From positions 799,613 to 863,612 of the forward strand of contig CP064957.1 of assembly GCA_016699045.1 (NCBI GenBank): DNA of 64,000 bases, read 5' to 3'. Below the pieces are notes generated by a model. The model saw nothing but the letters and a program-made list of their open reading frames with translations, had not been told where the DNA came from and made no database searches. The stretch is from a bacterium (GTDB lineage: Bacteria > Babelota > Babeliae > Babelales > RVW-14). Of the stretch, positions 1 to 64,000 are shown piece by piece (the first letter of the stretch is position 1; each line of letters begins with the position of its first letter). A program made the position numbers and the translations under genes.

Positions 1-952
1 TGAAGCAAAAGCAAGTAATCTGCGCCATCGTCCCGTAGGGCTTGGTATTATGGGCTTTCAGGATGTGCTCTTTAAAATGAATGTTGCGTTTGAAGATGAC
101 CGTGCACTTACATTGGCAGACCAGCTTCAAGAAAAGATATCGTACCATGCGATTAAAGCCTCTGCATTGTTGGCGCAAGAGCGTGGTGCGTATGGTTCTT
201 TTAAGGGCTCCAAATGGCATCGTAATATTTTCCCCGTCGATACACTTGATCTTCTTGAAAAAGAACGTGGCGTGCCTATCGACACTCCTCGAACCAGTTC
301 ACTTGATTGGGCTCCTGTACGAGCATTGGTGCAAGAGTATGGTATGAGAAATTCTAACTTGATGGCGATTGCGCCAACCGCAACAATTTCAAATATTGTT
401 GCGTGTTTTCCATCAATTGAGCCGATTTATAAAAATATGTATGTTAAATCAAATATGAGCGGGGAGTTTATTGTTATCAATCAATATTTGGTGAATGATT
501 TGAAAAAAATTGGTCTATGGTCAAAAGATATGGCTGACAAGATCAAGTATTTTGATGGCAGTGTTCAAATGATCGATGAAATTCCAGATGCTCTCAAAAG
601 TAAATACAAGGAAGCATTTGAAATTGATCAAGAGTGGTTGGTTAAACTTGCCGCACGTCGTGCAAAGTGGATTGATCAAAGTCAATCACTTAATATTTTT
701 ATGATTGGTGCTTCAGGTAAAAAGTTAAATGATTTGTATATTGCGGGTTGGAAAGCCGGCGTAAAGACATTCTACTACTTGCGCTCCATGGCTGCAAGTC
801 AGATTGAAAAGTCAACGCTTGATGCAAAAAAATTCGGGTTTACACAAAAGCGTCAATATGATGCAAATGCTGGTCAAAATGCAGTCTCGACCCCTGAAGA
901 ATCAGCAGCTGCGTGTAATATTGATGATCTTTCATGTGATTCATGCCAGTAG
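1..952 (+). CDS. nrdA: ribonucleoside-diphosphate reductase alpha subunit, C-terminal part (5' end lies outside the window)
   Basis: The frame is open from base 2 (EAKASNLRHRPVGLGIMGFQD). NLMAIAPTATISNI, FYYLRS and a C-terminal Cys-pair redox tail (SCDSCQ) are typical of the class I RNR large subunit. nrdB follows directly. Confidence 0.9.
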   Translation, partial: EAKASNLRHRPVGLGIMGFQDVLFKMNVAFEDDRALTLADQLQEKISYHAIKASALLAQERGAYGSFKGSKWHRNIFPVDTLDLLEKERGVPIDTPRTSSLDWAPVRALVQEYGMRNSNLMAIAPTATISNIVACFPSIEPIYKNMYVKSNMSGEFIVINQYLVNDLKKIGLWSKDMADKIKYFDGSVQMIDEIPDALKSKYKEAFEIDQEWLVKLAARRAKWIDQSQSLNIFMIGASGKKLNDLYIAGWKAGVKTFYYLRSMAASQIEKSTLDAKKFGFTQKRQYDANAGQNAVSTPEESAAACNIDDLSCDSCQ

Positions 953-1000
953 ATAGTAAAAGTTTTAAACAAAAGGATAAGAACTATGCAAGGAGCTAGA

Positions 1001-2008
1001 ATGGCAAAAAGAGATACTGTTTTATCAAGTGAGTCAACGGATCCAAATAAAATATTGCCGATGAGATATTTATGGGCGCGCCAACATTATAAAGATGGCA
1101 TTGCTAATACCTGGACGCCTGAAGAAATTTCGATGCAAAAAGATATTGAGCAGTGGAAGTCAAGCTCGGTGCTTAATGATGATGAGCGACGTCTGATTTT
1201 ATGGAATCTTGGTTTTTTTTCGACAGCAGAATCATTAACCGCCAACAATATTGTTTTGGCGGTGTATCGTTTCGTTTCAAATCCAGAATGTCGACAATAT
1301 TTATTGCGTCAGGCTTTTGAAGAAGCGGTTCATACCGATACGTTTATTTATTGCTGCGATTCGCTTGGTCTTGATCCAGAGTACATTTATAATATGTACA
1401 ATACGGTTCCATCAATCAAAGCAAAAGATGAGTTTGTTATTAACATGACAACCACCATTCTTGATCCAAGTTTTAAGCTTGATGGGCCAGAAAGTATTCA
1501 ACGTTTTTTACTTGATTTAGTTGGATTTTATGTGATCATGGAAGGCATATTTTTTTATGCTGGTTTTGCTATGATGCTTGCGCTCAAACGCCAGCAAAAA
1601 ATGACGGGGATTGGAGAACAATTTGAGTACATTATGCGTGACGAAAGTCTGCATCTTGCATTTGGTTGTGATTTGATTAATACCATCAAAGTTGAACATC
1701 CTGAAGCGTGGGACAAAGCGTTTCAAGATAAAGTGGTAAGTTTAATTGAACAAGCTGTTGAACTTGAAAAAACATATGCTTTTGATGCGTGTCCGCGTGG
1801 TTTGTTGGGCATTAATGCGCAACAGTTTTGCAACTATGTTGAACATATGGCAGATCGCCGCTTAGAGCGCTTGGGCTTGCCAAAAGTATACAACCAAGAA
1901 AATCCATTTCCATGGATGGTTCAGGCAACCGATCTTTCCAAAGAAAAGAACTTTTTTGAAACACGTGTTACGGAATACCAATCCGCCGGCTCTCTAAGCT
2001 GGGATTAA
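1001..2008 (+). CDS. nrdB: ribonucleoside-diphosphate reductase beta subunit
   Basis: Ferritin-like di-iron motifs are present (EEAVHTD, EGIFFYAGF, RDESLHL) and the gene sits next to nrdA. GGAG lies 5-6 nt upstream of the ATG at 1001; the ORF track starts at 986. Confidence 0.9.
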   Translation: MAKRDTVLSSESTDPNKILPMRYLWARQHYKDGIANTWTPEEISMQKDIEQWKSSSVLNDDERRLILWNLGFFSTAESLTANNIVLAVYRFVSNPECRQYLLRQAFEEAVHTDTFIYCCDSLGLDPEYIYNMYNTVPSIKAKDEFVINMTTTILDPSFKLDGPESIQRFLLDLVGFYVIMEGIFFYAGFAMMLALKRQQKMTGIGEQFEYIMRDESLHLAFGCDLINTIKVEHPEAWDKAFQDKVVSLIEQAVELEKTYAFDACPRGLLGINAQQFCNYVEHMADRRLERLGLPKVYNQENPFPWMVQATDLSKEKNFFETRVTEYQSAGSLSWD

Positions 2009-2010
2009 TA

Positions 2011-2052
2011 AAAACGAAGAGGCTTGCTTTCGGGCAGGCCTCTTCGTTTTTT
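2011..2052 (+). terminator. rho-independent terminator after nrdB
   Basis: Perfect 9-bp stem CGAAGAGGC (2015-2023) / GCCTCTTCG (2038-2046), flanked by AAAA and followed by TTTTTT. Confidence 0.8.
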
Positions 2053-2065
2053 GGGGAACAAAGTA

Positions 2066-2932
2066 ATGAAAATTGGTCGTTATGTTGTTGAAGTTCCTGG
2101 TCCTGAAAAAATATGGTTTCCCAAAAGCAAAATTACCAAGGGTGATATTGTTGCTTATTATCGTGATATCAGTCCATTTATGCTGTCCTTTACCAAAAAT
2201 CGACTGTTAACAATGCATCGTTTTCCTGGTGGCATTGATCAAGAAGGTTTTTATCAAAAAAATGTTGGTGACTATTTTCCTGATTGGTTACTTTCTAAAA
2301 AAATAAAAAATAAAGAAGCTGGTTACACAACGTACGCTGTTTGTAATAATGCCGCTTCGCTGGCATATATTGCAACGCAGGGCTGCATTACGCCGCACGT
2401 GTGGCTAAGCAAAATTGATAAACTCAATTATCCCGATCGTATGATTTTTGATTTAGATCCTGCCGGTACTAATGTTGCGGCAGTGCGTTGGGCGGCCAAG
2501 CAACTGCATGATCTTTTAACTGAGCTTGGCATTCCATCATTTTTAATGACAACCGGCTCGCGCGGCTTTCACGTTGTGGTTCCGCTTAAGCGCTTAGCAA
2601 CGTTTGAGGCGGTGCGTGCTTATGCGCGCGATGTCGCAACTATTTTGGTGGAGCGCTATCCAAGCAAATTAACCATCAATCCGCGCAAAGAGGCTCGCAC
2701 TCATAAAATTTTAATTGATTGTATGCGCAATTCGTATGGTGCTACGGCAGTCGCGCCGTATGCCGTGCGTGCGATTGAAAAGGCGCCAGTGGCCGCACCA
2801 ATTTTTTGGGAAGAGCTGGCACGTATGACGCCGCAGCGATTTACGATAAACAATATTTTTGAACGCTTGACGCACGAAGAAAATCCTTGGCACGATTTTA
2901 CTAAAGTTGCTACGCGCTTAAAAGATTTGTAA
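2066..2932 (+). CDS. stand-alone LigD-type primase-polymerase (AEP/PrimPol) domain protein
   Basis: KIWFPKSKITKGDIVAYYRDISPFMLSFTKNRLLTMHRFPGG, MIFDLDP and TTGSRGFHVVVPL match the polymerase domain of NHEJ ligase D. The ATG at 2066 lies after the terminator, so the TTG at 2024 is unlikely to be the start. Confidence 0.8.
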   Translation: MKIGRYVVEVPGPEKIWFPKSKITKGDIVAYYRDISPFMLSFTKNRLLTMHRFPGGIDQEGFYQKNVGDYFPDWLLSKKIKNKEAGYTTYAVCNNAASLAYIATQGCITPHVWLSKIDKLNYPDRMIFDLDPAGTNVAAVRWAAKQLHDLLTELGIPSFLMTTGSRGFHVVVPLKRLATFEAVRAYARDVATILVERYPSKLTINPRKEARTHKILIDCMRNSYGATAVAPYAVRAIEKAPVAAPIFWEELARMTPQRFTINNIFERLTHEENPWHDFTKVATRLKDL

Positions 2933-2937
2933 TAATA

Positions 2938-3621
2938 ATGAGAGAAGAAAGGATTTGTGTGAACAAAAAATTTGTAGGATTATTTTTGGCAGCTCTTGCG
3001 TTTTCTACCAATGCTATGCCAATGGCGCCAGCAACATGCAAACTATTTGAGGCAGCTAAAAAGGGCGATGTTGTATTGGCAATAGAACTTATCAAACAAG
3101 ATGCCGATGTTAATGCTTTCAATGTCAATAATAAAACACTCCTTCATTTTGCTGCTCAAAATGGTTATGACGAGTTGACAGCATTGCTTTTAAAAAATGG
3201 TGCAGAAGTTAGTCCTGTCGATGTGTCAGGTTTTACGCCATTGCATTATGCTGCTTGCGAAGGCCATACCGAATGCGTTAGGGCGCTAACGGTAAAAAAA
3301 GCTGACGTTAATGCCATTGCCAACAATGGAGCTACACCGCTCAACCTTGCGATTACCGATGGTTATAAAGAGTGTGTAGAAATTTTACTTGCTGCGGGGG
3401 CAAATCCCATACTCGCTCCATGCGCAGGCACGTACAAATACCTTATGCCAGAAGAAATAGCACGCAAACGCGGTCATGAAGACATCGGAGATATTCTCCT
3501 CAAAGCGTGCGAGAAATGGGAAAAAGAAATCGAAGACACGTTGGACAAAGATTCTGAGGAAGAATTAAATGCAAGCATATGGACGGCATGCTTCAATTGT
3601 TGTGGCTGTAGTGTTCAATAA
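2938..3621 (+). CDS. ankyrin-repeat protein with N-terminal signal peptide and C-terminal Cys cluster/CaaX box
   Basis: Repeated TPLH(Y/F)AA..G....V..LL..GA(D/E)VN ankyrin units. N-terminal hydrophobic segment KKFVGLFLAALAFSTNA. C-terminus CFNCCGCSVQ. Confidence 0.85.
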   Translation: MREERICVNKKFVGLFLAALAFSTNAMPMAPATCKLFEAAKKGDVVLAIELIKQDADVNAFNVNNKTLLHFAAQNGYDELTALLLKNGAEVSPVDVSGFTPLHYAACEGHTECVRALTVKKADVNAIANNGATPLNLAITDGYKECVEILLAAGANPILAPCAGTYKYLMPEEIARKRGHEDIGDILLKACEKWEKEIEDTLDKDSEEELNASIWTACFNCCGCSVQ

Positions 3622-3645
3622 CGTTATCATGAAAAATTTATAACA

Positions 3646-4185
3646 TTATTTTTTTACAAAATGCTTCTGAATAATGTCGTGCGAATAATCGATCGAGTTT
3701 ATTTCATTAAACCCTGTGCCAACAACAAGATCGTGCGGAAGCGCAATGCCTTCGTTGAGTGTAATGGGAATAATAGTAATAATTGATTCATCAATTAAAT
3801 GAGCATCAAGAAATTGTTGTACCAGCGAAGCGCCGCCTTCAAGCCAAATTTTACAACCAGGTTTTTCGCCTGCTATCTTTTTAATAAAATCAGTAACGCT
3901 TTCATTAACAAACGTTATGTCTGCCTGCGCTGGTTGTTCGGTGCTTTCGGTAAAAATGTACGAATGTTTTCCTGCATTTGGCCAGTCGCCAAACGTCAGC
4001 ATTTGTTCATACGTCTTTCTGCCCATCACAATTAAATCAAGAGAAGCAAAAAAATCGTGATAACCACAATCCATGTCAGGTGGCAGATCGGCAGCAAAAG
4101 AATTTAACCAATCAACACTACCGTTTTCGTCGGCGATAAATCCATCGCGGCTTATCGCGATATACAAAATGACTTGTGGCTTCAT
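3646..4185 (-). CDS. dihydrofolate reductase family protein (RibD C-terminal domain-like)
   Basis: The N-terminus VILYIAISRDGFIADENGSVDWL and a size of about 180 aa are typical of the RibD_C/DHFR-like family. Confidence 0.65.
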   Translation of the reverse strand: MKPQVILYIAISRDGFIADENGSVDWLNSFAADLPPDMDCGYHDFFASLDLIVMGRKTYEQMLTFGDWPNAGKHSYIFTESTEQPAQADITFVNESVTDFIKKIAGEKPGCKIWLEGGASLVQQFLDAHLIDESIITIIPITLNEGIALPHDLVVGTGFNEINSIDYSHDIIQKHFVKK

Positions 4186-4259
4186 GAGCGACCTTTGTAG
4201 AAAACTAAAGACTAATAATATGGCAATAAAGTATCATAAATAATTGAAATTTAACAGGA

Positions 4260-7130
4260 CTAGAACACTTCGCCAAGCGTTAAATACCAGGCATAAGCGC
4301 TATCGCCCGGCAATCGCGTTTTCCATTTCCAGCCGATATCAAAACGAATGGCGCCGATGGGTGTTTTGTAGCGCAGCCCACAACCAGAGCCAGGAAACCA
4401 GGTACCTGAGCCAGGAATACCGGATTGACTCAAAACGCCAACGTCTTGGAAAATAACCATGCCGAGTTTATTAATAATTGGAAAGCGTAATTCAAGATTG
4501 AGGTTGATCATCGAGCTCCCGCCTTGAATGGTGTATTCTTGCTGTATGACGCCATTTTCGTCAATAAACTCGCTCATGCCCAGTGGCGGCAACGCATCTT
4601 TTTCATAACCGCGGACCGAGTAAGGGCCGCCCAAATAAAAGCGTTCGATGGGCATAATCTGGTTAAATTTGCGTCTGAAAATATGACCAAAGCGTAATCG
4701 AAAGCTGCCGATAACGTCGTTGTGTAATGCTTTAAAATATGATTGCTCGGCCATTAAGCGTACCGAAAAACCGGCTGCAAGTTCAGGGACCATTAATTTC
4801 ATTGAAAGAAAACTAAACTGGCCTTTGGTGGTGTTAATGCGGTCATCGAGTGTATCGATAATTAAACTTGGTTCAAGGAAAAAATAGGGCAAGGTGCGAT
4901 CAATATAGTCCGGATCTAAGTTAAGGTTGCCGCGCACTCTGCTCGTACGCATCCACTCATTACCAACCGTAATACCCCAATAATAATTTTCGCGATATTC
5001 ATCGCTCAGGCCTGCCAAAAAGCCACTCTGTACCGCTTCGTATGCCGAGTCGCTTGAACCAACGGCGATGGGTTGTGTGTATTTGTTTGCGTAACCTTTG
5101 AGTTTGCCCATGACGGGAAATCCTAATAACGCTGGTTGTTGGTAATGTGCATCAAGTGTTCGCTCAAAGCGCGTAATTTCTGTATTAATGGTAAAATTGT
5201 CGGCACGATTGGTTGGATTTTTTATGACTAAGGATGCGCCTAATTTTGCTGTTGATTGTTTTTTAAACATAAAATTTTTGCTTGTTAAAAAATAGCCAGC
5301 GCGCAAACGCAATTCAATTGGTTCGTCGTCAACCAGTGTTATGATCAGCGGTTTTTTGCTTTTGGTATTTGATAAATGGTATGGCTGAATTTGTATTTGT
5401 TTAAAAATATCAAGGCTGCGTAATTTTTTACGCGTGAGTTCTAATTTTTCTTTATTCCACAATTCGCCCTCATGGCAACGTACTTCGCGCATGATGCGTT
5501 TAAATGGTAATTTGGTGGTGCCACGTAAATAAACTTTTCCAAAGCGTACGCGTGGTCCTGGTTCAATATTCCAGGTGGTAAAAACATCAATGCCATGTGG
5601 TGCAATTTTACTGGTCAAAATCGGGCTGACACGAGCGTACCAATAACTATGTTGTTGAAAATAATTGAGTAAATAGACTTTTTGTTCATGAAGCCAGTGA
5701 ATATTGAAAGGGACCAAATTATGCGTTGTACTTTTTTGTGGGTTGGTAAACACTGAGTGAATTGCTAAGTGCTGAAAATTTTTGAAATCAAAGCCATGAT
5801 AAAAATGCTGAGCACCTTTTTTGATGAGTACTAAAATAGCGTATGAATTGTTAGGTTTTTTAATGAAGCGCGTTTCAACAATTTCAAAATTCCAAAATCC
5901 TTGAGAAAAATAATAATCTTTTACGCTTGCAAGTGCTGCATCAAGGCGGCTTTGATCAAAGGTTTTTTTGCTCAGAAGCTCATCAAAAAAGTGTAAGCAC
6001 TGTTTTTCATGAGTCCCAGTCTCAACATTTTTACAAACGATTTTCTTAATGAAGGTTGGGTTTCCTTCTTGAATGGTAAAATCATAATCATATTTTTGTG
6101 TTGGAGTGTAAGAAATAGTCGTTCCCCAGTACCCTTTTTTGTAATATTCATGTAGCAGTTGTTCTGCAATAATATCGGGAGAAAAAAGCCATTCGGGCAA
6201 GTCAACGCCAATAATATCTTCCTTGATGGCATGATTTGAAAAAAGATGATTGCCACTAAAATTCAGAAGTTTTCTTTTTCCAAGATCAATAAAAAATACA
6301 ATATTAACCGTATAATTCCTATGATTAATCAGTCGCTTCATGCTTAAGTGGCTGTCGAAGTACCCTTTTTCTTGCAAATAGGTTCGTATCTTTTTTGCCT
6401 GTTTTTCGATGTGTTTTTTTTCGTAATTGGTATTTAATAAGTTTTTTTTAAAGCGCTTTAGTTTTTCTTTGAGTGTATTTGGTGCTTGTGTATCACTTTG
6501 TTCTTCATGAGTTTTAATATCAAAAGAGACGTCTTCAATGTGATAGTGTTTGCCTGGTTTTGTTTTAATGATAACCGTTATAGTTTTATTTTTTTTTTCA
6601 TACACAAATTCATCGGTTATGAGATGATCAAAAAAGCCTTCGGCTTTGAATTTTGCTTTAATGGCGCTAAGTGATTCTTCGTGTAAAGAGATATTAAAAA
6701 TGTTGCCCGGTTGCTGGATGTACAAATTGGTATACTCTTGTTGGCCAAAAAATACTCCTTTAAAGGTCATGCGCCTTAAAATCCAATTACTTTTGAGCGT
6801 GAATGTGAGATGTTGGCCATTTTCATAATCATGGCAATTGATATCAACTGATTGCAGGCGTTCTTTGCGAATAAGGCTTTTAAACGCCTGATTAACTTGT
6901 TTGACAGAAATAAAGGTGTTGGGAACGAGTTCAACCAGATGATTAAATTCTTCTGGGCTAATCTCGATGTCTGACTGATATGAAATTTTTGTGACGTACA
7001 GCGTTGTGGTTTCTTCAGGATAGTATTCATGAAAATTGCCGCCATAACACTGTTTTACATGAGCGAATAGTGACGGCGCCAATGTGCTGGCAATAAAAAA
7101 ACAGATGATAAATAATAAGCGCTTGAGCAC
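4260..7130 (-). CDS. large Omp85-family outer-membrane protein (BamA/TamA-like paralog, 956 aa)
   Basis: Signal peptide, a long POTRA-like N-terminal region, the barrel motif ERFYLGGPYSVRGYE, and a C-terminal aromatic residue (...LTLGEVF). Confidence 0.75.
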   Translation of the reverse strand: MLKRLLFIICFFIASTLAPSLFAHVKQCYGGNFHEYYPEETTTLYVTKISYQSDIEISPEEFNHLVELVPNTFISVKQVNQAFKSLIRKERLQSVDINCHDYENGQHLTFTLKSNWILRRMTFKGVFFGQQEYTNLYIQQPGNIFNISLHEESLSAIKAKFKAEGFFDHLITDEFVYEKKNKTITVIIKTKPGKHYHIEDVSFDIKTHEEQSDTQAPNTLKEKLKRFKKNLLNTNYEKKHIEKQAKKIRTYLQEKGYFDSHLSMKRLINHRNYTVNIVFFIDLGKRKLLNFSGNHLFSNHAIKEDIIGVDLPEWLFSPDIIAEQLLHEYYKKGYWGTTISYTPTQKYDYDFTIQEGNPTFIKKIVCKNVETGTHEKQCLHFFDELLSKKTFDQSRLDAALASVKDYYFSQGFWNFEIVETRFIKKPNNSYAILVLIKKGAQHFYHGFDFKNFQHLAIHSVFTNPQKSTTHNLVPFNIHWLHEQKVYLLNYFQQHSYWYARVSPILTSKIAPHGIDVFTTWNIEPGPRVRFGKVYLRGTTKLPFKRIMREVRCHEGELWNKEKLELTRKKLRSLDIFKQIQIQPYHLSNTKSKKPLIITLVDDEPIELRLRAGYFLTSKNFMFKKQSTAKLGASLVIKNPTNRADNFTINTEITRFERTLDAHYQQPALLGFPVMGKLKGYANKYTQPIAVGSSDSAYEAVQSGFLAGLSDEYRENYYWGITVGNEWMRTSRVRGNLNLDPDYIDRTLPYFFLEPSLIIDTLDDRINTTKGQFSFLSMKLMVPELAAGFSVRLMAEQSYFKALHNDVIGSFRLRFGHIFRRKFNQIMPIERFYLGGPYSVRGYEKDALPPLGMSEFIDENGVIQQEYTIQGGSSMINLNLELRFPIINKLGMVIFQDVGVLSQSGIPGSGTWFPGSGCGLRYKTPIGAIRFDIGWKWKTRLPGDSAYAWYLTLGEVF

Positions 7131-7295
7131 GGAACGTCCTGTTTTTGATCAATAAAGTTTCCTAAGTATAACTTTACTATTTTTGTGAAAATTTGTATTG
7201 TCCCAGGAGATTTCTTGGGATAAAGTGGTTTTTTGGGGTTGCCAAAAAAGATGAAAATTTTTATGAGAAAAGTGGAGGAGGTCAATAGTATAGAT

Positions 7296-7580
7296 TTAAT
7301 CACCAATGATTCTGAAAACGCTTCTAAAATCCTTTTCTTTTATCATTGGTTCTACTTGGACTTCATCTACTTTGGATTCCGAAGTGCCTTTGTACAAAGC
7401 ATCAATAAACTCATCAAGTTTTTCAGCGACGCCAGATGCTAAGATGATAACGCTTTGCTTGTCCTCTGCATTTTGCACGGTTCCTTCAATATCATACCGT
7501 TGAGCATTTTTGCGAACATATTCGCGATACGATGCCATTTGGACATTGCCAACGACTTTTATCTTAATACATTGCCTCAT
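7296..7580 (-). CDS. acylphosphatase
   Basis: 94 aa. IKVVGNVQMASYREYVRKNAQRYDIEGTVQN fits the acylphosphatase signature V.G.VQGV.FR....A...G..G.V.N. Confidence 0.65.
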   Translation of the reverse strand: MRQCIKIKVVGNVQMASYREYVRKNAQRYDIEGTVQNAEDKQSVIILASGVAEKLDEFIDALYKGTSESKVDEVQVEPMIKEKDFRSVFRIIGD

Positions 7581-7741
7581 AGGAATTTCCCTTTCTCACT
7601 TTTTGCCTCCTCGCGAGAATCATGCGTAATAGTATCAGACCGATTTTTGAAAAGTCAAAAAAAAAGTATAATTTTTTTTAAACTAAGTGAAAAAAATTAT
7701 TACAAAAAATGGTGGTATGTTTCTTAATAGAAGTTATTTTC

Positions 7742-8887
7742 TTAATTCAATATTTGGCGATAAAGTGCCATATGTTGAGCAAGCATGGCGGGAACGCCAA
7801 AGTCAGTTAATGAATCTTGATGATTACTTAAACGTTGATATAGTGCCTTATTGTTGGCTATTATGGCGATCATTTTGCCTAATTGTTGCCAATTTCCGGG
7901 TTCAATTAAATAGCCATTAATGTCATGTTGAATAACTTCATTGATTCCACCAACATTATAAGCAACTACAGGAATTTTGCTTAAACGTGCTTCAATAATA
8001 CTACATGGTAAGCCTTCCCATAGCGAACTGAGCGCGAAAACGTCCCACGAAGTGAGCCATGGCCTGATATCGTGTTGCCAACCAAGAAGATGTACCGAAT
8101 CGTGCATGTTGTTGCGTTTAATCCATTCTTCTAGTTCCGTGCGTAATATGCCGTCGCCAATTATTTCTAATTCAAGTGTTTGATGAGTAGTTAATGTGGT
8201 GGCAAGCTGAAATGCTTTGAGTAAATCGAGAAGATTTTTTTGAGGTTTGAAGCATGACACCGTGCCAATACGAAACGGCTTCATGCGGTTGAGGCAGCGA
8301 GCTGGTAGATAAAATTTTTCATATTCAACGGCAGCCCTAATAATCGAACTTTTACGTGCAAAGTCTGGCAAAAGCTTACATCCTTCTGTGTGATCTTTTG
8401 TTGAAACGCAAACAAAGTGGGTGGTGATTAATGTGGTTATCCATTCAAATGCGTAAATTAAAAGCCAGCGCAGGCGCGGTTGATAATCATTAAAACCAAA
8501 ACCATGAATCGTGTGAACGCGTGTTTTAATGCCTGCAAAAAATGCAGCCCAGCGACCAATAATGCCCGCCTTGGTACTATGTGTGTGCACGACAATAGCG
8601 GGGTATTTTTTTTTTAAGGTACGCAAAATGCGTACAATATTTCTAAAATTTTTGATTTCATTAAGCAATGATTTGAGGCGTGCTTCGTTTTTAAATGAAT
8701 CAAGAAGAAATACTTGATCAAATTGTTTTGCATGCGTTACAAGTGGTCCTTGGTTGCCCGAGATGAGGCTTGTTGAAAAATCAGTATCATTGATTCCTGA
8801 AACAAGAGAAAGGCAAACTTTTTGTGCTCCGCCAAGCTCAAGTTTTGTGACAATGTAAACCACGTGGAGGTTTTTAGTCTTCTTCAT
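7742..8887 (-). CDS. glycosyltransferase family 4 (GT-B fold)
   Basis: N-terminus VVYIVTKLELGGAQKV. C-terminal EGLPCSIIEARLSKIPVVAYNVGGINEV is the typical GT4 E-x7-E region. Confidence 0.7.
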   Translation of the reverse strand: MKKTKNLHVVYIVTKLELGGAQKVCLSLVSGINDTDFSTSLISGNQGPLVTHAKQFDQVFLLDSFKNEARLKSLLNEIKNFRNIVRILRTLKKKYPAIVVHTHSTKAGIIGRWAAFFAGIKTRVHTIHGFGFNDYQPRLRWLLIYAFEWITTLITTHFVCVSTKDHTEGCKLLPDFARKSSIIRAAVEYEKFYLPARCLNRMKPFRIGTVSCFKPQKNLLDLLKAFQLATTLTTHQTLELEIIGDGILRTELEEWIKRNNMHDSVHLLGWQHDIRPWLTSWDVFALSSLWEGLPCSIIEARLSKIPVVAYNVGGINEVIQHDINGYLIEPGNWQQLGKMIAIIANNKALYQRLSNHQDSLTDFGVPAMLAQHMALYRQILN

Positions 8888-8907
8888 TATGCTCTTTCAA
8901 AAGCGTT

Positions 8908-9879
8908 TTAGCTGCTTATTTTTAAGATCAGTAAAAATGACACGATCATGGCATAAATAACTGATGATTCAATAAATGTGCTGGTCAGCAAGGTGAGCTT
9001 GATCATCAAGGGATAGCTGTTTGGCTCTTGAGCAATTTGTTCACAACTCTTTGATGCTGAAAGGCCAATGCCAGCTCCGGTGCCCAGAGCTCCAAGTCCC
9101 AAGGTAACTGCGGCTGTTAAAATAACAGGTCCTTGTGGCAAAAACGTAGTGCCCAGCGTTGGGACATAAAACAGAAACATGAGTGCAAGGAGCAAGCAAA
9201 AAATTATAGGTGTTTCAATAAATGCCTGCCCAAATAGCGCGAAAGGAAAAATTTTGTTGTAGGCATTTTTGTTAACGCTGACGGCTGTACAGGCCGCTTG
9301 GCAAAAAAGTGCTTGCCCGATTGAAGGCCCAATGCTGGCAAGGCCGATGACTAAGCCCGCGCCTAAATTTTTAACACCATCAATAACGACCATATTGTCG
9401 TTGATGGTTGTTTTGATAAGTAATGAAATAATAAAAGAAAAGAGAACAGGGGCTTCAATAATTGATTGACATAACAACATGAGCGTTATAATTTTTTGAG
9501 CAAAAAAAGGTTGGCGGCCAATTCCTTGCGTGGCAGCACTTACTACAAAACTTGAAGCAATACTGGTTGAAAGAGCGGCCAAACCAATGGCTAGTCCAAT
9601 GCCGAGTTCTGATAAGCTAAGTTCTAATGTTATTTCTTTTGGGGCGCCTAGTAGCATCAAAAGTGACATAACAAGTGCAATCACAATGCCGCTTTCAATG
9701 AGCGCAAGGCCGATAAGCATTGCTTTAAACGTGTTGTCTCGGCCGAGTTGTTGGCGTTCCATTGCTTGTAAGGCGTTCATGCCTGCCAAGCCTTGTCCCA
9801 ATCCACCGCCAATAGTTGCAAGGCCTAGTGCCAAAATAGCCGAAAAATAATGAAGAAAATTAGCAAACATCGTGATCAC
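8908..9879 (-). CDS. atpE: F-type ATPase c subunit, four hairpins fused in one 323-aa polypeptide
   Basis: Four tandem units of about 80 aa, each with a Gly-rich helix 1 (e.g. GLATIGGGLGQGLAG). Loops resemble RQP (ERQQ, GRQPF, NKNAY, QEPNS). Helix 2 carries a Glu in each unit (LIESG, IIEAP, FIETP, FIESS). The gene lies directly downstream of atpB; an alternative ATG is at 9870. Confidence 0.8.
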   Translation of the reverse strand: MITMFANFLHYFSAILALGLATIGGGLGQGLAGMNALQAMERQQLGRDNTFKAMLIGLALIESGIVIALVMSLLMLLGAPKEITLELSLSELGIGLAIGLAALSTSIASSFVVSAATQGIGRQPFFAQKIITLMLLCQSIIEAPVLFSFIISLLIKTTINDNMVVIDGVKNLGAGLVIGLASIGPSIGQALFCQAACTAVSVNKNAYNKIFPFALFGQAFIETPIIFCLLLALMFLFYVPTLGTTFLPQGPVILTAAVTLGLGALGTGAGIGLSASKSCEQIAQEPNSYPLMIKLTLLTSTFIESSVIYAMIVSFLLILKISS

Positions 9880-10726
9880 TTTCTTCTGATACTAAAGGTT
9901 GTGGTTCATCGTGGTCTGTTACGCCCATCGATAAGTAAGTTGCTGTTAGCATAGTTAAAACGAATGCTTGGATTAGTCCTTCAAAAAAGCCAAAAAACAT
10001 TTGAATGAAAACCAAGGCAAAAAGCATGATATGAAATATTTTGTGCAGGCGTGCAAAATAAGTAATGTGTTTGAGTACTGGAAATCGATATGTAATGATG
10101 CTTAACAAGATCATTACGAGCGTGAGCCCAAGAAAATGAAATTTAAGGGGGCCTCCTACAAATTGCATAATCATGCTAAAAATAATGCTGCCACCCAAAA
10201 TATTACCAAAAAGTCGAAAAGACATTGAGGCAATTTTGGCAAGCTCACCAATAACATTGATTGGTGCTAAAAAGAAAATTGGTTGTATAAATTCTTTTAA
10301 GTAATGTTTCATGCCTTTAAATTTAATTTTGTACCATTGTACGTAGGTAAAACTGGTAAGCCCCAAAGCGACGGTTGTATTTAGATCATTCGTTGATTCA
10401 TCCAAAAAAGGGATAAGGCTGGTGGCGCTACAAAAAAGAGTAAATAGAAAAAGTGACGTAATAAAAGCAAAGTGGTTATAAATCAATTTACCAAATGATT
10501 CTTTGGTTAAATCAATAAAAAAGCCAATGACCGTTTCGTAGGCAACCGAGATGATGGTTGGGTTACGTTTTAAGAGATATTTGCCCGCTATTGCTAAAAC
10601 AAAGAGCATCCCCATGGCAAACCAGGTGTACATTAATGTGTCTAAATGTAGGTGCCAAAAGGGGCCATTGAGACCAAATACCTTGAAAGGTGCAATTTCT
10701 TTATACTTAAAAAGATTAATATTCAT
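9860..10726 (-). CDS. atpB: F-type ATPase subunit a
   Basis: Polytopic membrane protein with the subunit-a signature SFRLFGNILGGSII, which includes the essential Arg. The ATG at 10726 overlaps the stop of the upstream small ORF (ATGA). Confidence 0.85.
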   Translation of the reverse strand: MNINLFKYKEIAPFKVFGLNGPFWHLHLDTLMYTWFAMGMLFVLAIAGKYLLKRNPTIISVAYETVIGFFIDLTKESFGKLIYNHFAFITSLFLFTLFCSATSLIPFLDESTNDLNTTVALGLTSFTYVQWYKIKFKGMKHYLKEFIQPIFFLAPINVIGELAKIASMSFRLFGNILGGSIIFSMIMQFVGGPLKFHFLGLTLVMILLSIITYRFPVLKHITYFARLHKIFHIMLFALVFIQMFFGFFEGLIQAFVLTMLTATYLSMGVTDHDEPQPLVSEESDHDVC

Positions 10727-11013
10727 GAATGCGCCTGTGTTTTTTTGAGCGTATACGACCAAAAGCTAATACCAAAACCAACAAGGAAGAGCGGCAAGGT
10801 AACATGTAGCCAAAAATACAATAATGATACGGTGATGATAAGTATAAAAAACCTTCCAACAAACCATAACAAAGGTTGTACAAAAAAGCGAGAAGGTGGA
10901 GTTTCAGGGCTTGTTGAAAATGCCTTTTGCGTTTGAGTAACAAAAAAATAGGCATACGCAAAGCCTACCAAGAGACCAGATACGATTGAGATGAATAGCG
11001 TTGTTGTTGTCAT
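10723..11013 (-). CDS. small membrane protein, AtpI/AtpQ-like (putative)
   Basis: About 96 aa from the ATG at 11013, with 3 predicted TM helices. It is translationally coupled to atpB by an ATGA overlap. The call rests on position, not on sequence motifs. Confidence 0.45.
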   Translation of the reverse strand: MTTTTLFISIVSGLLVGFAYAYFFVTQTQKAFSTSPETPPSRFFVQPLLWFVGRFFILIITVSLLYFWLHVTLPLFLVGFGISFWSYTLKKTQAHS

Positions 11014-11241
11014 AAATGCACTCCTGTGATAGCAATTTGCCCTAATTATAAAGGCTAGTACGAAATGGCGACATGTGCAAGTAAAAGAATACATTCTGGG
11101 GCCATCTTAATAAAAATATTGCTTCTGCTGCTCAAATTTGATTACTATGAGAAAAATGCCCTTCGAGACGCCAAGTGTTGCTGGTCTCCTCAGGGTGGAC
11201 GGGAAGAGGGGTAAAGGGAATAATACTATTGAGGGGGAATA

Positions 11242-11826
11242 ATGAAAAAAGGCATGCTTTTCTTACGTGCATTTTTTGCGGTAGTGGTTGTTGTTGGCGG
11301 AGTGTGCTCATTAAACGCTTCTTCTTCGCTTGCGCGTAATAAAATTCCACGGGATATTGAGGGTCAAAAAGTTCAACCAGGAGCAACATTTACGGTGATT
11401 CAGTTATGGAATTTGATTAATACCAGATTAAAAAAAAAGGCTGCCCATTTTCTGGTGCCTGGTGGCAAAAATAACAAAGTTTTTACCGATAGTGAATGTA
11501 ATTGGACAACGGGCGGAGCCAATATTCATGGTTCTTATAGTGCCGAGCGACTTGGTTTTTCTGCCGATTGGATGCACAAAAATGGAGATCAACAAGTTAC
11601 CTTGCATGATGACCCAGATTTGATAACACTTTTGGAAAAAGAAGGCCGCATTGCAAGTGCTAATCAAGGTGATAAGTACCAGAAAATTTTGCTTTATTTT
11701 ACCGTAAATATGAATGGTGTTTCGTACCGTTTGTACCTCAACGATCCTTATCCTTCAAAAGTTGTCAATATTGGCAAAAAAGTTGTCAATGAAGTTAAAA
11801 ATATATTGAATGCTTGGGAAGTCTAG
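11242..11826 (+). CDS. hypothetical secreted protein
   Basis: RBS GAGGGGG lies before the ATG. Signal peptide MKKGMLFLRAFFAVVVVVGGVCSLNA. No recognisable domain. Confidence 0.55.
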   Translation: MKKGMLFLRAFFAVVVVVGGVCSLNASSSLARNKIPRDIEGQKVQPGATFTVIQLWNLINTRLKKKAAHFLVPGGKNNKVFTDSECNWTTGGANIHGSYSAERLGFSADWMHKNGDQQVTLHDDPDLITLLEKEGRIASANQGDKYQKILLYFTVNMNGVSYRLYLNDPYPSKVVNIGKKVVNEVKNILNAWEV

Positions 11827-11854
11827 ATACTCAATTTTTAGGTAACTTTTTAGA

Positions 11855-11884
11855 AGAGCGGCTACTCGACATAGCCGCTCTTTT
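11855..11884. terminator. bidirectional rho-independent terminator between convergent genes
   Basis: 10-bp stem AGAGCGGCTA (11855-11864) / TAGCCGCTCT (11872-11881), a 7-nt loop, and T-rich flanks. Confidence 0.7.
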
Positions 11885-11888
11885 GTGT

Positions 11889-13118
11889 TTAAACGTTGTT
11901 GAGAAGTAACATTTCTTTCAAAACGCTGTCTGGGTTGAGCGAAATAGAATCGATTCCTTGATCAACTAAAAACTGTGCAAACTCTGGATAATCTGAAGGA
12001 GCTTGGCCACAAATCCCAATTTTCTTGTTAGCTTTTTTAGCGCCTTGAATTGCCATAGTCAGCATCATTTTGACCGCGGCATTGCGCTCATCAAACAGTG
12101 AGGCAACAAGGCCTGAGTCGCGATCAACGCCTAGTGTCATTTGTGTTAAATCGTTTGATCCAATCGAAAAGCCATCAAAAAGTTTTGCAAATTCATCGAT
12201 CAGTAAAACGTTTGAAGGAATTTCAACCATCATATAAACTTCAAGGCCATTCTGTCCTTGGATTAAATCGTGTCGATTCATTTCTTGTAGTGCCTTGTGC
12301 GCTTCCTCAATCGTACGTACAAATGGCAACATCAGCTTAACGTTGGTCAGGCCCATTTCAAGCCGTATTTTTTTCATAGCAGCACATTCCAGCGCAAAGC
12401 CTTCCTGGTATTTTTCATGATAATAACGTGAAGCGCCACGAAATCCCAACATTGGGTTTTCTTCTTCTGGTTCAAAGTCTTTTCCAGCAATCAATTTGCG
12501 GTACTCATTGCTTTTAAAATCTGACATTCTGATAATAACTGGTTTTGGGTAAAAAGCAGCAGCAATGGTGCCCGCTTCTTGTGCTAGTTTGTCGATAAAA
12601 TATTGTTTTTTATCAGTGTAACCAGCGGTCAATTGCGCAATGAGTGTACGATCTTTTTCGTCAGAAATTTTGTCGGGATGAATAAGTGCCATCGGATGGA
12701 TTTGCAGCGCGTTATTAATAATAAATTCCAAGCGAGCCAAGCCCACGCCGGCATTTGGAATATTAACCAGGTTAAATACTTCGTCAGGGTTGCCTACGTT
12801 CATCATCAAACTTACTGGCGGATTTTTAAGATGGCTTGTTTCTATTCGTTTAATTTCGAAAGGAAAGTGGCCTTGGTAGACAGACCCAACTTCGCCATTG
12901 GCACAATCAAGCGTAATTTCTTGGCCGGTTGTAATTTTGGCAGTTGCATCTTCGGCGCCTACAATGGCGGGGATGCCCAGTTCGCGACTAATGATAGCGG
13001 CATGACACGTTCTGCCTCCACGATTAGTGACAATGCCAGCAGCAATTTTCATGATTGGTTCCCAATCAGGGTCGGTCATGTCGGTAACCAAAATATTGCC
13101 CGGCTGCACTTCGTGCAT
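11889..13118 (-). CDS. ppsA: phosphoenolpyruvate synthase, C-terminal fragment (phosphohistidine swivel + PEP-utilising TIM barrel)
   Basis: VTDMTDPDWEPIMKIAAGIVTNRGGRTCHAAIISRELGIPAIVG and IGSNDLTQ motifs. It is contiguous with the upstream fragment once a 1-nt frame shift is allowed. Confidence 0.9.
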   Translation of the reverse strand: MHEVQPGNILVTDMTDPDWEPIMKIAAGIVTNRGGRTCHAAIISRELGIPAIVGAEDATAKITTGQEITLDCANGEVGSVYQGHFPFEIKRIETSHLKNPPVSLMMNVGNPDEVFNLVNIPNAGVGLARLEFIINNALQIHPMALIHPDKISDEKDRTLIAQLTAGYTDKKQYFIDKLAQEAGTIAAAFYPKPVIIRMSDFKSNEYRKLIAGKDFEPEEENPMLGFRGASRYYHEKYQEGFALECAAMKKIRLEMGLTNVKLMLPFVRTIEEAHKALQEMNRHDLIQGQNGLEVYMMVEIPSNVLLIDEFAKLFDGFSIGSNDLTQMTLGVDRDSGLVASLFDERNAAVKMMLTMAIQGAKKANKKIGICGQAPSDYPEFAQFLVDQGIDSISLNPDSVLKEMLLLNNV

Positions 13119-13129
13119 TGCTTTAATAT

Positions 13130-14278
13130 TTAAATAACGCGTGCTTTACCCACCACAATTTTGCGCCCCACGCTTTTGCCGTGCACAATAATGTTTTCTT
13201 TAGAAATCGTTGATTTATCCAGTACATATTCTTCAAAAAAAGATTGCTGTTGTTTTTGAGAATAGACCGTTTCTGGGCGCGCTTGAACAATGTACAGTTT
13301 TCCGTCAAGGCCGTCTTTTGCCCACTCGATATCCATGGGTGACCACATGCCGCGCTCTTGAGAATAATGATCTTCAATGATAGCTGCTTGGCGCGCCAAG
13401 AAAAGAATTTCATCATCATTCAAACAAAATTGTACGCGGTCTTTGGTTTCAACTTCAACTTTTTTTGTTGCTTGGCCATGGTCGGCATAGATAAGTTTTT
13501 GTTGTTTGCTGCCAATGCGTTTTTTTAGAATTGGTTTAAAACCTTGCGCAAGTGTTGGTTTATGGACATAAAATTCATCGGGATTGATGCTGCCTTGTAC
13601 CACCATTTCGCCAAGGCCATATGAGCCGCTGATGTAAATAACATCTCTAAAGCCGCTCTCAGTATCAAGGGTAAAAATAACACCCGCACTTGCCAAATCT
13701 GAGCGTATCATTTTTTGTACACCAATTGAAAGAGCAACGTCCATGTGATCAAAATTATGGTCAATGCGGTACGACAACGCGCGGTCGGTAAATAACGATG
13801 CGTAAGCATTGCTGCATGCCGTCATGAGTTCTTGCTCGCTGCGGACATTCAAATAAGTTTCTTGCTGGCCAGCAAAAGAGGTTGCTGGCAAGTCTTCTGC
13901 GGTGGCAGATGAACGTACGGCAACATCACAGGGTGCGGGGTAGCGCTTGGTTAGGTTTTGATAAGCTTCTTTAATGGCTTGGGTAAGATCGGCAGGAATT
14001 GGTGCTTGCGCAATGAGCGTTCTAATTTGTTGGCCAAGGGCTACAAAAGCTTCAAGATTATTTTTATCAAGTTGTGCGAGTAATTTTTGTAATGGTTCTT
14101 CAAGATTGTTGGCTGATAAAAAATGACGATATGCTTGGGCAGTGATAGCAAACCCGCCGGGTACCATGACGCCTTTGGTGGTAAGATTTTGGATCATTTC
14201 GCCAAGCGAAGCGTTTTTCCCGCCAACACTATTGATGTCTTTTATACTAATCTCTTCGAATAATTTTATAAATTTCAT
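13130..14278 (-). CDS. ppsA: phosphoenolpyruvate synthase, N-terminal fragment (ATP-grasp/nucleotide-binding domain)
   Basis: VGGKNASLGEM, VAVRSSATAEDLP and IEWAKDG are PpsA N-terminal signatures. The fragment stops 12 nt before the next fragment. Confidence 0.9.
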   Translation of the reverse strand: MKFIKLFEEISIKDINSVGGKNASLGEMIQNLTTKGVMVPGGFAITAQAYRHFLSANNLEEPLQKLLAQLDKNNLEAFVALGQQIRTLIAQAPIPADLTQAIKEAYQNLTKRYPAPCDVAVRSSATAEDLPATSFAGQQETYLNVRSEQELMTACSNAYASLFTDRALSYRIDHNFDHMDVALSIGVQKMIRSDLASAGVIFTLDTESGFRDVIYISGSYGLGEMVVQGSINPDEFYVHKPTLAQGFKPILKKRIGSKQQKLIYADHGQATKKVEVETKDRVQFCLNDDEILFLARQAAIIEDHYSQERGMWSPMDIEWAKDGLDGKLYIVQARPETVYSQKQQQSFFEEYVLDKSTISKENIIVHGKSVGRKIVVGKARVI

Positions 14279-14382
14279 AAACTAATATCCCTGGCATAGG
14301 TTTTTGGGTACCGCACCTGATTCATAAACTCGTGGCACTAGAGTAGACGATTGAGATTTTTTTGAAAATAAAAAGGATAATT

Positions 14383-15597
14383 ATGAGGCAAGAGGTTGGC
14401 AAAAACTTAGTTTTTGTTTTGTTCGATGGTATTAAAAATTCGGTTTTTCAAAGCCAAGTTTTGGCTCCCTTGATGGGGATGCTTGATGCCCATTCAACCA
14501 TTCAGATTACGCTTGTTTCATTTGAGCAGAAACGCCCATCGGACAAAGATCTCATCTCAATAATTCCTGCACATGAACGATTGCATTGTGTAATCAGCCG
14601 TAGAACGCCCTTTGTTGGCAAAAACGGTTTAAAAATTGCTTCCTACCAGTTTGGTAAATTATTAGCAATTACACAACCTGACGAGCTGATAGCCCGCGGT
14701 CCTTTAGCAGGTTTTGTATTACTGCATGCCATGCGGCAGTTAGTGGGTTGGCAAAAAAGGCATGGTAATGCGAGTGTGGCTATGCCAAAAATAACGATAC
14801 AAGCGCGTGGTTTATGTGCCGAAGAATATCGGTATGATCGTTCATTTAAAAGGAAATCATTACTTAAATCATGGTTGTATAAAATTGTTTATGGGCGCCT
14901 TGAAAGCATTGAGCGCGATGTTTTTGGTACCAAGTTTGGATTGAAAGATGTTGTTGTTGAAGCGGTGAGTCCGGCGCTTAAAGATTATCTGATTGAGCAA
15001 TTTCAAGCAGACCCGCGCTTGATTACTATCGCTTCAAAAGATATTCCACAAACACTTGCTCAGCCAACCGTTGTGCAATGGCGGGCTGAGGTGCGCAGCC
15101 AGCTTGGCATACCCAGTGATGCGATTGTGTATTGTTACAGTGGTTCTTTTAAGCCGTGGCAGTGTGCGCCGCAGACGGTTCAATTTTTCGTTGAGCGACT
15201 GCGCGTTGAACCAAAAAGTTTCTTATTGGTACTTTCCGGCGATCATGAAATTTTTGCGCAGGAATTAGTAAAAGCGCAGGTGCCAACGGATCACTTTCGT
15301 GTGTTATCGGTAAAAGCTGCAGAGTTGTATCGCTACTTAGCGGCAGCTGATTTTGGCTTGTTGTTTAGAGAGCGTGATGTGATTAATTGGGTTTCGCGTC
15401 CCACGAAAATGCTTGAGTACCAGGCGGTTGGGTTGCCAGTGTTGCATAATAATACCATTGCAATATTAGAAAAAGATGAGCGAAATGTATCGTCGCTTCA
15501 GCTTTGCAAGCGCTGCCAGATATCAAGCAACATATCAAAAGAAAGTTGCTGTGCGCGCAGTTGCAGTGTGCCACTTTCTAATTGTGTAAGCGGATAG
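14383..15597 (+). CDS. putative glycosyltransferase (GT-B fold); 3' end uncertain
   Basis: AGGA RBS lies before the ATG at 14383. The C-terminal half has a GT-B-like region (RPTKMLEYQAVGLPVL). The last ~33 codons are Cys/Ser-rich and lie antisense to rsmA. Confidence 0.45.
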   Translation: MRQEVGKNLVFVLFDGIKNSVFQSQVLAPLMGMLDAHSTIQITLVSFEQKRPSDKDLISIIPAHERLHCVISRRTPFVGKNGLKIASYQFGKLLAITQPDELIARGPLAGFVLLHAMRQLVGWQKRHGNASVAMPKITIQARGLCAEEYRYDRSFKRKSLLKSWLYKIVYGRLESIERDVFGTKFGLKDVVVEAVSPALKDYLIEQFQADPRLITIASKDIPQTLAQPTVVQWRAEVRSQLGIPSDAIVYCYSGSFKPWQCAPQTVQFFVERLRVEPKSFLLVLSGDHEIFAQELVKAQVPTDHFRVLSVKAAELYRYLAAADFGLLFRERDVINWVSRPTKMLEYQAVGLPVLHNNTIAILEKDERNVSSLQLCKRCQISSNISKESCCARSCSVPLSNCVSG

Positions 15598-16307
15598 TGC
15601 GCTTGTTTAAGATTGTTGGCAAGTGTGCGGCGTGGTGAAGAAAAACAGAGTTTAGCAAATTTCCAAAAATCTTCTTCTTGTGGAATTGGTTTGACAATGG
15701 CTTTTGGTTTGAAATACAAAAGTCGTGAATGAACTTTTGGCGCTGGCTCAAAAGCGGCTGGCTCAATTTTTTCCATCAAAGAAACATCAAAATGATGCTG
15801 CAGCAACAAGCTTGTTGGGTTGTAGCCCCGCCCCTGCGTTGCCGCAATTTTTTGTGCTACTTCTTCTTGGATCATGACCACGCCTTCGGTAATAAACTGT
15901 TTGTGTTTCACGAAGGTAAAGAAAATGGGAAAGGTAATTTGGTAGGGAACGTTTGCCAAAACGACCCATGGCGCATCGGCCTGAAAATCTTCATGCGTAA
16001 TATCAAGAAAATTTCGGTGCCTGATTTCAAGGCGCGGATCGCTTATTTTTTTTTGAACGACCTCAATCCATTCCGGATCAATTTCATAACAAATCAGTTT
16101 TTTGCAGTGTGTTTGTTCAAGAATAGCGCGCGTTAAAAAACCGTCGCCACAGCCAATTTCAAGAACTGTTGTTTCGGGCGTTACGGCCACCGCGCTGATC
16201 ATATTGTCCACCGTAGAATGCTTACGCAAAAAATGCTGTCCAAATTCTTTCTTCTTGCGTGGCTCTGATTTGTAGGAATAGTCTTTGGTTTTCGGTCTTT
16301 TATTCAT
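15498..16307 (-). CDS. rsmA: 16S rRNA (adenine1518/1519-N6)-dimethyltransferase
   Basis: FGQHFL, the SAM-binding motif VLEIGCGDGFLT, and NVPYQIT. Confidence 0.9.
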   Translation of the reverse strand: MNKRPKTKDYSYKSEPRKKKEFGQHFLRKHSTVDNMISAVAVTPETTVLEIGCGDGFLTRAILEQTHCKKLICYEIDPEWIEVVQKKISDPRLEIRHRNFLDITHEDFQADAPWVVLANVPYQITFPIFFTFVKHKQFITEGVVMIQEEVAQKIAATQGRGYNPTSLLLQHHFDVSLMEKIEPAAFEPAPKVHSRLLYFKPKAIVKPIPQEEDFWKFAKLCFSSPRRTLANNLKQAHYPLTQLESGTLQLRAQQLSFDMLLDIWQRLQS

Positions 16308-16443
16308 TAATCTTTATTTTCTGTTAAAAAATCGGTTAAGGTAGGAAAAGGTCAATTATGCTTTAATTTAAGCATAATTTTGGGCCAAAGGCAAAAATTG
16401 ATCTTTTTGGGGTAATTTGGGGTTTTTCTTAACCGGGGCGGGG

Positions 16444-18138
16444 ATGAAGAATTTTCTATGGTTATTTTTATTGAGCTTATTTGTGAAATGGCCGGTTGTT
16501 GCTGCTACCCCGGCTGATTATGCAACGTTGACCGATTGGTCAGTTGCTTGTTTTACCAAACTACCAGAATATGACCATTTGAGTGGGTATGATATTATTA
16601 ATGGTGAGAGTCTATCAGAAGTTTACAAAACAACGCTGACTGCTCAACAATTCAAAGATAAGATGGAAAAATTTGCAAAGCGTAGCAAGCAAAAGCTTCA
16701 AGTCAAAGATAATTGGGTGAGTGCTGATGCGCCACAAGATTCATTGTTTGATATTCAAGCAAAGCATGATAATGAATTTGAGCATGCATTTATCCAAAGA
16801 TTAGAGATTCCAGCAAATAGCGAAGTTTGTTTTATGGGCGATTATCACGGTAGCGTGCATTCACTGTTGCGCAATCTATGGCGGTTGAGTGTTGATGGAT
16901 ATCTTGACGACAATTTTAAATTTAAAAAAGATAATTTTTATCTGATCTTTTTGGGCGATTTTGTTGACCGCGGCCGCTATGGGGCTGAAGTGTGGTACTC
17001 ACTGATGCAACTTAAGCTTGCCAATTGGGACAAAGTTCATTTGCTGCGTGGCAATCATGAGACAAGTTTGGCAAGTAAAAAATATGGCTTTTTAGGGTGG
17101 AGTGCTATCAAGGGTAAAGGAAAGTTAGAGGGCGAAGTTTGTATTAAATTTGAAACTGATATTGAAAAAGAACGATCTGAGCAGGGAGAAATTGGTAAAA
17201 AAATTTTAAATCTCTATCACTTTTTGCCCTTTGCAATCTTTTTGGGTGTTAAAGATAAAAATGAATTTGTACAATGTTGCCATGCTGGCATAGCCGTGAA
17301 TGATGGAGACACAGATCTTTTTGATGTCAAGCCTTTCATTAAAGAAAATAAAAAATTTCAAAAAATTTCTAAATTTCAAGAAGGCTTTCAGTGGAGTGAT
17401 TTTTCTCAGGATAAAGATGACTCAGACTTTGCTTCGGGATGTCGTGGGACGAAATATGGCATAGAAGCTACGGTTGCTGGGGGGCAAGAATACTTAAATC
17501 AAAATAATCTCAAAGCTTTTTTTCGAGGCCATCAAGATCAGTGTTATGGTTTTAAAATGTTTTTTGAAAATGAGGCTCAGAAGAATGCGGTTATTGAAGG
17601 CAAGAAAGAGCGATTTGGGGTTTATCCGTTTGGTCCCTATCATTGGAAATATATTGTTTCTGACTCTCATCAAAGAGAAGCAGATGGCTTTTTAGTTAAA
17701 GATTATAAACCAATTTTTACGTTTACTTCAGCATCAGAAGGCCAATCGGTGCCCTTCGATTGTTATGGCATTGTTATGGTTGGTAATGGACTCTATGATA
17801 ACTGGCGCTTAAAAATCTATGAAACAGGTTTGCCAAATGAGTTAGTTTCAAAAATTCAGGATGCGTCGATATCAAATCGTAATAAAAAATATGTTGCTAT
17901 TGGTTCAATCACAAGCGATTTAAGAGGTGCGATTGCTGTTGAAGACAAACAGCTTAAAATTAATTGGCTTAGCGTGCCATTGAAAGAAGAAGATTTAAGA
18001 TCAAAATTGGGTGATATGTTACCATCAGCTCCTAAACCGAAAAAATTAGAAATAACTTTGCAGGAAGCTCTTAAGGCCCTCAAAACAAAATTTGCAGTAT
18101 TGGCAGAGCAATTGGCGAGATTAGCACCAGGGCATTAA
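16444..18138 (+). CDS. PPP-family Ser/Thr protein phosphatase (eukaryote-like), signal peptide, C-terminal amphipathic helix
   Basis: GDYHG, GDFVDRGRYG, LLRGNHE, CCHAG and FFRGHQ form the complete PPP metallophosphatase motif set. N-terminus MKNFLWLFLLSLFVKWPVVAA. Confidence 0.85.
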   Translation: MKNFLWLFLLSLFVKWPVVAATPADYATLTDWSVACFTKLPEYDHLSGYDIINGESLSEVYKTTLTAQQFKDKMEKFAKRSKQKLQVKDNWVSADAPQDSLFDIQAKHDNEFEHAFIQRLEIPANSEVCFMGDYHGSVHSLLRNLWRLSVDGYLDDNFKFKKDNFYLIFLGDFVDRGRYGAEVWYSLMQLKLANWDKVHLLRGNHETSLASKKYGFLGWSAIKGKGKLEGEVCIKFETDIEKERSEQGEIGKKILNLYHFLPFAIFLGVKDKNEFVQCCHAGIAVNDGDTDLFDVKPFIKENKKFQKISKFQEGFQWSDFSQDKDDSDFASGCRGTKYGIEATVAGGQEYLNQNNLKAFFRGHQDQCYGFKMFFENEAQKNAVIEGKKERFGVYPFGPYHWKYIVSDSHQREADGFLVKDYKPIFTFTSASEGQSVPFDCYGIVMVGNGLYDNWRLKIYETGLPNELVSKIQDASISNRNKKYVAIGSITSDLRGAIAVEDKQLKINWLSVPLKEEDLRSKLGDMLPSAPKPKKLEITLQEALKALKTKFAVLAEQLARLAPGH

Positions 18139-18169
18139 TGTGAGCAAAATATATAAAATAAGGGCATTT

Positions 18170-18198
18170 TTGACTTTGTGCGGGTATTGAGATACCAT
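18170..18198 (+). promoter_or_regulatory. putative sigma70 promoter of ssrA
   Basis: TTGACT (18170-18175), a 17-nt spacer, then TACCAT (18193-18198), about 30 nt upstream of the mature tmRNA 5' end. Confidence 0.4.
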
Positions 18199-18228
18199 AT
18201 AAACAATTATCTTTGAAAAGCAAAGTAC

Positions 18229-18625
18229 GGGGGCGTAACGGTCTCGACGTGGTATTTTGTGCTTTGAGAGCATGCCGAGTTTTGTATGGGGGCTCGTTAA
18301 AAAACATTCAAAAAACAATAAATGCAAACGATATGTTTGTTACTAATAATACAGCAAGCTATTATAATGGCGCTGCTGTATGTGCCTAATTCGTTAGGGT
18401 TAGTCTAGAGGATTGAGCGTGTCTATCAGTAAGATCCACTTGTATTAAAAAGATAGAACCTTTGCGTAAGATTTTTTAGTTGGGTAGCGCAATTGTATCA
18501 CTAAACTGGCTTTTACATTTAACTATGCCCCAGAGGAGATGTAAGAGTACAATCAGGGGAGAAGCATGTGGTGCTTAAAGTTCCGAGTGTTGCGGACATG
18601 GGTTCGACTCCCATCGCCTCCACCA
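18229..18625 (+). ncRNA. ssrA: tmRNA (transfer-messenger RNA)
   Basis: 5' GGGGGCGUAACGGUCUCGACG pairs with 3' ...GGACAUGGGUUCGACUCCCAUCGCCUCCACCA, giving an acceptor stem with a G3:U pair, a T-arm and CCA. A conserved GCAUGCCGAG box is present. The tag ORF runs GCA AAC GAT ... TAA (18324-18389). Confidence 0.92.
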
Positions 18626-18867
18626 TACTTCGCCAAGGCTTCGTATGGCAAGCCATTTTCTTTAACGGATTGATAATTATAAAAGATTATGTCTCGTTAG
18701 AGCAATGCGAAGTATGCCCTTCGAAGCTAATTGCGTAGCAATGCGAAGTAGGGCCCCGCTTTTCATTTCCGCAGGAAATGCCTGGCAAGCCATTTTCTTA
18801 GATGATTAATCAATATAAAGTATGCCCTTCAAAGCTCTGATAAGAGCGAAGTAGGGCTCCACTTTTT
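18626..18867. repeat. repeat-rich non-coding spacer downstream of ssrA
   Basis: The 17-nt exact repeat TGGCAAGCCATTTTCTT occurs at 18646 and 18783. AAGTATGCCCTTC occurs at 18710 and 18818. GCGAAGTAGGGC occurs at 18743 and 18846. GCAATGCGAAGTA occurs at 18702 and 18738. The inverse copy CATACTTCGC abuts the tmRNA 3' end. Confidence 0.7.
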
Positions 18868-19530
18868 CTAACTAATTTTCTTTTCCCAAATCGAGAGTGT
18901 GTTGTCTGTTTCCATGCCAGTATCAACTTGTGTCCACGCCAGTGCTATTTTCATATCAGGCGCCAATCCATAACCAAAGTATCGACACATAGCATCCAGT
19001 GGTTGATAACCTTCTGGTCTGAGAGGATGATCTTCTGGTCGGTCTACCATCATAAAAATGGTTGAGCGAAATCCTTTTGCACGAGCATCGTCTTCTACAA
19101 TTTTTAAGCTTTCATAAAAACGTTTTACAATGCCTTTTTTACGATATTCCGGATACAGCATAACTTCGCCGATGTATAAATAATCATCGAGATTGAGACC
19201 TTTTTTGATGAATGGTGCTTTTATTTCCTCAAGTTCTTCTACGAGTGGGATTGCATTTGCAAAACCTACAACTTTGTCATTATCAAATACCAGCAAAATA
19301 ATAGCGTTTGGCGATTTAAAATAAGTTTCTAAATACTCGACTTCATACTCAACCGTGCCTTGGTACAGATACGGAAATTCTTTAAAAAGAAAGCGAATGT
19401 TAATAATGTCGCTGGAATATTGTCGAGCTTCAGGTCCTGAAAATGTTCGAATTTCGAGTGCTGCACTAAAAACATTTTCTGAGATAATTAATTGCGCAAG
19501 TAAAGCAAAAGAGAGTAGTAATTTCTTCAC
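18868..19530 (-). CDS. GNAT-family N-acetyltransferase with signal peptide
   Basis: The acetyl-CoA motif A region is YPEYRKKGIVKRFYE. N-terminus MKKLLLSFALLAQLIIS. GTG start 12 nt after the stop of the upstream USP gene. Confidence 0.65.
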   Translation of the reverse strand: MKKLLLSFALLAQLIISENVFSAALEIRTFSGPEARQYSSDIINIRFLFKEFPYLYQGTVEYEVEYLETYFKSPNAIILLVFDNDKVVGFANAIPLVEELEEIKAPFIKKGLNLDDYLYIGEVMLYPEYRKKGIVKRFYESLKIVEDDARAKGFRSTIFMMVDRPEDHPLRPEGYQPLDAMCRYFGYGLAPDMKIALAWTQVDTGMETDNTLSIWEKKIS

Positions 19531-19542
19531 AATATTTCTTTC

Positions 19543-20922
19543 CTATTTTAACGAACTTAACTTTGTTGCCAGCTCGGCCAATTTAAATTTGAGGGCTTGA
19601 AGGGCAGTTGTCAAATTTTCCATTTGTTGGTTTGGGCTTTCTGTTTTTTGATAAAAAAGAAGGTAGGGTGTGAATATTCCTGTAGCTTTTTTTTCAAGAT
19701 TTCCATCGTGGGGATATATGCCTGCCGAAAGAACCTTATTGATTTCATTTGATTCAAATTTTGTTGTTGTTTCATCATCGCAATACCACCAGTGATTATC
19801 TGCTTGGTTATAAACAAAAGCCGTATAATGTCCACCACCAAAAGGCCCTTGATGCAAAACAAAGCTGATAAGTTTGTAGTATACAGGCTCTGTTATTTGA
19901 TTTGAAAAATAGTTACTTTTAAGAATGAGATAATTGTTAAGAGGTACAGGATTGTAGATTTTTGTCGTGATATCTTGAATCATATCGTAGGCAAAGCGAT
20001 TCAATTGAACGATAAGAATTTCTGGCATTGGGTTGTTTGCGTCAAGTAAAATACCCTTGGTTGCATCTACTTTTGCGTTGCATGCTTGGCAGAACCACTG
20101 ATTATCGCCCGTCATATTTTCTTGTTGAAAATAGTAATCAAGTAAGAATTCCATTGGCATAGTAGTTGAAGATTTTTCAGGTAGTGGTTGAGAAAAATTG
20201 AGTATTAGTTTACGACCTTGCTCTGTTTTTTCTGTTTTATGTGATTTATTGGCTTGAGTAATGTTTTTGTGTTGAATAGTATCTTTAGTTTCAAAACTTA
20301 ACATTTTTTTAACAGAGTTGTTTTTTTTATCAACCGTGATTAGTGAGTCGATAAGCGGCATAAGAAACTCATCGCTATCTTGTTGATTTTCAAAAAAAGG
20401 TATGAGATTGTTATAAGTATGAAGATTTGTGTACAGATTTTTTTGATCTTTTGTAAGCTTTGTTGTGCCTGGAGCAAGTTGGATTGGTGGTATCTCTTTG
20501 AGTTCGTAGGCTTCACCTCGCAATCCTTGGATTATGGATGGCACTTGTAGTACTTCATTAAGAATGTTGGATTGCATTGCTCGGCACGTAATAAAGTCGC
20601 GAAACGTCTTGGCATCATCGGTAGTTAAAGCCTTTGGACTAGTAGTTATTAGCTTTTCTAAAAAATCTACATATTTTCCTGCTACCGTGTTTTCATTGCC
20701 CACCAAGGCATCTTTAAATGGTTGAGAAAAAAGATGTTGTGTTAGCGGCCGTATGTAGTACAAGGCTTGCATGGCAGCATTCATAAAACATGAGTTTCCC
20801 ATATAGTTATTAATACCAACCGGTGGTGATTTATAAAGCCTGTCCAACGTGGTTTTTGTTGTGCCAAACATTTGCGAAATAGTCACAACGTTGAGCATTA
20901 AGCCCAACAAAATCTTTTTCAT
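19543..20922 (-). CDS. ubiquitin-specific protease (peptidase C19/USP) family, eukaryote-like, with signal peptide
   Basis: Cys box GINNYMGNSCFMNAAMQALYY. His box VLHQGPFGGGHYTAFVY...WWYCDDETT. GGAG RBS. N-terminal hydrophobic signal sequence. Confidence 0.85.
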   Translation of the reverse strand: MKKILLGLMLNVVTISQMFGTTKTTLDRLYKSPPVGINNYMGNSCFMNAAMQALYYIRPLTQHLFSQPFKDALVGNENTVAGKYVDFLEKLITTSPKALTTDDAKTFRDFITCRAMQSNILNEVLQVPSIIQGLRGEAYELKEIPPIQLAPGTTKLTKDQKNLYTNLHTYNNLIPFFENQQDSDEFLMPLIDSLITVDKKNNSVKKMLSFETKDTIQHKNITQANKSHKTEKTEQGRKLILNFSQPLPEKSSTTMPMEFLLDYYFQQENMTGDNQWFCQACNAKVDATKGILLDANNPMPEILIVQLNRFAYDMIQDITTKIYNPVPLNNYLILKSNYFSNQITEPVYYKLISFVLHQGPFGGGHYTAFVYNQADNHWWYCDDETTTKFESNEINKVLSAGIYPHDGNLEKKATGIFTPYLLFYQKTESPNQQMENLTTALQALKFKLAELATKLSSLK

Positions 20923-20951
20923 AATTACTCCGATTTTTAAAAATTATTCCT

Positions 20952-23900
20952 TTATTGAGAATCAAATTTAAATTGAATAGGGCTTTGTGAAGAAGATGAT
21001 GGTGATTGATCAAAGTTATGAAATTTCTTTTCTTCCATATGCAAAACGCGTTGTGGAAATGCAAAGTGGATGCCCTTTTCTTTAAACGCTTTAAAAATAT
21101 CCTCGCGAATGGTGCTAGCAATGGTCCATTGTTCTTTAACGCGGCGCGTGCTGATAAATGCACGAGCTAGGAAAAATAAAGCGCTTTCTTCGAAATCTTC
21201 TAAGCGTACAATTAATCGTGGCACGCGCAAAATGGTCGGGTTGCTTTGAATAACTTCGGTAATAATATTTTTGGTCAAGTCGGGATCTGATTTATAGTCA
21301 ACGCGGATTCTGATATCAAAGCCGGTAGCAAAACGTCCCTTGCTCCAATTATCTATTTTTTTGGCGATTAAATCTTTATTCGGGATGATCATTGAGTGAT
21401 TGTAAATATTGACGATGGTTGTCGTGCGCGCATCAATTTTATGGACGGTGCCTCGTGCTCTTTCGTTGTCTTCAACCATGATAAAATTGCCAATTTCAAT
21501 CGGTCGCTCGATCAGCACCAAAAAGCCGGCGATATAGTCAGCTGCTAAATCTTTCACGGCAAAACCGGCAGCAACAGATAGCAACGTACCAACGTACCAA
21601 AACATATTTTCAAGATGGATGAACATAAAGCCAAGAACAGATGCTGATAAAATGATGGCATAATGCAAGATGCGTGAGTACGTATTTTGTGCGCCGGGTT
21701 CGGTACGCAAAATGTCGAATAATTTATTGAGTACAAATTTGTGTAGTAGCGATGAAGCGATAAAGCCGCCAACAATAAATAAAATAAGCGAAACAAGTTG
21801 GACCAAGCCAAGCTTGTGTTCAGGGCCGATTGGGATAACAAGTTCGGTAGAAAAGAGGCGCCATAAATCTGCTGGTGTGTAGGCAAAACCCCAAATGCGT
21901 GCTACTAAAATGAAGGTAACGATCATGAGTGTAAAGAAGCTGAAAATTACGACAAAGCCATAGTAAGTTTTAGCATGCTCAAATTTGTCGATAATTTCTT
22001 CTTCTTCTTCTTTCATAAACAAAAAGACAGAATATTTACGAATGTAGTAATGCACAATAAATAACGCAGAAATGAGTAGTGCGGTTGATGGCACCACAAA
22101 TGCTAAGAACCACGCTAAGTTTGAGTAGCCGATGTATGGATTGGACAAAATAAGCAAGCTCATAATGAAGAAAAATACGGGATAGTAGTGTGCGTCAATT
22201 TGTTGTTTGATCCACACTAAAAAAGTATAACGTTCTGGAATAAGGCGTAACACATCTTCTTTGCTAAAAAAAAGCAGAACAGTAATTACCAAAACGAGCG
22301 AATAGGCGCCAATCAAAACCGCTGGGAAGATGGTTGGTTGGTCAGGATAGTAGCTTAAAAACGCGCGTCTGAGAGGGAGTAATGTAGCGGTTGAGTAGCA
22401 TACGAAGGTAATCAGGAGCAAGAAGCGATCTTGTAATTTTTCGGCAAAGAAAAAGAAACTTAAGCGGCGATTGAGTTCTTTTAAACTGACGAGCAATTCG
22501 CGCGATAAATAAACAAAAATAGGAATCGTGAGTAAGTAAAACATTGAGACATAATACGGCTTTGCAAAAAAACTGATGGTCGAAAAAATGAATTTGAAAT
22601 CAAAAATAATATGCGCATAAATAAAGACCCAGCCAAGCATAATGCCCAGATGCTCCAAGCTAAATTTAAGCAATGAAATGATAATGTTGAGCGATAAGAA
22701 GCCGATATTTTTACGGTCGCCTGTGAGGCGCAGCGTTGCGCGCTTAAGCATAAATTGTAAAATAATTTTGAGGCACGCATAAATAAACAGGAAGAAAAAC
22801 AAGAAGAAAAAGAGCGCCAAAATGTCATAAAAATTTATTGTTTTTATGGCAGCAAGTAAGATTGATGGGCCAAGATATTGTGGCGTGTCCCAGAAAAATT
22901 CTTTAAAAAAATTTTCGGCTTCCAATAACGAACGCTTGAAGTCTTCAAATGAAATGGCTTTTGGCGAAACCTTCCATAAGCCTTCGTAATTCTTTCTTCG
23001 TTCAATCATTTCAATAATGAGCTCGTACTGACTGTTAATTTCTTCTTGTTTGTTAATCAATGCAGAAATAACAACCAAATATTCGTTACTTAAATCAACT
23101 TGTTGTTTGAGTAGTTGTTTGATGACGGTTAAGCGCTTGATGATTGTTTGGAGCGCTGGAGCCTGATCTTTAAATACCGTATCTTTTTTTTCAAGAAGTT
23201 TATTTTTTTCAAGTTTCAAATCTTCTTTTTTGCGTCCGACATCGAGTTGTTTGATGCTAATTTTTTCGCGCTCTTTTTTGTATTCTTCCAAGGTTTGGGT
23301 GGAAACATGTTTGAGATTTAAATATTTGTTTAAAAACTCATCAAGATCAAGTTTTTGTGTTGAAATTTTATAGCGAATATCAACGAGTTGGTATTGAAGA
23401 TCTTTGAGTTGTGTTGCTTGTGCTGCTACTAGTTTTTTACTTTCTAAAAGCTTTATGTCTTTTTCTAAAACTGCATATAAAGCGTGTAGGCGGCTAGATT
23501 CGCTTTCATTGAGGTAGTAGTTTACGGTATCTTTTTTGTCATCTGGGAACGTATTAATTTTGCGGCGAAAGGCATCTTGTTGAATACTAACGCGCCCTTT
23601 TTCAGCTTCCTTAGGTTTAATTTTTTTGTCGATTTCATCGCGTTCTTTACGTTCTTTTTGTTGGGCTTCATCAAGTTCTTTTTTTGCAAAATCAACATCG
23701 CTGAGCGTGAGGACCAGTAAATCTTCGATAAGTGCTAGGGTTTCTTTTTGTCTGATGTGCTGATTTTTAAGAAGGTCTACTTCATTTTCTTTGAGGCGAG
23801 CTTCTTGTTCAAGTAACTTTATTTTGTGATCGCTCAGATCAATTTTTTGTTCGAGTAGATTGTTTTCTTGGTTGTAAAGATCTTCAGTGTCTTGAATAGG

Positions 23901-24572
23901 GATGGCTAGCATTTCTTTTTTATCGCCACTTTTTGCTTCATTAACAACTTTGTCGCGTTCTTTAAGATTGATTTCAACTTGTTTTTTGAGTGAATTGATA
24001 AGCTCACGTTCTTTGTTTTTAAGCTTGTTTAAATCGTCTTTCTTTTTTTCTTCTTCGGTTATTTCTTGCAGAGTATCTGTTGCTTGTTTTTGTGCAGTTC
24101 TTAGCTCTTGCCAGGAATAAACCGTCTTAAGACCCTGTGCGCGTGGTGCTTGTAAAAAGTCGATCGTTTTTTCTAGTACTTGTATATTTTTTTCATAGGT
24201 TTCTTCAATGTTTTTTATAGTGTTTTGAATAAGTATGAGGTGTTGCTTTTGGTTGGTTAAAAGATCATTTTTTTTATTGAAGTAATGAAGTATTTCTGGT
24301 GACTTTGGTGCTGCTTTTTGTTTTTCAAGTTCTGCGGCATCTTTGGCAATAGCTTCTAGGGTGGCGGTTATTTTTTTGTTTTTTTCGATATGGTTTTTTT
24401 GAAATTCTTCAAATTCTGTTGTGACTTTTTTGTGTTGCTTTTTTTTAGCATCTTTGGCAGTTAAAAAAGGAAGCCGCGCTGGTTGTTGCGGAAGAAAAAA
24501 CTCTATAGCTGGCTGGAGTATTGCAGATGGAAAAATCAAAAAAATAGAAAGAATAATAATTTTTGCGCGCAT
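20952..24572 (-). CDS. MscK/KefA-like mechanosensitive channel (MscS family) with long coiled-coil periplasmic domain
   Basis: 1206 aa: signal peptide, about 550 aa of Lys/Glu-rich coiled coil, about 11 TM helices, and the MscS core AADYIAGFLVLIERPIEIGNFI...GTVHKIDARTTTI. Confidence 0.8.
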   Translation of the reverse strand: MRAKIIILSIFLIFPSAILQPAIEFFLPQQPARLPFLTAKDAKKKQHKKVTTEFEEFQKNHIEKNKKITATLEAIAKDAAELEKQKAAPKSPEILHYFNKKNDLLTNQKQHLILIQNTIKNIEETYEKNIQVLEKTIDFLQAPRAQGLKTVYSWQELRTAQKQATDTLQEITEEEKKKDDLNKLKNKERELINSLKKQVEINLKERDKVVNEAKSGDKKEMLAIPIQDTEDLYNQENNLLEQKIDLSDHKIKLLEQEARLKENEVDLLKNQHIRQKETLALIEDLLVLTLSDVDFAKKELDEAQQKERKERDEIDKKIKPKEAEKGRVSIQQDAFRRKINTFPDDKKDTVNYYLNESESSRLHALYAVLEKDIKLLESKKLVAAQATQLKDLQYQLVDIRYKISTQKLDLDEFLNKYLNLKHVSTQTLEEYKKEREKISIKQLDVGRKKEDLKLEKNKLLEKKDTVFKDQAPALQTIIKRLTVIKQLLKQQVDLSNEYLVVISALINKQEEINSQYELIIEMIERRKNYEGLWKVSPKAISFEDFKRSLLEAENFFKEFFWDTPQYLGPSILLAAIKTINFYDILALFFFLFFFLFIYACLKIILQFMLKRATLRLTGDRKNIGFLSLNIIISLLKFSLEHLGIMLGWVFIYAHIIFDFKFIFSTISFFAKPYYVSMFYLLTIPIFVYLSRELLVSLKELNRRLSFFFFAEKLQDRFLLLITFVCYSTATLLPLRRAFLSYYPDQPTIFPAVLIGAYSLVLVITVLLFFSKEDVLRLIPERYTFLVWIKQQIDAHYYPVFFFIMSLLILSNPYIGYSNLAWFLAFVVPSTALLISALFIVHYYIRKYSVFLFMKEEEEEIIDKFEHAKTYYGFVVIFSFFTLMIVTFILVARIWGFAYTPADLWRLFSTELVIPIGPEHKLGLVQLVSLILFIVGGFIASSLLHKFVLNKLFDILRTEPGAQNTYSRILHYAIILSASVLGFMFIHLENMFWYVGTLLSVAAGFAVKDLAADYIAGFLVLIERPIEIGNFIMVEDNERARGTVHKIDARTTTIVNIYNHSMIIPNKDLIAKKIDNWSKGRFATGFDIRIRVDYKSDPDLTKNIITEVIQSNPTILRVPRLIVRLEDFEESALFFLARAFISTRRVKEQWTIASTIREDIFKAFKEKGIHFAFPQRVLHMEEKKFHNFDQSPSSSSQSPIQFKFDSQ

Positions 24573-24591
24573 GGGCTTCCTTTTTTTAGTT

Positions 24592-25227
24592 CTAATACAT
24601 AAATTTTACTGTTTTAAATAAATTAAAACATGGGTGTTGGCGAAGATAATTTTTTATGCTTGTTGTTATGTTACCTAGATCATGAGAATCAAACAATGCT
24701 AAATTTTTTTTCAATGATTGTCTTGATTCATGCGCGAGAAGGGCTGGTAAGGAATTGATTGTTTGCAGGAGGGGCGTGTTGTGTAGTAATTTCTCGTCAG
24801 TGTTGCCAGTTGTATGTAGCAAGTGCAAGATACAGAGCATTTGTAGTATTGATAATGAGTTCTCAAAATGCTCTTTATAATCAAGAATCGTGAGATACTG
24901 TGCTACGTGTCCAAAGTTATTTTCAGCTGGGTTTTGGAGGGGGATAATGTAATAGCACAGTTCCAACAAATGATGAACCCACGTGATGTCTTCGTTGGAA
25001 GTAATTGATGGCATAGCGATAATTGTTACGGTGTCGGCCCTGTAATTATGTTCTGTGTGAGTGGCGGTGAGTGAAATGAGCATGCCGGGCCACAAAGTTT
25101 CACATGTTTTTTGATTCTTAATAAAAATACTTATTTTGCCAAGTGAGGCTGTTAGTAATGATATTTTTGACTGGGAGGGTAAGAACTTTTTAATTACAAA
25201 GCCAGCGATGGCTGTCTCTTTGGGCAT
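24592..25227 (-). CDS. hypothetical protein, possibly RecO-like
   Basis: The N-terminal pattern GFVIKKFLPSQSKISLLTASLGKISIFIKNQK resembles the RecO OB-fold start, and the size is right. Similarity is weak and judged by eye only. Confidence 0.3.
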   Translation of the reverse strand: MPKETAIAGFVIKKFLPSQSKISLLTASLGKISIFIKNQKTCETLWPGMLISLTATHTEHNYRADTVTIIAMPSITSNEDITWVHHLLELCYYIIPLQNPAENNFGHVAQYLTILDYKEHFENSLSILQMLCILHLLHTTGNTDEKLLHNTPLLQTINSLPALLAHESRQSLKKNLALFDSHDLGNITTSIKNYLRQHPCFNLFKTVKFMY

Positions 25228-25496
25228 TGGTTTTCCTTGGGGTGTTTTCTTTTTTTACTCTTCTCATACTATACCCGCAATCGTATAAAATTGAGCCCTT
25301 ATTATGCAATATTTGAGTGATTTTTTTATGGAGAGGTGCCAAATGCTTTTTTTGAGCACAATCTGGCACGTAAAAAAAGCCCAAGGCAACGCCCTTTTTT
25401 GCTTGTAAATTCTTAATCCTTGACTAAATTATTTACTATTTGGCTATAATTTATATAGATAGGCTTATAATAGTTAAAATTTGCAAGGGGTTATTC

Positions 25497-26668
25497 ATGC
25501 TACATGGATTAATATTGTTCGTCATAAGCTTGAGCATAATGTTGGCTCCCAATTCGGTACGTAGCTTTTGTATTGATAAGCAGCAGATGATACAGCGTTT
25601 TGAGCATGTGCCGGGGTCTGATGAAAATGAGCAGGTCATTAAGAAGTCTTTTGCGTTGGCCAATGATCCACTGAATGGACGCATGACTGTTTTAACCGAT
25701 CCATTGTCGTTGCAAAAAGCGGCACAAGATACTCTGCGTTATATGAAAAAATATGCCAAAACTCATGCCAAATTGTTTGGCTCCCCTGCTTTTGCCAACT
25801 ATGTAATTTCTTCTCAAAAGGCTCAAGAAACGCTGGATTATCTGGTGCGGATTATCGAAGAAGACAGAAAGACGGGTTTTTTAGAGTTTGTAATTCTGCC
25901 TTTTTAAACAAAAATTTTTCTTTTCATCGTTGGACTCCTGATATTCAAGGTGCGCAGAAAGATGGGGATTATTTTATGATGTCGAGTAAAAAGAATTTTA
26001 CGCATGAGAATATTGGCAAGATTAGGTTGACTCATTACGCTATTTATAATTTTGCCGGTAGCTATGTAAAAACAAAAAAAAATACTCATGCTTTGTATGC
26101 GTTAACCAGTAGTGTAGATATTCCGCCCTGTACAAAGCATGAAATTTTTGCAGGAGCGCTAGAAACCGAACAGTATAAAAATATGGTGAGGTCGCTTGTG
26201 TGACTGCAAAAAAAAGCTATCGGGGAGGCTTTGATGCAAGGAACAATAGTAGCTACCATGCCTGATGGCCGAAGCCGTGTTTTTATGATTCATCAAAATA
26301 ATAAAATACATTACCAAAAGAAGCTTAAAAGAAGTGGCAAAAACAAAACATATTGGTATTTTCGTGAGACGAGCGCACAAGCGGCACCTTTATATATAGA
26401 TAAATTTAATTATCGTGCCAATGTAGTTTTTGCTGGGGATGTTAAAACTATTGGTTTGGGCAAGCTGATTGCCATTAATTATACTAATGCAGTGACGGGC
26501 AAAAACGAAGTTCGCTTGGGTGTTTTGGCTGATACGGGTGGTGCATTTGCCGACAATCTTTACCAGCTCGATCTTTTTGCGGGGATGTACAGCAGTAAAA
26601 CAGCGCTTTATTTTCACATGAAGCAGATGCCTGATGTGACTGAAGCATATATTGTTTCGAAAAAATAA
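25497..26668 (+). pseudogene. mltA: membrane-bound lytic murein transglycosylase A (MltA-like), disrupted by one frameshift and one in-frame TGA
   Basis: Three collinear ORFs (25440-25907, 25976-26203, 26231-26668) together give MltA-like sequence (IRLTHYAIYNFAGSY, HEIFAGALE) and a 3D domain (GVLADTGGAFADNLYQLDLFAG). The frame changes near 25877-25907 and there is a TGA at 26201. Confidence 0.7.
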
Positions 26669-26682
26669 AACTTTGATCACAT

Positions 26683-26713
26683 AAAAAAGGCCCCGAACTT
26701 CGGGGCCTTTTTT
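26683..26713. terminator. bidirectional rho-independent terminator
   Basis: AAAAAA-GGCCCCG-AACTT-CGGGGCC-TTTTTT, located between the convergent mltA and bamA. Confidence 0.85.
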
Positions 26714-26715
26714 AA

Positions 26716-29142
26716 TTACCAAGCATAATTCATGGTTAAATGAAATTCATGAGCAGATTCGTTCTGGCTCTTTTTACGGTCAAGCTTAAAGCCCCAGTCG
26801 ATTTTGGCGGGGAATGGGTTGACCAAGTTCAAGCCAAAACCAACAGAGTGTCGTGGTTGAAATTTATCGCGCTTGATGTAGGAATGATCTGGAATATCAT
26901 TTTTTGGTGTATCCCAACCGCACCCGGCATTATAAAAGAAATGTGCTTTCATTGAATAATCTGGGATTAGAGGAAAAATAAGTTCAGTACTAAACAAGAA
27001 CGCATTTTGTGCGCCCAATGGGCTACCTTCATTCATATCTCCCGGGGTTTTCCATGCTGGACCAGCGCCACCAAATACGTGTCCTCGAACCGTGTTTTGG
27101 CCGCCCATGTGGAACAACTCTTTATACGGCGTCAGTTTTGATTTACCAAGCGAACGTACTGCGCTTAACCGCAGCTGTGAGCCAAGTACGAGTGTGTCTT
27201 TGCCAATCAAAGATGTGTAGCAACTGCCATGAGCTTCGCCTTTAAGGAATGAGAAATCATCATTTAGGCCCGGCAGTGCTGTTTTTGTGGCCAGCGTAAG
27301 CTTGTATCCTTCGTTAGGATAAATCTGGTGATTACGCGTATCTTTAATCAAATCAAGACCAACCCAATTCAGCGTTCCTTCCTGGAATGAACGGTTGACG
27401 ACAGGTGCAAAGACTGCGTCTGAAGTTGTGATTTTATTTTTGTTGTGCAGGTTTTCGATGCCAATATCAAGCAACAGTTGTAAGCGCTTATCAATTTGAG
27501 GAAGTCTGAAACCAAAACGCGTATGGCCACCGGTTACAATTTGGATTGGTGAGCGGTTCAAGCTGCGCCACTGTTCGTACTCGTCCCAGCGTTTATAGAA
27601 ATAAAATGCGCCTGAAATGTTTGAATCAAAAAGATATGGATCTATGAAGCGCAATTCAAGTTTTTGTACGCGTTCTTTGTTTGCTTGTATCAAGCCGCCC
27701 ACTTCCCAGCCAAGGCCGAACAAGTTGCTTTTTTCAAGTACCAGCATGCCGCGCAACGATGGGCGTGGGTTAAAGCGATCGGTACCATAACTCATTTGGA
27801 AGTTAAAGCTGCCGGTTTTTGCTTCACGCACATTCATTTCAAGATCTGCTAATTCATCGGTGAGGCGGTGAATTTTCCAATTAACGCCATCGCGTTCAAA
27901 AAAGCTTAAATATTCAACATTCGCTTTTGAGCGCGTCAATTTCTTGGAGGTAATCATTTCGCCTTCAATAATTTCCAATTGGCGGCGAATCACTTTGTCG
28001 CGAGTTGCATGGTTGCCGGTAACTTCGATGCGATTAACGTACATTTGTTTGCCGCGGTCGATATTGAAAACAATGTCTACTTCTTTAGTTTCTTCATTTG
28101 GCTTAACTTGTGGATAAACGTCGGCAAAGATATAGCCTTTTTCTCCCCACAAATCACGCAGCTTGCTGATTGTTTTCATCATTGCAGATTGTGAAAATGG
28201 ATGACCAACTTTGACGTCGATGTACGGTTTTAATTCATTGTCTGAAAATACCTCATCGCCATGTGCATATACCGAGTTGACCGTAAATAAATCGCCCTCG
28301 CTGATGTGAAAAGTAATCGCAACATCGCGTTTGTTTGGCGAGAACTCAGTGTCAGTTTTGCTTACTTTTGCGGTCAAGTAGCCGTGATCGCGATAATAAT
28401 ATTCAATGCGATGCTTGTCGGCATCAAGCTGCTCTTCGTTGTAACTGCCCGCTTGGTCCATAAAGCCCAACAGCCATGCTTCTCGTGTGAACAGTGGCTT
28501 GTTTAAGTTGCGGTCAGGAATCTTGTCGTTACCCTCAAAATGAACAAATTTTACACTGGTTGTTGGGCCTTCGTGCACTACAATTTCAGCGGTCATTTTA
28601 TGAGGATTATCTTTGTTTGGTGTGAGTGTTGTGGTAAAGGTAACGAAGTGCTTATTTTCTTCTGCGTACATTTTTTTAATTTGTTCGCAAATTTGTTTAA
28701 TCGTTTCTTCGTCGATCGAGGTTATTTTGGCGCTGTTAATCTTTTCTTTGATTTTTTTAGTTTCGATATTTTTGTTGCCTTTGATGTGTAAATCTTCCAA
28801 AAGCTTCTTTTCTTCAACCGTAACAATTAATGCCATCGATGCATCATCGATTTCTTCTCCTTCGAGTTTTACTTGTCGAAAATGCCCCAGGGCATAGAGA
28901 TTGTTAATGGCAAGCTCACTTTTTTGAGCATCAAAAACATCGTCAAGACGATAGGGAATACTATTTAGAATAAGCTCTTGTTTTATCGTTTTATTTCCTT
29001 CAACGATAATTTCCTTGATGGTATACGTTTTATTGGTGTGTTTATGTGAGCTGCTGTCTGCGTATATTTTTAGCGTAGCGAGGGGGCAAAAAATAGCCAA
29101 AGCAGCACTTACTACAAACATCCTCGACATGCGAGAAATCAT
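26716..29142 (-). CDS. bamA: outer membrane protein assembly factor BamA
   Basis: AAGGAG RBS lies before the ATG at 29142; the ORF track starts at 29202. Signal peptide, POTRA repeats (IKEIIVEGNKTI, IEVTGNHATRDKVIRRQLE), barrel motif LFHMGGQNTVRGH, and a C-terminal ...NYAW. Confidence 0.9.
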   Translation of the reverse strand: MISRMSRMFVVSAALAIFCPLATLKIYADSSSHKHTNKTYTIKEIIVEGNKTIKQELILNSIPYRLDDVFDAQKSELAINNLYALGHFRQVKLEGEEIDDASMALIVTVEEKKLLEDLHIKGNKNIETKKIKEKINSAKITSIDEETIKQICEQIKKMYAEENKHFVTFTTTLTPNKDNPHKMTAEIVVHEGPTTSVKFVHFEGNDKIPDRNLNKPLFTREAWLLGFMDQAGSYNEEQLDADKHRIEYYYRDHGYLTAKVSKTDTEFSPNKRDVAITFHISEGDLFTVNSVYAHGDEVFSDNELKPYIDVKVGHPFSQSAMMKTISKLRDLWGEKGYIFADVYPQVKPNEETKEVDIVFNIDRGKQMYVNRIEVTGNHATRDKVIRRQLEIIEGEMITSKKLTRSKANVEYLSFFERDGVNWKIHRLTDELADLEMNVREAKTGSFNFQMSYGTDRFNPRPSLRGMLVLEKSNLFGLGWEVGGLIQANKERVQKLELRFIDPYLFDSNISGAFYFYKRWDEYEQWRSLNRSPIQIVTGGHTRFGFRLPQIDKRLQLLLDIGIENLHNKNKITTSDAVFAPVVNRSFQEGTLNWVGLDLIKDTRNHQIYPNEGYKLTLATKTALPGLNDDFSFLKGEAHGSCYTSLIGKDTLVLGSQLRLSAVRSLGKSKLTPYKELFHMGGQNTVRGHVFGGAGPAWKTPGDMNEGSPLGAQNAFLFSTELIFPLIPDYSMKAHFFYNAGCGWDTPKNDIPDHSYIKRDKFQPRHSVGFGLNLVNPFPAKIDWGFKLDRKKSQNESAHEFHLTMNYAW

Positions 29143-29266
29143 GAACTTTCTCCTTGTGTAGCCAGAATGGTGTCTCATTTTTTTTATTAGTGATAGCATC
29201 ATTAGACAACTAGGAATTCATGATACAATGTGCATAAAAAAAAGCTATTATTTTTTCTTAACGTTC

Positions 29267-30736
29267 CTACGAGAGATGACGATAGATGGCGTCAAAACCG
29301 GTCGGCTCAGAAAGATCAGGTGGTTCCCATTTTTTGAATTCTTTTTTAATTTCGTCAATTAAACTCATAGGAATATATCTGCTGCTTTCAGCAAAATTTT
29401 GTTGATGACGATGTAAAACTACCTCTAATAAATTATTTTTTTTACTTAAATTAATATCAACGTCAGCAAGTGTTGGTTTTGTTGCAAGTACATTTAAAAT
29501 GATGGGCATGAGGACAACGGCTGGTAGCGGTGAAATGAAAAAAGTATTAGTTTCGCTGTTTGCTGGCTTCCAGTTGATAAACCACAATTCTTTATGCGTG
29601 GGATCTTTGCTTTGACGAGAAAGAAGTGCGTTGATAGCGTTAAACCACGACCGTGCGTAGGACGTATTTTTTTCTGATGGTACTTGCTGATGATCACACA
29701 TAATTTTAATTTGGGTGATTTTTTTTCTTCCTTTATGGATTATTGATTCGTGAAAACGTTGGTTACTGTAGTATTGTTTGGTTGTAAACCAGTCAATTTG
29801 TTGCACAATATCTTCAGATGAATAAAAGTTATAAATTTTTTTAAAAATATGAGAAAGGGCAAAGTATTCAGTTTCTGGTTGGATTGGTGTGCCAAGTAAA
29901 ATGAGCTCATCAATCAAAAGTGTTTTATGTGTTGGAATATAATCGAGACTCTTTTGACCTTTTTTTTGTATGGCATTTTCTTTAGTAATTAATTGATTGA
30001 TGAGCGAAAACATTTCTTGTAACGATTCATGTTCTTGGTCAATCGGAGAGAATTTTTGTTGAGGATCATATGATTGTGTTGCCAAAATTTTTCCAATGCC
30101 GCCAAGGTTGAGCGCTAGATTGCCGCCATGGCTGTGGGCAATAATTCTAATTTTTGCATTAATGCCTTCGGTTCGTAATCGTTCTTGTTCTTCTATCAAG
30201 CTGTTGTAAAGGCGGATTGCTTCTGAGCGACGGCGCTGTTGGCTCATTAATCCGCTCCAGCCAAATGCATAAAAGAGATTTTTTTCTTGGCCTTTGGTTG
30301 TATAGTCAGCGATAGTGGCGTATGCCTTGGATAAAGGAAAAGCAGCAAAGCGATCACTAGTGGTAAGGTCTGTATCAAGTGTTTTTGGTATTGAAACCAA
30401 CCCTCGGTCTAATATAAATTGATCTTTAAAAAAATAAGGGTCTTTTCGCATTTTTTTATTAACAATGCGGTAACGGCTGTCTTTCAAATCATCAGCTAAA
30501 ACTTTTTTGGCGCTTAAAAGGCTCATGACAGAGCCGAACGTGCCGTGGACAAAAACGGTCATCCAAGTTTCTGGCGTTCGCGGTGTTGATGGTGCGATGG
30601 CGGGCTTTTTTGTTTGCCACAAGCTACGTAATTGCTGCCATGTGCGACAAACAGGCGAATACTTTATGGCCCATCCCATTACACTTGCTACAATAATGAG
30701 CGTTATGAGAAGTTGAGAATTTTTTTTTGGATTCAT
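29267..30736 (-). CDS. alpha/beta-hydrolase fold protein (lipase/esterase-like), N-terminal membrane anchor or signal
   Basis: VFVHGTFGS (oxyanion-hole HG) and the nucleophile elbow IIAHSHGGNLA (GxSxG-type). TM segment LLITLIIVASVMGWAI. Start taken at the ATG at 30736. Confidence 0.5.
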   Translation of the reverse strand: MNPKKNSQLLITLIIVASVMGWAIKYSPVCRTWQQLRSLWQTKKPAIAPSTPRTPETWMTVFVHGTFGSVMSLLSAKKVLADDLKDSRYRIVNKKMRKDPYFFKDQFILDRGLVSIPKTLDTDLTTSDRFAAFPLSKAYATIADYTTKGQEKNLFYAFGWSGLMSQQRRRSEAIRLYNSLIEEQERLRTEGINAKIRIIAHSHGGNLALNLGGIGKILATQSYDPQQKFSPIDQEHESLQEMFSLINQLITKENAIQKKGQKSLDYIPTHKTLLIDELILLGTPIQPETEYFALSHIFKKIYNFYSSEDIVQQIDWFTTKQYYSNQRFHESIIHKGRKKITQIKIMCDHQQVPSEKNTSYARSWFNAINALLSRQSKDPTHKELWFINWKPANSETNTFFISPLPAVVLMPIILNVLATKPTLADVDINLSKKNNLLEVVLHRHQQNFAESSRYIPMSLIDEIKKEFKKWEPPDLSEPTGFDAIYRHLS

Positions 30737-31011
30737 GGTACTTTGCCTTATTTTAGTAAAAAAATGCCCTTTTTCTAAGCCTAACCCATTTTGCATGTCC
30801 AGATACAACAAGCTCATAATTTTTGTCTTTTTAGTATGATAATGCCGCTTCTTTTTTCAAATAATTTTTAAAAAAGAGGTTACGACTGTATTGATAGTCA
30901 GAGGTTTTTTATTTCAAATTGATATTTCGTTGATAAATAGGGGCTTTTTTTTTAGACTTATAACTGAGGTTACTAAAGAAGTATCAAAACTAAGGGGTTA
31001 GTGGGGAAATC

Positions 31012-33386
31012 ATGAAAATTAGTACAAAGGCTTTGTTGAGCATAATGCGAATTATTGGGACATTATTTTTTTGGGCATCGTCTTGTCAGGCTGGTGACAT
31101 TTCGGTTGCGAGTTCTTTGCGTGAGCAAGCGGCACTTGAAATAAAAAAATTGATCAAAGTATTGCTATGCAAAACGAAGAGCTTAAAGGGCAAACGGCTC
31201 GCCAAATTGCTCAGATTAAAGCACAGGTTGAGCAACAGATAGCCATGGTGCGCACTGAAGCTGAAAAAATGACTGAACAGCTTAAGAATGACATTGATGC
31301 TAAGGCCGTTGAACTTAACTACCAAGCTGAAAAAGAAAAACTTATTATTATGAGCCAAGCTGAGCACAAGGCCCTCGAATTAAAAGCTGAAGAGCAGCGT
31401 CGACAGCTTGAACAAAAGTTTCAACGGTCGGTAGATATTTCGTTGGACAGTAAAATGACTAGTTTTGGCGCCAAGGACTTTTCTTTTAATCGCGTTTCAG
31501 TACCAGCTCCGGCGTTGTCGTTATTTTCGAGAAGCTTTAGTGCTATGCCCACTCAGACTATTACGCCAGAGTGGCGCAATCAGATCTCTCGAGATTTTTA
31601 TACCGACATGTCGTTCATGAAAAATATAATAGCCGAGGGTGAAACAAGTGATCAGGTTGCAGATTTTTCACAGCGATTTAACAAACAAAATAACTGGTTT
31701 GATCAAACATTAAGTTCAACGCAATCGCGAGCCGATATGTCGTACAAACAACTGTTAGATAAACAAGCAACATTGCAAAGTATTGTGCAGGCGCAGAAAA
31801 AAGCCGATATATTGTTGGATCAAATAAGCGTTCAAAAGTCTTTGTCTGACGATCAAAAAAAGAAGGCGCGTTTAGCTATTTTGTATGATATTAACGAGCA
31901 GGTTCAACAGGAAAAAAATAAATTTGGCAGCTTGGAACGCCCTCTTGAGCTTGATCAAAACAGGATCAATGTTGTGGTGCGACGTGCGTTTGAAGATTAT
32001 TCGAATAATTTTCAAACGATGACAGCTGATGTATCTGGTGTAGAAATTAAAGACGGAACTACTGTTCATATTATCCCGGTAATGGTACAAAAATTACAGG
32101 GCGAGCTTGATCAGGTCAAGACGGAGCTTGAATCAACGCGTAATTCATTAGAAAAAATGCGTGCGGATAAATCACTTTTAAAGCAGCAAATGAATAATGA
32201 GCTTAGAAATAAAACACAGGAATGGCTTGATCTTGAAATTCAATTGCGCCAAGAGCGCAGCAACTTGAAGCATGCGCAGCAAGAAATGAGTGCGGCTGTA
32301 CAACGCATGGAAAAAACTACTATCGAAAAAGAAGTGTTAAATGCCCAAGTACAAGCCAAAACAGAAGAAAACGCCAATTTAAAAGATGCTGTCGCTAAAG
32401 CTCAATCGAATAACGAGCTGATGACACAGCACGCAGGGCAAGCGCAAGAGCGCATAACCAAAGCTGAAGAACAAATGCGGCAAGCAAAGCAGGTTGCTCG
32501 TGCTGCCAAACAGCGCGTTAATGATATTCAGCACGATGCTCAGGGGCATGTACAAGATTTGAAAGATGATCTTGAGCAAGCACTGCAGTATGCTCAAGCG
32601 GCAGAAAAGCGTGCTGAGTTGGCTGAAGATAAAGTGGCACAAGCGTATGCCAAATCAAACGAGCGAGAAGAGCGCAATCAGCGTCAGCGCGAACGAGACA
32701 GATTGCAGGCTCTTGAGGAGCGTGATGAGGCAGTCGAAAGCGTAAAACGTCTGTTTATTCCACGCCTTGAGGAGGAAAAACGACAAGGTATTGATTTGAA
32801 GATTCAACTTGAACAAGCTATTGCTCAAGCGCAAAAATTTGAAGAAAAAGCAGAACAGTTGCAAGCTGAAGTTCGCGTGATGCAAGATCGTGTAACGCAA
32901 GCGCGTCAAGATACGGCGCAGGCAGAGGCATTACTTAGAGCTCAGACAACATTACGAAAGGAAGCAGAGCAGCATACCAGTTTGGTTGAAGAGCTTGCTG
33001 GTCAAATGATTGATTCAATTAATGCTTATTTACAAAAAGAGCGCCTTGCTCATGAGGGCCGTGAGGCTCAGTTGCTTGACGAGGCATCGGTGCAGAGATT
33101 TAAAAAAATATCATTAAAAGATCAAAAGCGAGAACTTGAAGATCTGCGTGATGGCGCTATAGAAGCACTTGAGTACCATGAAAATCAAAAAGAGGTGGCA
33201 ACGGTGCGTTTACGATCAATGCAAAATAATCTTGAAAGTCTTGAGCATGAAACATTGCGATTGCAAGTTGAGCGCGCCGAGCGTGAAGAGCTTGAAATGG
33301 TGCGCGAGCAAGTACGGAAAGAACGCGCATCGATGCAGAACGCCGAAGTTGTTAAATCTGAAGAATTAAACGAAGAGCTTGAGTGA
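31012..33386 (+). CDS. secreted/anchored long coiled-coil protein (reading frame interrupted in an A7 run)
   Basis: The signal-peptide ORF (31012-31242) and the 739-aa Gln/Glu/Lys/Arg-rich coiled-coil ORF (31167-33386) become one frame if the A7 run at 31143-31149 is read as A8 (...ALEIKK-IDQSIAMQNEELKG...). Confidence 0.6.
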
Positions 33387-33600
33387 AAAATGTGTTGACT
33401 TTGTTGCCGAGCAAAAAATTAATAGCAAATTTATGCATAAAAATTCAAGTATTTGTTTTAAGTTTTGGTCCTTTTGAAAATACTCTTGATCTTTAGTAAG
33501 GAAGTTCGTACATTGATTTTTTGAAATGTTGATTAAAGTTTCAAATCAAAAGCATGCAAAAAAAATTGATTATGGCTGAAATTTGCATGTGAGATATTTT

Positions 33601-33630
33601 TTGATAGTCTAATCTTATGCTTATGATAAT
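33601..33630 (+). promoter_or_regulatory. putative sigma70 promoter for the zinc-ribbon gene and tsaB
   Basis: TTGATA (33601-33606), an 18-nt spacer, then GATAAT (33625-33630). GAGGAGA RBS at 33644 and ATG at 33655. Confidence 0.35.
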
Positions 33631-33654
33631 GTTGGCGAGCGTAGAGGAGAGCGT

Positions 33655-33837
33655 ATGAAGTGCCCCAAGTGCGGTGGTTTAATGATCATGCAATCGTTCT
33701 TTGATCACTTCATTAACTTTGAAGGCTGGAAGTGCCTGAATTGTGGCAAAATTATTGAAAAGCGTGAAAATACAATAAGGGATGATGCTTTTAGTCTCTT
33801 TTATCAGCGACAGAAGATCAAAAAACAAAATAATTAA
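33655..33837 (+). CDS. small zinc-ribbon protein
   Basis: 60 aa with CPKCGG...CLNCG (2 x CxxC). Strong RBS. Lies 5 nt upstream of tsaB. Confidence 0.45.
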   Translation: MKCPKCGGLMIMQSFFDHFINFEGWKCLNCGKIIEKRENTIRDDAFSLFYQRQKIKKQNN

Positions 33838-33842
33838 TACAC

Positions 33843-34535
33843 ATGACAAAATTTTTTATAAGTATTCAGGGAGGCTATCAAGGTCTCTATATAGCTCTTT
33901 TTCGCGAAAAAATATGTATTCAAGAAGTTTTTAAAAATGATAAACGTGCAAGTTCTGAGCTTGTTCCGTATGTTCAAGAATTATTGCAAGAGCATAATCT
34001 ATCATTGAACGATTGTGCATTTATTGCTGTTGATAGAGGGCCGGGCGCCTTTACGTCGTTACGTGTTGTTTTGGCAACGGTAAACGGTATTGGCTTGGCG
34101 GCCAGCAAACCGCTAATCGGTGTCAATGGCTTGCAGGCATTGTCTGATCAAGTTAAAGCATCTATTGCTGATGAATCAAAAAATTTTGTCTTGTTGCTCA
34201 ATGCGTACAATGACGATGTTTATTATGCGCTTGAAACGGTTGGTAATGATCGCGAAGAAGGATGCGAAAAAATTCAGGACTTACTTGCTCGGCTTAAAGC
34301 AGGCTATCCGGAATTATCGTTTGTCTTTGCTGGTAATGCCGTTCAGCTGCACGCAGAAAAAATTAAAGAAGCCTTACCGCGTGCTCAATTACTTGATGAA
34401 TTTCAGGTTGCAACGGCCGAGTTTGTTGGCTTGCGAGCATATCAAGATTGGCTTGAGCAAAAAAATATTACGACCAAAGTTGAGCCGTTATATCTCAAGA
34501 CGCAATATTTTTCTTTAAAAAAACCACCATTATAA
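33843..34535 (+). CDS. tsaB: tRNA threonylcarbamoyladenosine biosynthesis protein TsaB
   Basis: AVDRGPGAFTSLRVVLATVNGIGLA matches the YeaZ/TsaB signature GPGSFTGLRIG. The size of 230 aa fits. Confidence 0.8.
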   Translation: MTKFFISIQGGYQGLYIALFREKICIQEVFKNDKRASSELVPYVQELLQEHNLSLNDCAFIAVDRGPGAFTSLRVVLATVNGIGLAASKPLIGVNGLQALSDQVKASIADESKNFVLLLNAYNDDVYYALETVGNDREEGCEKIQDLLARLKAGYPELSFVFAGNAVQLHAEKIKEALPRAQLLDEFQVATAEFVGLRAYQDWLEQKNITTKVEPLYLKTQYFSLKKPPL

Positions 34536-35282
34536 TTAATTTCTGATCAAGCTTCGCAACAAGCCAAGGCCTACTAGTGCTGCATCGCGCGAGCGTAAAA
34601 TACTGGTGGTGAGTGCGTAGCTGTTAAAGCCGTTAGCGCATAAATTTGCTAATTCGTTATCAGTTAAGCCGCCTTCAGCGCCCAACATAACGTTTAGTTG
34701 CTGATTACTTGGCGCTTCAAGTAGCGTACGGGCAGCTTGGCCGTGTGCGTCGAAAAGAATATTAGTGCCTTTGATTGTTGTTTTGAGGATCTCTGAAAGT
34801 TTTTGTGCCGGTGCAATGTGCGGGAAAACAAAACTTTTCGATTGTTCAATGGCAGCAACAATAATTTTTTCAAGACGTTCAGTTTCGCGTGGTTCCCATT
34901 TTCTTTCAGATTTTTCAGAGATAACCGGAATGATGGTCTGTACGCCCATTTGAGTGGCGGTATACACAATATCTTCAAAAACATTTTTCTTGGTAACGCA
35001 TTGGTAAAATGTTATGCCTGGTGCGGGAGCCACATTTTTTTCAATGTGCGCAACCCGGCCGACAATCATATTTTTGTCTTGTTGGGTTGTGCTCAAGCAT
35101 ATTTCTACATGATAGTTTTTATCAAACAACATTACCCGATCGCTCTCTTCTAGTCGCAAAACATTAAAAATGCGTTTATACAAATCTTTGTCGTGCAGCG
35201 AGATGAGATCATTTTTCTTGTGTACTATGCTTAACGAAAGTGTGGGTGCGTACAGTGCAAAAATGTGTTTATTTGTTTTCAT
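34536..35282 (-). CDS. rsmE: 16S rRNA (uracil1498-N3)-methyltransferase
   Basis: HDKDLYKRIFNVLRLEESDRVMLFD is the PUA-like N-terminus. The C-terminal LGAEGGLTDNE...ILRSRDAA is the SPOUT knot. Start taken at the ATG at 35282. Confidence 0.75.
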   Translation of the reverse strand: MKTNKHIFALYAPTLSLSIVHKKNDLISLHDKDLYKRIFNVLRLEESDRVMLFDKNYHVEICLSTTQQDKNMIVGRVAHIEKNVAPAPGITFYQCVTKKNVFEDIVYTATQMGVQTIIPVISEKSERKWEPRETERLEKIIVAAIEQSKSFVFPHIAPAQKLSEILKTTIKGTNILFDAHGQAARTLLEAPSNQQLNVMLGAEGGLTDNELANLCANGFNSYALTTSILRSRDAALVGLGLLRSLIRN

Positions 35283-35289
35283 ACATAAA

Positions 35290-35715
35290 CTATTTAGCTT
35301 GAGCTTTATCGCGCAAAATAAGCCACCACAAAATAGCAGCAATGGTAAAATTGGCGGCGATAAGACTACCTACTACAAAATCTTCTGGGTGGTCTTGGAA
35401 GTGTTGCTTTGCTTCGTCTGTTTTTTGCTGGGCTTTAAATTTGATAAACATCCAGGCGAGCTTTATTTGATCTGGCAAAGAAGGTTCAGTTTTAATGCCA
35501 GATTCTTTGGAGATATTTTCTATATCTTCAAGAGTAATGTCTAACTCATCCAAACCTTGTAATTCATCAAAAATATCATCAAATGAATCTTCTTCTTGTT
35601 CTAAAACCTTTTCGCATGATGGTGCGTCGGTAATATTTTGTGCGTTTAAATTTCTAAAAGGGCTTTGTAACGCTGTTGCAAAAAGAAGGGCTAAAACAGC
35701 AGTTTTTACGGTCAT
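35290..35715 (-). CDS. hypothetical protein (signal peptide, acidic region, C-terminal TM helix)
   Basis: MTVKTAVLALLFATALQ signal peptide, a D/E-rich middle, and the C-terminal helix VVGSLIAANFTIAAILWWLIL. No known domain. Confidence 0.5.
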   Translation of the reverse strand: MTVKTAVLALLFATALQSPFRNLNAQNITDAPSCEKVLEQEEDSFDDIFDELQGLDELDITLEDIENISKESGIKTEPSLPDQIKLAWMFIKFKAQQKTDEAKQHFQDHPEDFVVGSLIAANFTIAAILWWLILRDKAQAK

Positions 35716-35835
35716 AATTTTCCTTTTTTTACAAGGATGCTTATAAATCGTTATGGTATAAAAAAAATGATCACAACATTGATCATCTCAGTATTGAAGG
35801 AGGTAAGCATAGCGCAGAAAATTAAAGGAGTCAAA

Positions 35836-37392
35836 ATGCGTACAAATAGAAACAATTTTCCGGTGATGCTTGTTGTTCTCGATGGCTTTGGGCATAACGA
35901 AAATATCCACGGTAATGCCGTGGCTGCAGCGCGTATGCCGCATTATGATTATCTGCGTGAGCACTATCATACAACGTTGTTGTCTGCGGCGGGACCTGCT
36001 GTTGGTCTTTTGCCTGGCGGCATTGGCAACTCTGAGGTTGGGCATTTGACGCTTGGTGCGGGGCGTGTGGTCAAAGGTGTTTTATGTCGTTTTCACGAAT
36101 CGATTGATGATGGCAGTTTTTTTAAACGTGAAGATTTGTTGCGCGCATTTACTGAGTTAAAAAAGTCTGGTAAGGCGTTGCATGTGATGGGCTTACTTTC
36201 AGATGCTGGCGTGCATAGCCATGAAAAACATTTATTTGCCTTGCTTGAATTGGCGGCAAATTGTGGGCTTGAGCGGGTGTATGTGCATGCATTTTTGGAT
36301 GGTCGCGACGTACCACCACAGTCGGCATTGTTGTATTTGCAGCATCTTGCGGATGTTTTGCACGAGTATCCCAATGCATTGTTGGCAAGTATTCATGGTC
36401 GTTTTTTTGCTATGGATCGTGATAACAATTGGGATCGTACTCAAAAAAGTTACGATGTCTTATGTGGCAATGTTAACCCGCCGCGCAGTCCGTTTATTGA
36501 CTGGCATGCGTTGCTCGAGCAATCGTACACTGATGGCGTTAATGATGAGTTTGTTGAGCCCACCCTACTTGATGTGCGCGGCGGTATTGAATCAGGCGAT
36601 GGCGTAGTTTTTTTTAATATTCGCCCTGACCGAGCCCGTCAACTCACGGCGGCGTTTGTAGATTCTGCCAACACAGAAATAAAACGCGCTGACACAGTTC
36701 TTTCTTTTTTTATTACCGCTATTCGCGTGCAAAAAAATTTTACTAACCAGATACTTTTTGACGATGCGGTTGTTGAGCACACCCTGCTTGACGAGTTGGC
36801 AGCTCAAAGTAATATGCCGGTTTTTGTGATAGCAGAAACTGAAAAAATGGCACACGTTACTTATTTTTTTCGCGGTATGCGCGACCAGCGCTTGGCTCAT
36901 GAACAGTACGAATTTGTGCCATCAATAAAAGCAAAAAATTATGTTGATCATCCAGAAATGTCGGCCAACATTATTACCGATCGATTGGTTGCATCGCTTG
37001 AACAACAACCAGCTTCTTTTTATTTAGTTAATTATGCCAATGCCGACATGGTTGGTCATTCAGGCAATTTTGAGGCAACCGTCAAGGCGTGTCAAATTCT
37101 TGATGAGCAGCTTGGTGTTTTATATCTCGAGGTGGTGGTTAAGCGCAATGGTTTGTTATTTATTGTTGCTGATCATGGCAACGCTGAGCAAAAAACTGAC
37201 GAACAAGGCAACCCGCTGACGGCGCACACAACCAACCCGGTGCCTTTTTTGGCGGTTGGCAGGCAGTTTGCTCACGAAATTGGTTTTGTTGAAAGCAAGC
37301 CGCACTTCGGGCTTGCGCATGTTGCGCCAACATTGTTGAAATATCTTGAGCTTAAAATTCCTGCTGTCATGAATCAAGAAACAATTTTTTGA
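35836..37392 (+). CDS. gpmI: 2,3-bisphosphoglycerate-independent phosphoglycerate mutase
   Basis: VVLDGFGHNE, GNSEVGHLTLGAGR, FLDGRDVPP, NYANADMVGHSG and ADHGNAE. AAGGAG RBS lies before the ATG at 35836. Confidence 0.92.
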   Translation: MRTNRNNFPVMLVVLDGFGHNENIHGNAVAAARMPHYDYLREHYHTTLLSAAGPAVGLLPGGIGNSEVGHLTLGAGRVVKGVLCRFHESIDDGSFFKREDLLRAFTELKKSGKALHVMGLLSDAGVHSHEKHLFALLELAANCGLERVYVHAFLDGRDVPPQSALLYLQHLADVLHEYPNALLASIHGRFFAMDRDNNWDRTQKSYDVLCGNVNPPRSPFIDWHALLEQSYTDGVNDEFVEPTLLDVRGGIESGDGVVFFNIRPDRARQLTAAFVDSANTEIKRADTVLSFFITAIRVQKNFTNQILFDDAVVEHTLLDELAAQSNMPVFVIAETEKMAHVTYFFRGMRDQRLAHEQYEFVPSIKAKNYVDHPEMSANIITDRLVASLEQQPASFYLVNYANADMVGHSGNFEATVKACQILDEQLGVLYLEVVVKRNGLLFIVADHGNAEQKTDEQGNPLTAHTTNPVPFLAVGRQFAHEIGFVESKPHFGLAHVAPTLLKYLELKIPAVMNQETIF

Positions 37393-37401
37393 TGGTTTTT
37401 G

Positions 37402-38670
37402 TTACGAGATTTTTTTACCCGAAAAGCAAGAAAGCATAAAGCCAATAATAAAAATTGAAACAAATGAAAACGAGATGCCGTACGTGATTAAGTTTTTAAA
37501 ACACAAATTAAAAACATAAAAACAGCTGGCAAGGCTTAAAAGTGGGACGATCATTGTTTGTCTGACTAAACCTTTTCTAATCGCTTGCAGTAGTGCTAAC
37601 GATGTTAAGCTGTAGCAAGCAAAGTGAGCAAAGATTGACATGTTTTGCAAGGCGGTTTGTTGTTGGGAAATGCTGATAATAAAACAGCACAAAATGCCTT
37701 CAATAATTAAGCTAGCCCATGGCGTGTTGGCTGTTGTTAATTTCGTTAAAATATGTGAAAACGGTAAATGGTTGTCTTTGGCAAGCGTGTGCAAGTTCCA
37801 GCAGTTGCTTGTCAAAATGGTAAATGAACCGCCAAAAATTGAAGCAAATACAAAACCATTAAACAGTTTTCCGATCCATGGCATGGTCGGGAAAAACGTG
37901 CTACCAAGTGCTAAAAGTGGTGTGCCAGTTTGTGCTAAATCGGGCCCCAGCGCGTGATACATAGCAAATTGAAAAAATGTTGCAAGGCACACGGCAATAG
38001 AAAACGACGTCAAGATTGCCGGTTTTATGGTTTGCGCTGGTTTTGAAAGTAGCCCAGCGATTGAACAAATAATTTCAAAACCAATCACCGCAAAAATAGC
38101 GACAGGAATGAGTGTGAGTGGTTCGATGGTATTGGTATCCTGCCAGATTGGCGCGTAGCCAGGTTTGGCAAAAAGGCCGCAAAAAAAAGTAAACAGAATT
38201 GGTAGTGCTTTGAGCGCTGAGGTTACGTATTGTGCTTTACCGCCCACGCGCACGCCAAAAATGTTGAGCGTGATTAGGCCAGCAATAATGCCATAATCAA
38301 ACATCAACGTTGGAATAACGCGCAGTGCGGGAATATATGTTTGAAAAAAAGTGGTTGAGCAGTGAACCAAGAGAGCGCAGGTGGTTGTTTTGGCTAAGAA
38401 ATAACTCCAGCCGGCAAAAAAACCAATGCGGGGGTGTAGGTGAGTTTTGCTGTAAACGTACAAGCCGCCTGAAACGGGATGCAGCTTTGCAAGTTCTGCA
38501 ATACTCAAAATTACGGGCAAAATTAACAGCGCACAGATTGGATAACTAATAAAACCAAATGATCCCGCTAAAAAAGTCAGCGGCTTTGCGTTAATGAAAA
38601 TACCAGCGCCCATGATAGTGTTAAGACAAATGAGTACGGCGGTTACAAAACTAAATTTGCCTTGATTCAT
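37402..38670 (-). CDS. APC-family amino acid permease
   Basis: About 12 TM helices. The N-terminus FSFVTAVLICLNTIMGAGIF...SGGLYVYS is paralogous to the two permeases at 54200 and 55491. Start taken at the ATG at 38670. Confidence 0.75.
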   Translation of the reverse strand: MNQGKFSFVTAVLICLNTIMGAGIFINAKPLTFLAGSFGFISYPICALLILPVILSIAELAKLHPVSGGLYVYSKTHLHPRIGFFAGWSYFLAKTTTCALLVHCSTTFFQTYIPALRVIPTLMFDYGIIAGLITLNIFGVRVGGKAQYVTSALKALPILFTFFCGLFAKPGYAPIWQDTNTIEPLTLIPVAIFAVIGFEIICSIAGLLSKPAQTIKPAILTSFSIAVCLATFFQFAMYHALGPDLAQTGTPLLALGSTFFPTMPWIGKLFNGFVFASIFGGSFTILTSNCWNLHTLAKDNHLPFSHILTKLTTANTPWASLIIEGILCCFIISISQQQTALQNMSIFAHFACYSLTSLALLQAIRKGLVRQTMIVPLLSLASCFYVFNLCFKNLITYGISFSFVSIFIIGFMLSCFSGKKIS

Positions 38671-38734
38671 GGAATGCGCCTTTCCGGCAAAAAAGGGGGA
38701 TAATGATAATATTGAATGATTGGTATTTTGGATT

Positions 38735-39292
38735 CTAGCGCAATTTAGGCGGCAGAGCAAGAGGTAACCTTTTGACCAGAACGATCGCAAGCGCAAATTT
38801 AATGACAAAGTCGCCAATCACAAAAGGAAAAAAGCCGAGAGAGAGAAGCTTGTGTGCAGGAACAAAAAGGCTGAGTTGTGCAAGGCCGCAGAAAAAAGTA
38901 ATGAGGTTTGCCACTATAAGCTTTGCCATGAGTGTGATAGTTGACGAAGTATGGCGCTGTTTGGCCCACGCCAAAAAAATGGCAGCAAATAAAAAACCGA
39001 TCAAATAGCCGCCTGTTGGCCCACAAAGCCGGCCAATGCCACCCAGACCAAAAGCAAAAATTGGTGCGCCAAGAGTTCCTTGCAACAAGTAAAGCATGAA
39101 AGCATACACTGCCGGCCAACCCAAGATTAATGAAGCCACCAAGAGCGGCAAAGGCTGTATGCTCAACGGGACAGCATTAAAAGGCATAGGTATGATAATT
39201 TGCGAGCACAACGCATAAAACCACGATAGAGCAAAGCATAAGAGAAAAGAGTTGATGCGTGATCGCATTGCTATTTGTGTTGATTTGTACAT
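38735..39292 (-). CDS. bioY: biotin transporter BioY
   Basis: VPLSIQPLPLLVASLILG...GAPIFAFGLGGIGRLCGPTGGYLIGF is the BioY family signature. Confidence 0.85.
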   Translation of the reverse strand: MYKSTQIAMRSRINSFLLCFALSWFYALCSQIIIPMPFNAVPLSIQPLPLLVASLILGWPAVYAFMLYLLQGTLGAPIFAFGLGGIGRLCGPTGGYLIGFLFAAIFLAWAKQRHTSSTITLMAKLIVANLITFFCGLAQLSLFVPAHKLLSLGFFPFVIGDFVIKFALAIVLVKRLPLALPPKLR

Positions 39293-39484
39293 AAAAATCC
39301 CTTCTTGTTGTTCGATCTGAACTATTTGTAAAAGCGGTCATTAGCTTAGTGCGATATTTTTTTTATGGCAATTTTGCGATAGGATCTATTTTTTTTACGG
39401 GATATATTTACAAAAAACGTAGGTGTTTTATGCTGTTTATCTGCGATTTCAGTGAGTGTCTACATAACCCAGAGGGAGCCATCA

Positions 39485-41485
39485 ATGGATTTGATGTCAT
39501 ATAGTTACGTTTTTATGGCAGTTGCTGCGTCAGGACTTGCCTTAACAACGGTCATTTATAAACATATTGTCGGTTTTAAAAACACCGATAAAAAGTCAGC
39601 ACATATTGCTGGACTCATTCGCCGAGGCGCTATGACGTTCTTGCGCAAAGAGTATTCAATACTGGCCGTTGTTATTGCTATCGCCTTTCTTGCTATTAGC
39701 TATGTTTTTAATATTCATGCTGCCTTTGCTTACACACTTGGTGCTTTGTCATCAATGTTTGCTGGCTACATTGGTATGCGTGCTGCAACTCATGCTAACG
39801 AAGCAACCACGATTGCTGCTCGCGACAAAGGCGAACGCGCTGCATTTTTAGTAGCGTTGCTTGGTGGTTCTGTGATGGGCTTTGTTGTGGCATCACTTGG
39901 CTTGCTTGGTCTTGGTGCTTTGTTTTATCTTTTTGTTGGTGGCGAAAGAATTATCTTTATTCGCATTCTGACTTGTTACGGCCTTGGTGCAAGCTCTATT
40001 GCTTTGTTTGCACGTGTTGGCGGTGGTATTTTTACCAAAGCTGCAGACGTTGGTGCTGATATGGTTGGTAAAGTTGAGCTTGGCATTCCTGAAGATGATC
40101 CACGTAATCCTGCGGTTATTGCGGACAACGTTGGTGACTGTGTTGGTGATACTGCCGGCATGGGCGCTGATATTTTTGAATCTTATATCGCGTCAGTTGT
40201 TGGTGCTATTGCACTTGCATTAACATCACATGCTGGTCAAATTGAATACATTTCATTGCCAATTATGTTGTGCGCTATTGGTCTTGTTGCTTCGATGATT
40301 GGGCTTGCTTCTTCATTCATTTTCAAGCTTAAACTTTCAGCAATGTTGCATAAAGCTGCTTATGTAGCTATCGCAGCATTTATTGGTGGTACGTATGTGT
40401 ACATGAACTGGCTTGGTTTAGATATGGCTTTGTTTGGTTCTGTGGTACTTGGTGCGTCAGCTGGTGTGGTTATTGGTTTAGTAACCGATTATTACACAAG
40501 TGGTAAACCAGTCCGTCAATTGGCTGAGGCATCGCAATCTGGTGCTGGTCCAAATTTGATTTTCGGATTTTCCATTGGTTTTGAATCATTGGTAGTTCCG
40601 GTGTGTACTATCGCGGTTATCATTTTCGTTTCATTCGAATTTTTTGGTCAATTATTTGGTGTTGCCTTGGCAGCCGTTTCAATGTTGGCAACCGTTGGTA
40701 TTACCATGACGGTCGACGCATATGGCCCAATAGCAGACAACGCTGGTGGTATTTCAGAAATGTCAGGCTTTGGTCCTGAAGTTCGTAAAATTACCGACAA
40801 GCTTGATTCGCTTGGCAATATGACAGCAGCGCTTGGAAAAGGTTTTGCAATTGGTTCTGCTGTGTTGGCATCGTTGGCGATGTTTGCAGCATATTGCGAA
40901 GAATCAAAAGTGCCAAAACTTGATCTGATTGATCCGTTGGTTATTACCGGTTTGTTCATTGGTGCCACGTTACCGTACCTTCTTTCAGCATTCACTATGC
41001 GTTCAGTTGGTAAAGCTGCATGGCAAATGGTTGAAGAAGTTCGTCGTCAGTTCAAAGAAATTCCTGGTTTAATGGAAGGTAAAGCTGAACCTGATTATGA
41101 AAAATGTATTGAAATTAGTACGCAAGCAGCATTGTGGGAAATGTTGTTGCCAGGTGTTGTTACTATTCTTGCACCAATCGTTATTAAATTTGGTTTTGGT
41201 TTGAACGCACCGATGTCTGGTAACGTTGCTCTTGGTGGTTTCTTGGCTGGCGCTACTATTTCTGGTGCGTTGCTCGCATTGACCATGGCAAACAGCGGCG
41301 GTGCGTGGGATAACGCGAAGAAGTATATTGAAGAAGGACACTTTGGTGGCAAAGGCTCACCTGCTCATAAAGCAGCGGTGGTTGGGGATACGCTTGGTGA
41401 TCCATTCAAAGATACATCTGGTCCATCACTTAACATTTTGATCAAATTGATGTCTGTAATTTCATTGTTGTTGGCAACAATTTAG
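39485..41485 (+). CDS. hppA: membrane-bound pyrophosphatase (K+-dependent type)
   Basis: [67 protein letters not shown] and [25 protein letters not shown] lies before the ATG at 39485. Confidence 0.92.
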
Positions 41486-41510
41486 TTCATTATTTTTTGA
41501 TATAAATAAT

Positions 41511-41545
41511 AAAAGGCGCGGGTAAAAAAATACTCGCGCCTTTTT
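41511..41545 (+). terminator. rho-independent terminator after hppA
   Basis: Stem GGCGCG (41515-41520) / CGCGCC (41535-41540), preceded by AAAA and followed by TTTTT. The loop is long at 14 nt. Confidence 0.55.
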
Positions 41546-41656
41546 GCTTGAATAAATCGTTATTTCTGTCATTGATTTTTTCCATTTATTCTTTATTCTA
41601 CAGCCACAACATGACACATTTTCAACAGGTATATTTTTTAAGATTAGGAGTAATCT

Positions 41657-42136
41657 ATGAAAAAGAACGGTTTATTTTTTGCGCTACTGTTTGTGCTGTT
41701 TAGTGCAAATAACTGCATGGCAACAGAGATCAGGCAGGCATTAGTTTGTGATTATGACTCAGCAACTGGTGCGATGCGTTTTGTATCAATTGAAGAAAAA
41801 ATTGATGAATTAACAAGAACATTACAATCTCAAGGCGTCAATGTGGACGAGCTTTTGCATAATTTTCATATTAATGGTCACGATGTAATTGAAATACGTG
41901 AAGCGCGTAACGATGAAATAAGTGTGCTTTCCAATCAACAACAAATGGTGCATCATTCATTAAAAATGCTTTATCACGGCCTTTATTTTGGTAAAGCAAC
42001 GGTGTTTTTTGTTGTTAATGATGTGGTGGTTCCGTATGTCCCGCGCGTTGGTGCTTCAATGAAACAAGTTTTCAGCGATATTAAAAAAATGGTCCTTAAA
42101 CGTTTTACGACCGATTGTAATTTTCAAGCGGCGTGA
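41657..42136 (+). CDS. hypothetical secreted protein
   Basis: AGGAG RBS. Signal peptide MKKNGLFFALLFVLFSANNCMA. No known domain. Confidence 0.55.
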   Translation: MKKNGLFFALLFVLFSANNCMATEIRQALVCDYDSATGAMRFVSIEEKIDELTRTLQSQGVNVDELLHNFHINGHDVIEIREARNDEISVLSNQQQMVHHSLKMLYHGLYFGKATVFFVVNDVVVPYVPRVGASMKQVFSDIKKMVLKRFTTDCNFQAA

Positions 42137-42153
42137 AATGCTGAAATGATGTT

Positions 42154-42768
42154 ATGTGCGTAATTAAAAAAGTATTATTTTTTCGGGCGGTCTTGGTAAG
42201 CGTATGGCTTACCGGGCTGCCCGTTTTTATTTTTGCTATTGATCCGTTTTCAAAAATTACGATCATCAGTCAGCAAGTGCGTTGCTATCAGGCGCCTGAT
42301 CAAAAAAAAGTTTTTGTGTGTGATTATGAAAAAGATGTTAAGGCAACCTTTGCAGACAACAGCGTGGTTACCGCCAACCTGTTGACGGTTTTGCTTGATA
42401 CAAAAAAAACGGCTACGGCTGATCAGCCGACCAACAATAAACTATCGTTGTTTAAATCAATTACGTTTCAACATAATGTTAAGGTTGTTCGTGAAAAAAA
42501 TATTGTCACGGCAGATAGAGCAGAAATGTTGTTGCACGATATGACGTGTCGCTTTTTTGGCAATGTTTGTGTTGAGCAAAACGATCAAAAAGTACCAATA
42601 GTTTTGAAGAGTAATGAAGCATTCTTGAATTTAAAAACTAATATTGTTACCTTCAGTGGCAGTCAGACAGAACCGGTCAGTACGATCATTAACCTTGAAA
42701 AACATGCGGAGGAATCGCGACAACGACGTGCAGGGCGTATACGAAAAAAACGATGCAAAAAAACATAA
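42154..42768 (+). CDS. putative LptA/LptC (OstA-like) family protein with polybasic C-terminus
   Basis: N-terminal TM/signal segment. Alternating beta-strand pattern with ADRAEMLLHDMTCRFFGNVCVEQ and AFLNLKTNIVTFSG resembles the OstA-like jellyroll. Assignment is by eye only. Confidence 0.35.
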   Translation: MCVIKKVLFFRAVLVSVWLTGLPVFIFAIDPFSKITIISQQVRCYQAPDQKKVFVCDYEKDVKATFADNSVVTANLLTVLLDTKKTATADQPTNNKLSLFKSITFQHNVKVVREKNIVTADRAEMLLHDMTCRFFGNVCVEQNDQKVPIVLKSNEAFLNLKTNIVTFSGSQTEPVSTIINLEKHAEESRQRRAGRIRKKRCKKT

Positions 42769-42786
42769 ATTGAAGGAGAGCAAGTT

Positions 42787-43542
42787 ATGAAAGCGATAAA
42801 GTTTCTTTTGGGACTTGTGTTTGTTTTTGGTGTTGAGCAATGTTCATTGTCAGCTGCTGCTGACGAGATGTTTGAGATGGATGATTGTGGCGGGTCGTTA
42901 AAGCCCGATGCAGAGCAACTGATTCTGGATGATGAATTAGCAAATTGTGATGATAAAGCCGAAGAAACAGCGCCCTGTGTTTATTTCATGATCACCGAGG
43001 GATCAACTGTGCGCAGCAAGTGTCCGAATGGTGGTACGTTTATCAGGCCTGGCAATGAACCTTTGTATTCAGTTGATCCAAGAACAATTTATAAAATGGC
43101 CGTTGAGATTGGTATAGAGCCTCCGGCTGCCAGCTTTCTAAAAATTCCAGTCACGGGGTTATCGAGAGAGAATGTAATTGTTAAACCCTGGTTTGTATTC
43201 GATGACCATGTATTTTTAATGGGCGTGAAAAAAAAGTATTATCGCGAGGTTTTGAGAACGCGCTTTTTTGATTATTACGAAAAAAGAGAGCTCCTCGAAT
43301 GTCTTCGCTTGCCCGAGCTGTTTAATATATATTTTGATGAGGATTTTTTGCAGTTTGACCGTGCGGAGACCGTGTCTACAAGGGCGATGCGATATCATTT
43401 AAAGGTTGCTAAAATAAAAGAAAATCCTCGTTATTTTTCTTGCATTACTAATTATTTCATTTATGCCGATAAGTACTACTCTCAAAAGTTGGTTGATATT
43501 ACCGGCCTTGAGCCATTCGCGTGGAGCGACCCGCTTGAATAA
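42787..43542 (+). CDS. hypothetical secreted protein
   Basis: GAAGGAG RBS. Signal peptide MKAIKFLLGLVFVFGVEQCSLSA. No known domain. Confidence 0.55.
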   Translation: MKAIKFLLGLVFVFGVEQCSLSAAADEMFEMDDCGGSLKPDAEQLILDDELANCDDKAEETAPCVYFMITEGSTVRSKCPNGGTFIRPGNEPLYSVDPRTIYKMAVEIGIEPPAASFLKIPVTGLSRENVIVKPWFVFDDHVFLMGVKKKYYREVLRTRFFDYYEKRELLECLRLPELFNIYFDEDFLQFDRAETVSTRAMRYHLKVAKIKENPRYFSCITNYFIYADKYYSQKLVDITGLEPFAWSDPLE

Positions 43543-43628
43543 ACCTTGCGCTTGTTAACTGCCCTTCTTCGTGATAAGGTTGTTGTCCAAACATCAATTA
43601 ATGTAGACAATAAGCGGGAAATTTTGCC

Positions 43629-45491
43629 GTGAATAAAATAAAAATTCTTGCACCACACGAAGCTCAAAAAATTGCCGCAGGCGAAGTCGTTGAACGGCCT
43701 GCCAATATCGTCAAAGAACTTATTGAAAACTCGCTAGATGCTGGCTCCCAGCATCTAGCACTTTATTTTGAAGAGTCGGGAAAAAAACTCATTCGTATTG
43801 TTGATGACGGATGCGGCATGAGTCCTGACGATGCCCGTTTGTGCTTTGTGGCGCACGCAACCAGCAAAATTGAAAAGCTTGATGATTTGGCCACCATTGC
43901 CTCGTTTGGCTTTCGCGGTGAAGCGCTTGCAAGCATTGGCGCCGTGAGCAAAGTGACGCTCACTACGCGTTTGCATGATCACGAACTTGGTATAAAACTT
44001 GTTTATAAAGCTGGCGTTCTTGAGCATGAAGAAGTGCTGCCCTGCCCTGCCGGTACCGAATTTTTAATTGAAGATCTTTTTTTCAATATGCCAGCGCGCA
44101 AGAAATTTCTTAAGCGTGACGAAACAGAATGGAACCATCTGCTTAATCTGATTCAAGCGTTTTGCTTGAGCACCATGTCTGTTTCTTTTAAAGTCTTTCA
44201 TGACGGCAAATTGGTGCTGAATGCGCCGGCGGTAAAAACATTGCACGACCGTGCGAGCCAGTTGTGGGATTATAATTTTTCTCAAAATTTAATTGAACTT
44301 GTTGAACATAAAAATACGAGCTGGTTTGCCGTGCGCGGCATTATTTCAGACCAGCATTTCTGGCGCTATGGCCGCACTCAGCAATTTTTCTTTGTTAATG
44401 GTCGTTGGGTTAAAGACCATGATTTATCTAAGGCATTGTTAAAGGGCTATCAAAATATTTTGCCGCCGGGCAGATTTCCAGCAGCCTTTATTTTTATTGA
44501 TATTGAGCCAGCGTGCGTAGATATCAATGTGCATCCAAAAAAAGAAGAGGTGCGCTTTACTAAGCCGGTAACGGTTTATTCCTGCGTGCAAGAGCTGGTC
44601 AGACAAACGCTTGAAAATCGCGTGAGCCAACGTTTAACGTCGCACGTGGTGGGAGCACAAAGCGCCCTGCCGCCATGTGCTTCTGAAACATTCGAACAAC
44701 CACTTCGCCACCAATCTTTTGATAATGTGCCTTTGCCGTGGCAGCGGCCTGCGCCTGTGCAGTCGTTTAAGCATGATTTTTTACCACAGCCGTTTTTTCC
44801 CGAAATCGCCATGCCAAAAGAAGAACCGGCAGAAAAAAATGAACAGCGCCAAGTTTTTGCTGCGCCAGAACCCAAACATACGCATGTTCCAGAACCAGTC
44901 GCTTCTTATGAGCCACACGCACACGTGGTGGGGCAGCTTTTTAAAACGTACATCGTGCTCGATCGCGATGACCAGCTGGTAATTATTGACCAGCATGCGG
45001 CACACGAGCGCATTTTGTATGAACGTTATTTAAAAAATTTTGAACGAAAAGATGGCGTTACCCTGCTCTTTCCAGAACTGGTTAATTTGCCAGATCATCT
45101 GCTCGCCTTGATTTTGGTTGAGCGTGATTTTTTTGCGCAGCAAGGTATTGAGTTTGAGCTCTTTGGTAAAAATGACATTGCGATTCAAACATCGCCGCCC
45201 GGTATTCAAAGCCATTCATTGCGTGAATTAATGTTGGATGTTGCCTCTTTTATTCAAGATCATGAACAGTTAGATCGTACACTTTTTAGAAAGCAACTGA
45301 ATGAGCACGTGCACAGCCATTTGGCCTGCAAAGCAGCGGTGAAGGCTGGCGATGAGCTGACTGAAGAACAAATGAAACAGTTGGTTGCTGATTTAACGAA
45401 AGCCAACAATCGTTTTATTTGTGTTCACGGTCGCCCAACGATGTGGACGCTGTCAAAGCGCGATCTCGAAAAACATTTTAGGCGTTGTTGA
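43629..45491 (+). CDS. mutL: DNA mismatch repair protein MutL
   Basis: IAAGEVVERPANIVKELIENSLDAG (GHKL ATPase), GFRGEALASI, and C-terminal DQHAAHERILYE. GTG start. Confidence 0.92.
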   Translation: MNKIKILAPHEAQKIAAGEVVERPANIVKELIENSLDAGSQHLALYFEESGKKLIRIVDDGCGMSPDDARLCFVAHATSKIEKLDDLATIASFGFRGEALASIGAVSKVTLTTRLHDHELGIKLVYKAGVLEHEEVLPCPAGTEFLIEDLFFNMPARKKFLKRDETEWNHLLNLIQAFCLSTMSVSFKVFHDGKLVLNAPAVKTLHDRASQLWDYNFSQNLIELVEHKNTSWFAVRGIISDQHFWRYGRTQQFFFVNGRWVKDHDLSKALLKGYQNILPPGRFPAAFIFIDIEPACVDINVHPKKEEVRFTKPVTVYSCVQELVRQTLENRVSQRLTSHVVGAQSALPPCASETFEQPLRHQSFDNVPLPWQRPAPVQSFKHDFLPQPFFPEIAMPKEEPAEKNEQRQVFAAPEPKHTHVPEPVASYEPHAHVVGQLFKTYIVLDRDDQLVIIDQHAAHERILYERYLKNFERKDGVTLLFPELVNLPDHLLALILVERDFFAQQGIEFELFGKNDIAIQTSPPGIQSHSLRELMLDVASFIQDHEQLDRTLFRKQLNEHVHSHLACKAAVKAGDELTEEQMKQLVADLTKANNRFICVHGRPTMWTLSKRDLEKHFRRC

Positions 45492-45496
45492 AACCG

Positions 45497-45997
45497 CTAT
45501 TCTGTTTCTATTTTCTGTGATGAAGAGCTAATTTCGTTTGGCGATATAGCACCGCTTTGAATTAATGCTTCAATACAGGCAGAATATTCGCCTCGTATTG
45601 CTAGCTGCAGTGGTGTCATGCCGTCTTGAGCCGTGATATTTGGGTTAGCATGTTGGCTGAGTAAATAATTTATTGCAGGTGCGTTGTTGTTATTTGCAGC
45701 ATAATGAAGCGCGGTCCAGCCATTCGTGTCTATCAAGTTAACATCGGCTCCACCTGCCACCAGCGCTTTCACAATCTCTAAACAGCTGCGTTTTGCTGCT
45801 GCGTGATGCAAAGGTGCCCATTCTGCTTCTGACAACGTATTAACATTGACCTTTCTACTTTGTATAAGTTCTAAAGCAGCCGGAATGCGATTTTCACTAA
45901 TAAAATACATGAGTGTTTCAGTTGTTCCAGCGTGCAGCGTTGAGCTGGTAGTTATATGACAAACGAGAAACAATAAACCTATAAATTTCTTGACCAT
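45497..45997 (-). CDS. ankyrin-repeat protein with signal peptide
   Basis: WAPLHHAAAKRSCLEIVKALVAGGADVN, GWTALHYAANNNNAPAINYLLSQHANPN and GMTPLQLA repeats. N-terminus MVKKFIGLLFLVCHITTSSTLHA. Confidence 0.85.
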   Translation of the reverse strand: MVKKFIGLLFLVCHITTSSTLHAGTTETLMYFISENRIPAALELIQSRKVNVNTLSEAEWAPLHHAAAKRSCLEIVKALVAGGADVNLIDTNGWTALHYAANNNNAPAINYLLSQHANPNITAQDGMTPLQLAIRGEYSACIEALIQSGAISPNEISSSSQKIETE

Positions 45998-46035
45998 GAT
46001 ATACCTTTGCATTTTTAATGATAAAGTGTGCGTTG

Positions 46036-48276
46036 TTAACTATTGCGTGGTTGTTCGCCGGTATACGGCAATTTGCGACAACCGCCGCCCGAGCGTGCCA
46101 GTAAATCGATAACAAGGCTTAATTCTGTGGCATCAGCAATTCGTTCAAATGGTGTTGGAGATGGGGCGTTGCGTGTTTGAGCTGCATAACAAAATTCTTC
46201 AATCAACGCAGCATGTCCTTTGTCTGCGGTGCGTACTTTTTTGTTGAATGCTAACGGCAAGCCGTAACCTTTTAATTCAATAAAGTCATTCATGATAATT
46301 GTTTTTCCATCAAAAAATATTTCCATATATTCTTTTCCGGCAGTACCACTGCCTAACGATGTATAAACAAATGAACAGAATGAACCATCGGTCATGCTGA
46401 TACTGGCAACAAAATTATCAGTTGTTGGAATATCGGGTCCGAGTGCGTTCATGGCGTAGACTGAAACGACGCGAGGGCGGGCATTTGTTAAAAAACATAA
46501 AAGTTCAAAAATATGACACGCTTCGCCAATAATACGGCCACGATTAACGTCAGATTGAATCCAGTGTTCTCGTGGTAAAAAGCCAGCATTGAGCCGATAA
46601 TGAATCACCAGTGGATTGGTTCGTTTACTCACGACTTCATAAATATCTTTAATGAAGGGCGAAAATGAGCGATTAAAATCTACGCAATACAATGCTTGTG
46701 GGTTGGCTTGCATGAAATTTTTTATTTCGTAAAACTGTTCAAAATTTACCGCTGCTGGTTTTTCTACAAAAACCGCTTTGTTGTTTTTTAAGCAATCGAT
46801 TGCTTGTTCTGCGTGCAAATGATGGGGTGTTGCAATGATAGCTGCATGAACATTTTCATTCATTAATAATTTGCGATGATCGTTGCCAATAATCGAAGAA
46901 CTATATTGACGGGCCGTATTTAAAGCGTTTGCCTGATCGGTATCAATAATAGAATGGATTGTTGTTTTTGGTACTTTAGAAATTATTGGGAGTAGTTTTA
47001 TTTTACAAAACCCTCCTGCGCCAATGATGCCAACATTTAATGTATCTTTTGGAGGTGTATACTGATAGCTTTTTGGTTCATATTCTTGTTGATTAACCAA
47101 ATAAGAAAGTGGTTTGGTTGTAGAGGCTTCATAGTTGAGCATCAAACCAAAGGAATTTTTTTGTTGTAAATATTGAAAAGCTTCTTCGGCTTGTTCAATG
47201 TTAAACTCGTGACTGATGAGTTTTTCGATACAAATTTTTTCTTTTTCGATCAACTCTAAAAAAAGCTCCATGTTGCGATTTTCAGTCCAGCGAACGTAAG
47301 CATAAGGATAATCATTGCCATCTTTTTCGTATGAAGGATCATAGCGACCGGGGCCGTAAGAACATGAAATGAGCAAGTCAATTTCTTTGCGATAAAACTC
47401 TTCACGATCAAAATCAATTTTTACATCGCCAACCAAAACAACGCGGCCTTTGCGGCGTGTAATTTTCATGGCTTGTTCTAAAATTTCACCACTTGAAGCA
47501 CTGGCGGTAATGATAGTGGTATCCACACCAAAGTGATGTGTAGTATAATTAATTTCTTCAACCACATTGCATTCTGTTGCATTTAAGCAGATATCGGCGC
47601 CTAATTTTTTGGCGAGTCTTATTTGTCGTTCGTTGATATCAACGCCAAAAACGTGTGCGCCAGAAATCTTTGCAAGTTGTGCCGTAATTTGTCCAATTAA
47701 GCCAAGGCCAATAACGCATACGCGTTCACCAACTTGGAGTTGAGCTCGTCTGATGCCTTGTAGTGCGATAGCGCCGATGGTAGTGATGCTTGCCATTTTA
47801 AGATTTTTTTTATCGCGTAATTTGACCGCTAATGGCGATGGTACCGCGATAAAATCAGCATGGTTGGCAATGCCAGCCCCTGCACATGCAACAAAGTCGC
47901 CCACGGCAAAACCGGTGACTTTGTTGCCAACTTGTAGTACTTCGCCAGAACATGAATAACCGACTGGCAAAATTTGATTGCGCTTGCTTTTTATTAAAGC
48001 AAACGTTCCGCTAATGCCGTTTTCTTGGACAGCACCCAAAACTTTGTTGGTATTTTCTTTAACGTTACTATTGAATTTTTGTAGTAATGAAAGGCCAGAG
48101 GCGTTAAGCGTTGCTCCTTCGGTTCCACTACTAATAAATGAGTGGTGGACTTGCACAAGCAGCTCTTGGTCGCCAATGTGTGGGTGATCAACATTATGGA
48201 CACAAGCGCGTCCTTTTTGTAGAAATACTTGCCTCATTACTACTCTTTCTTGTTTTTGTGAAACTGATGACATCAT
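46036..48276 (-). CDS. bi-domain oxidoreductase: MDR/zinc-type alcohol dehydrogenase fused to Gfo/Idh/MocA dehydrogenase
   Basis: The N-terminal half has a GroES-like fold plus the Rossmann motif VIGLGLIGQITAQLA. The C-terminal half has VGIIGAGGFCKIKLLP...VFVEKP, typical of Gfo/Idh/MocA. Confidence 0.75.
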   Translation of the reverse strand: MMSSVSQKQERVVMRQVFLQKGRACVHNVDHPHIGDQELLVQVHHSFISSGTEGATLNASGLSLLQKFNSNVKENTNKVLGAVQENGISGTFALIKSKRNQILPVGYSCSGEVLQVGNKVTGFAVGDFVACAGAGIANHADFIAVPSPLAVKLRDKKNLKMASITTIGAIALQGIRRAQLQVGERVCVIGLGLIGQITAQLAKISGAHVFGVDINERQIRLAKKLGADICLNATECNVVEEINYTTHHFGVDTTIITASASSGEILEQAMKITRRKGRVVLVGDVKIDFDREEFYRKEIDLLISCSYGPGRYDPSYEKDGNDYPYAYVRWTENRNMELFLELIEKEKICIEKLISHEFNIEQAEEAFQYLQQKNSFGLMLNYEASTTKPLSYLVNQQEYEPKSYQYTPPKDTLNVGIIGAGGFCKIKLLPIISKVPKTTIHSIIDTDQANALNTARQYSSSIIGNDHRKLLMNENVHAAIIATPHHLHAEQAIDCLKNNKAVFVEKPAAVNFEQFYEIKNFMQANPQALYCVDFNRSFSPFIKDIYEVVSKRTNPLVIHYRLNAGFLPREHWIQSDVNRGRIIGEACHIFELLCFLTNARPRVVSVYAMNALGPDIPTTDNFVASISMTDGSFCSFVYTSLGSGTAGKEYMEIFFDGKTIIMNDFIELKGYGLPLAFNKKVRTADKGHAALIEEFCYAAQTRNAPSPTPFERIADATELSLVIDLLARSGGGCRKLPYTGEQPRNS

Positions 48277-48278
48277 GG

Positions 48279-49586
48279 TTAAAAGGTTATGTTTTCAAGG
48301 TTGCAACTTGCTTTAACGGCGCCCGTAAGAAATGTTTGAGTTTGGCTTTTGCCTATTTCGTGAAGTAAGCCGCATGAGTCAACGACAATTTTATTGCATA
48401 AAAGATCATGCGTGATCATTTTAAATTCATCATGTTTTACTAAAATTAGAATAATATCTGCTTCGCTCATGGCTTTGCGCAAATTTGTTGCAAGATTCAA
48501 GCCAAGCGCTTTGACAGGCTCTGGATCAACATACGAATCATATGCTGTAAAAGTGAGCACGTCCTTTTTTTTGTTTAATTCTTGGGCGATAAAGAGAGCT
48601 GGCGATTCTCTTATGTCGTCAACATTCGGTTTAAATGAAAGACCAAGTCCCAATATAGATGCTTTGCTTTCCTTGATTTCATTGAATTCATCAACCTTTT
48701 GAAGTAAGCGTTCAATAACACTTAACGGTTTGTTGTTATTCACTTCACGAGCTACTTGCAATAATTGTGTATCATTTGGAAAGCTGTCAATTAAGAATGC
48801 TGGGTCAATAGCAATACAATGACCACCAACGCCGCAGGTTGGGTTTAGAATGGAAACACGAGGATGTTTGTTGGCAAGCTCGATAACATGGTAAGGATTA
48901 ATGCCTGCTGAGTAGCACATTGATGCGACTTGGTTGGCAAAAGCAATTTGTACATCGCGCGAGCTGTTTTCAACCAATTTGATCATTTCGGCAGTTTTAT
49001 CGTCAGTGACGTGCAGAAAACCTTTGACGAATTTTGAATAAAAACTATAGGCAAGTTCGCACGATTTTTGACAAATGCCGCCAATAACACGATCGTTTTC
49101 AATTAACTCTCTAAAAAGAACGCCCGGTAATCCACGCTCTGGACAGTGCGTAATAAAAAAATCAGCGCTTTGTTTTAGTCCTGATAAATCTTCAATGTAT
49201 TTTGCGAGTTTTTCAGTAGTGCCGACTGGTACCGTTGATTCAATAATAATCAAATTGCCAGGCATAAGACGTTTAGCAATAGATTCGCTTGCTTTAAAAA
49301 CATATTGCAGATCAGGGTTGCCGCTTGGCTTGAGAGGCGTGGGAACGGTAACAAGAAAGCAATCGGCGTATTCTAAATTAGTGCTCGCTTTAAAATTTTT
49401 CTTTTTTAAGGCGTATTGTAAGCGTTTTTTTATTTCTGGTTCAAGAATGGTTGGGTCGCCCGCGTTGATACGCGTAATTTTATCATTATTAATGTCAAAA
49501 CCAAAGACTTCATAGCCACACTCTGCCGCCAAGATCGCGGTAGGGAGGCCTATGTAGCCGAGCCCAAGAATAGAAATACGCTTCAT
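48279..49586 (-). CDS. wecC: UDP-N-acetyl-D-mannosamine dehydrogenase-type nucleotide-sugar dehydrogenase
   Basis: ISILGLGYIGLPTA (GxGxxG) and catalytic GVGGHCIAIDP. Adjacent to wecB. Confidence 0.8.
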   Translation of the reverse strand: MKRISILGLGYIGLPTAILAAECGYEVFGFDINNDKITRINAGDPTILEPEIKKRLQYALKKKNFKASTNLEYADCFLVTVPTPLKPSGNPDLQYVFKASESIAKRLMPGNLIIIESTVPVGTTEKLAKYIEDLSGLKQSADFFITHCPERGLPGVLFRELIENDRVIGGICQKSCELAYSFYSKFVKGFLHVTDDKTAEMIKLVENSSRDVQIAFANQVASMCYSAGINPYHVIELANKHPRVSILNPTCGVGGHCIAIDPAFLIDSFPNDTQLLQVAREVNNNKPLSVIERLLQKVDEFNEIKESKASILGLGLSFKPNVDDIRESPALFIAQELNKKKDVLTFTAYDSYVDPEPVKALGLNLATNLRKAMSEADIILILVKHDEFKMITHDLLCNKIVVDSCGLLHEIGKSQTQTFLTGAVKASCNLENITF

Positions 49587-49620
49587 TACCGTTTCTCCAA
49601 ACTATTAATTTTAATTTTCG

Positions 49621-50805
49621 TTAAGGCACCATATTGTTATTTTTTTCGGAGCATTTTTTTTCTTTATTATCAAGTCGAAGAATTGTTGTTTTTATCATGG
49701 TAACAATTCGTTGGCTGGCGTTGCCATCGCCATAAATAAAAGTTGGCGTCATTTTCTGTAATGGTGCGTTGTAATACATCGTCATACCGTGTGTAATTCT
49801 TTTTTCGTCAGTTCCTACAAGTTCTGCATGTCCTTCCCAGACTCCCTCTATTCGTTCAGTGATATCGCGCAGAATAAGTACTTTTTTCCCAATACTGATT
49901 GCTTCTTCTTGAATGCCACCAGAGTCAGTCATGACCCAATCCACTGATAAAATTAAATGGATAAGGTCGGTATATTCAAGGGGTGGGCAGCAATAGATAT
50001 TTTCTAATTCTTTTATTCCTGAGCTTTCTAGTGCTGTTAAAACATTGGGGTTTGGGTGGAAAGGATAGAAAACGAAAAGGTCAGGATGTTTTTGTACAAA
50101 TTTTTTAACGGTGGTAAAAATGCGCATCAAGCCGCCGTCAAATGATTCGCGGCGGTGTGCGGTCAGCAAAATTGGTTTAAGATTCATTTTTTTGCAGTAG
50201 GCCAATTTTTCTAGTATCGATTGGTCGAGCTTTATGCTGTTTGATTCGATGCGTTGGCGGATCATAGTGAGCGCATCAACAATAACATTACCTGTGCAAA
50301 AAATACCTTTGCGATCAATTCCTTCGGCCAAAAGATTGCCAACATTAAGTGCCGTTGGTGCAAAGTGGTAGGTTGCTATGTGGGAAATAAATTTACGGTT
50401 AATTTCTTCTGGAAATGGCGAATATTTATCACCAGTTCGTAACCCTGCTTCCATGTGGCCGATAGGAATTTTTAGATAAAAAGCGGCTAATGCTGCGGTA
50501 AAAGCAGTTGTTGTATCTCCATGAACCAAAACAAGATCAGGATTCAATTCTTGAAAAACTACTTTTAATTTTTCAAGAATTGTTGTCGTTAAGTAAAACA
50601 GATCTTGATCTTTTTTCATGATGTTAAGTTTAATGTCTGGTTCAACATTAAAAAGATCAAAAACTTTTTGTAATAGGCCTTCATGCTGAAACGTTGCGCA
50701 GAGAACAGTAGGGACCCCGGCTTTTTTGAGCGCAAGATAGACTGGCATGCTTTTAATAGCGCCAGGTCGAGTTCCTACCACAACAACTACAACTGGTCTT
50801 TTCAT
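49621..50805 (-). CDS. wecB: UDP-N-acetylglucosamine 2-epimerase (non-hydrolysing)
   Basis: VVVGTRPGAIKSMPV, VHGDTTTAF, HMEAGLRTGDKYSPFPEEINR and TDSGGIQEE. RBS AGGTGGG lies before the ATG at 50805. Confidence 0.88.
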   Translation of the reverse strand: MKRPVVVVVVGTRPGAIKSMPVYLALKKAGVPTVLCATFQHEGLLQKVFDLFNVEPDIKLNIMKKDQDLFYLTTTILEKLKVVFQELNPDLVLVHGDTTTAFTAALAAFYLKIPIGHMEAGLRTGDKYSPFPEEINRKFISHIATYHFAPTALNVGNLLAEGIDRKGIFCTGNVIVDALTMIRQRIESNSIKLDQSILEKLAYCKKMNLKPILLTAHRRESFDGGLMRIFTTVKKFVQKHPDLFVFYPFHPNPNVLTALESSGIKELENIYCCPPLEYTDLIHLILSVDWVMTDSGGIQEEAISIGKKVLILRDITERIEGVWEGHAELVGTDEKRITHGMTMYYNAPLQKMTPTFIYGDGNASQRIVTMIKTTILRLDNKEKKCSEKNNNMVP

Positions 50806-50940
50806 GTTTTCCCACCTACCTCTTTTTTTAACAATTATCTTAAATGAAGACAATCATCATTGAAAGATAGCAAAGGGTGCCAAGAATGCAAGAAAAAGTG
50901 CCATTTAAAACGTTGTGCATTGTTTGGTGTAAAAAATTTC

Positions 50941-51762
50941 CTATACTTTGATCATGACGGGGCCTGATGCAGACTGAACAAGTTTTTCTTTGAGCAGGCG
51001 GTCGTTATATTTTTCAAAAGATTCGTGGAGCCTGTCTTTGTTTTTTTCGTATGATTCATGTGCTCGATCCCGTTGCTTTTCTTGCCTTTGTGCCTCTAGT
51101 GCTCGTTGTTGTTCTAGATATTCTTCGTGTAGTTTGACTTGAAAGTGGTATGACTCGTTTTCAACCACCGCATTAACGCGTTGCTCAAGGAGTTCTGTCA
51201 TGACCTGAATTTTATTTTGTTGTGTGCAGCAGCGTGCGCATAAGTCGCCATATTCAAATTTACCCATTGCTTCACTGTTGGAAGCGCTGAGCAAACTATA
51301 TGCGGTAGACAAGCTGTTTCTAATGGTCATGCAATGATTGCGGGCCAACACAAGTGGCCAACTTGTGCCAAAGCGTCCATTTGCGTGGTTAATAATTTCA
51401 TTAACGCTTTGGAATTTGCGTGTAATAAACGAATCGGTTTCTGCAAACATAATTAAGTCGCTTGCCGCTCTAAAGCGTCCGGTTGGCGTTAGTGTGTGAA
51501 GATATTGATTGAGGCCGTACCACGTGAGCCCGCCCACGCCTGCACCAACTAGGCCTGCAATAGCATATTTTGTTGAAGGGCTTAAGGTATCATTTGTTGC
51601 ATTGCGTTGATTAAGTGCTAACGAAGTAAGCCATGCAGAAAGAGCACCTGTTACGGCACCACCGCCAATGGAACCAATGGTTGCCGTGTTTTCTGAAATG
51701 GGACTTACGGATGTGTTAAGTGATAGCAAAGAAATAAATGTGAGGATATAACGACGTTTCAT
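50941..51762 (-). CDS. hypothetical protein with signal peptide and glycine-zipper segments
   Basis: MKRRYILTFISLLSL signal peptide; IGSIGGGAVTGALSAW and GLVGAGVGGLTW Gly-zippers; charged C-terminus. Confidence 0.5.
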   Translation of the reverse strand: MKRRYILTFISLLSLNTSVSPISENTATIGSIGGGAVTGALSAWLTSLALNQRNATNDTLSPSTKYAIAGLVGAGVGGLTWYGLNQYLHTLTPTGRFRAASDLIMFAETDSFITRKFQSVNEIINHANGRFGTSWPLVLARNHCMTIRNSLSTAYSLLSASNSEAMGKFEYGDLCARCCTQQNKIQVMTELLEQRVNAVVENESYHFQVKLHEEYLEQQRALEAQRQEKQRDRAHESYEKNKDRLHESFEKYNDRLLKEKLVQSASGPVMIKV

Positions 51763-51858
51763 AAAAACTCCTATTTTCGTGAAACTGCTGGATAATTTTA
51801 TTAAAAATAAACAAGTGACAGCAGTTTGAATAACTGCTATCAAAATGTCAAATTGAGT

Positions 51859-52863
51859 TTAAAGGTTTACGATAACTGCTTTTTCTTTAATATCGCACAT
51901 CAATTTTTCAAGAAGTTTTTCGCGCTTTTGATTACGCAATTGTGCTTCAATGGTAAAGTAACATTCATCCAAGGATTTGACGCGTCCTTCTTCTTTGTCC
52001 GCTAACAAGATGCTGTGATATTTTTCTTGTGATTTTATTGGTTTGGAAACGAATCCTTTGTTCATGGCTAGTACCGAAGAATATTGTTCGCCAACTTCAT
52101 TTTTTTCAACCCAGCCTAAATCTTTCCAAGTAATTTCTTGCGCCTTGATTAACTTTTTGTAATCAGCAATTTTGTCTTCAGGGATAGTGGCCATTTTGAG
52201 GTGATAACGAGCTGGTAACACGATTGGATTATTTTTGTAATGCGCTTCAACTTCTTGCGAAGTGATAATTACTTTTTCGCTAATTTCTGCACGCTTCAAG
52301 TTTTCCGCTGCCATCAAGCGGCTGAGTTGGCGTTTGTACATTGGTAGGTTGAAGCCGTTTTCTTTAAGTTGTTTTTCAAATTCATCATCAGACACATTTG
52401 GCATGCCACTTTGAATTTTAAGATTTACAATCTGGCGGTTGATGTCTGCGGGTGTTGGAATCATGTGACGCTCGACGGCCTTTTGGCATAAAAGTTCTTC
52501 TTCAACCATTTCGTTGAGCGTGTAAAAGCCGCCTTCTTTGCCGAGTTGTGGTTGTTCAAGATGTGATTGCAAAATGTTGTTGCCGTTCACGCGTACCATA
52601 ATTTTATCAATTTCCCAGCGCTTACGTTCTTGTTTTGTCTCTGGTGCTGATGTTGTTGATGTAGCAACTGTTTGGGTACTTGTTTGAGCTTGCGTAGTTA
52701 CTGGTGTAGCAGCTTTTTTGACGCTTGTTTTTTTTTGTGTGTCGCTTTTTTTAGTAAGAGAAACTTTTTTCGGGTGTGCCAGTTTTTTCTTTTTAGTTGT
52801 TTTTGCTGTTGTCAGTGAGTGCCATGAGAGAAGAATTACGATTGAAATCAATAATTTTTTCAT
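51859..52863 (-). CDS. SurA-like periplasmic chaperone / parvulin-type PPIase family
   Basis: Signal peptide, a Lys/Thr-rich linker, a SurA N-domain-like IDKIMVRVNGNNILQSHLE, and a degenerate parvulin-like C-terminal half. Confidence 0.55.
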   Translation of the reverse strand: MKKLLISIVILLSWHSLTTAKTTKKKKLAHPKKVSLTKKSDTQKKTSVKKAATPVTTQAQTSTQTVATSTTSAPETKQERKRWEIDKIMVRVNGNNILQSHLEQPQLGKEGGFYTLNEMVEEELLCQKAVERHMIPTPADINRQIVNLKIQSGMPNVSDDEFEKQLKENGFNLPMYKRQLSRLMAAENLKRAEISEKVIITSQEVEAHYKNNPIVLPARYHLKMATIPEDKIADYKKLIKAQEITWKDLGWVEKNEVGEQYSSVLAMNKGFVSKPIKSQEKYHSILLADKEEGRVKSLDECYFTIEAQLRNQKREKLLEKLMCDIKEKAVIVNL

Positions 52864-52946
52864 GAAAGTGCCTCTGTTGATAAAAAAAAGGACGAGTGTT
52901 GAGCTCGTCCTTGTATAGTACTTTTTTCTTCTTGCTTACTACTTAC

Positions 52947-54032
52947 TTAGACCGCGGTTGCTGCTGATTTTTCTACTGGTGCATTTGTTTCATCTGCTTG
53001 TGCTGTCTTTTTAAATTGTTCGGAAGGTGCTTCAAGATTAGATTTTTGGGAATCTTTAAAGAAGTCTTCGTCACTTACAATATTCATTTTTGCTTTAATT
53101 ACTTTAAGTTTCTCATCAAGTTTTTCTTTAAACTTATTGTTTTTAAGAATATTCAAGATTTGAGGTTTAATTTCATCAAGTTCAAAATAGACTGTTTCTT
53201 CTTTGTCTGAAACGTGAATAACCCAAAATTCTTTGGCAACTTTAACCATTTCAACAGCAGGAAGGTCCATTAAGGCAAACGCGGTATCTTTGATTGGACC
53301 AGGAACGGTTGAGGCGCCAAAACCTTTTTCTTCAGCTTTGTTAACGCGACCAAAGGCTTTTAATTTAGCATTGCTGGTAGCTTTTGCCCGCGTGTTAAAT
53401 TCATCTTCAGTTTTGCCTTTTACTTGTTCTTTAAATGCTTTTGCATCAGCTTCTTTTTCAAAGCGAGCTCCTGAAACAAGAACGCCGCCAGCAATTTTAA
53501 CAAATTGATCTTTGTTGTCAGCAAAGTATTTTTGTGCTTCGCTATCTGAAGCATCGATGCTGTCAAACACTTCTTTTTCAAAGAATTGTACGGTCAGCGA
53601 ATCTTTAACGAGTTTTTTCATTTCTTCGTACGCTTCGATAAATTTGGAGTCCTTAAGTAAGCCAGATTCTTGAGCGTTGGTGATAATAATTCTTTGTTTT
53701 ACCAACTCATCGAAGAATTTTTTCTTGATGGAAGCGGGAAGTGATTCAGCGCCTGCGCCTCGAAAATATGGATTTGCTTGGAGCATTTGTTGGATGCTTT
53801 GGTTGAAGTCTTTTTCGGTAATGGCCGGGGTGCCGTTGATACTGCACAAAACCTTGCCGCCGTCTTTAGTTGCTGCCTTTACTTTTTTTGGCTTTGCTTC
53901 TTTTTTTGATTCAGCAGATTGAGCATCGGAAGATCCAACAAGTTTTTCCTTGATGGTGTTGACAAGAGTACATCCTGGTAAAACCACGACCGAAAGGGCA
54001 AGTAGCGCTGATTTGATGGTTGTGTTTTTCAT
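52947..54032 (-). CDS. SurA/PrsA-like lipoprotein chaperone (parvulin family, degenerate)
   Basis: Lipobox VLPGC. VLCSINGTPAITEKDFNQSIQQML resembles the SurA_N/PpiD N-domain. Tandem to the previous chaperone gene. Confidence 0.5.
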   Translation of the reverse strand: MKNTTIKSALLALSVVVLPGCTLVNTIKEKLVGSSDAQSAESKKEAKPKKVKAATKDGGKVLCSINGTPAITEKDFNQSIQQMLQANPYFRGAGAESLPASIKKKFFDELVKQRIIITNAQESGLLKDSKFIEAYEEMKKLVKDSLTVQFFEKEVFDSIDASDSEAQKYFADNKDQFVKIAGGVLVSGARFEKEADAKAFKEQVKGKTEDEFNTRAKATSNAKLKAFGRVNKAEEKGFGASTVPGPIKDTAFALMDLPAVEMVKVAKEFWVIHVSDKEETVYFELDEIKPQILNILKNNKFKEKLDEKLKVIKAKMNIVSDEDFFKDSQKSNLEAPSEQFKKTAQADETNAPVEKSAATAV

Positions 54033-54199
54033 AAAAAATCCCTAATATAACCTAATATGAGTGCCACATCACTGTACTAACTTTACGCAAAATAACATAA
54101 CCATCGTATCACACGAACTTAATTTTGCAAGAGTAGCGTTGGGGGTGGGGTTTTTTGTTTTTAAGGTGATTTAAAGCAAATCAAGAAAGGTTTTCGATT

Positions 54200-55486
54200 A
54201 TGAAAGAACAAGGTTCAATTTCATTTCTATCTGCAGTATTAATGAGTATTAACATTATTGTGGGTGTTGGTATTTATTTTGGTCCGCAAATTATGACAAC
54301 CCGAGCTGGCTCTATGAGTTTTCTGGGCTGGCCGCTTGTTGCTTTGATGCTTTTTCCTGTTATTTGGGGCGTTGCCTTGGCTGCGCGTATGTTTCCTGGT
54401 GGTGGCAGTTTCTACAATTATTGTACTCAAGGTATTAATAAAACCTTTGGCGTTATTGCTATTTGGGCATATCTGTGGGGATTTATTGGTGTAGCGGCTA
54501 CGCAAACGTTGGCGTTTCGAGATCTTTTGATTGCTCAATTTCCTACTCCATTTTGGCAAGAGCATAGTTTGCTATTTAATGCTGGATTTATCTTTATTTT
54601 GGCTTTGCTTAACTTGGTTTCAGTTGAACTTATTAGCAAAATACAAAGTTTTGTAACGATTATCAAAATCCTTCCGATGGTCGCGGTTATATTTATTTTG
54701 CCTTTTTATTGGGACAGTTTGTATGTCTTTAATGTTGCTGATATGAGTAATTTGGGACTAGCTATCCCAGTTGCTATTTTTGGTTATTCTGGATTTGAAA
54801 GTTGCAGCAATATCAGTCACTTGCTCAAAGGTGGTTCGCAAAAAGCGTTTGGTGTTATTTTGACTGCGTTCTTTATTGTTGTGTCTTTGTATGCAATTTT
54901 TCATTTGGGCGTTTTGCATATCATGGGTGCTGCGCAGTTAGCAGCTCAAGGCGTTCCGTCTATGGTTAATTTCTTGGGTTTCCAATCAGCCGATGTTGTT
55001 GCCATCATGCAACGTGGCTTGACGGTAATTTTGCTCTTAAGTTTTGCGAATGCAATTTATGGCGTTACCCTGTCCAATATTACGAATTTTTTCAATATGG
55101 CACAGGAAAAGCTTTTTCCTTATCCAAAAAAAATGACAATGGTTAATGGCTACGATCGTCCTGTGTGCGTTATTGCGATTATAGCTTTGATAACTTTTGG
55201 TTTCATAACGCTTATTCCAAAGACTGAAATTTTGTTAGCGCTTTCAACGCTGGGCGTTTTAACTGCTTATACTTTGACGTTGGTGGCAGTTGCTCGTGTG
55301 CAGCTTAAACAAAAGGATTTTGGGAAATTATTTTTAACCGTTCTTGGTTTTGGTTCATGTGGCGCACTTGGTTATTTTTCTTGGGTTTCAATTGAAGGCA
55401 GCAATATGCTGCGGCTTTGTTATGCAAGTCCGTTGCTTGTTGGTGTCGCTCTCGGAACTTTTTTATATTTAAGCAAGAAAAAATAA
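54200..55486 (+). CDS. APC-family amino acid permease (428 aa)
   Basis: 12 TM helices. SFLSAVLMSINIIVGVGIYFGP...GGGSFYNY. A tandem paralog follows. Confidence 0.75.
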   Translation: MKEQGSISFLSAVLMSINIIVGVGIYFGPQIMTTRAGSMSFLGWPLVALMLFPVIWGVALAARMFPGGGSFYNYCTQGINKTFGVIAIWAYLWGFIGVAATQTLAFRDLLIAQFPTPFWQEHSLLFNAGFIFILALLNLVSVELISKIQSFVTIIKILPMVAVIFILPFYWDSLYVFNVADMSNLGLAIPVAIFGYSGFESCSNISHLLKGGSQKAFGVILTAFFIVVSLYAIFHLGVLHIMGAAQLAAQGVPSMVNFLGFQSADVVAIMQRGLTVILLLSFANAIYGVTLSNITNFFNMAQEKLFPYPKKMTMVNGYDRPVCVIAIIALITFGFITLIPKTEILLALSTLGVLTAYTLTLVAVARVQLKQKDFGKLFLTVLGFGSCGALGYFSWVSIEGSNMLRLCYASPLLVGVALGTFLYLSKKK

Positions 55487-55490
55487 TTAT

Positions 55491-56777
55491 ATGATGAAAA
55501 AACAAACGATCCCTTTTTGGATAGCGGTTATTATTAATATTAACATTGTGATTGGTGCTGCATTTTTTTTAGGTGCGCAATCAATTAGCATGAAAAGTGG
55601 ATTTTTGAGTCCATTTGCATGGCTGTTTTGTGGCTTTTTATTAATGCCTCTTGTTGCCGTATTTGCGTGGTTTGCCAAGCGCTATCCTGAAGCTGGCGGT
55701 TTGTATGTTTATAGTCAAAAATCACTGGGAAGCTTTTGGGGCTTTTTGAGCGGGTGGGGTTACTTTGTTGGTACTACGGCTGGCAATGCGGCCGTGATCC
55801 ACGCATTTTCAAGCTACTTACAAAATGTGCCGCCTGTGCATCAGATGCTAGTACCATGTGGACTTCTTGGTTTAAAATTTGATTTGTTCCTTGTATTATT
55901 TTTTACGATGTTGAATATGATGAACGTTCAATTTATGGAACGTGCGCACGTCTTTTTTGTTATCATGAAAACGATTCCGATGTTGGTACTGGTAGTTGGC
56001 GCTTTGTGTGTGGGCACAACGGCGCCAATTGTTGCGCAATCGTGGAATTTCACTAATTTTTTTGGAACGATTCCGATGGTCTTTTTTGCATATGTTGGTT
56101 TTGAGGCCTGCTGCGCAGTTGCCGATAAAATTGGCGATAATGAGAAAAAAGCATCGGCAGTGATTTGGTCGTCGTTTGGGATTATCATGTTGGTTTACGT
56201 TGTTCTGCAATATTGCGCATTGCGTGTGCAGGCAGGTGCTGATGTTAATCCGTTCTTGCATGCTATCAGCCAATTAACGAGCAATCAGGGTATGGTTGAT
56301 GCGCTCAGCACGGTTGTGTATGCAACCATTATGTTGTCATTTTTGGGCGGCTTTTATGGCATGTATTTTTACAACAGTTGGAATTTGTATGCCATTGCGC
56401 AGAACAAAAATATCATTGGCGGGGCATTCTTAACCAAATTAACCAAAAACCAAATTCCATGGGCTTGTTTGATGGTGCAGTTTTCTCTGTTGAGCATCTT
56501 TTTGTTGTTAACGACAGCAGACAGCTATTTGGTGGTGATTGGTGATTTTGGTGTTACCATCGGCTACTTGCTGACAACCATTGCATTTTTGGTAGCGAGT
56601 AAGAATAAAATTGTTACTTTGGCGGCCTTGGGCAGTTGTTCGTTTCTGTTATACTTGTGCTCTAGAACTTTGGTCGAAGCCGGCATGTATAATCTTATTC
56701 CGTTATTAATTGTCGTTGGTATTGGCATTGTTGCGTATCAAGGCAAACAGTTTTTGAATCAACCGTCTCGCTCTTAG
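55491..56777 (+). CDS. APC-family amino acid permease (428 aa)
   Basis: 12 TM helices. PFWIAVIININIVIGAAFFLGA...AGGLYVYS. Same length as, and collinear with, the upstream paralog. Confidence 0.75.
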   Translation: MMKKQTIPFWIAVIININIVIGAAFFLGAQSISMKSGFLSPFAWLFCGFLLMPLVAVFAWFAKRYPEAGGLYVYSQKSLGSFWGFLSGWGYFVGTTAGNAAVIHAFSSYLQNVPPVHQMLVPCGLLGLKFDLFLVLFFTMLNMMNVQFMERAHVFFVIMKTIPMLVLVVGALCVGTTAPIVAQSWNFTNFFGTIPMVFFAYVGFEACCAVADKIGDNEKKASAVIWSSFGIIMLVYVVLQYCALRVQAGADVNPFLHAISQLTSNQGMVDALSTVVYATIMLSFLGGFYGMYFYNSWNLYAIAQNKNIIGGAFLTKLTKNQIPWACLMVQFSLLSIFLLLTTADSYLVVIGDFGVTIGYLLTTIAFLVASKNKIVTLAALGSCSFLLYLCSRTLVEAGMYNLIPLLIVVGIGIVAYQGKQFLNQPSRS

Positions 56778-56848
56778 TAGCCGCTTGTTTCTTTGTAGTA
56801 CTTATTTAAAATCATGTAATGCAAGAATTTTAAAGAAAAGGGTCTTTT

Positions 56849-58165
56849 ATGTTGTTTGGTTATTCAGTTAAAGAATTGAGCGAAACCGTTCTTTTAGTAC
56901 CGCTCGTGGCCCTTTTTTTTGGTAGTATTTTTTTATCATTTAAGACTGGCTTTGTACAAGTGCGTATGTTGCCGTACATGGTGCGGTTGCTTTTTAGAAG
57001 TCTTTTCAGAAAAAAACAAGAGGGTGAGCATACCGTCCTTGCTCACAAGGCGCTGTTTACTGCCATGTCGACAACCATTGGTATTGGCAATATTGTGTCG
57101 CCAGCCGTGGTAATCCGTCTTGGTGGGCCAGGTGCTTTGTTAGGTTTTTTGATCGCAATATTTTTTGGTGCGGCAACGAACTTTGTTGAAGTGACGCTGG
57201 CAATGCACTATCGAACTAAGCGTAAAGATGGTTCGTACAGCGGCGGCCCAATGGCGTATTTGAGTCAAGAATTTCATCCAAAATTGGCAACGATGTATGC
57301 ATTTTTTGCCGCAATTTTATTGATGGTTTGGTCGGGCAATCAAGCAAATACGTTGGCCGACATTTTGCATACGCACGGCATGCCAACTGGTGTTACTGGT
57401 TTGTTAATGGCAGGGTTGGTAACATTTTATTTGATGGGTGGTATTAAAAAAATTGGGAACTTATCAAGTACTTTGGTGCCATGCATGTTTGTGCTTTATT
57501 GTGGTGCGGCATTGTGGATTATTGCCCTGAATATTGGTCGCGTGCCTGCCATGTTGAGTTTGATGTTCCAATCATTTTTTACCCCTGCAGGTGCGTCTGG
57601 TATGCTTCTTGGTTATGGTTGGCAAAAGATGTTGCGTTGGGGTCTTGCGAATGGCATTTATGCAAGCGAGGCTGGTATTGGAACTGCTACCATTCCACAT
57701 TCAGAATCTGGTGGACAAAATGCTTTTGATCAAGGTGTTTTGTCGATGGTCAGTGCGTACTCAATTGGCTTTATTTGTTTGTTGAGTGGTTTGGTAGTTT
57801 TGTTAAGTGGCACCTGGGAAGATCCATCAGTTAGCCTGGGTATCAACATGGTGGCCGTTGCTTTTGCACAATATTTTCCATCAAGTTCAATTATTTTGGT
57901 TGCTAGTGTTTTCTTGTTTGCATTTGGTACCATTTTGGGCAACTCGTTTAATGGTAGCCAGTGCTACGTATATTTAACCAAAAAACGTGGTATGGGTTTT
58001 TATTATCTGCTTGTTGCAGCGATTGTTTATATCGGGTCAATTTTTGATGTAGAGTTATTGTGGACGATTAAAGATTTCTTTGTTGTACCGGTCGCATTGA
58101 TCAATTTATGTGCCATTATTATTTTGGCATGCAAGCGCAAAGATATATTTACGTTTAAACAATAA
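56849..58165 (+). CDS. alanine/glycine:cation symporter (AGCS family)
   Basis: TIGIGNIVSPAVVIRLGGPGALLGFLIAIFFGAATNFVEVTLAMHYR and ASEAGIGTATIPHS are AGCS family signatures. Confidence 0.8.
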   Translation: MLFGYSVKELSETVLLVPLVALFFGSIFLSFKTGFVQVRMLPYMVRLLFRSLFRKKQEGEHTVLAHKALFTAMSTTIGIGNIVSPAVVIRLGGPGALLGFLIAIFFGAATNFVEVTLAMHYRTKRKDGSYSGGPMAYLSQEFHPKLATMYAFFAAILLMVWSGNQANTLADILHTHGMPTGVTGLLMAGLVTFYLMGGIKKIGNLSSTLVPCMFVLYCGAALWIIALNIGRVPAMLSLMFQSFFTPAGASGMLLGYGWQKMLRWGLANGIYASEAGIGTATIPHSESGGQNAFDQGVLSMVSAYSIGFICLLSGLVVLLSGTWEDPSVSLGINMVAVAFAQYFPSSSIILVASVFLFAFGTILGNSFNGSQCYVYLTKKRGMGFYYLLVAAIVYIGSIFDVELLWTIKDFFVVPVALINLCAIIILACKRKDIFTFKQ

Positions 58166-58168
58166 TAA

Positions 58169-59473
58169 TTATGACCTAGTGTTGCCCAGTGAAATAAATT
58201 GAAGATCGCTTAAGTTTAGTAGTGTTGCGATGCGGATATTAAGCATCACTTCTTTGCTTACGGGTGCGCGCAGTTGTTTGATTGCAAGAGAAATATGAGG
58301 ATCTAAATTTTTTACATCAATCCCATAGCCGCCAAGAAAATCAGGAATTGCTGTGTGGAAAAGAGTGTCAAAAGACATGAGAATAATTTTATTTTTGTGA
58401 TATTCAAAATCAGCACTTTTTAATGGTCGACGAACAAATTTTATAAGGCCCAATGTTTCTTGAGTGTCGTTCGTGACTGTCCACGTTGTTACACTGGCCA
58501 TCATTTCAAGCTTTTGCTCGTTGGGGGTATGTAAAGAAAAAGTATCAGCCGTTTCAATCGATTTTCGTTCAAGAGTTAGTGTTTTATCTTCCCATTTAAA
58601 AATAAGTTTGTCGCCAATGCCAAGATTATCTTGATCACTCTTAATGAGCCATTCGGTTTTTGCATTTTCATGCTGATTAAGAAAGAGATCGATGATTGTA
58701 AAACTATAAATGCCTGAGCGTAAAAGCTGGCAGATATCATAGCCGCCATGGATATATATAATTTTTTTATTTTCTGCTGCTTTTTGCTTCAGTTCGTTGA
58801 TGCAATTTTCATGCCAACAATGCCAGCTTTCAACAGAAAAATTTTTCCACATGCCAACGTAAAAAAAACGCAAAATCGAATATTGCCATGTATTAAGATA
58901 AGCTCGATAACACATATTAAATGTGTTGACCCCAAAACATAATTCAAAGATGCGATTTGCTGCAGCAAGGGAATATGTCTTTTGTGCATGTGTAGATGAT
59001 TGTGCAAAAAACATCTCAAAAAGAATAGAATATTTTTCTACGGCAAGTTCTGCTCCATGTGTATCATGTTCAATCATCAATGTTTCAGGCGTTGACATGT
59101 GTAATGTTTGTAAAAAATCAATAAGTGCGGGGTCGCTGTTTTCTAAATAGTGATAGATTGTTGATAAGTTATTATAAAAAATAGGATTGATGGGTCGATC
59201 AAAAGGAACGCCATCTTGTCCGGTGAGTCTTGTAATAAATGGATAGGCTGAGTTAAGTGTGACAGCGTTACATTCGCATTGATGCTCAAATGCTTTGACA
59301 AAATCGTCATTGAGCTGGGTGCTCATGGTTGTTAGATTGCAGTCGGCATAGATCTTTTGTGTTAAAAATAAATCGCCAAAAACTTCCTGGGCCGTTTTTT
59401 CTACGCCAACAAGAGGAGGAAAAAATGCTAGCGAGAGCACAATCCTCAACAATGATTGTTTTATATTCTTCAT
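58169..59473 (-). CDS. hypothetical secreted protein (434 aa)
   Basis: Long clean ORF with signal peptide MKNIKQSLLRIVLSLAFFPPLVG. No recognisable domain. Confidence 0.55.
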   Translation of the reverse strand: MKNIKQSLLRIVLSLAFFPPLVGVEKTAQEVFGDLFLTQKIYADCNLTTMSTQLNDDFVKAFEHQCECNAVTLNSAYPFITRLTGQDGVPFDRPINPIFYNNLSTIYHYLENSDPALIDFLQTLHMSTPETLMIEHDTHGAELAVEKYSILFEMFFAQSSTHAQKTYSLAAANRIFELCFGVNTFNMCYRAYLNTWQYSILRFFYVGMWKNFSVESWHCWHENCINELKQKAAENKKIIYIHGGYDICQLLRSGIYSFTIIDLFLNQHENAKTEWLIKSDQDNLGIGDKLIFKWEDKTLTLERKSIETADTFSLHTPNEQKLEMMASVTTWTVTNDTQETLGLIKFVRRPLKSADFEYHKNKIILMSFDTLFHTAIPDFLGGYGIDVKNLDPHISLAIKQLRAPVSKEVMLNIRIATLLNLSDLQFISLGNTRS

Positions 59474-59590
59474 CTTTTTCTCCGTTCTTTTTGGGGGAAT
59501 AACAACAGAAAAAAGCGTATCGAATGTGGTTGGTTAATGCAACCCAAATTTTTAAATTATTTGAGTTGCATTGATTTTTTTAATAAAAAA

Positions 59591-60118
59591 TTAATCGAGG
59601 TTTAGTTCTTGTGCTAACTGAGCTAGTTCTTGGTCTAGTGCTGTTGTTAACAAATCGATAATGGTCTTAAATTTTTTTGCCATTTCTTGATTATATTTCG
59701 ACGGTACTCGTATCTCATCTCTGCCATTTTCTGTTTTACAAAGTACGGTTTGATAAAGCATATAGCTTTCGTAGCGTTCTCGAGCAATCATGAGCGGCGT
59801 TCTACCAGAGCCATCAACTTCATTAAGCTGAGTATCTGATTCTATGAGAAGCTTAACAATATTAGCATTGCCTGAAAAACAAGCGAGATGAATTGGTTGT
59901 GATTGTGAGATATTTTTTGCGTAGATATCATCTTTGTTTAGAAATAACAACATCTCGACCTCGCCTTCATTTGGGCGTGCGCATGCAAGATGTAGTGGAG
60001 TATTGCGGTAAAGATCTTGAGGTGCTTTTGCAGGTTTTTTTGCGGTTGCTTGTAGTGATCCTTGTGAATAGGTTGCAAAAAAAGCTGCCATAAAAAAATA
60101 ACCATATTTTTTGATCAT
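59591..60118 (-). CDS. ankyrin-repeat protein with signal peptide
   Basis: NTPLHLACARPNEGEVEMLL, SQPIHLACFSGNANIVKLLIESDTQLN and GRTPLMIA repeats. N-terminus MIKKYGYFFMAAFFATYSQGSLQA. Confidence 0.85.
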   Translation of the reverse strand: MIKKYGYFFMAAFFATYSQGSLQATAKKPAKAPQDLYRNTPLHLACARPNEGEVEMLLFLNKDDIYAKNISQSQPIHLACFSGNANIVKLLIESDTQLNEVDGSGRTPLMIARERYESYMLYQTVLCKTENGRDEIRVPSKYNQEMAKKFKTIIDLLTTALDQELAQLAQELNLD

Positions 60119-60147
60119 AATTTTGTTTGTCCTTGATGTTTTAAGTT

Positions 60148-61342
<1,195 letters not shown>

Positions 61343-61359
61343 GTGATTCACTTTGTAGG

Positions 61360-61992
61360 TTAAAACACCAAGCTTCGTAATACGTTTTCGGCAATAATGA
61401 TCAATTGTACCAGAAGAGTGCGCGTTTGTGGTAATAAAAATATAAATAAAATGAAAAAAATTGAATACTCATAAAGCAAGGTAACAAGGTGTGGGTGGTG
61501 TTTCATGAGTAATGCGATAATGACATGGCTGCCGTCAAGTGGTGGAATGGGCAGCATATTAAAAACGCCCAGCATAAGATTAACATACGCTGTTGCCTGA
61601 ATAATTTGAATGAATGTTAAACCAATTGCGATTGAAAAGAATCCCGTTGGAAAATAAGCCAACATATAAAAACACATCAGTGCGAGCGCGAAATTTGAGA
61701 GTGGTCCAGCAAGTGCAGTCAAGATGGCGTATAAGCGGGGATGTTTAAAATTACGCTGATCAAAGATAACCGGCTTGGCCCAGCCAATTTTAAAAACCAT
61801 TAAAAAAAGTAATCCGATTGGATCGATGTGTGCGAGTGGATTGAGGGTAAGGCGGCCTTGGCGGCGGGCAGTATTATCGCCCAGCAACGTTGCTGCTAGT
61901 GCGTGTGAGCATTCATGTACCGACAAAGAAATTAAAAAAGCAGGAAGCATAATTGCAAGTTGTGCAAAAAAACCTACGCTTGGATTCAACAT
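61360..61992 (-). CDS. site-2 protease family (peptidase M50) membrane metalloprotease
   Basis: HExxH (VHECSHALAA), LNPLAHIDPIG and NMLPIPPLDGSHV motifs in a polytopic membrane protein. Confidence 0.8.
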   Translation of the reverse strand: MLNPSVGFFAQLAIMLPAFLISLSVHECSHALAATLLGDNTARRQGRLTLNPLAHIDPIGLLFLMVFKIGWAKPVIFDQRNFKHPRLYAILTALAGPLSNFALALMCFYMLAYFPTGFFSIAIGLTFIQIIQATAYVNLMLGVFNMLPIPPLDGSHVIIALLMKHHPHLVTLLYEYSIFFILFIFLLPQTRTLLVQLIIIAENVLRSLVF

Positions 61993-62000
61993 AATTGTTC

Positions 62001-62726
62001 CTAAAATAACAGACGAAACATACCTTGCTTAATAAAGTTACTTGCGACAGAAAGAAGCCCCCACCACACATGGCTTACGATTGGTACCACAAACAGTATC
62101 ATAATGATAATGAGAGAATATTCTTCAAGCCACGAAATGATAAAGCGCTTGTTGTAAGGCAAGCAATAGTAAAAAATGTATCCCGCATCAAATGGTGGGA
62201 TTGGTACTAAATCGAGCACGCCAAACCAAATACCAATATCGATGATGCCATTTAAAATTTCTAAAAATGTTAAGGCAGCGTAGGGAGGCAGGTTACTAAA
62301 AGGTATAAAGCGTAAAAATGCCAACGCAACAAAAGCAAGCAAGAAATTTCCAATGGAGCCAGCCAAGCAGGTCATGATGCCACCAAATTTGTAATGTTTG
62401 AAATTGCTGTCATCAATAGGAACATCGATAGTCCAGCGCACGCCAAGAGCGAGTAACATAAAAAGTAATAATTGGCGCTGAATAGAACCAGATAAGATAC
62501 TGCCAATTAAAAAAAATAAAATAATAAAGATACTCATGCCGACAATATCAAGATGAACCAGAGGATTCAAGCTTAAAAAGCCGTGGCGTTGTGGCGTGTT
62601 ATCGCCCATCATAAAAGCCATAAGTGCTTTGAAAAAACCACGAAAGGTAAAAACAAGAAGGAAGATTGGAAAGAGTAGAGCTAGTTCATTGATCAAGCCC
62701 AAAAAATGTGGTGATACCATTGTCAT
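62001..62726 (-). CDS. M50-like membrane protein lacking the HExxH zinc site (probable pseudoprotease)
   Basis: Collinear with the downstream M50 gene (GDNTPQRHGFLSLNPLVHLDIVG, LVPIPPFDAGY). GFFKA replaces HECSH and DA replaces DG. Confidence 0.7.
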   Translation of the reverse strand: MTMVSPHFLGLINELALLFPIFLLVFTFRGFFKALMAFMMGDNTPQRHGFLSLNPLVHLDIVGMSIFIILFFLIGSILSGSIQRQLLLFMLLALGVRWTIDVPIDDSNFKHYKFGGIMTCLAGSIGNFLLAFVALAFLRFIPFSNLPPYAALTFLEILNGIIDIGIWFGVLDLVPIPPFDAGYIFYYCLPYNKRFIISWLEEYSLIIIMILFVVPIVSHVWWGLLSVASNFIKQGMFRLLF

Positions 62727-62917
62727 ACCCTAAAAATTCAAAATGTCGCACAATACCATCAAAACTCAAAGATTAAGCAAGTTTAGCTTGATGGTCAAAT
62801 ATCTTGAAAATAATACAGATCTTATTTTTATTCGACATCTTCTTTTTTTGGATTAGAATTTTCGGTAGAGAGCAATGACCCGAATGAAGAGCTTGAGAAA
62901 AACAAGGAGAAGATGCG

Positions 62918-64000
62918 ATGATGAAGAAGAAAAAGAAAAATGATCATATTGTTGATCAAGTTAGCGGCTCCGCCTACGGTACGGCGGCAAGTGAGCGCGA
63001 ATTGACGTTATGGGAAAAAATTCTTCCCCCTGCTGTTCTGAGCATTTTGACACTTATTATTTATGCGCCATCGCTCAGCTACCCCTTTCAATTTGATGAC
63101 ATTGCCAACATTACTAAAAAGTTTGCTATTCGCTTTGACAATCCATTGGGCCGTTGGTGGACCAACTCTCGTTGGTTTGGTGATTGGTTGAATACGCTTA
63201 ATTTTCAAATTGGTCGATTTGATCCTTTTTCGTATCGTCTTTTTAACGTTTTAATTCACGTAGCAACTGGTGTTTTTGTGTTCTTTTTGGTATTGAGTCT
63301 GAGTCGCAAAATTAAAGGATTTTTGCATGACAATGCACTGTTGATTGCCACAACAACCTCTGCACTCTTTTTGCTTCATCCTGTTCAATCGCAAACAGTA
63401 AGTTATGTAATTCAAGCGCGTATTGAAGGTTTGGCAACATTATTTATTGTTGCAACAGTAACCCTTTTTGTGCAGGCATTTACGACGAAAAGTCAAATAC
63501 AAAAATGGTCCTTCTTGGCGCTTTCGCTGATTATTGGCTTTTTTTCGTGCGGCACCAAAGAAATTGTTATTGTGTTGCCGTTCTTGTTGCTGATCACTGA
63601 CTGGTTTTTTGTTGCTCAACAAAAATGGTCAAGTTTTAAAACGCGTTTGTGGGTGCACGCATTATTTACCGTTTTTATTATCGGTTTGATGATGCATTAT
63701 TTGGGCGTTGGTTTTGCTAAGCAAGTTGTCTCGCTTGATACTGCTACCACTAATAATCGTGGAAATGTGTTAACAGTTGAGCCATTGGATGATATTACGC
63801 CCTACATGTTTTTTATTTCTGAATTTAAAGTAATTTTGCATTACATATTTATTTTCCTAATGCCGATTGGCATCAGTGTTGAATATGATTGGAAGTTAGT
63901 AAAAGGATTTTTGGCAATTGATGCCCTTTTTCCATTTTTAGCATTGTTAGCCCTTGGTTTGTATGTTTTATGGGCAACGATAAAAAAACGGCATACATTT
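62918..64000 (+). CDS. GT-C fold membrane glycosyltransferase, TMTC/PMT-like (3' end outside the window)
   Basis: This open frame is not in the ORF track because it has no stop in the window. AAGGAGA RBS. MMKKKKKNDH..., then YAPSLSYPFQFDDIANI followed by at least 8 TM helices. This pattern occurs in bacterial TMTC/DUF1736-type proteins that usually end in TPR repeats. Confidence 0.5.
   Translation, partial: MMKKKKKNDHIVDQVSGSAYGTAASERELTLWEKILPPAVLSILTLIIYAPSLSYPFQFDDIANITKKFAIRFDNPLGRWWTNSRWFGDWLNTLNFQIGRFDPFSYRLFNVLIHVATGVFVFFLVLSLSRKIKGFLHDNALLIATTTSALFLLHPVQSQTVSYVIQARIEGLATLFIVATVTLFVQAFTTKSQIQKWSFLALSLIIGFFSCGTKEIVIVLPFLLLITDWFFVAQQKWSSFKTRLWVHALFTVFIIGLMMHYLGVGFAKQVVSLDTATTNNRGNVLTVEPLDDITPYMFFISEFKVILHYIFIFLMPIGISVEYDWKLVKGFLAIDALFPFLALLALGLYVLWATIKKRHTF

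Follow-up and report, generated by a model that had tools for sequence, protein, structure and literature searches.

The stretch of DNA analyzed here (the window, 64,000 nucleotides) carries a small gene for an ankyrin-repeat (ANK) protein, whose features are collected in Table 1 together with those of other genes considered below. An AAAGGA Shine-Dalgarno sequence lies at 2948-2953, 5 nt before the GTG at 2959, and the database copy of the protein (P0001) begins at this same GTG. An alternative start at the ATG at 2938 would give a plus-strand ORF at 2938-3621 and an ANK protein of 227 aa.

The protein ends in ...IWTACFNCCGCSVQ. It had been predicted from the sequence that this C-terminus combines a CaaX prenylation box with a cluster of further cysteines immediately upstream. 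We read the tail codon by codon, and both the residues, CFNCCGCSVQ, and their position at 3589-3618 proved exact. The reading showed TGC at 3589-3591 (Cys at -10 from the C-terminus), then TTC and AAT; TGT TGT at 3598-3603 (Cys -7 and Cys -6), then GGC; and TGT at 3607-3609 (Cys -4), then AGT, GTT and CAA, with a TAA stop at 3619-3621. The three additional cysteines directly upstream of the CaaX box are, accordingly, present at -6, -7 and -10. In the public wastewater runs of a single study, two contigs (X5, covering 3575-3726, and X3, covering 3603-3753) agreed with the window at every base of the tail and the stop codon, which rules out an assembly error.

Table 1. Positions of the ANK gene, its predicted parts, the variable segment around it and the putative effector genes of the window.
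Feature	Positions	Strand	Description and basis
Small ANK-protein gene	2959-3621	+	220 aa, GTG start; ORF list, sequence, Pfam
Predicted Sec signal peptide, MNKKFVGLFLAALAFSTNAMPMAPA	2959-3033	+	Hydrophobicity/charge heuristic, AXA sites, AF2
Ankyrin domain, with approximately four repeats and a degenerate capping one	3028-3507	+	Pfam, AF2
Acidic linker, CEKWEKEIEDTLDKDSEEELNASIWTA, with a putative hypervariable-region-like role	3508-3588	+	AF2 helix, confidence falling from 95 to 69
Upstream cluster C-F-N-C-C-G (Cys -10, -7 and -6)	3589-3606	+	Candidate S-acylation sites; sequence
CaaX box C-S-V-Q	3607-3618	+	Candidate farnesylation site, Cys at 3607-3609; sequence
RibD_C/DHFR-like gene	3646-4185	-	Convergent with the ANK gene
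Strain-variable 1.34-kb segment	2924-4263		ANK gene plus convergent RibD_C/DHFR-like gene; X1 contig
PPP-family phosphatase	16417-18138	+	GDYHG, GDFVDRG and GNHE motifs; signal-peptide-like N-terminus
GNAT acetyltransferase	18868-19530	-	Signal-peptide-like N-terminus
USP/UCH deubiquitinase	19543-20922	-	PF00443, 3e-32; signal-peptide-like N-terminus

Pfam analysis of the protein returned ANK families alone and no F-box: Ank_2 matched with E = 1e-38 and 132 bits (cut-off 27.3), Ank with 89.5 bits, and Ank_4 was also found. With Pfam matches above the gathering score and paired helices modeled by AF2 at a pLDDT above 90, it belongs among the ankyrin-repeat proteins. The AF2 model has a mean pLDDT of 87.7 and a confident solenoid over approximately residues 24-190, with values of 87-98 at residues 21-150 and 84-98 at residues 151-190. 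Confidence declines along the C-terminal helix (79, 69 and 51 per ten-residue block), and the last five residues are modeled as coil, the last four of them with a pLDDT below 50; the model thus predicts, at low confidence, that the C-terminus is exposed. No Pfam or NCBIfam model spans the tail, and no metal-binding or sorting domain was matched there.

The N-terminus of the protein is, by a hydrophobicity heuristic, a predicted Sec-type signal peptide, a feature absent from the original prediction. It has a Lys-Lys n-region, a hydrophobic core (maximum H10 of 2.62, with three K/R residues ahead of the core) and possible cleavage sites between TNA and M or between APA and T, and AF2 gave a pLDDT of ~53 over residues 1-20. 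We also considered whether the N-terminus might be that of a lipoprotein, and set this reading aside by inspection because PATC makes a poor lipobox.

Elsewhere in the window, the genes at 45497-46012 and 59591-60118 encode two small paralogs, likewise ANK proteins with signal peptides. Both begin KKF-G, as the ANK protein does, and both align with it over the ANK body and end where SEEELNASIWTACFNCCGCSVQ starts. These last 22 residues, which comprise the distal half of the linker and the tail, are an extension relative to both paralogs. Because the paralogs end at the start of this extension, the tail resembles an appended module, and it would represent a membrane-address module added to a generic ANK scaffold.

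To place the window in a lineage, we compared its BamA protein (26716-29202, 828 aa) with database sequences. It was 87% identical to a protein of a 'Candidatus Babeliales bacterium' and 47-61% identical to BamA proteins that were labelled Dependentiae, TM6 or Babeliales or were unnamed. By these BamA matches the lineage is Dependentiae (TM6/Babeliales), and they overrule the Chlamydiae, to which the R2c-type NrdB had pointed. The source contig measures 1.45 Mb, and the window DNA is present in wastewater and activated-sludge metagenomes. Dependentiae have been described as obligate intracellular parasites of protists; the intracellular lifestyle on which the original prediction depended is, thus, supported by BamA as to lineage and by the literature as to lifestyle. 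In Chromulinavorax destructans, signal peptides are found on 44% of CDS and on 78% of 98 ANK proteins, and the bacterium sheds vesicles in the food vacuole and afterwards lies in the host cytoplasm. In cultured Dependentiae, signal-peptide ANK proteins are considered to form the principal class of secreted effectors. The core genes of TM6 include components of Sec and of the T2SS, and no dedicated host-injection system is known for the phylum. The protein under study shares with the Sec-exported ANK effectors of Dependentiae its lineage, its predicted signal peptide and its ANK repeats.

Signal-peptide-like N-termini were found by the heuristic on ~20 of the 54 ORFs of the window, which fits the pattern of the phylum. 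The USP and the PPP phosphatase that had been reported to accompany the ANK gene were both located in the window, the former by its match to PF00443 and the latter by its PPP motifs. Together with the GNAT acetyltransferase they form a run of three genes for eukaryote-like enzymes at 16417-20922 that is likely a cluster of secreted effectors.

Some further genes of the window are recorded here as observations in their own right. NrdB (986-2008) was closest to the R2c protein of Chlamydia trachomatis (PDB 1syy, 1e-135) and, by eye, has Phe in place of the radical Tyr (HTDTFIY), which would mean a class Ic ribonucleotide reductase. At 8908-10762, an ATP synthase c subunit adjoins subunit a. It is 322 aa long and is matched four times by Pfam ATP-synt_C; judged by these matches, the c subunit is multiplied or fused, which is unusual for a bacterial F-type/N-type ATPase. 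A second Omp85-family protein (4260-7130, 956 aa) has POTRA domains and matches BamA/TamA below threshold, and is by these features a putative BamA paralog, the canonical BamA being that at 26716-29202. Two adjoining minus-strand ORFs of 382 and 409 aa at 11889-14278 resemble by eye the N- and C-halves of a PEP synthase/pyruvate-phosphate-dikinase-type enzyme, and may represent a split gene or a pseudogene.

The quality of the tail as a lipidation signal was assessed against published motifs. Two eukaryotic proteins have CSVQ as their CaaX box. One is Drosophila PRL (dPRL), which is shifted from the apical membrane to the cytosol and nucleus by a C173S change; the other is the long isoform of human Rab28 (Rab28L), where the box was termed a high-affinity farnesylation motif. 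In a yeast screen of all CXXX sequences, Q at X was a positive pattern, I, L, M or V at a2 could offset restrictive residues at X, and the restrictive residues were only D, E, K or R at a2 and K, P or R at X. Most CXXX sequences were accepted by FTase in this screen, and a match to the CXXX format therefore discriminates weakly. The ANK protein has Cys at -4, V at a2 and Q at X, and the last of these, being among the FTase-type residues (S, M, Q, A or C) and not L or F, points to FTase over GGTase-I for this tail. As far as sequence can tell, the view that the tail is a good prenylation signal was upheld, since CSVQ is identical to the dPRL and Rab28L boxes and fits the FTase rules.

Cysteines -6, -7 and -10 all lie within ~10 residues upstream of the candidate prenylated Cys, a spacing that fits dual lipidation. 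They are positioned much like the palmitoylated cysteines of H-Ras (-6 and -9) and RhoB (-5 and -8), whose tails are GCMSCKCVLS and CINCCKVL, respectively. The identical tetrapeptide is what the ANK protein shares with dPRL and Rab28L. However, its resemblance to the eukaryotic tails extends over ~10 residues, its body is made of ANK repeats rather than a GTPase or phosphatase, and its linker is acidic, not basic. Relative to eukaryotic dual-lipidated tails, the tail is, on this comparison, putatively a case of convergent motif mimicry, not homology.

An analogy had also been drawn with the lipidated ANK effectors of Legionella, and this held in part. Legionella pneumophila AnkB (Lpg2144/LegAU13) ends in CVLC and undergoes farnesylation in both macrophages and Dictyostelium; it is processed by host FTase, RCE1 and ICMT, and it depends on its Cys both to anchor at membranes and to function. 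The window protein is like AnkB in being a small ANK protein with a C-terminal CaaX box in an amoeba-associated intracellular bacterium. However, AnkB has an F-box, whereas the window protein has none and is related to it by generic ANK repeats alone. AnkB is injected by the Dot/Icm T4SS, whereas the window protein has a predicted Sec signal and comes from another phylum, and AnkB does not have the three extra upstream cysteines. NCBIfam models of Legionella Ank proteins scored at most 51 bits against cut-offs of at least 450, and these generic matches leave the protein outside the AnkB/LegAU13 family. What stands of the analogy is, then, an ANK protein with a CaaX tail; the F-box, the family relationship and the mode of export do not carry over. 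Delivery would be by Sec plus T2SS or vesicles, not by Dot/Icm injection.

In Salmonella, SifA is both prenylated and S-acylated, and several Legionella Pel proteins are prenylated. The likeness to SifA (CLCCFL) and the Pel proteins lies in a C-terminal Cys cluster, which in those effectors takes prenyl plus S-acyl groups, or multiple prenyl groups, from the host. SifA differs in having L at X and being geranylgeranylated, in its delivery by a T3SS and in its unrelated fold, whereas Q at X of the window protein predicts farnesylation. With other Dependentiae ANK proteins, e.g. those of C. destructans, the window protein shares the phylum, a signal peptide followed by few ANK repeats, and a presumed role as a secreted, host-manipulating protein; unlike it, the described signal-peptide ANK proteins of the phylum have no lipidation tail. 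The literature that we searched contained no link of CaaX with Dependentiae, TM6 or Babela. The ANK protein would act like AnkB and SifA while standing outside their families.

We then asked whether the gene and its tail are conserved. No ortholog of the ANK protein was found among 5.8 billion proteins, the best non-self match being 40% identical and confined to the ANK repeats. No contig encoding the protein was on record, and a scan of genome contigs returned an unrelated Ekhidna ANK gene alone. In a HMMER search of 1.84 billion representatives, the C-terminal 42 aa matched only themselves. Because no ortholog was found, purifying selection at Cys -4 is not demonstrable.

Comparison with metagenomic contigs showed that the locus varies among strains. 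One wastewater contig (X1) joins position 2923 to 4264 via 26 nt of filler, its flanks being 91-94% identical to the window. Since this contig skips 2924-4263, a related strain is without the ANK and RibD_C/DHFR-like genes, and the ANK gene is thus dispensable and possibly young. The flanks, which are the LigD primase-polymerase and Omp85 genes, are 91-94% identical versus ~100% elsewhere in the region, and this difference suggests a recombination hotspot. No direct or inverted repeats flank the indel, no hint of a mobile element was seen there, and promoter and terminator scans of the locus gave background levels. Because the runs that contain this DNA have either the identical tail (X3, X5) or no gene (X1), they provide no informative variants of the tail.

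The chance occurrence of such a tail was estimated from the composition of the window, in whose 54 long ORFs Cys makes up 1.34% of residues. At this frequency, any one protein has at least four Cys among its final 10 residues with a probability of 6e-6, so that ~0.008 such proteins are expected per 1300-protein genome; with the Cys content of the ANK protein itself, the probability is 1e-4. The original prediction had also proposed counting CaaX tails against expectation, and here the result went against it. Cys at -4 occurred in 3 of the 54 window ORFs, with the same count at -8 and at -12. We extended the count to 80 BamA-centred metagenome contigs, which yielded 793 ORFs (342 from close Dependentiae and 451 from more distant relatives). 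Cys was at -4 in 7 of the 342 close-relative ORFs versus 4.1 expected, which is within the range of other positions, and no CaaX enrichment was observed in the 54 window ORFs, the 342 close Dependentiae ORFs, the 451 distant ORFs or 119 ANK homologs. None of the seven ANK ORFs across all 80 loci had Cys at -4 or a Cys-rich tail, and none of the 119 nearest ANK homologs had a Cys-cluster tail.

One ORF from this set deserves separate mention. On a related Dependentiae contig whose BamA is 57% identical (L015, 12951-13781), a 276-aa orphan protein has a signal-peptide-like start and a linker that is very acidic, and its last residues are ...KFGQLCTVL. Its layout of signal peptide, acidic linker and CaaX matches that of the ANK protein. 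CTVL is a canonical CaaX box of the GGTase-I type, which gives the phylum another candidate substrate for prenylation by the host. Finding it on a related contig is a hint that such tails may have been used more than once.

Other cysteine-bearing C-termini were observed among these ORFs. In the window, the 204-aa orphan at 42154-42768 has a signal-peptide-like start, a polybasic stretch and Cys -4 (...RRAGRIRKKRCKKT); it is superficially K-Ras4B-like, and the Lys at a2 is restrictive for FTase. The weakly GT4-like protein at 14362-15597 (411 aa, without a signal peptide) has seven Cys in its last 30 residues (CKRCQISSNISKESCCARSCSVPLSNCVSG), a tail that may bind metal; it, too, has Cys at -4, ending in CVSG. 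On more distant BamA contigs, a DUF5122 beta-propeller protein with a signal-peptide-like start (L078, 11456-12973) ends in ...SATCGCCV, and another protein with such a start (L043, 18729-19865) has the Cys-rich end ...CSPCQTEQCNVCC. Cys-rich C-termini on exported proteins may, judging from these sequences, recur across these lineages.

Taken together, the CSVQ box, the Cys spacing, the intracellular lineage and the signal peptide make host farnesylation and S-acylation the best reading of the tail. We consider the chances about even that the gene encodes a small secreted ANK effector that is farnesylated and S-acylated by the host, a reading in which the domain order and the identity of the motif are observed and the biochemical steps are what we infer. 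The ANK protein would leave the bacterium by Sec and then by T2SS or outer-membrane vesicles to reach the host cytosol. The predicted Sec signal would send it to the periplasm first, and we assume by analogy that it could travel on to the host cytosol with its thiols still free. Host farnesyltransferase would then alkylate Cys -4. SVQ would probably be cut off by Rce1, because a2 is Val, and the new C-terminus would be methylated by ICMT. At least one of Cys -6, -7 and -10 would be palmitoylated by host DHHC acyltransferases as a 'second signal' of the Ras/RhoB type, and the resulting lipid anchor would attach the ANK domain to a membrane of the host, where the domain would bind some host protein.

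Other explanations of the tail were weighed against this one. The tail may have arisen by accident, with no selected function, on an accessory gene that is young and evolves fast; its short T/G-rich 3' extension, TGT TGT GGC TGT AGT GTT, would then read as Cys-rich, and place a Cys at -4, by chance. We regard this explanation as unlikely. In its favor, the gene lies within a 1.34-kb indel absent from a related strain, its tail is an orphan sequence, Cys -4 is no commoner than Cys at other terminal positions in the lineage, and elsewhere in the window Cys -4 occurs in a plainly non-signal context, e.g. in the CVSG of the glycosyltransferase-like protein. However, four Cys in 10 residues are very improbable, TRF detected no tandem repeat in the tail DNA, and the identity of CSVQ to two validated motifs goes beyond a mere CXXX match. 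The tail, furthermore, belongs to an ANK protein of the secreted type and follows a putatively flexible linker, and lipidation would occur in the host cytosol regardless of selection if the protein arrives there.

The protein might also remain on the bacterial side, in the periplasm or envelope, with the Cys cluster binding metal or making disulfides, for example to tether a partner, and with no host lipidation. The predicted Sec signal peptide, the signal-peptide-like starts of many of the nearest bacterial ANK homologs and the lack of a known dedicated injection system in Dependentiae are all in keeping with such a role, for which the self-protection ANK protein of Bdellovibrio is reportedly a periplasmic precedent. 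We nonetheless judge this rather improbable, given that cultured Dependentiae lie in the host cytoplasm and that their signal-peptide ANK proteins are seen as the main effectors. The tail, moreover, matches no metal-binding or sorting domain of Pfam or NCBIfam, and it conforms with striking specificity to the eukaryotic signal, reading C-x-C-x-x-x-COOH with Q at X and an aliphatic residue at a2. Very little weight falls to the remaining variants, in which the tail is S-acylated by the host alone or serves as a decoy substrate for host prenyltransferase instead of an anchor. Cys-rich clusters are typical S-acylation sites, and effectors that are palmitoylated without prenylation exist (Legionella GobX and LpdA; Salmonella SspH2 and SseI), but soluble proteins normally require a prior membrane-affinity signal, which the farnesylation box provides, and a single low-copy effector is improbable as a decoy for an enzyme.

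As parasites of protists, Dependentiae are widespread, and hardly any have been brought into culture. To our knowledge, no target or location has been assigned to their hundreds of signal-peptide ANK proteins. Lipidation tails are rare, and such a tail allows a location, the host membrane, to be predicted from sequence alone. The hypothesis of host lipidation is specific, yet it rests on one unconserved, strain-variable gene, and if it were refuted the tail would be an oddity on a dispensable gene. More generally, we propose tentatively, and with somewhat less than even confidence, that Dependentiae may deliver Sec-exported effectors to the protist cytosol and that some of these may be anchored to membranes by hijacked host lipidation, here by farnesylation and multiple S-acylation via a Ras/RhoB-like tail. 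If the hypothesis is true, mimicry of host prenylation substrates, known from Legionella and Salmonella, would also occur in a distant phylum, as the first CaaX mimicry outside Proteobacteria, and a protein that transits the periplasm could still be a prenylation substrate. It would also provide indirect proof that Sec-exported Dependentiae proteins reach the host cytosol, and would be reason enough to survey CaaX tails across the phylum as a rule for finding effectors.

Follow-up and report, generated by a model that had tools for sequence, protein, structure and literature searches.

A conserved four-hairpin subunit c of the F type in Dependentiae and its probable role in an F1Fo ATPase with scattered genes

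The window, which is the whole 64-kb stretch of DNA analyzed here, comes from a parasitic bacterium of the Dependentiae (TM6) and contains three adjoining genes for an AtpI-like small membrane protein, subunit a, and an unusually long subunit c (c4) but no other recognizable part of an ATP synthase. Such a locus raises the question of what kind of machine its products serve, and in particular whether they act without F1, belong to another class of rotary ATPase, or form the membrane part of an F1Fo enzyme whose remaining genes lie elsewhere. The reading favored here, at a probability of about 0.78, is the last of these: subunit a, c4, and the AtpI-like protein would belong to an F1Fo ATPase with dispersed atp genes, a ring that holds hairpins in multiples of four, and a function as an ion pump. 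Within that reading, we infer the ring size, the ion species, and the direction of operation.

Gene layout and the identity of the Fo proteins

At their full extent, the three open reading frames on the minus strand span 10723..11094, 9860..10762, and 8908..9879, and the starts adopted in Table 1 lie within them. The AtpI-like protein most likely begins at Met28, its frame being open back to 11094, and the real start of atpB is the ATG at 10726. The atpE product has 323 residues from the GTG at 9879 or 320 from the ATG at 9870, the latter being the length of a homolog (P0001) that is 97% identical to it. The ATGA overlap between the AtpI-like frame and atpB that an earlier note on this DNA had described is present in the sequence, and atpB and atpE overlap as well. 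The same note placed a glycosyltransferase gene 20 nt past the c4 stop on the same strand and a divergent hypothetical gene on the other side, and both are found there. Scans for promoters and terminators gave matches that were no commoner than in shuffled sequence.

Table 1. Features of the a-c4 locus and of the four hairpins of c4
Feature	Coordinates	Strand	Residues	Remarks
Divergent hypothetical gene	11242..11826			Beside the AtpI-like/a/c4 locus
AtpI-like small membrane protein	10723..11013	-	96 aa from Met28 (=11013)	Stop overlaps atpB start
atpB, F-type Fo subunit a	9860..10726	-	288 aa	Arg171 in FRLFGN; PF00119
atpE, fused four-hairpin subunit c (c4)	8908..9870	-		Overlaps atpB 3' end; PF00137
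Hairpin 1 of c4	9646..9858	-	8-78	Helix 1 GGGLGQGLAG; loop R42-Q43-Q44; E62 (codon 9694-9696)
Hairpin 2 of c4	9406..9618	-	88-158	Loop R122-Q123-P124-FFAQK; E142 (codon 9454-9456)
Hairpin 3 of c4	9166..9378	-	168-238	Loop S-V-N-K-N-A-Y-N-K, in the family G-x-N-[KR]-x-A-Y; E222 (codon 9214-9216)
Hairpin 4 of c4	8920..9132	-	250-320	Loop I-A-Q-E-P-N-S-Y; E304 in FIESSVIY (codon 8968-8970)
GT4 glycosyltransferase	7742..8887	-		Pfam Glycos_transf_1 and Glyco_transf_4; conserved neighbor, outside the ATPase

The atpB product matches the Pfam family ATP-synt_A (PF00119) with 115 bits against a cut-off of 33.9 (E 5.9e-33), covering positions 2 to 217 of the 217-position model. It retains, as had been claimed, the essential Arg, which is R171 and lies in a motif, [FLV]RLFGN, that is kept in 53 of 53 related loci. 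The profile match and an essential Arg in the penultimate helix identify the protein as an F-type subunit a, and its gene has a dN/dS of 0.10. The AtpI-like protein matches ATP-synt_I (PF03899) with 20.2 bits, under the threshold of 25.1 (E 0.0019), and weak matches came from 5 of its 13 orthologs. Its position is that of AtpI/UncI, since 13 of the 14 loci examined have a frame of 90 to 119 aa that reaches or runs into the start of atpB, and the orthologs from 13 related loci share invariant G13, G17, Y20, F80, F84, and W85. Its gene has a dN/dS of 0.20 (against the related locus L003), and the protein is a probable assembly factor.

The c4 protein matches ATP-synt_C (PF00137) in four separate stretches (E 2.3e-41; 140.3 bits against a cut-off of 24). 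All four hairpins align without gaps with subunit c from Escherichia coli, Ilyobacter tartaricus, Bacillus PS3, and spinach, and their glutamates E62, E142, E222, and E304, all encoded by GAA codons, align with D61 of E. coli and E65 of I. tartaricus. The earlier description of four subunit c hairpins that all have a Glu in helix 2 (in LIESG, IIEAP, FIETP, and FIESS) is thus borne out by the alignment and by Pfam. Each hairpin has the hallmark of F-type subunit c, namely a Gly/Ala-rich helix 1 and a carboxylate in the middle of helix 2, and the protein as a whole departs from the single hairpin of about 70 to 90 aa that is usual for the type. An AF2 model of c4 (pLDDT 96.7; pTM 0.93) has eight transmembrane helices.

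The hairpins differ in their loops. The RQP loop, which contacts F1 gamma/epsilon in canonical enzymes, is found in hairpin 2, where over 95% of the family keeps it. The corresponding loop of hairpin 1 is RQQ in the c4 of the window and RQP in 81 of 122 close homologs, and hairpins 3 and 4 have other conserved motifs in its place.

Multihairpin proteolipids are typical of V/A-type enzymes, and the NCBIfam search gave weak matches to models of V-type K and of alternate F1F0 c and a subunits, as would be expected if the locus belonged to a V/A-type or N-type ATPase instead of a housekeeping F-type enzyme. The V-type K models, however, scored only 19 to 65 bits against cut-offs of 101 to 211, and the N-ATPase models TIGR03322 and TIGR03306 scored 81.9 against 130.85 and 82.9 against 302.1, respectively. 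The cut-offs of two F-type models were exceeded (PRK06876, 94.3 against 71; TIGR01260, 57.8 against 43.95), with the other equivalog models under their cut-offs. The best relatives of c4 in the PDB are F-type, with c1 of Acetobacterium woodii followed by single-hairpin F-type subunits c, and V-type proteins are marginal (E 6.5e-4). The partner of c4 is an F-type subunit a and not V_ATPase_I, and the gamma subunit of these bacteria, discussed below, matches PF00231. Neither AtpQ/AtpR nor the N-type operon order (atpDCQRBEFAG) occurs at the locus, and the AtpR model matches the AtpI-like frame in 1 of 13 orthologs with an E value of 0.2. Membership in a V/A-type or N-type ATPase is therefore highly improbable.

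A fusion of this kind could also arise from four tandem c genes merged by an assembly or sequencing error, or it could belong to a decaying gene. Errors or decay do exist in the window, where ppsA contains one probable frameshift, near positions 13118 to 13135. Among assemblies from NCBI, JGI, ENA, and Logan, however, the fusion is common to more than 200 clusters of Dependentiae/Babeliales proteins: 184 full-length homologs have 310 to 329 aa, and 222 clusters (50% identity, E<=1e-30) have the c4 architecture, come from independent assemblies, and belong to Dependentiae/Babeliales wherever the source is named. Hundreds of independent assemblies thus have the same open frame. Each hairpin can be told from the others by a signature, the linkers and loops show position-by-position conservation, and c4 has a dN/dS of 0.054 against a close relative. 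No repeat at the DNA level was found among the four hairpins, so that nothing of this kind is present to cause misjoins. Conservation has already refuted the reading of c4 as an artifact or pseudogene, and with it the possibility of merged tandem genes that the earlier note had raised against itself.

The comparison of the four repeats at the protein and DNA levels, which that note had proposed, also bears on their age. Orthologous hairpins are 44 to 58% identical and paralogous hairpins only 21 to 31%, which indicates from sequence that the quadruplication is ancient and predates the divergence of the sampled Dependentiae. The paralog identities contain no signal pairing hairpin 1 with 3 and hairpin 2 with 4, as a double hairpin duplicated again would leave. 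In our reading, c4 is a covalent tetramer of hairpins that became nonequivalent after an ancient quadruplication, with RQP in hairpin 2, a degenerate copy in hairpin 1, and separate loops in hairpins 3 and 4.

Location of the F1 and stator genes

The absence of atpF, atpH, atpA, atpG, atpD, and atpC from the locus had been noted before, and it extends to the window: tblastn with E. coli AtpA, AtpD, AtpG, AtpF, AtpH, and AtpC detected none of the genes for alpha, beta, gamma, b, delta, and epsilon in the 64 kb, and Pfam found no b, delta, or epsilon among 20 mid-sized open reading frames. The neighborhood is a conserved one, ppsA ... GT4-acylphosphatase-bamA. The adjacency of a and c4 and the flanking synteny are kept in about 47 loci, with atpB directly 5' of c4 in every related locus that has upstream room (43 of about 47). 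Of the 42 related loci that extend far enough, 38 have the GT4 gene directly 3' of c4, with the genes for acylphosphatase and BamA coming next.

These data could describe an autonomous device, as the earlier note implied, in which F1 has no part and in which a and c4 serve as an ion channel or as a rotor that ions drive for some other purpose. None of the roughly 47 a-c4 loci has a gene for F1 or the stator within 10 kb, and the synteny is with cell envelope genes (GT4 and BamA). Against this, an F-type gamma subunit is conserved across the phylum. The atpG gene (PF00231) is always solitary, beside yacP/tsaE, with 112 matches in at least 80 Dependentiae species genomes, and the same tblastn queries run against about 100 Dependentiae loci matched only the atpG loci. 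Five genomes contain both c4 and atpG (the MAGs CAWEPS01, JAPLIS01, CAVXJH01, and CAWIZM01 and, in addition, JBAZSL01); the closest relative, JAIERW01, is not among them. On the 93-kb contig JBAZSL010000005.1, a c4 with all four glutamates and atpG are about 30 kb apart. The supplementary COG table of Babela massiliensis lists AtpA, AtpD, AtpG, AtpH, AtpF, and AtpC, a full F1 set with b, and the supplementary tables also include AtpB and a 320-aa "AtpE" with eight transmembrane helices. Columns 1 and 2 of the COG table were read as Babela and TM6SC1 from ankyrin counts, and this one table is the basis for alpha, beta, delta, epsilon, and b in Dependentiae. In addition, the RQP loop is kept in hairpin 2 and largely in hairpin 1, and the membrane potential would be lost through an Fo that is not coupled. 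An Fo-only device is accordingly very unlikely.

The phrase "isolated Fo module" in the earlier note, as worded there, is thus not supported, given the solitary atpG across the phylum, the five genomes with c4 and atpG, and the Babela table. As judged from gene content, the isolation of the a-c4 locus reflects a phylum-wide scattering of atp genes, not an absence of F1. The a and c4 subunits would then be the ion-translocating membrane pair of a genuine F1Fo ATPase in this Dependentiae/Babeliales bacterium, with F1 and stator genes that are probably present but scattered around the chromosome. Dispersed atp sets, with Fo and F1 genes outside one operon, are known from cyanobacteria, chloroplasts, some alphaproteobacteria, and Aquifex. 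Dependentiae differ from these in that even atpG stands alone, and the a-c4 pair has the envelope-gene setting described above.

Ring composition, ion sites, and direction of operation

If c4 units assemble into a ring by themselves, the hairpin number would be a multiple of four, an expectation of the earlier note that holds provided that the ring is homo-oligomeric, c4 being a real covalent four-hairpin unit. Three c4 units, giving 12 hairpins and matching the threefold symmetry of F1, appear most likely, with 8 or 16 hairpins also possible. The ring would escape this rule if c4 coassembled with an ordinary single-hairpin c encoded elsewhere. The closest solved relative of c4 is A. woodii c1, which occurs in such a mixed ring, and with dispersed atp genes a second atpE need not adjoin the first; the count of COG0636 in the Babela table is 2. 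That count is, however, explicable as two matches of a profile of about 160 aa on one 320-aa protein, and a search of the window and of 100 Dependentiae loci, which amount to about 1.2 Mb, turned up no further c-like open reading frame. In A. woodii, moreover, a single operon has the c genes side by side, but here c4 is the only c gene after atpB. A mixed rotor is therefore unlikely, and a ring built from c4 units remains the preferred reading.

The number of ion sites in such a ring varies by clade. Among 127 family representatives surveyed for carboxylates, 27 have four and 88 have three, usually with Gln in hairpin 2. The site in hairpin 1 is nearly uniform (E in 122 of 122 close homologs; E in 123 and D in 4 of the 127), that in hairpin 2 is Gln in 89 (about 70%) and Glu in 30, and that in hairpin 4 is D in 69 and E in 49. 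The commonest patterns, EQED (58), EEEE (22), and EQEE (20), split by clade. The claim that no carboxylate is lost therefore stands for the c4 of the window and its clade and fails for most of the family. By alignment, the Gln in hairpin 2 is the same kind of loss as that seen in V-type proteolipids. One turn of a 12-hairpin ring would translocate 12 ions in the EEEE clade, to which the window belongs, and 9 ions in the larger sister clade with Gln in hairpin 2, which corresponds to 4 and 3 ions per ATP, respectively.

Ligands of the Na+-binding type (Q32-, S66-, T67-, and Y70-type) occur piecemeal in c4: Q, E, and S in hairpin 1 and E, S, S, and Y in hairpin 4, with EAP and ETP at this region of hairpins 2 and 3. 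A uniform Na+ site appears unlikely on these grounds. Because the ligand pattern differs among the four sites, the coupling ion is probably H+. Dependentiae have no electron transport chain, they possess ATP/ADP translocases, and their ATP synthase has been inferred to run in reverse (PMC4776705; PMC6561590). Given the uptake of ATP from the host and the absence of a respiratory chain, the enzyme would most probably be an ATP-driven ion pump that energizes the membrane.

Comparison with other fused subunits c

To our knowledge, the bacterial F-type rings described so far are built from single hairpins, the only natural exception being A. woodii c1, and we know of c fusions otherwise only from V/A-type enzymes or engineered constructs. 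A description of a four-hairpin F-type subunit c was not found in the literature, and the c4 fusion, conserved across Dependentiae, is apparently undescribed. The A. woodii F1Fo c1 (PDB 4bem chain J) resembles c4 in being a multihairpin c in a bacterial F-type enzyme and is its best match both in sequence (E 2.5e-14, to hairpins 3 and 4 of c4) and in structure (Foldseek E 9.8e-5; 31% identity). It has two hairpins and one ion site, and one copy of it shares a mixed ring with nine single-hairpin c2/c3 subunits (PMC9171764). In contrast, c4 has four hairpins with four glutamates, its gene does not adjoin one for a single-hairpin c, and throughout the phylum no c gene besides the fusion is seen at the locus.

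Engineered fusions of subunit c from E. coli and Bacillus PS3 (c2, c3, c4, and c10) were reportedly made by Jones and Fillingame in 1998, Jiang et al. in 2001, and Mitome et al. in 2004. Like c4, they have short periplasmic linkers and constrain the ring to multiples of the fused unit; unlike c4, which is natural and ancient and whose diverged hairpins have different loops, they are laboratory-made arrays of identical repeats. Entries for the Jiang and Mitome fusions appear in the table and reference list of a review (PMC7594442).

Hairpin multiplication and fusion are shared with the V/A-type proteolipids, and the site loss of those proteins is paralleled in the larger Dependentiae clade. V-type and archaeal A-type proteolipids, for example that of Methanopyrus kandleri, have 2, 3, or 13 hairpins, the described types as a whole having 1, 2, 3, or 13, and the loss of carboxylates in V-type enzymes is thought to lower the ion/ATP ratio (PMC9171764). 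Four hairpins lie outside that series, and c4 differs further in that its hairpins and its partners (a and gamma) are F-type and in that every ion site is retained in the clade of the window. The earlier note stated that carboxylates are usually lost from the fused proteolipids known so far, which holds only roughly; archaeal 1-, 2-, 3-, and 13-hairpin forms are known (PMC9171764).

A phylum-wide c4 would imply rings of 8, 12, or 16 hairpins, possibly a symmetry-matched c12, in which hairpins are specialized and only one or two of every four keep the loop that contacts F1. The numbers of c hairpins and of ion sites set the ion/ATP ratio of every rotary ATPase, and here sister clades have four or three ion sites per c4 in organisms that live on imported ATP and in which the enzyme is probably a pump. 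It may be, although we hold this only tentatively and consider it rather less probable than its negation, that Dependentiae independently replayed in an F-type enzyme the gear change of fusing hairpins and then deleting ion sites, to which V-type pumps are believed to owe their origin, with a c12 ring, 4 or 3 ions per ATP by clade, and both states preserved in one phylum of parasites that import ATP. The link between fusion, site loss, and the gearing of pumps, long discussed, would become testable in an F-type background, and if the c12 reading is true, the EEEE and the EQED/EQEE clades would offer a natural comparison of ion/ATP tuning in a dedicated pump. For metabolic reconstructions that are based on annotation, the finding is a correction: what is called the "ATP synthase" in Dependentiae departs from the typical enzyme, and its genes lie scattered.

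A four-hairpin F-type subunit c and its locus

The minus strand of the window carries three translationally coupled genes, which encode an AtpI-like protein where the c-ring assembly factor would be expected, subunit a, and a fused four-hairpin subunit c (c4). The 320 aa read from the ATG of c4 match the length of P0001, a database protein that is 97% identical. Pfam ATP-synt_C matched c4 in four separate stretches (E = 2.3e-41) and ATP-synt_A matched the atpB product across the entire model (E = 5.9e-33); the ATP-synt_I match of the AtpI-like open reading frame (ORF) was below threshold. Subunit a contains FRLFGN, which carries the essential Arg. All four hairpins gave gap-free alignments with the c subunits of E. 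coli, I. tartaricus, Bacillus PS3, and spinach, and E62, E142, E222, and E304 of c4 occupied the D61/E65 column. The locus, with its neighbors, is thus as the earlier note described it from the sequence, in every detail.

AlphaFold2, run with the family alignment, gave a very confident model of eight helices in four hairpins (pLDDT 96.7, pTM 0.93). The best PDB matches by structure and sequence were the double-hairpin F-type c1 of A. woodii, from which c4 differs in having four hairpins, and then single-hairpin F-type c subunits, whereas V-type proteolipids matched less well; this comparison found no solved chain with four hairpins. Membership of the locus in the V-type or N-type ATPases fails on both profile and partner tests: c4 passed the cutoffs of two F-type c models in NCBIfam, and no protein of the locus reached those of the V-type K and N-ATPase models.

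Features of the window
Feature	Position	Strand	Remarks
Ankyrin-repeat protein, small	2938..3621	+	
GT4, acylphosphatase, bamA	4260..8887	minus	GT4 glycosyltransferase starts 20 nt downstream of c4
atpE (c4)	8908..9870/9879	minus	320 aa from ATG, 323 aa from upstream GTG; overlaps atpB end
atpB	9860..10726	minus	288 aa; ATG overlaps stop of preceding AtpI-like ORF (ATGA)
AtpI-like ORF	10723..11094	minus	Conserved part from Met28 (11013), 96 aa
Divergent hypothetical gene	11242..11826	+	194 aa; upstream of atp genes; hydrophobic N terminus
ppsA	11889..14278	minus	Two ORFs in different frames; junction near 13118-13135
Ankyrin-repeat protein, small	45497..46012	minus	
Multi-pass membrane proteins, adjacent	54200..55486 and 55491..56777	+	428 aa each
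Ankyrin-repeat protein, small	59591..60118	minus	

About 47 related loci keep the order ppsA ... AtpI-like, atpB, atpE (c4), GT4, acylphosphatase, bamA. In most Dependentiae loci the last three lie downstream of atpE and share its strand (GT4 in 38/42, acylphosphatase in 28/39, and bamA in 23/36 of those with room). The 194-aa divergent gene matched nothing in Pfam or NCBIfam scans, and its position is kept in several relatives. The ppsA gene (PEP synthase/pyruvate phosphate dikinase family) is continuous in six other loci and in L003, the locus of the closest genome relative (Babeliales MAG JAIERW01, syntenic, ~78% nucleotide identity); at the junction the window is one base short in an A/T-rich run (ATTTAAATATTAAAG versus ATTAAAAATATCAAAG), and the split is either a true frameshift or a sequencing error. 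The two 428-aa proteins are distantly paralogous (24% identical, with E values from about 1e-24 to 1e-30) and look like putative amino-acid-permease-type transporters. The three ankyrin proteins are consistent with an intracellular, protist-associated member of the Dependentiae; the relative Babela massiliensis has 126 ankyrin COG hits (PMC4378268).

Age of the fusion and retention of carboxylates

A database search with c4 matched 184 proteins, whose named sources were Candidatus Dependentiae/Babeliales (TM6); the best 120 were all 310 to 329 aa long, with full-length identities of 45 to 97%. With a cutoff of E <= 1e-30, an exhaustive profile search recovered 222 clusters formed at 50% identity, almost all with lengths of 308 to 329 aa. 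Equivalent hairpins are 44 to 58% identical across species and nonequivalent hairpins inside one protein only 21 to 31%, and c4 DNA compared with itself contained no meaningful internal repeats, indicating that the quadruplication is older than the diversification of the lineage sampled. Values of dN/dS against L003 were 0.054 for c4, 0.10 for subunit a, and 0.20 for the AtpI-like protein. An assembly artefact or pseudogene was excluded by the low c4 value, the lack of repeats, and a full-length frame conserved in many proteins; these comparisons indicate a gene that is real, old, and under selection. Within the family the conserved loops differ by hairpin: R-Q-(P) in hairpin 1, a very conserved R-Q-P-F-F-A-Q-K in hairpin 2, G-x-N-[KR]-x-A-Y in hairpin 3, and A-x-[DNE]-P-x-x-Y in hairpin 4.

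The proposal that no carboxylate had been lost holds for the window protein and its clade but not for the family as a whole. In close homologues hairpin 1 always has Glu, which is missing from hairpins 2 and 3 in ~10% of sequences each. Of 127 full-length representatives of the whole family, 88 carry three carboxylates and 27 carry four; the commonest patterns over hairpins 1 to 4 are EQED (58), EEEE (22), EQEE (20), and EEED (5). Full retention is a clade trait, since the four-carboxylate proteins, the window included, form one contiguous group on a distance tree; a larger group that includes Babela has Gln at hairpin 2, and a small outlying group has only one or two carboxylates. The family thus resembles V-type proteolipids and A. 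woodii c1, in which fusion was followed by site loss (PMC9171764).

The profile search also returned multi-hairpin proteolipids from metagenomes (P0286, P0322, P0385, P0375, P0354, P0274, and P0311). They include an unusually Trp-rich chain of 968 aa (~12 hairpins, apparently with Glu in each), two chains that look archaeal, of 1139 aa (length equivalent to ~14 hairpins) and 631 aa (~8), and a further chain of 524 aa; among five-hairpin forms, one has Glu throughout and two have Glu in hairpin 1 only and Gln in the other four.

Dispersed atp genes in the Dependentiae

The earlier note had taken the locus for an isolated Fo module. Genes for alpha, beta, gamma, b, delta, and epsilon are indeed absent from the window and from 18 c4 loci (+/-10 kb). 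Solitary atpG genes are uncommon in bacteria. In the Dependentiae loci examined, atpG is invariably a lone gene next to yacP and tsaE, with no second atp gene within 6 to 10 kb in 82 loci. These loci came from Babela AtpG, which found 665 homologues and, in a genome scan, 112 matches. Of these, the 80 best loci were kept, almost all of them with titles naming Dependentiae/Babeliales/TM6 or an unclassified source. The adjacent yacP (NYN)-tsaE pair is divergently oriented and conserved (L019, L020, and ~80 more, L021-L100). Four MAGs contain both c4 and atpG (CAWEPS01, JAPLIS01, CAVXJH01, and CAWIZM01), and a 93-kb contig, JBAZSL010000005.1, carries them about 30 kb apart, its c4 being of the four-Glu type seen in the window.

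According to published work, an ATP synthase is encoded in every TM6 genome and presumably works in reverse (PMC4776705; PMC6561590). The Babela annotation (PMC4378268) has a 320-aa AtpE with eight TM segments, homologous to the window c4 along its full length (33% identity), and a lone AtpG among unrelated genes about 190 kb away. Its COG table has a single entry for each of AtpA, D, G, H, F, C, and B, the first column being taken as Babela because of its ankyrin count of 126. Together with solitary atpG and its co-occurrence with c4, this table indicates that atp genes are scattered in the phylum. The a-c4 pair is, on this genomic evidence, probably one piece of a complete F1Fo set, whose alpha and beta genes appear in the Babela table. 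The isolated module was thus not borne out, which lowers the interest below that first framing. A function of a and c4 as Fo only is unlikely, as gamma is conserved and the RQP loop is kept in hairpin 2 and largely in hairpin 1.

Predicted rotor and coupling

The four Glu residues of c4 are predicted to be protonatable or ion binding, the F-type subunit a has the stator Arg, and relatives have an F-type gamma. A rotor built of c4 units would contain 8, 12, or 16 hairpins. Twelve (three c4) is favored; this lies inside the bacterial range of 9 to 17 (PMC7594442), and the usual F1 symmetry mismatch would vanish. A ring mixing c4 with a second, single-hairpin c would fit the COG0636 count of 2 in the Babela table and the scattering of atp genes, but is improbable, given that the window and related loci totaling about 1.2 Mb show no single-hairpin c gene. 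With a 12-hairpin ring of c4, the ratio would be 4 ions per ATP for the window enzyme and 3 for enzymes with Gln at hairpin 2. ATP-driven pumping is the likely direction, because these organisms do not respire and take up ATP from outside; a smaller ion/ATP ratio would permit a higher membrane potential. H+ is the more likely coupling ion, because Na+-type ligands are patchy over the four hairpins (Q, E, S in hairpin 1; E, S, S, Y in hairpin 4; EAP and ETP at this region of hairpins 2 and 3).

Reviews describe c subunits of 1, 2, 3, or 13 hairpins (PMC9171764), and full-text searches on the ATP synthase, c-ring, proteolipid, or subunit c of Dependentiae, Babelota, or TM6, or on a four-hairpin c, found no description of c4; such sequences are already public, under plain database names such as "ATP synthase F0 subunit C" and "hypothetical protein." For the bioenergetics of rotary ATPases, the interest of the c4 subunit is moderate to high.

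Follow-up and report, generated by a model that had tools for sequence, protein, structure and literature searches.

Encapsulation peptides are short (15-20 aa) amphipathic α-helices, attached to a range of enzymes through a linker that is poorly conserved. They may be N- or C-terminal within one enzyme family, occur on a subset of homologs, and have been proposed both to bring their cargo into clusters and to engage a shared receptor (PMC4594438, PMC12339742). The tail described here, which is carried by a phosphatase and a deubiquitinase in a 64,000-nucleotide stretch of bacterial DNA (the window), resembles these peptides of BMC systems in that it is an amphipathic helix set off by a linker of low conservation, located at one terminus or the other and on a subset of homologs. 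However, encapsulation peptides act on cytoplasmic cargo without signal peptides, whereas the tailed cargo has candidate ones; they require BMC shell genes, whereas no BMC shell Pfam families are present among the called genes of the tail loci; and they keep a hydrophobic pattern without sequence conservation, whereas the tail conserves A4, K9, K11 and an all-Leu heptad.

Enzymes bearing dockerins are similarly composed of a signal peptide, a catalytic domain, a linker and a small C-terminal module that is found on unrelated enzymes, and both the dockerin-cohesin system and the tail show 'dialects', which in dockerins are species-specific. The dockerin is a Ca-binding duplicated F-hand domain of ~70 aa with its own Pfam model, whereas the tail consists of one zipper helix of 22 aa and does not match Dockerin_1. 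The strict Leu heptad, repeated three times, and the small and charged e/g residues are shared with GCN4/bZIP and with designed Type-2 coiled coils, except that, unlike classical zippers, the tail has no basic DNA-binding region and is attached to enzymes that are predicted to be exported to the periplasm or beyond. Finally, E. coli PBP5 and PBP6 are Sec-exported soluble enzymes anchored to the membrane by a C-terminal amphipathic helix of ~20 aa.

The loci discussed here appear to belong to Dependentiae (TM6), which are widespread, infect protists as obligate intracellular parasites and, to our knowledge, lack a classical effector injection system. A large share of their genes encode signal peptides, and many of the products are eukaryote-like. 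Sec and T2SS are present, and the exit route and organisation of the eukaryote-like proteins have not been established (PMC6561590, PMC4776705).

The features of the window are listed in Table 1. The phosphatase ORF is 573 aa when counted from the first TTG, although the true start is probably the ATG at 16444, giving the 564-aa protein P0005. It has the invariant PPP residues (G141 D142 H144 G145; G180 D181 D184 R185 G186; G212 N213 H214 E215), matches Pfam Metallophos at 1.2e-12, and has PP1, PP5 and PP2A as its best Foldseek matches (E about 1e-15); by motifs and by fold it is therefore a PPP-family enzyme. The ORF ends in KLEITLQEALKALKTKFAVLAEQLARLAPGH, with APGH and then the stop (18136-18138) following the tail core. 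The helix suspected from the sequence alone appears in the AlphaFold2 (AF2) prediction as one helix at residues 543-569 (pLDDT 84-88), after a low-confidence linker (pLDDT <50 at residues 540-545), which is where the sequence departs from orthologs P0007 and P0008. The deubiquitinase matches UCH at 3e-32 over residues 36-424, and keeps the Cys box GNSCFMNA and the His box GGGHYTAF as in plant and other USPs, in line with family C19. Its tail core is preceded by the linker TESPNQQMEN and followed by a single K and the stop (19543-19545), so that the ORF ends in MENLTTALQALKFKLAELATKLSSLK.

Table 1. Features of the window, with coordinates counted from its first nucleotide
Feature	Position	Strand	Basis
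PPP-family Ser/Thr phosphatase ORF	16417..18138	+	GDxHG/GDxVDRG/GNHE, Pfam Metallophos, Foldseek
Signal-peptide-like PPP N-terminus, Sec-type, MKNFLWLFLLSLFVKWPVVAA	16444..16506	+	Hydrophobicity heuristic; AF2 helix 11-22
Pro/Lys-rich PPP linker (..DMLPSAPKPKKLEI) between phosphatase body and tail	18013..18054	+	AF2, ortholog divergence
PPP tail core LQEALKALKTKFAVLAEQLARL, residues 548-569	18058..18123	+	Motif, HMM, AF2 helix
USP/UCH (C19) deubiquitinase ORF, 459 aa	19543..20922	-	Pfam UCH PF00443
Signal-peptide-like USP N-terminus	20863-20922	-	Hydrophobicity heuristic
USP tail core LTTALQALKFKLAELATKLSSL, residues 437-458	19549..19614	-	Motif, HMM, codon comparison
Possible degenerate acidic tail variant LLTTALDQELAQLAQELNLD, C-terminus of ankyrin protein	59594..59653	-	Marginal; excluded from membership

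The sequence-only reading had reported that the two enzymes end in similar tails, 12 of 22 residues being identical and the tails lying 1-4 residues from the C-terminus. This is confirmed by an ungapped comparison of 22-mers, in which 12/22 residues are identical, with 4 residues (PPP) and 1 residue (USP) left before the stop. In the window proteome (~18,700 22-mers), the segment next closest to either tail agrees with it at 9 positions. The motif, written as a degenerate DNA pattern, occurs twice in the window, at the PPP and USP tail sites alone (0.00 expected, 100 shuffles). An HMM was made from 22 tails, all from other contigs, and scanned against 399 six-frame ORFs of the window; it ranked the USP tail first (i-E 5.5e-5) and the PPP tail second (i-E 0.027). 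The likeness thus exceeds chance. At the identical residues 8 of 12 codons are shared, against 3.75 expected (P=0.008), which points to descent of the two tails from a common ancestor.

Short Leu/Lys/Ala helices are common, and the DNA that encodes the two tails makes up an imperfect inverted repeat (18067-18105 / 19567-19605, 72%) on either side of the tmRNA and a GNAT gene. The likeness might therefore be no feature of the proteins at all, either a chance or compositional convergence of low-complexity coiled coils or a by-product of the inverted repeat at the tmRNA/GNAT segment. We consider this exceedingly improbable, given that the HMM picks exactly the two tails, that their identity is far above the window maximum, that the DNA pattern is not expected even once, and that the motif recurs elsewhere in tandem genes of the same orientation. 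Furthermore, in a syntenic relative (L207) the USP is tailed, but there is neither a tailed PPP nor a GNAT ORF, so that here the inverted repeat is not conserved while the peptide is.

Related sequences were scanned over ~0.9 Mb of loci and genome fragments. The module ends ~29 proteins, in contigs that we infer to be Dependentiae-like; most of the metagenomic ones were placed by homology of their PPP proteins to those of named TM6/Babeliales MAGs and by a GC content of 33-40%. The cargo comprises PPP (Metallophos), USP (UCH), zf-RING+Ank, Ank and proteins with no Pfam match, which bears out the earlier suggestion of a common module on unrelated proteins. About 20 of the 29 are PPP-family proteins or fragments of them, and the diversity of cargo therefore rests on about five independent families.

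The consensus, L-x2-A-L-x2-L-K-x-K-L-x2-L-x3-L-x2-L, is a perfect heptad. In 25 aligned tails, Leu is found at positions 1, 5, 8, 12, 15 and 19 in 22-25 sequences and at position 22 in nine, while the other conserved residues are K9 (24/25), K11 (19/25) and A4 (16/25). The tails thus place Leu at a and d with 3-4 spacing over at least three heptads, as in a leucine zipper, and the AF2 prediction for the PPP tail has the continuous helix that a zipper requires. The hydrophobic positions are Leu only, with aromatics nearly absent; the hydrophobic moment is 0.28-0.47, the net charge 0 to +4, and the mean hydrophobicity 0-0.2. A profile search of the PDB with the tail returned designed Type-2 coiled coils (CC-Type2/CC-Hex peptides) and natural zipper helices. 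No Pfam or NCBIfam model matches it, including the NCBIfam models of sorting signals, and no published description of a zipper tail of this kind was found in the literature; the earlier impression that it is unlike any described signal thus stands. These results identify the tail as a module of ~22-26 residues that is homologous among its carriers and specific to the lineage; it forms a three-heptad leucine zipper, with a flexible linker between it and the cargo.

C-terminal elements on unrelated exported cargo within one lineage are also seen in the T9SS CTD, LPXTG, PEP-CTERM/GlyGly-CTERM, T1SS and Dot/Icm E-block systems. The T9SS CTD was rejected as it is a β-sandwich of 70-100 aa, whereas the tail is a 22-26-aa helix without a Pfam or NCBIfam match. 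Sortase, exosortase and rhombosortase signals combine a motif with a TM helix and a basic cluster, and were rejected in view of the amphipathic character of the tail, its many Lys, Gln and Thr residues and its low hydrophobicity. Substrates of T1SS lack Sec signal peptides, whereas almost all the tailed proteins have a candidate one; the same holds for the Dot/Icm E-block, which is in addition Glu-rich and acidic, whereas the tails are net basic or neutral.

By a hydrophobicity heuristic, 24 of 25 tailed proteins are signal-peptide-like and have no further TM segments, and the tailed cargo therefore looks like exported, soluble protein. The same heuristic gives about 37% for the other proteins of these loci, and in Chromulinavorax 44% of CDS have a signal peptide (PMC6561590). 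Signal peptides on the phosphatase, the deubiquitinase and the ankyrin protein, as proposed from the sequence, are therefore plausible but too common in the phylum to discriminate.

Position was also considered. Heptad matches lie within 10 residues of the C-terminus in 12 of 24 cases (odds ratio 27, p=6e-12), so the predicted C-terminal enrichment is real. The position is strongly but not strictly C-terminal: the module lies in an internal loop of the USP ortholog P0002, 69 residues before the end; 86 residues before the end in PPP625 of L210; and at the mature N-terminus of the L157 PPP, directly behind the signal peptide. A strictly C-terminal secretion or sorting signal, as first envisaged, is not borne out. 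Conservation in orthologs is likewise mixed, since a PPP ortholog of 85% identity retains the tail and P0002 carries it internally, whereas P0007 and P0008 (55% identical) are without it.

The tail might be a true secretion or delivery signal, a periplasmic helix recognised by an outer-membrane machine that carries Sec-exported effectors to the outside, whether the T2SS (two copies of GspD in TM6) or an undescribed one. The presence of Sec and T2SS in a phylum where effector exit is not established leaves room for it (PMC4776705, PMC6561590). The nearly constant association of the tail with a signal peptide on soluble proteins, its strong terminal bias and its limitation to effector-like cargo fit as well. 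We nevertheless judge it unlikely, given the internal and N-terminal copies, the retention of signal peptides by P0007, P0008 and the 108 of 120 PPP homologs that lack the tail, and the lack of any machinery gene linked to the tailed genes in the loci read. Moreover, we know of no T2SS substrates that rely on a linear helix signal. A docking helix, unlike a C-terminal signal, tolerates N-terminal and internal placement.

The ankyrin protein (59591-60118, minus strand, 175 aa, signal-peptide-like) had been put forward as a third bearer. Its C-terminus does contain LTTAL and LA.LA..L, but these are in common with the other tails only when a 3-residue gap is permitted. The Smith-Waterman score is 34, compared with 45 for PPP against USP; its shuffle p is 0.003, and it is equalled by 34 of 18,138 internal windows. 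It scores 0.5-2.4 bits against the tail HMMs and has a net charge of -4, whereas true tails are basic. Its membership is marginal at best.

The tail is mobile. The arrays of L119 and L121 contain duplications in which the tail, its 3' flank and the signal peptide of the next gene were copied as a single unit. Tail identity is 0.55 within contigs and 0.41 between them, and at the variable positions 0.35 and 0.17 respectively (permutation p<2e-4). The tails form dialects, each specific to a genome and running across different cargo; in L119, for example, KLK.[S/N/T]L replaces LK.KL in all five tails. It is concluded that the tail has spread by duplication and recombination to many eukaryote-like proteins of Dependentiae that are soluble and exported by Sec. 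The dialects are due in part to recent tandem duplication or gene conversion, and need not reflect co-evolution between tail and partner.

The carriers are mostly PPP paralogs, and C-terminal regulatory helices are known in PPP enzymes, calcineurin and PP5 both having an inhibitory one. On this basis each enzyme could simply have its own helix for oligomerisation or autoregulation, either a reusable dimerisation cassette or a PPP inhibitory helix, with no common role. This is very improbable, given that the homologous helix is also found on USP, RING+Ank, Ank and unknown proteins; besides, near-identical tails in one compartment would cross-associate, so that the idea merges into a docking model.

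A perfect Leu heptad is the mark of a leucine zipper, that is, of a helix for docking between proteins, and its presence on other exported, eukaryote-like proteins makes it look like an undescribed docking tag. We therefore favour, tentatively and at a little under an even chance, a coiled-coil tag for docking or assembly, which reached different cargoes by recombination. The tails would form zippers among themselves, or with a coiled-coil receptor of bacterial origin that resembles them. Exported effectors (phosphatase, deubiquitinase, E3-like proteins and ankyrin adaptors) might thereby be bundled or tethered at the envelope, the surface or in vesicles, in a role that would be analogous to that of encapsulation peptides or dockerins rather than to a signal threaded through a secretion pore. 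Against this, three heptads are close to the minimum that a stable coiled coil needs. It is also conceivable, although doubtful, that the tail is an address label for an undescribed route of effector deployment, read after Sec, in the periplasm, by a tail-specific coiled-coil receptor that directs the protein to OMV loading, surface display or an outer-membrane translocon.

The partner could instead be in the host: after delivery, the tail would bind a conserved host protein or mimic a host zipper, and in this way localise the effectors or activate them. The cargoes have eukaryotic substrates (the ubiquitin system, Ser/Thr phosphorylation, ankyrin), and Leu, A4, K9 and K11 are common to all dialects (A4 and K11 at the frequencies given above), in keeping with a conserved target. 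The tails form amphipathic helices that are basic, and calmodulin-binding helices of this type occur on host-activated toxins. RPB3 of RNA Pol II provides the best PDB match: its C-terminal zipper helix, ALSGLKKKLSDLQTQLS, agrees at 8/8 conserved positions from A4 to L19. This match is however not significant (E=0.13), the calmodulin-type anchor spacings 1-8-14 and 1-5-10 do not fit the conserved positions, and Leu-only anchors that recur strictly every 3.5 residues are seen more typically in knobs-into-holes packing. We regard a host target as rather unlikely.

Alternatively, the amphipathic tail might lie in the plane of a lipid surface and hold the enzyme at a membrane, either bacterial or host. 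The architecture of signal peptide plus C-terminal amphipathic helix is that of PBP5, the hydrophobic face is flanked by Lys, and the hydrophobic moments are similar to that of the PBP5 helix (0.43). The PBP5 helix is however aromatic-rich (six aromatics) and heptad-irregular, whereas the tail has Leu at every a/d position and few aromatics. Its low mean hydrophobicity, the small Ala, Ser and Gly residues at the flanking e/g positions, which suit helix-helix packing, and the internal copy in the USP ortholog also fit poorly, and such an anchor is improbable.

The docking tag that we favour has some practical use. The tail sequence can be used to pick out candidate effectors among MAG proteins, its peptide can serve as bait for fishing out a bacterial or host partner, and it would be a compact natural helix for heterologous docking. 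Should it do no more than oligomerise enzymes, it would be of modest interest, as an evolutionary curiosity produced by module shuffling; if it is an address label, a tail HMM would enumerate the effector repertoire of Dependentiae. The tail offers a handle on how these TM6/Dependentiae parasites deploy their effectors.

The interval 18058-19614 extends from the last codons of a forward-strand gene, encoding a PPP-family phosphatase, to the last codons of a reverse-strand gene, encoding a USP deubiquitinase, with a tmRNA gene and a GNAT acetyltransferase gene lying between them. Immediately before its stop codon the phosphatase carries LQEALKALKTKFAVLAEQLARL-APGH, and the deubiquitinase LTTALQALKFKLAELATKLSSL-K. 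These tails are identical at 12 of 22 residues; the runner-up among the 22-mers of the window proteome reaches 9. Written as a degenerate DNA pattern, the motif matches only these two sites in the window, with 0.00 expected. When an HMM was trained on 22 tails from other contigs, with no window sequence among them, the USP and PPP tails ranked first and second among 399 six-frame ORFs (i-E of 5.5e-5 and 0.027). The 12 shared residues use the same codon in 8 cases, where window codon usage predicts 3.75 (P = 0.008), which argues for common descent of the tails rather than convergence. The shared helix proposed in the sequence-only reading is thus real and non-random.

The tail-coding segments also form an imperfect inverted repeat, which flanks the tmRNA and GNAT genes and is interpreted as a consequence of two convergent genes having homologous coding segments. 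The suggestion that the tails are a mere DNA inverted repeat around the tmRNA is rejected on the HMM ranking, the codon sharing and the synteny with L207, a locus from a Babeliales MAG that carries Omp85, MscS, USP, USP, PPP, KsgA and PPDK in correspondence with this part of the window. It is hardly credible that the tail in general is a product of chance or a DNA-repeat artefact. The tmRNA gene is unrelated to the tails. The ankyrin protein put forward as a third member was not counted: its C-terminus aligns only with a 3-residue gap, is acidic, and is statistically marginal.

Coordinates of the tailed genes, their neighbours and related features
Feature	Contig	Position	Strand	Remarks
PPP-family phosphatase ORF	window	16417-18138	+	Pfam Metallophos; GDxHG, GDxVDRG, GNHE invariant; Foldseek PP1, PP5, PP2A at E ~1e-15
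tmRNA gene	window	18229-18625	+	Rfam RF00023, 142 bits; ARAGORN tag peptide ANDMFVTNNTASYYNGAAVCA
GNAT acetyltransferase	window	18868-19530	-	Signal-peptide-like N-terminus MKKLLLSFALLAQLIISENVFSA; between USP and tmRNA
USP/UCH deubiquitinase ORF	window	19543-20922	-	PF00443, 3e-32
MscS-family-like ORF	window	20952-24572	-	1206 aa; aligns with 1205-aa MS_channel protein at same syntenic position in L207
Inverted repeat arms	window	18067-18105 / 19567-19605		39 nt, 72%, 1461 nt between arms
Second ankyrin-repeat protein	window	45497-46012	-	171 aa; signal-peptide-like; without tail
Ankyrin protein	window	59591-60118		Proposed third member
PPP625	L210	8032-9909	+	Zipper 86 residues from end
PPP homolog	L157	9692-11065	+	Zipper PEALTLLKTKLVKLADSLSNV directly after signal peptide
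PPP array	L119	1931-15601		Tandem array
PPP array	L121	8442-16137		Tandem array

The window has a GC content of 39.7%, and the nearest relatives of its proteins are in MAGs named Candidatus Babeliales or candidate division TM6. The GNAT is a putatively exported acetyltransferase adjoining Lys-rich tails; no GNAT ORF was found at the corresponding position in L207. Directly upstream of the USP, the MscS-like ORF has a signal-peptide-like start and a Lys/Glu-rich coiled coil of about 500 residues, followed by a membrane domain. The stretch from USP through GNAT and tmRNA to PPP is found again, its USP and PPP tails unchanged in sequence, on L001 (GCA_020049755.1, JAHZTO010044063.1), a short contig from an NCBI assembly that is highly fragmented (contig number >44,000), and on L002, from one SRA run (SRR11088367). 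A host-associated or mixed assembly may be the source; a search for a paper on the sample gave nothing.

In structure the tail is a zipper helix of three heptads, homologous among its carriers and joined to them by a flexible linker. AlphaFold2 predicts a single helix in the PPP at residues 543-569 (pLDDT 84-88), preceded by a Pro/Lys linker of low confidence; this supplies the structure prediction that had been proposed as a check. The consensus of 25 aligned tails is L-[IT]-x-A-L-x-x-L-K-x-K-L-x-x-L-[AS]-x-x-L-x-x-L, in which Leu occupies positions 1, 5, 8, 12, 15 and 19 in 22-25 of the 25, a perfect 4-3-4-3 heptad, and K9 and K11 hardly vary. The tail alignment contains no run of 7-10 conserved columns. 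It describes an amphipathic, net basic helix, Leu-only and nearly devoid of aromatics. An in-plane membrane anchor of the PBP5 type is in our view very unlikely.

No model of the tail was found in Pfam or NCBIfam, which gave only weak generic coiled-coil matches, and no paper describing such a tail was found, in agreement with the original statement that it was not recognised as any described signal. In kind, it would fall among shared terminal docking helices or leucine zippers. A profile search of the PDB returned designed Type-2 coiled coils. The same search gave a non-significant match (E = 0.13) to the C-terminal zipper helix of RNA polymerase II subunit RPB3 (ALSGLKKKLSDLQTQLS), a eukaryotic helix that agrees at every conserved tail position from A4 to L19. 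This match may be chance, and it would be relevant only to a reading as host mimicry. That the tail binds or mimics a conserved host protein we consider unlikely.

The placement of the tail is mostly at a terminus. A dialect-agnostic heptad scan, which allows for contig-specific variants, gave 24 matches in about 245,000 positions, and 12 of these fall no more than 10 residues from a C-terminus (odds ratio 27, p = 6e-12). The expected C-terminal enrichment is therefore present, but strict confinement is not. In P0002, an ortholog of the window USP, the zipper lies in an inserted loop ahead of the final USP strand (the AlphaFold2 model of this protein has a mean pLDDT of 36 and is unusable), and the PPPs of L210 and L157 in the table are further exceptions. 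The L210 protein continues after its zipper with an 86-residue basic, Pro-rich extension (..RPGKRPPGKSG..KRRPGKRKKRPK..).

The carriers are soluble, eukaryote-like proteins that are exported, as judged from heuristic signal-peptide calls. A signal-peptide-like N-terminus without other TM segment, called by a hydrophobicity heuristic, occurs in 24/25 tailed proteins and 76/207 others (p = 5e-9), an enrichment of the kind anticipated, partly confounded by family. TM6 genomes encode Sec together with a T2SS that has gspD in two copies (PMC4776705), and in Chromulinavorax signal peptides are found on 44% of CDS, with vesicles suggested as carriers (PMC6561590). The tail might itself be a genuine outer-membrane export signal; given the N-terminal and internal zippers, we regard this as distinctly unlikely.

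In about 0.9 Mb of genome fragments, most of the tailed contigs being placed taxonomically by inference, the tailed proteins number about 29 and belong to about 5 unrelated cargo families. Among PPP homologs a significant tail is present in 12 of 120, always C-terminal, and 3 more have divergent heptad tails. Conservation among orthologs of the window enzymes, proposed as a test, is mixed: P0006, an 85% ortholog of the PPP, has the tail, while the 55% orthologs P0007 and P0008 lack it, and the zipper of P0002 is internal. Several tailed proteins can share a contig: five on L119 (22.5 kb; 2 PPPs, 1 RING+ankyrin and 2 with no Pfam match), four consecutive ones on L121, three PPPs on L210, and a PPP and an ankyrin protein on L209. 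The second USP of L207 (850 aa) also ends in a tail. Of the no-Pfam proteins, u155 and u402 have N-terminal segments in common with PPP paralogs; u292 and u490 are an independent family.

Large-database searches with so short a profile were uninformative. The whole-library protein search with the tail HMM listed, at E<=1e-3, the seeds and a TPR repeat protein of a eukaryote (P0125), whose 7 repeats make it a false positive, and a word-index search with tail alignment A2 gave no match even at E<=10. The degenerate DNA pattern gave 73 matches in genome contigs, of which only L068 (tail of the PPP P0014) and L101 (tail of P0002) are real, the remainder being spread over phyla and mostly out of frame. 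Its 43 matches in viral contigs are one phage gene family, in the wrong frame, and antisense tail-fibre repeats. The strict pattern is too narrow for mapping taxonomic spread. The tailed PPP P0014, which is of TM6 type, is encoded on L068/L125 (CAYSDC010000008.1), a contig nearly identical to JGI and ENA contigs L123 and L124; it carries the label 'uncultured Pseudomonadota bacterium', which may be wrong.

Tails resemble each other more within a contig than between contigs (identity 0.55 vs 0.41; at variable positions 0.35 vs 0.17, permutation p<2e-4), and this holds across different cargo. A helix for cargo-specific oligomerisation or autoinhibition is a highly improbable reading. In tandem arrays the likeness is plainly in part DNA duplication or gene conversion: on L121 the similarity continues about 30 nt beyond the stop codon, and on L119 the unit of tail, stop, spacer and next gene's signal peptide is repeated verbatim. 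These duplicated units and flanks mean that, as DNA, the module is mobile. Both arrays lie downstream of IleRS and YbeY and hold 4-6 PPP paralogs and PPP fragments, with the junction from tail to signal peptide duplicated nearly verbatim; they have the look of a hotspot for segmental duplication or gene conversion.

Architecturally, the nearest precedent is the encapsulation peptide of bacterial microcompartments (BMC), a short amphipathic helix on a poorly conserved linker, found at either terminus in only a subset of homologs, which is proposed to cluster cargo and to bind a receptor (PMC4594438). Tailed cargo differs in having signal peptides, and the loci showed no shell genes, so the tail is not a member of that system. 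We tentatively suggest, at somewhat short of even chances, that the tail would act as a coiled-coil docking or assembly tag. This reading is based on an a/d core made up of Leu, with small residues or Lys at e/g, and on the fact that N-terminal and internal positions are tolerated. A further consideration is that different proteins sharing a compartment and bearing nearly identical tails would inevitably cross-associate.
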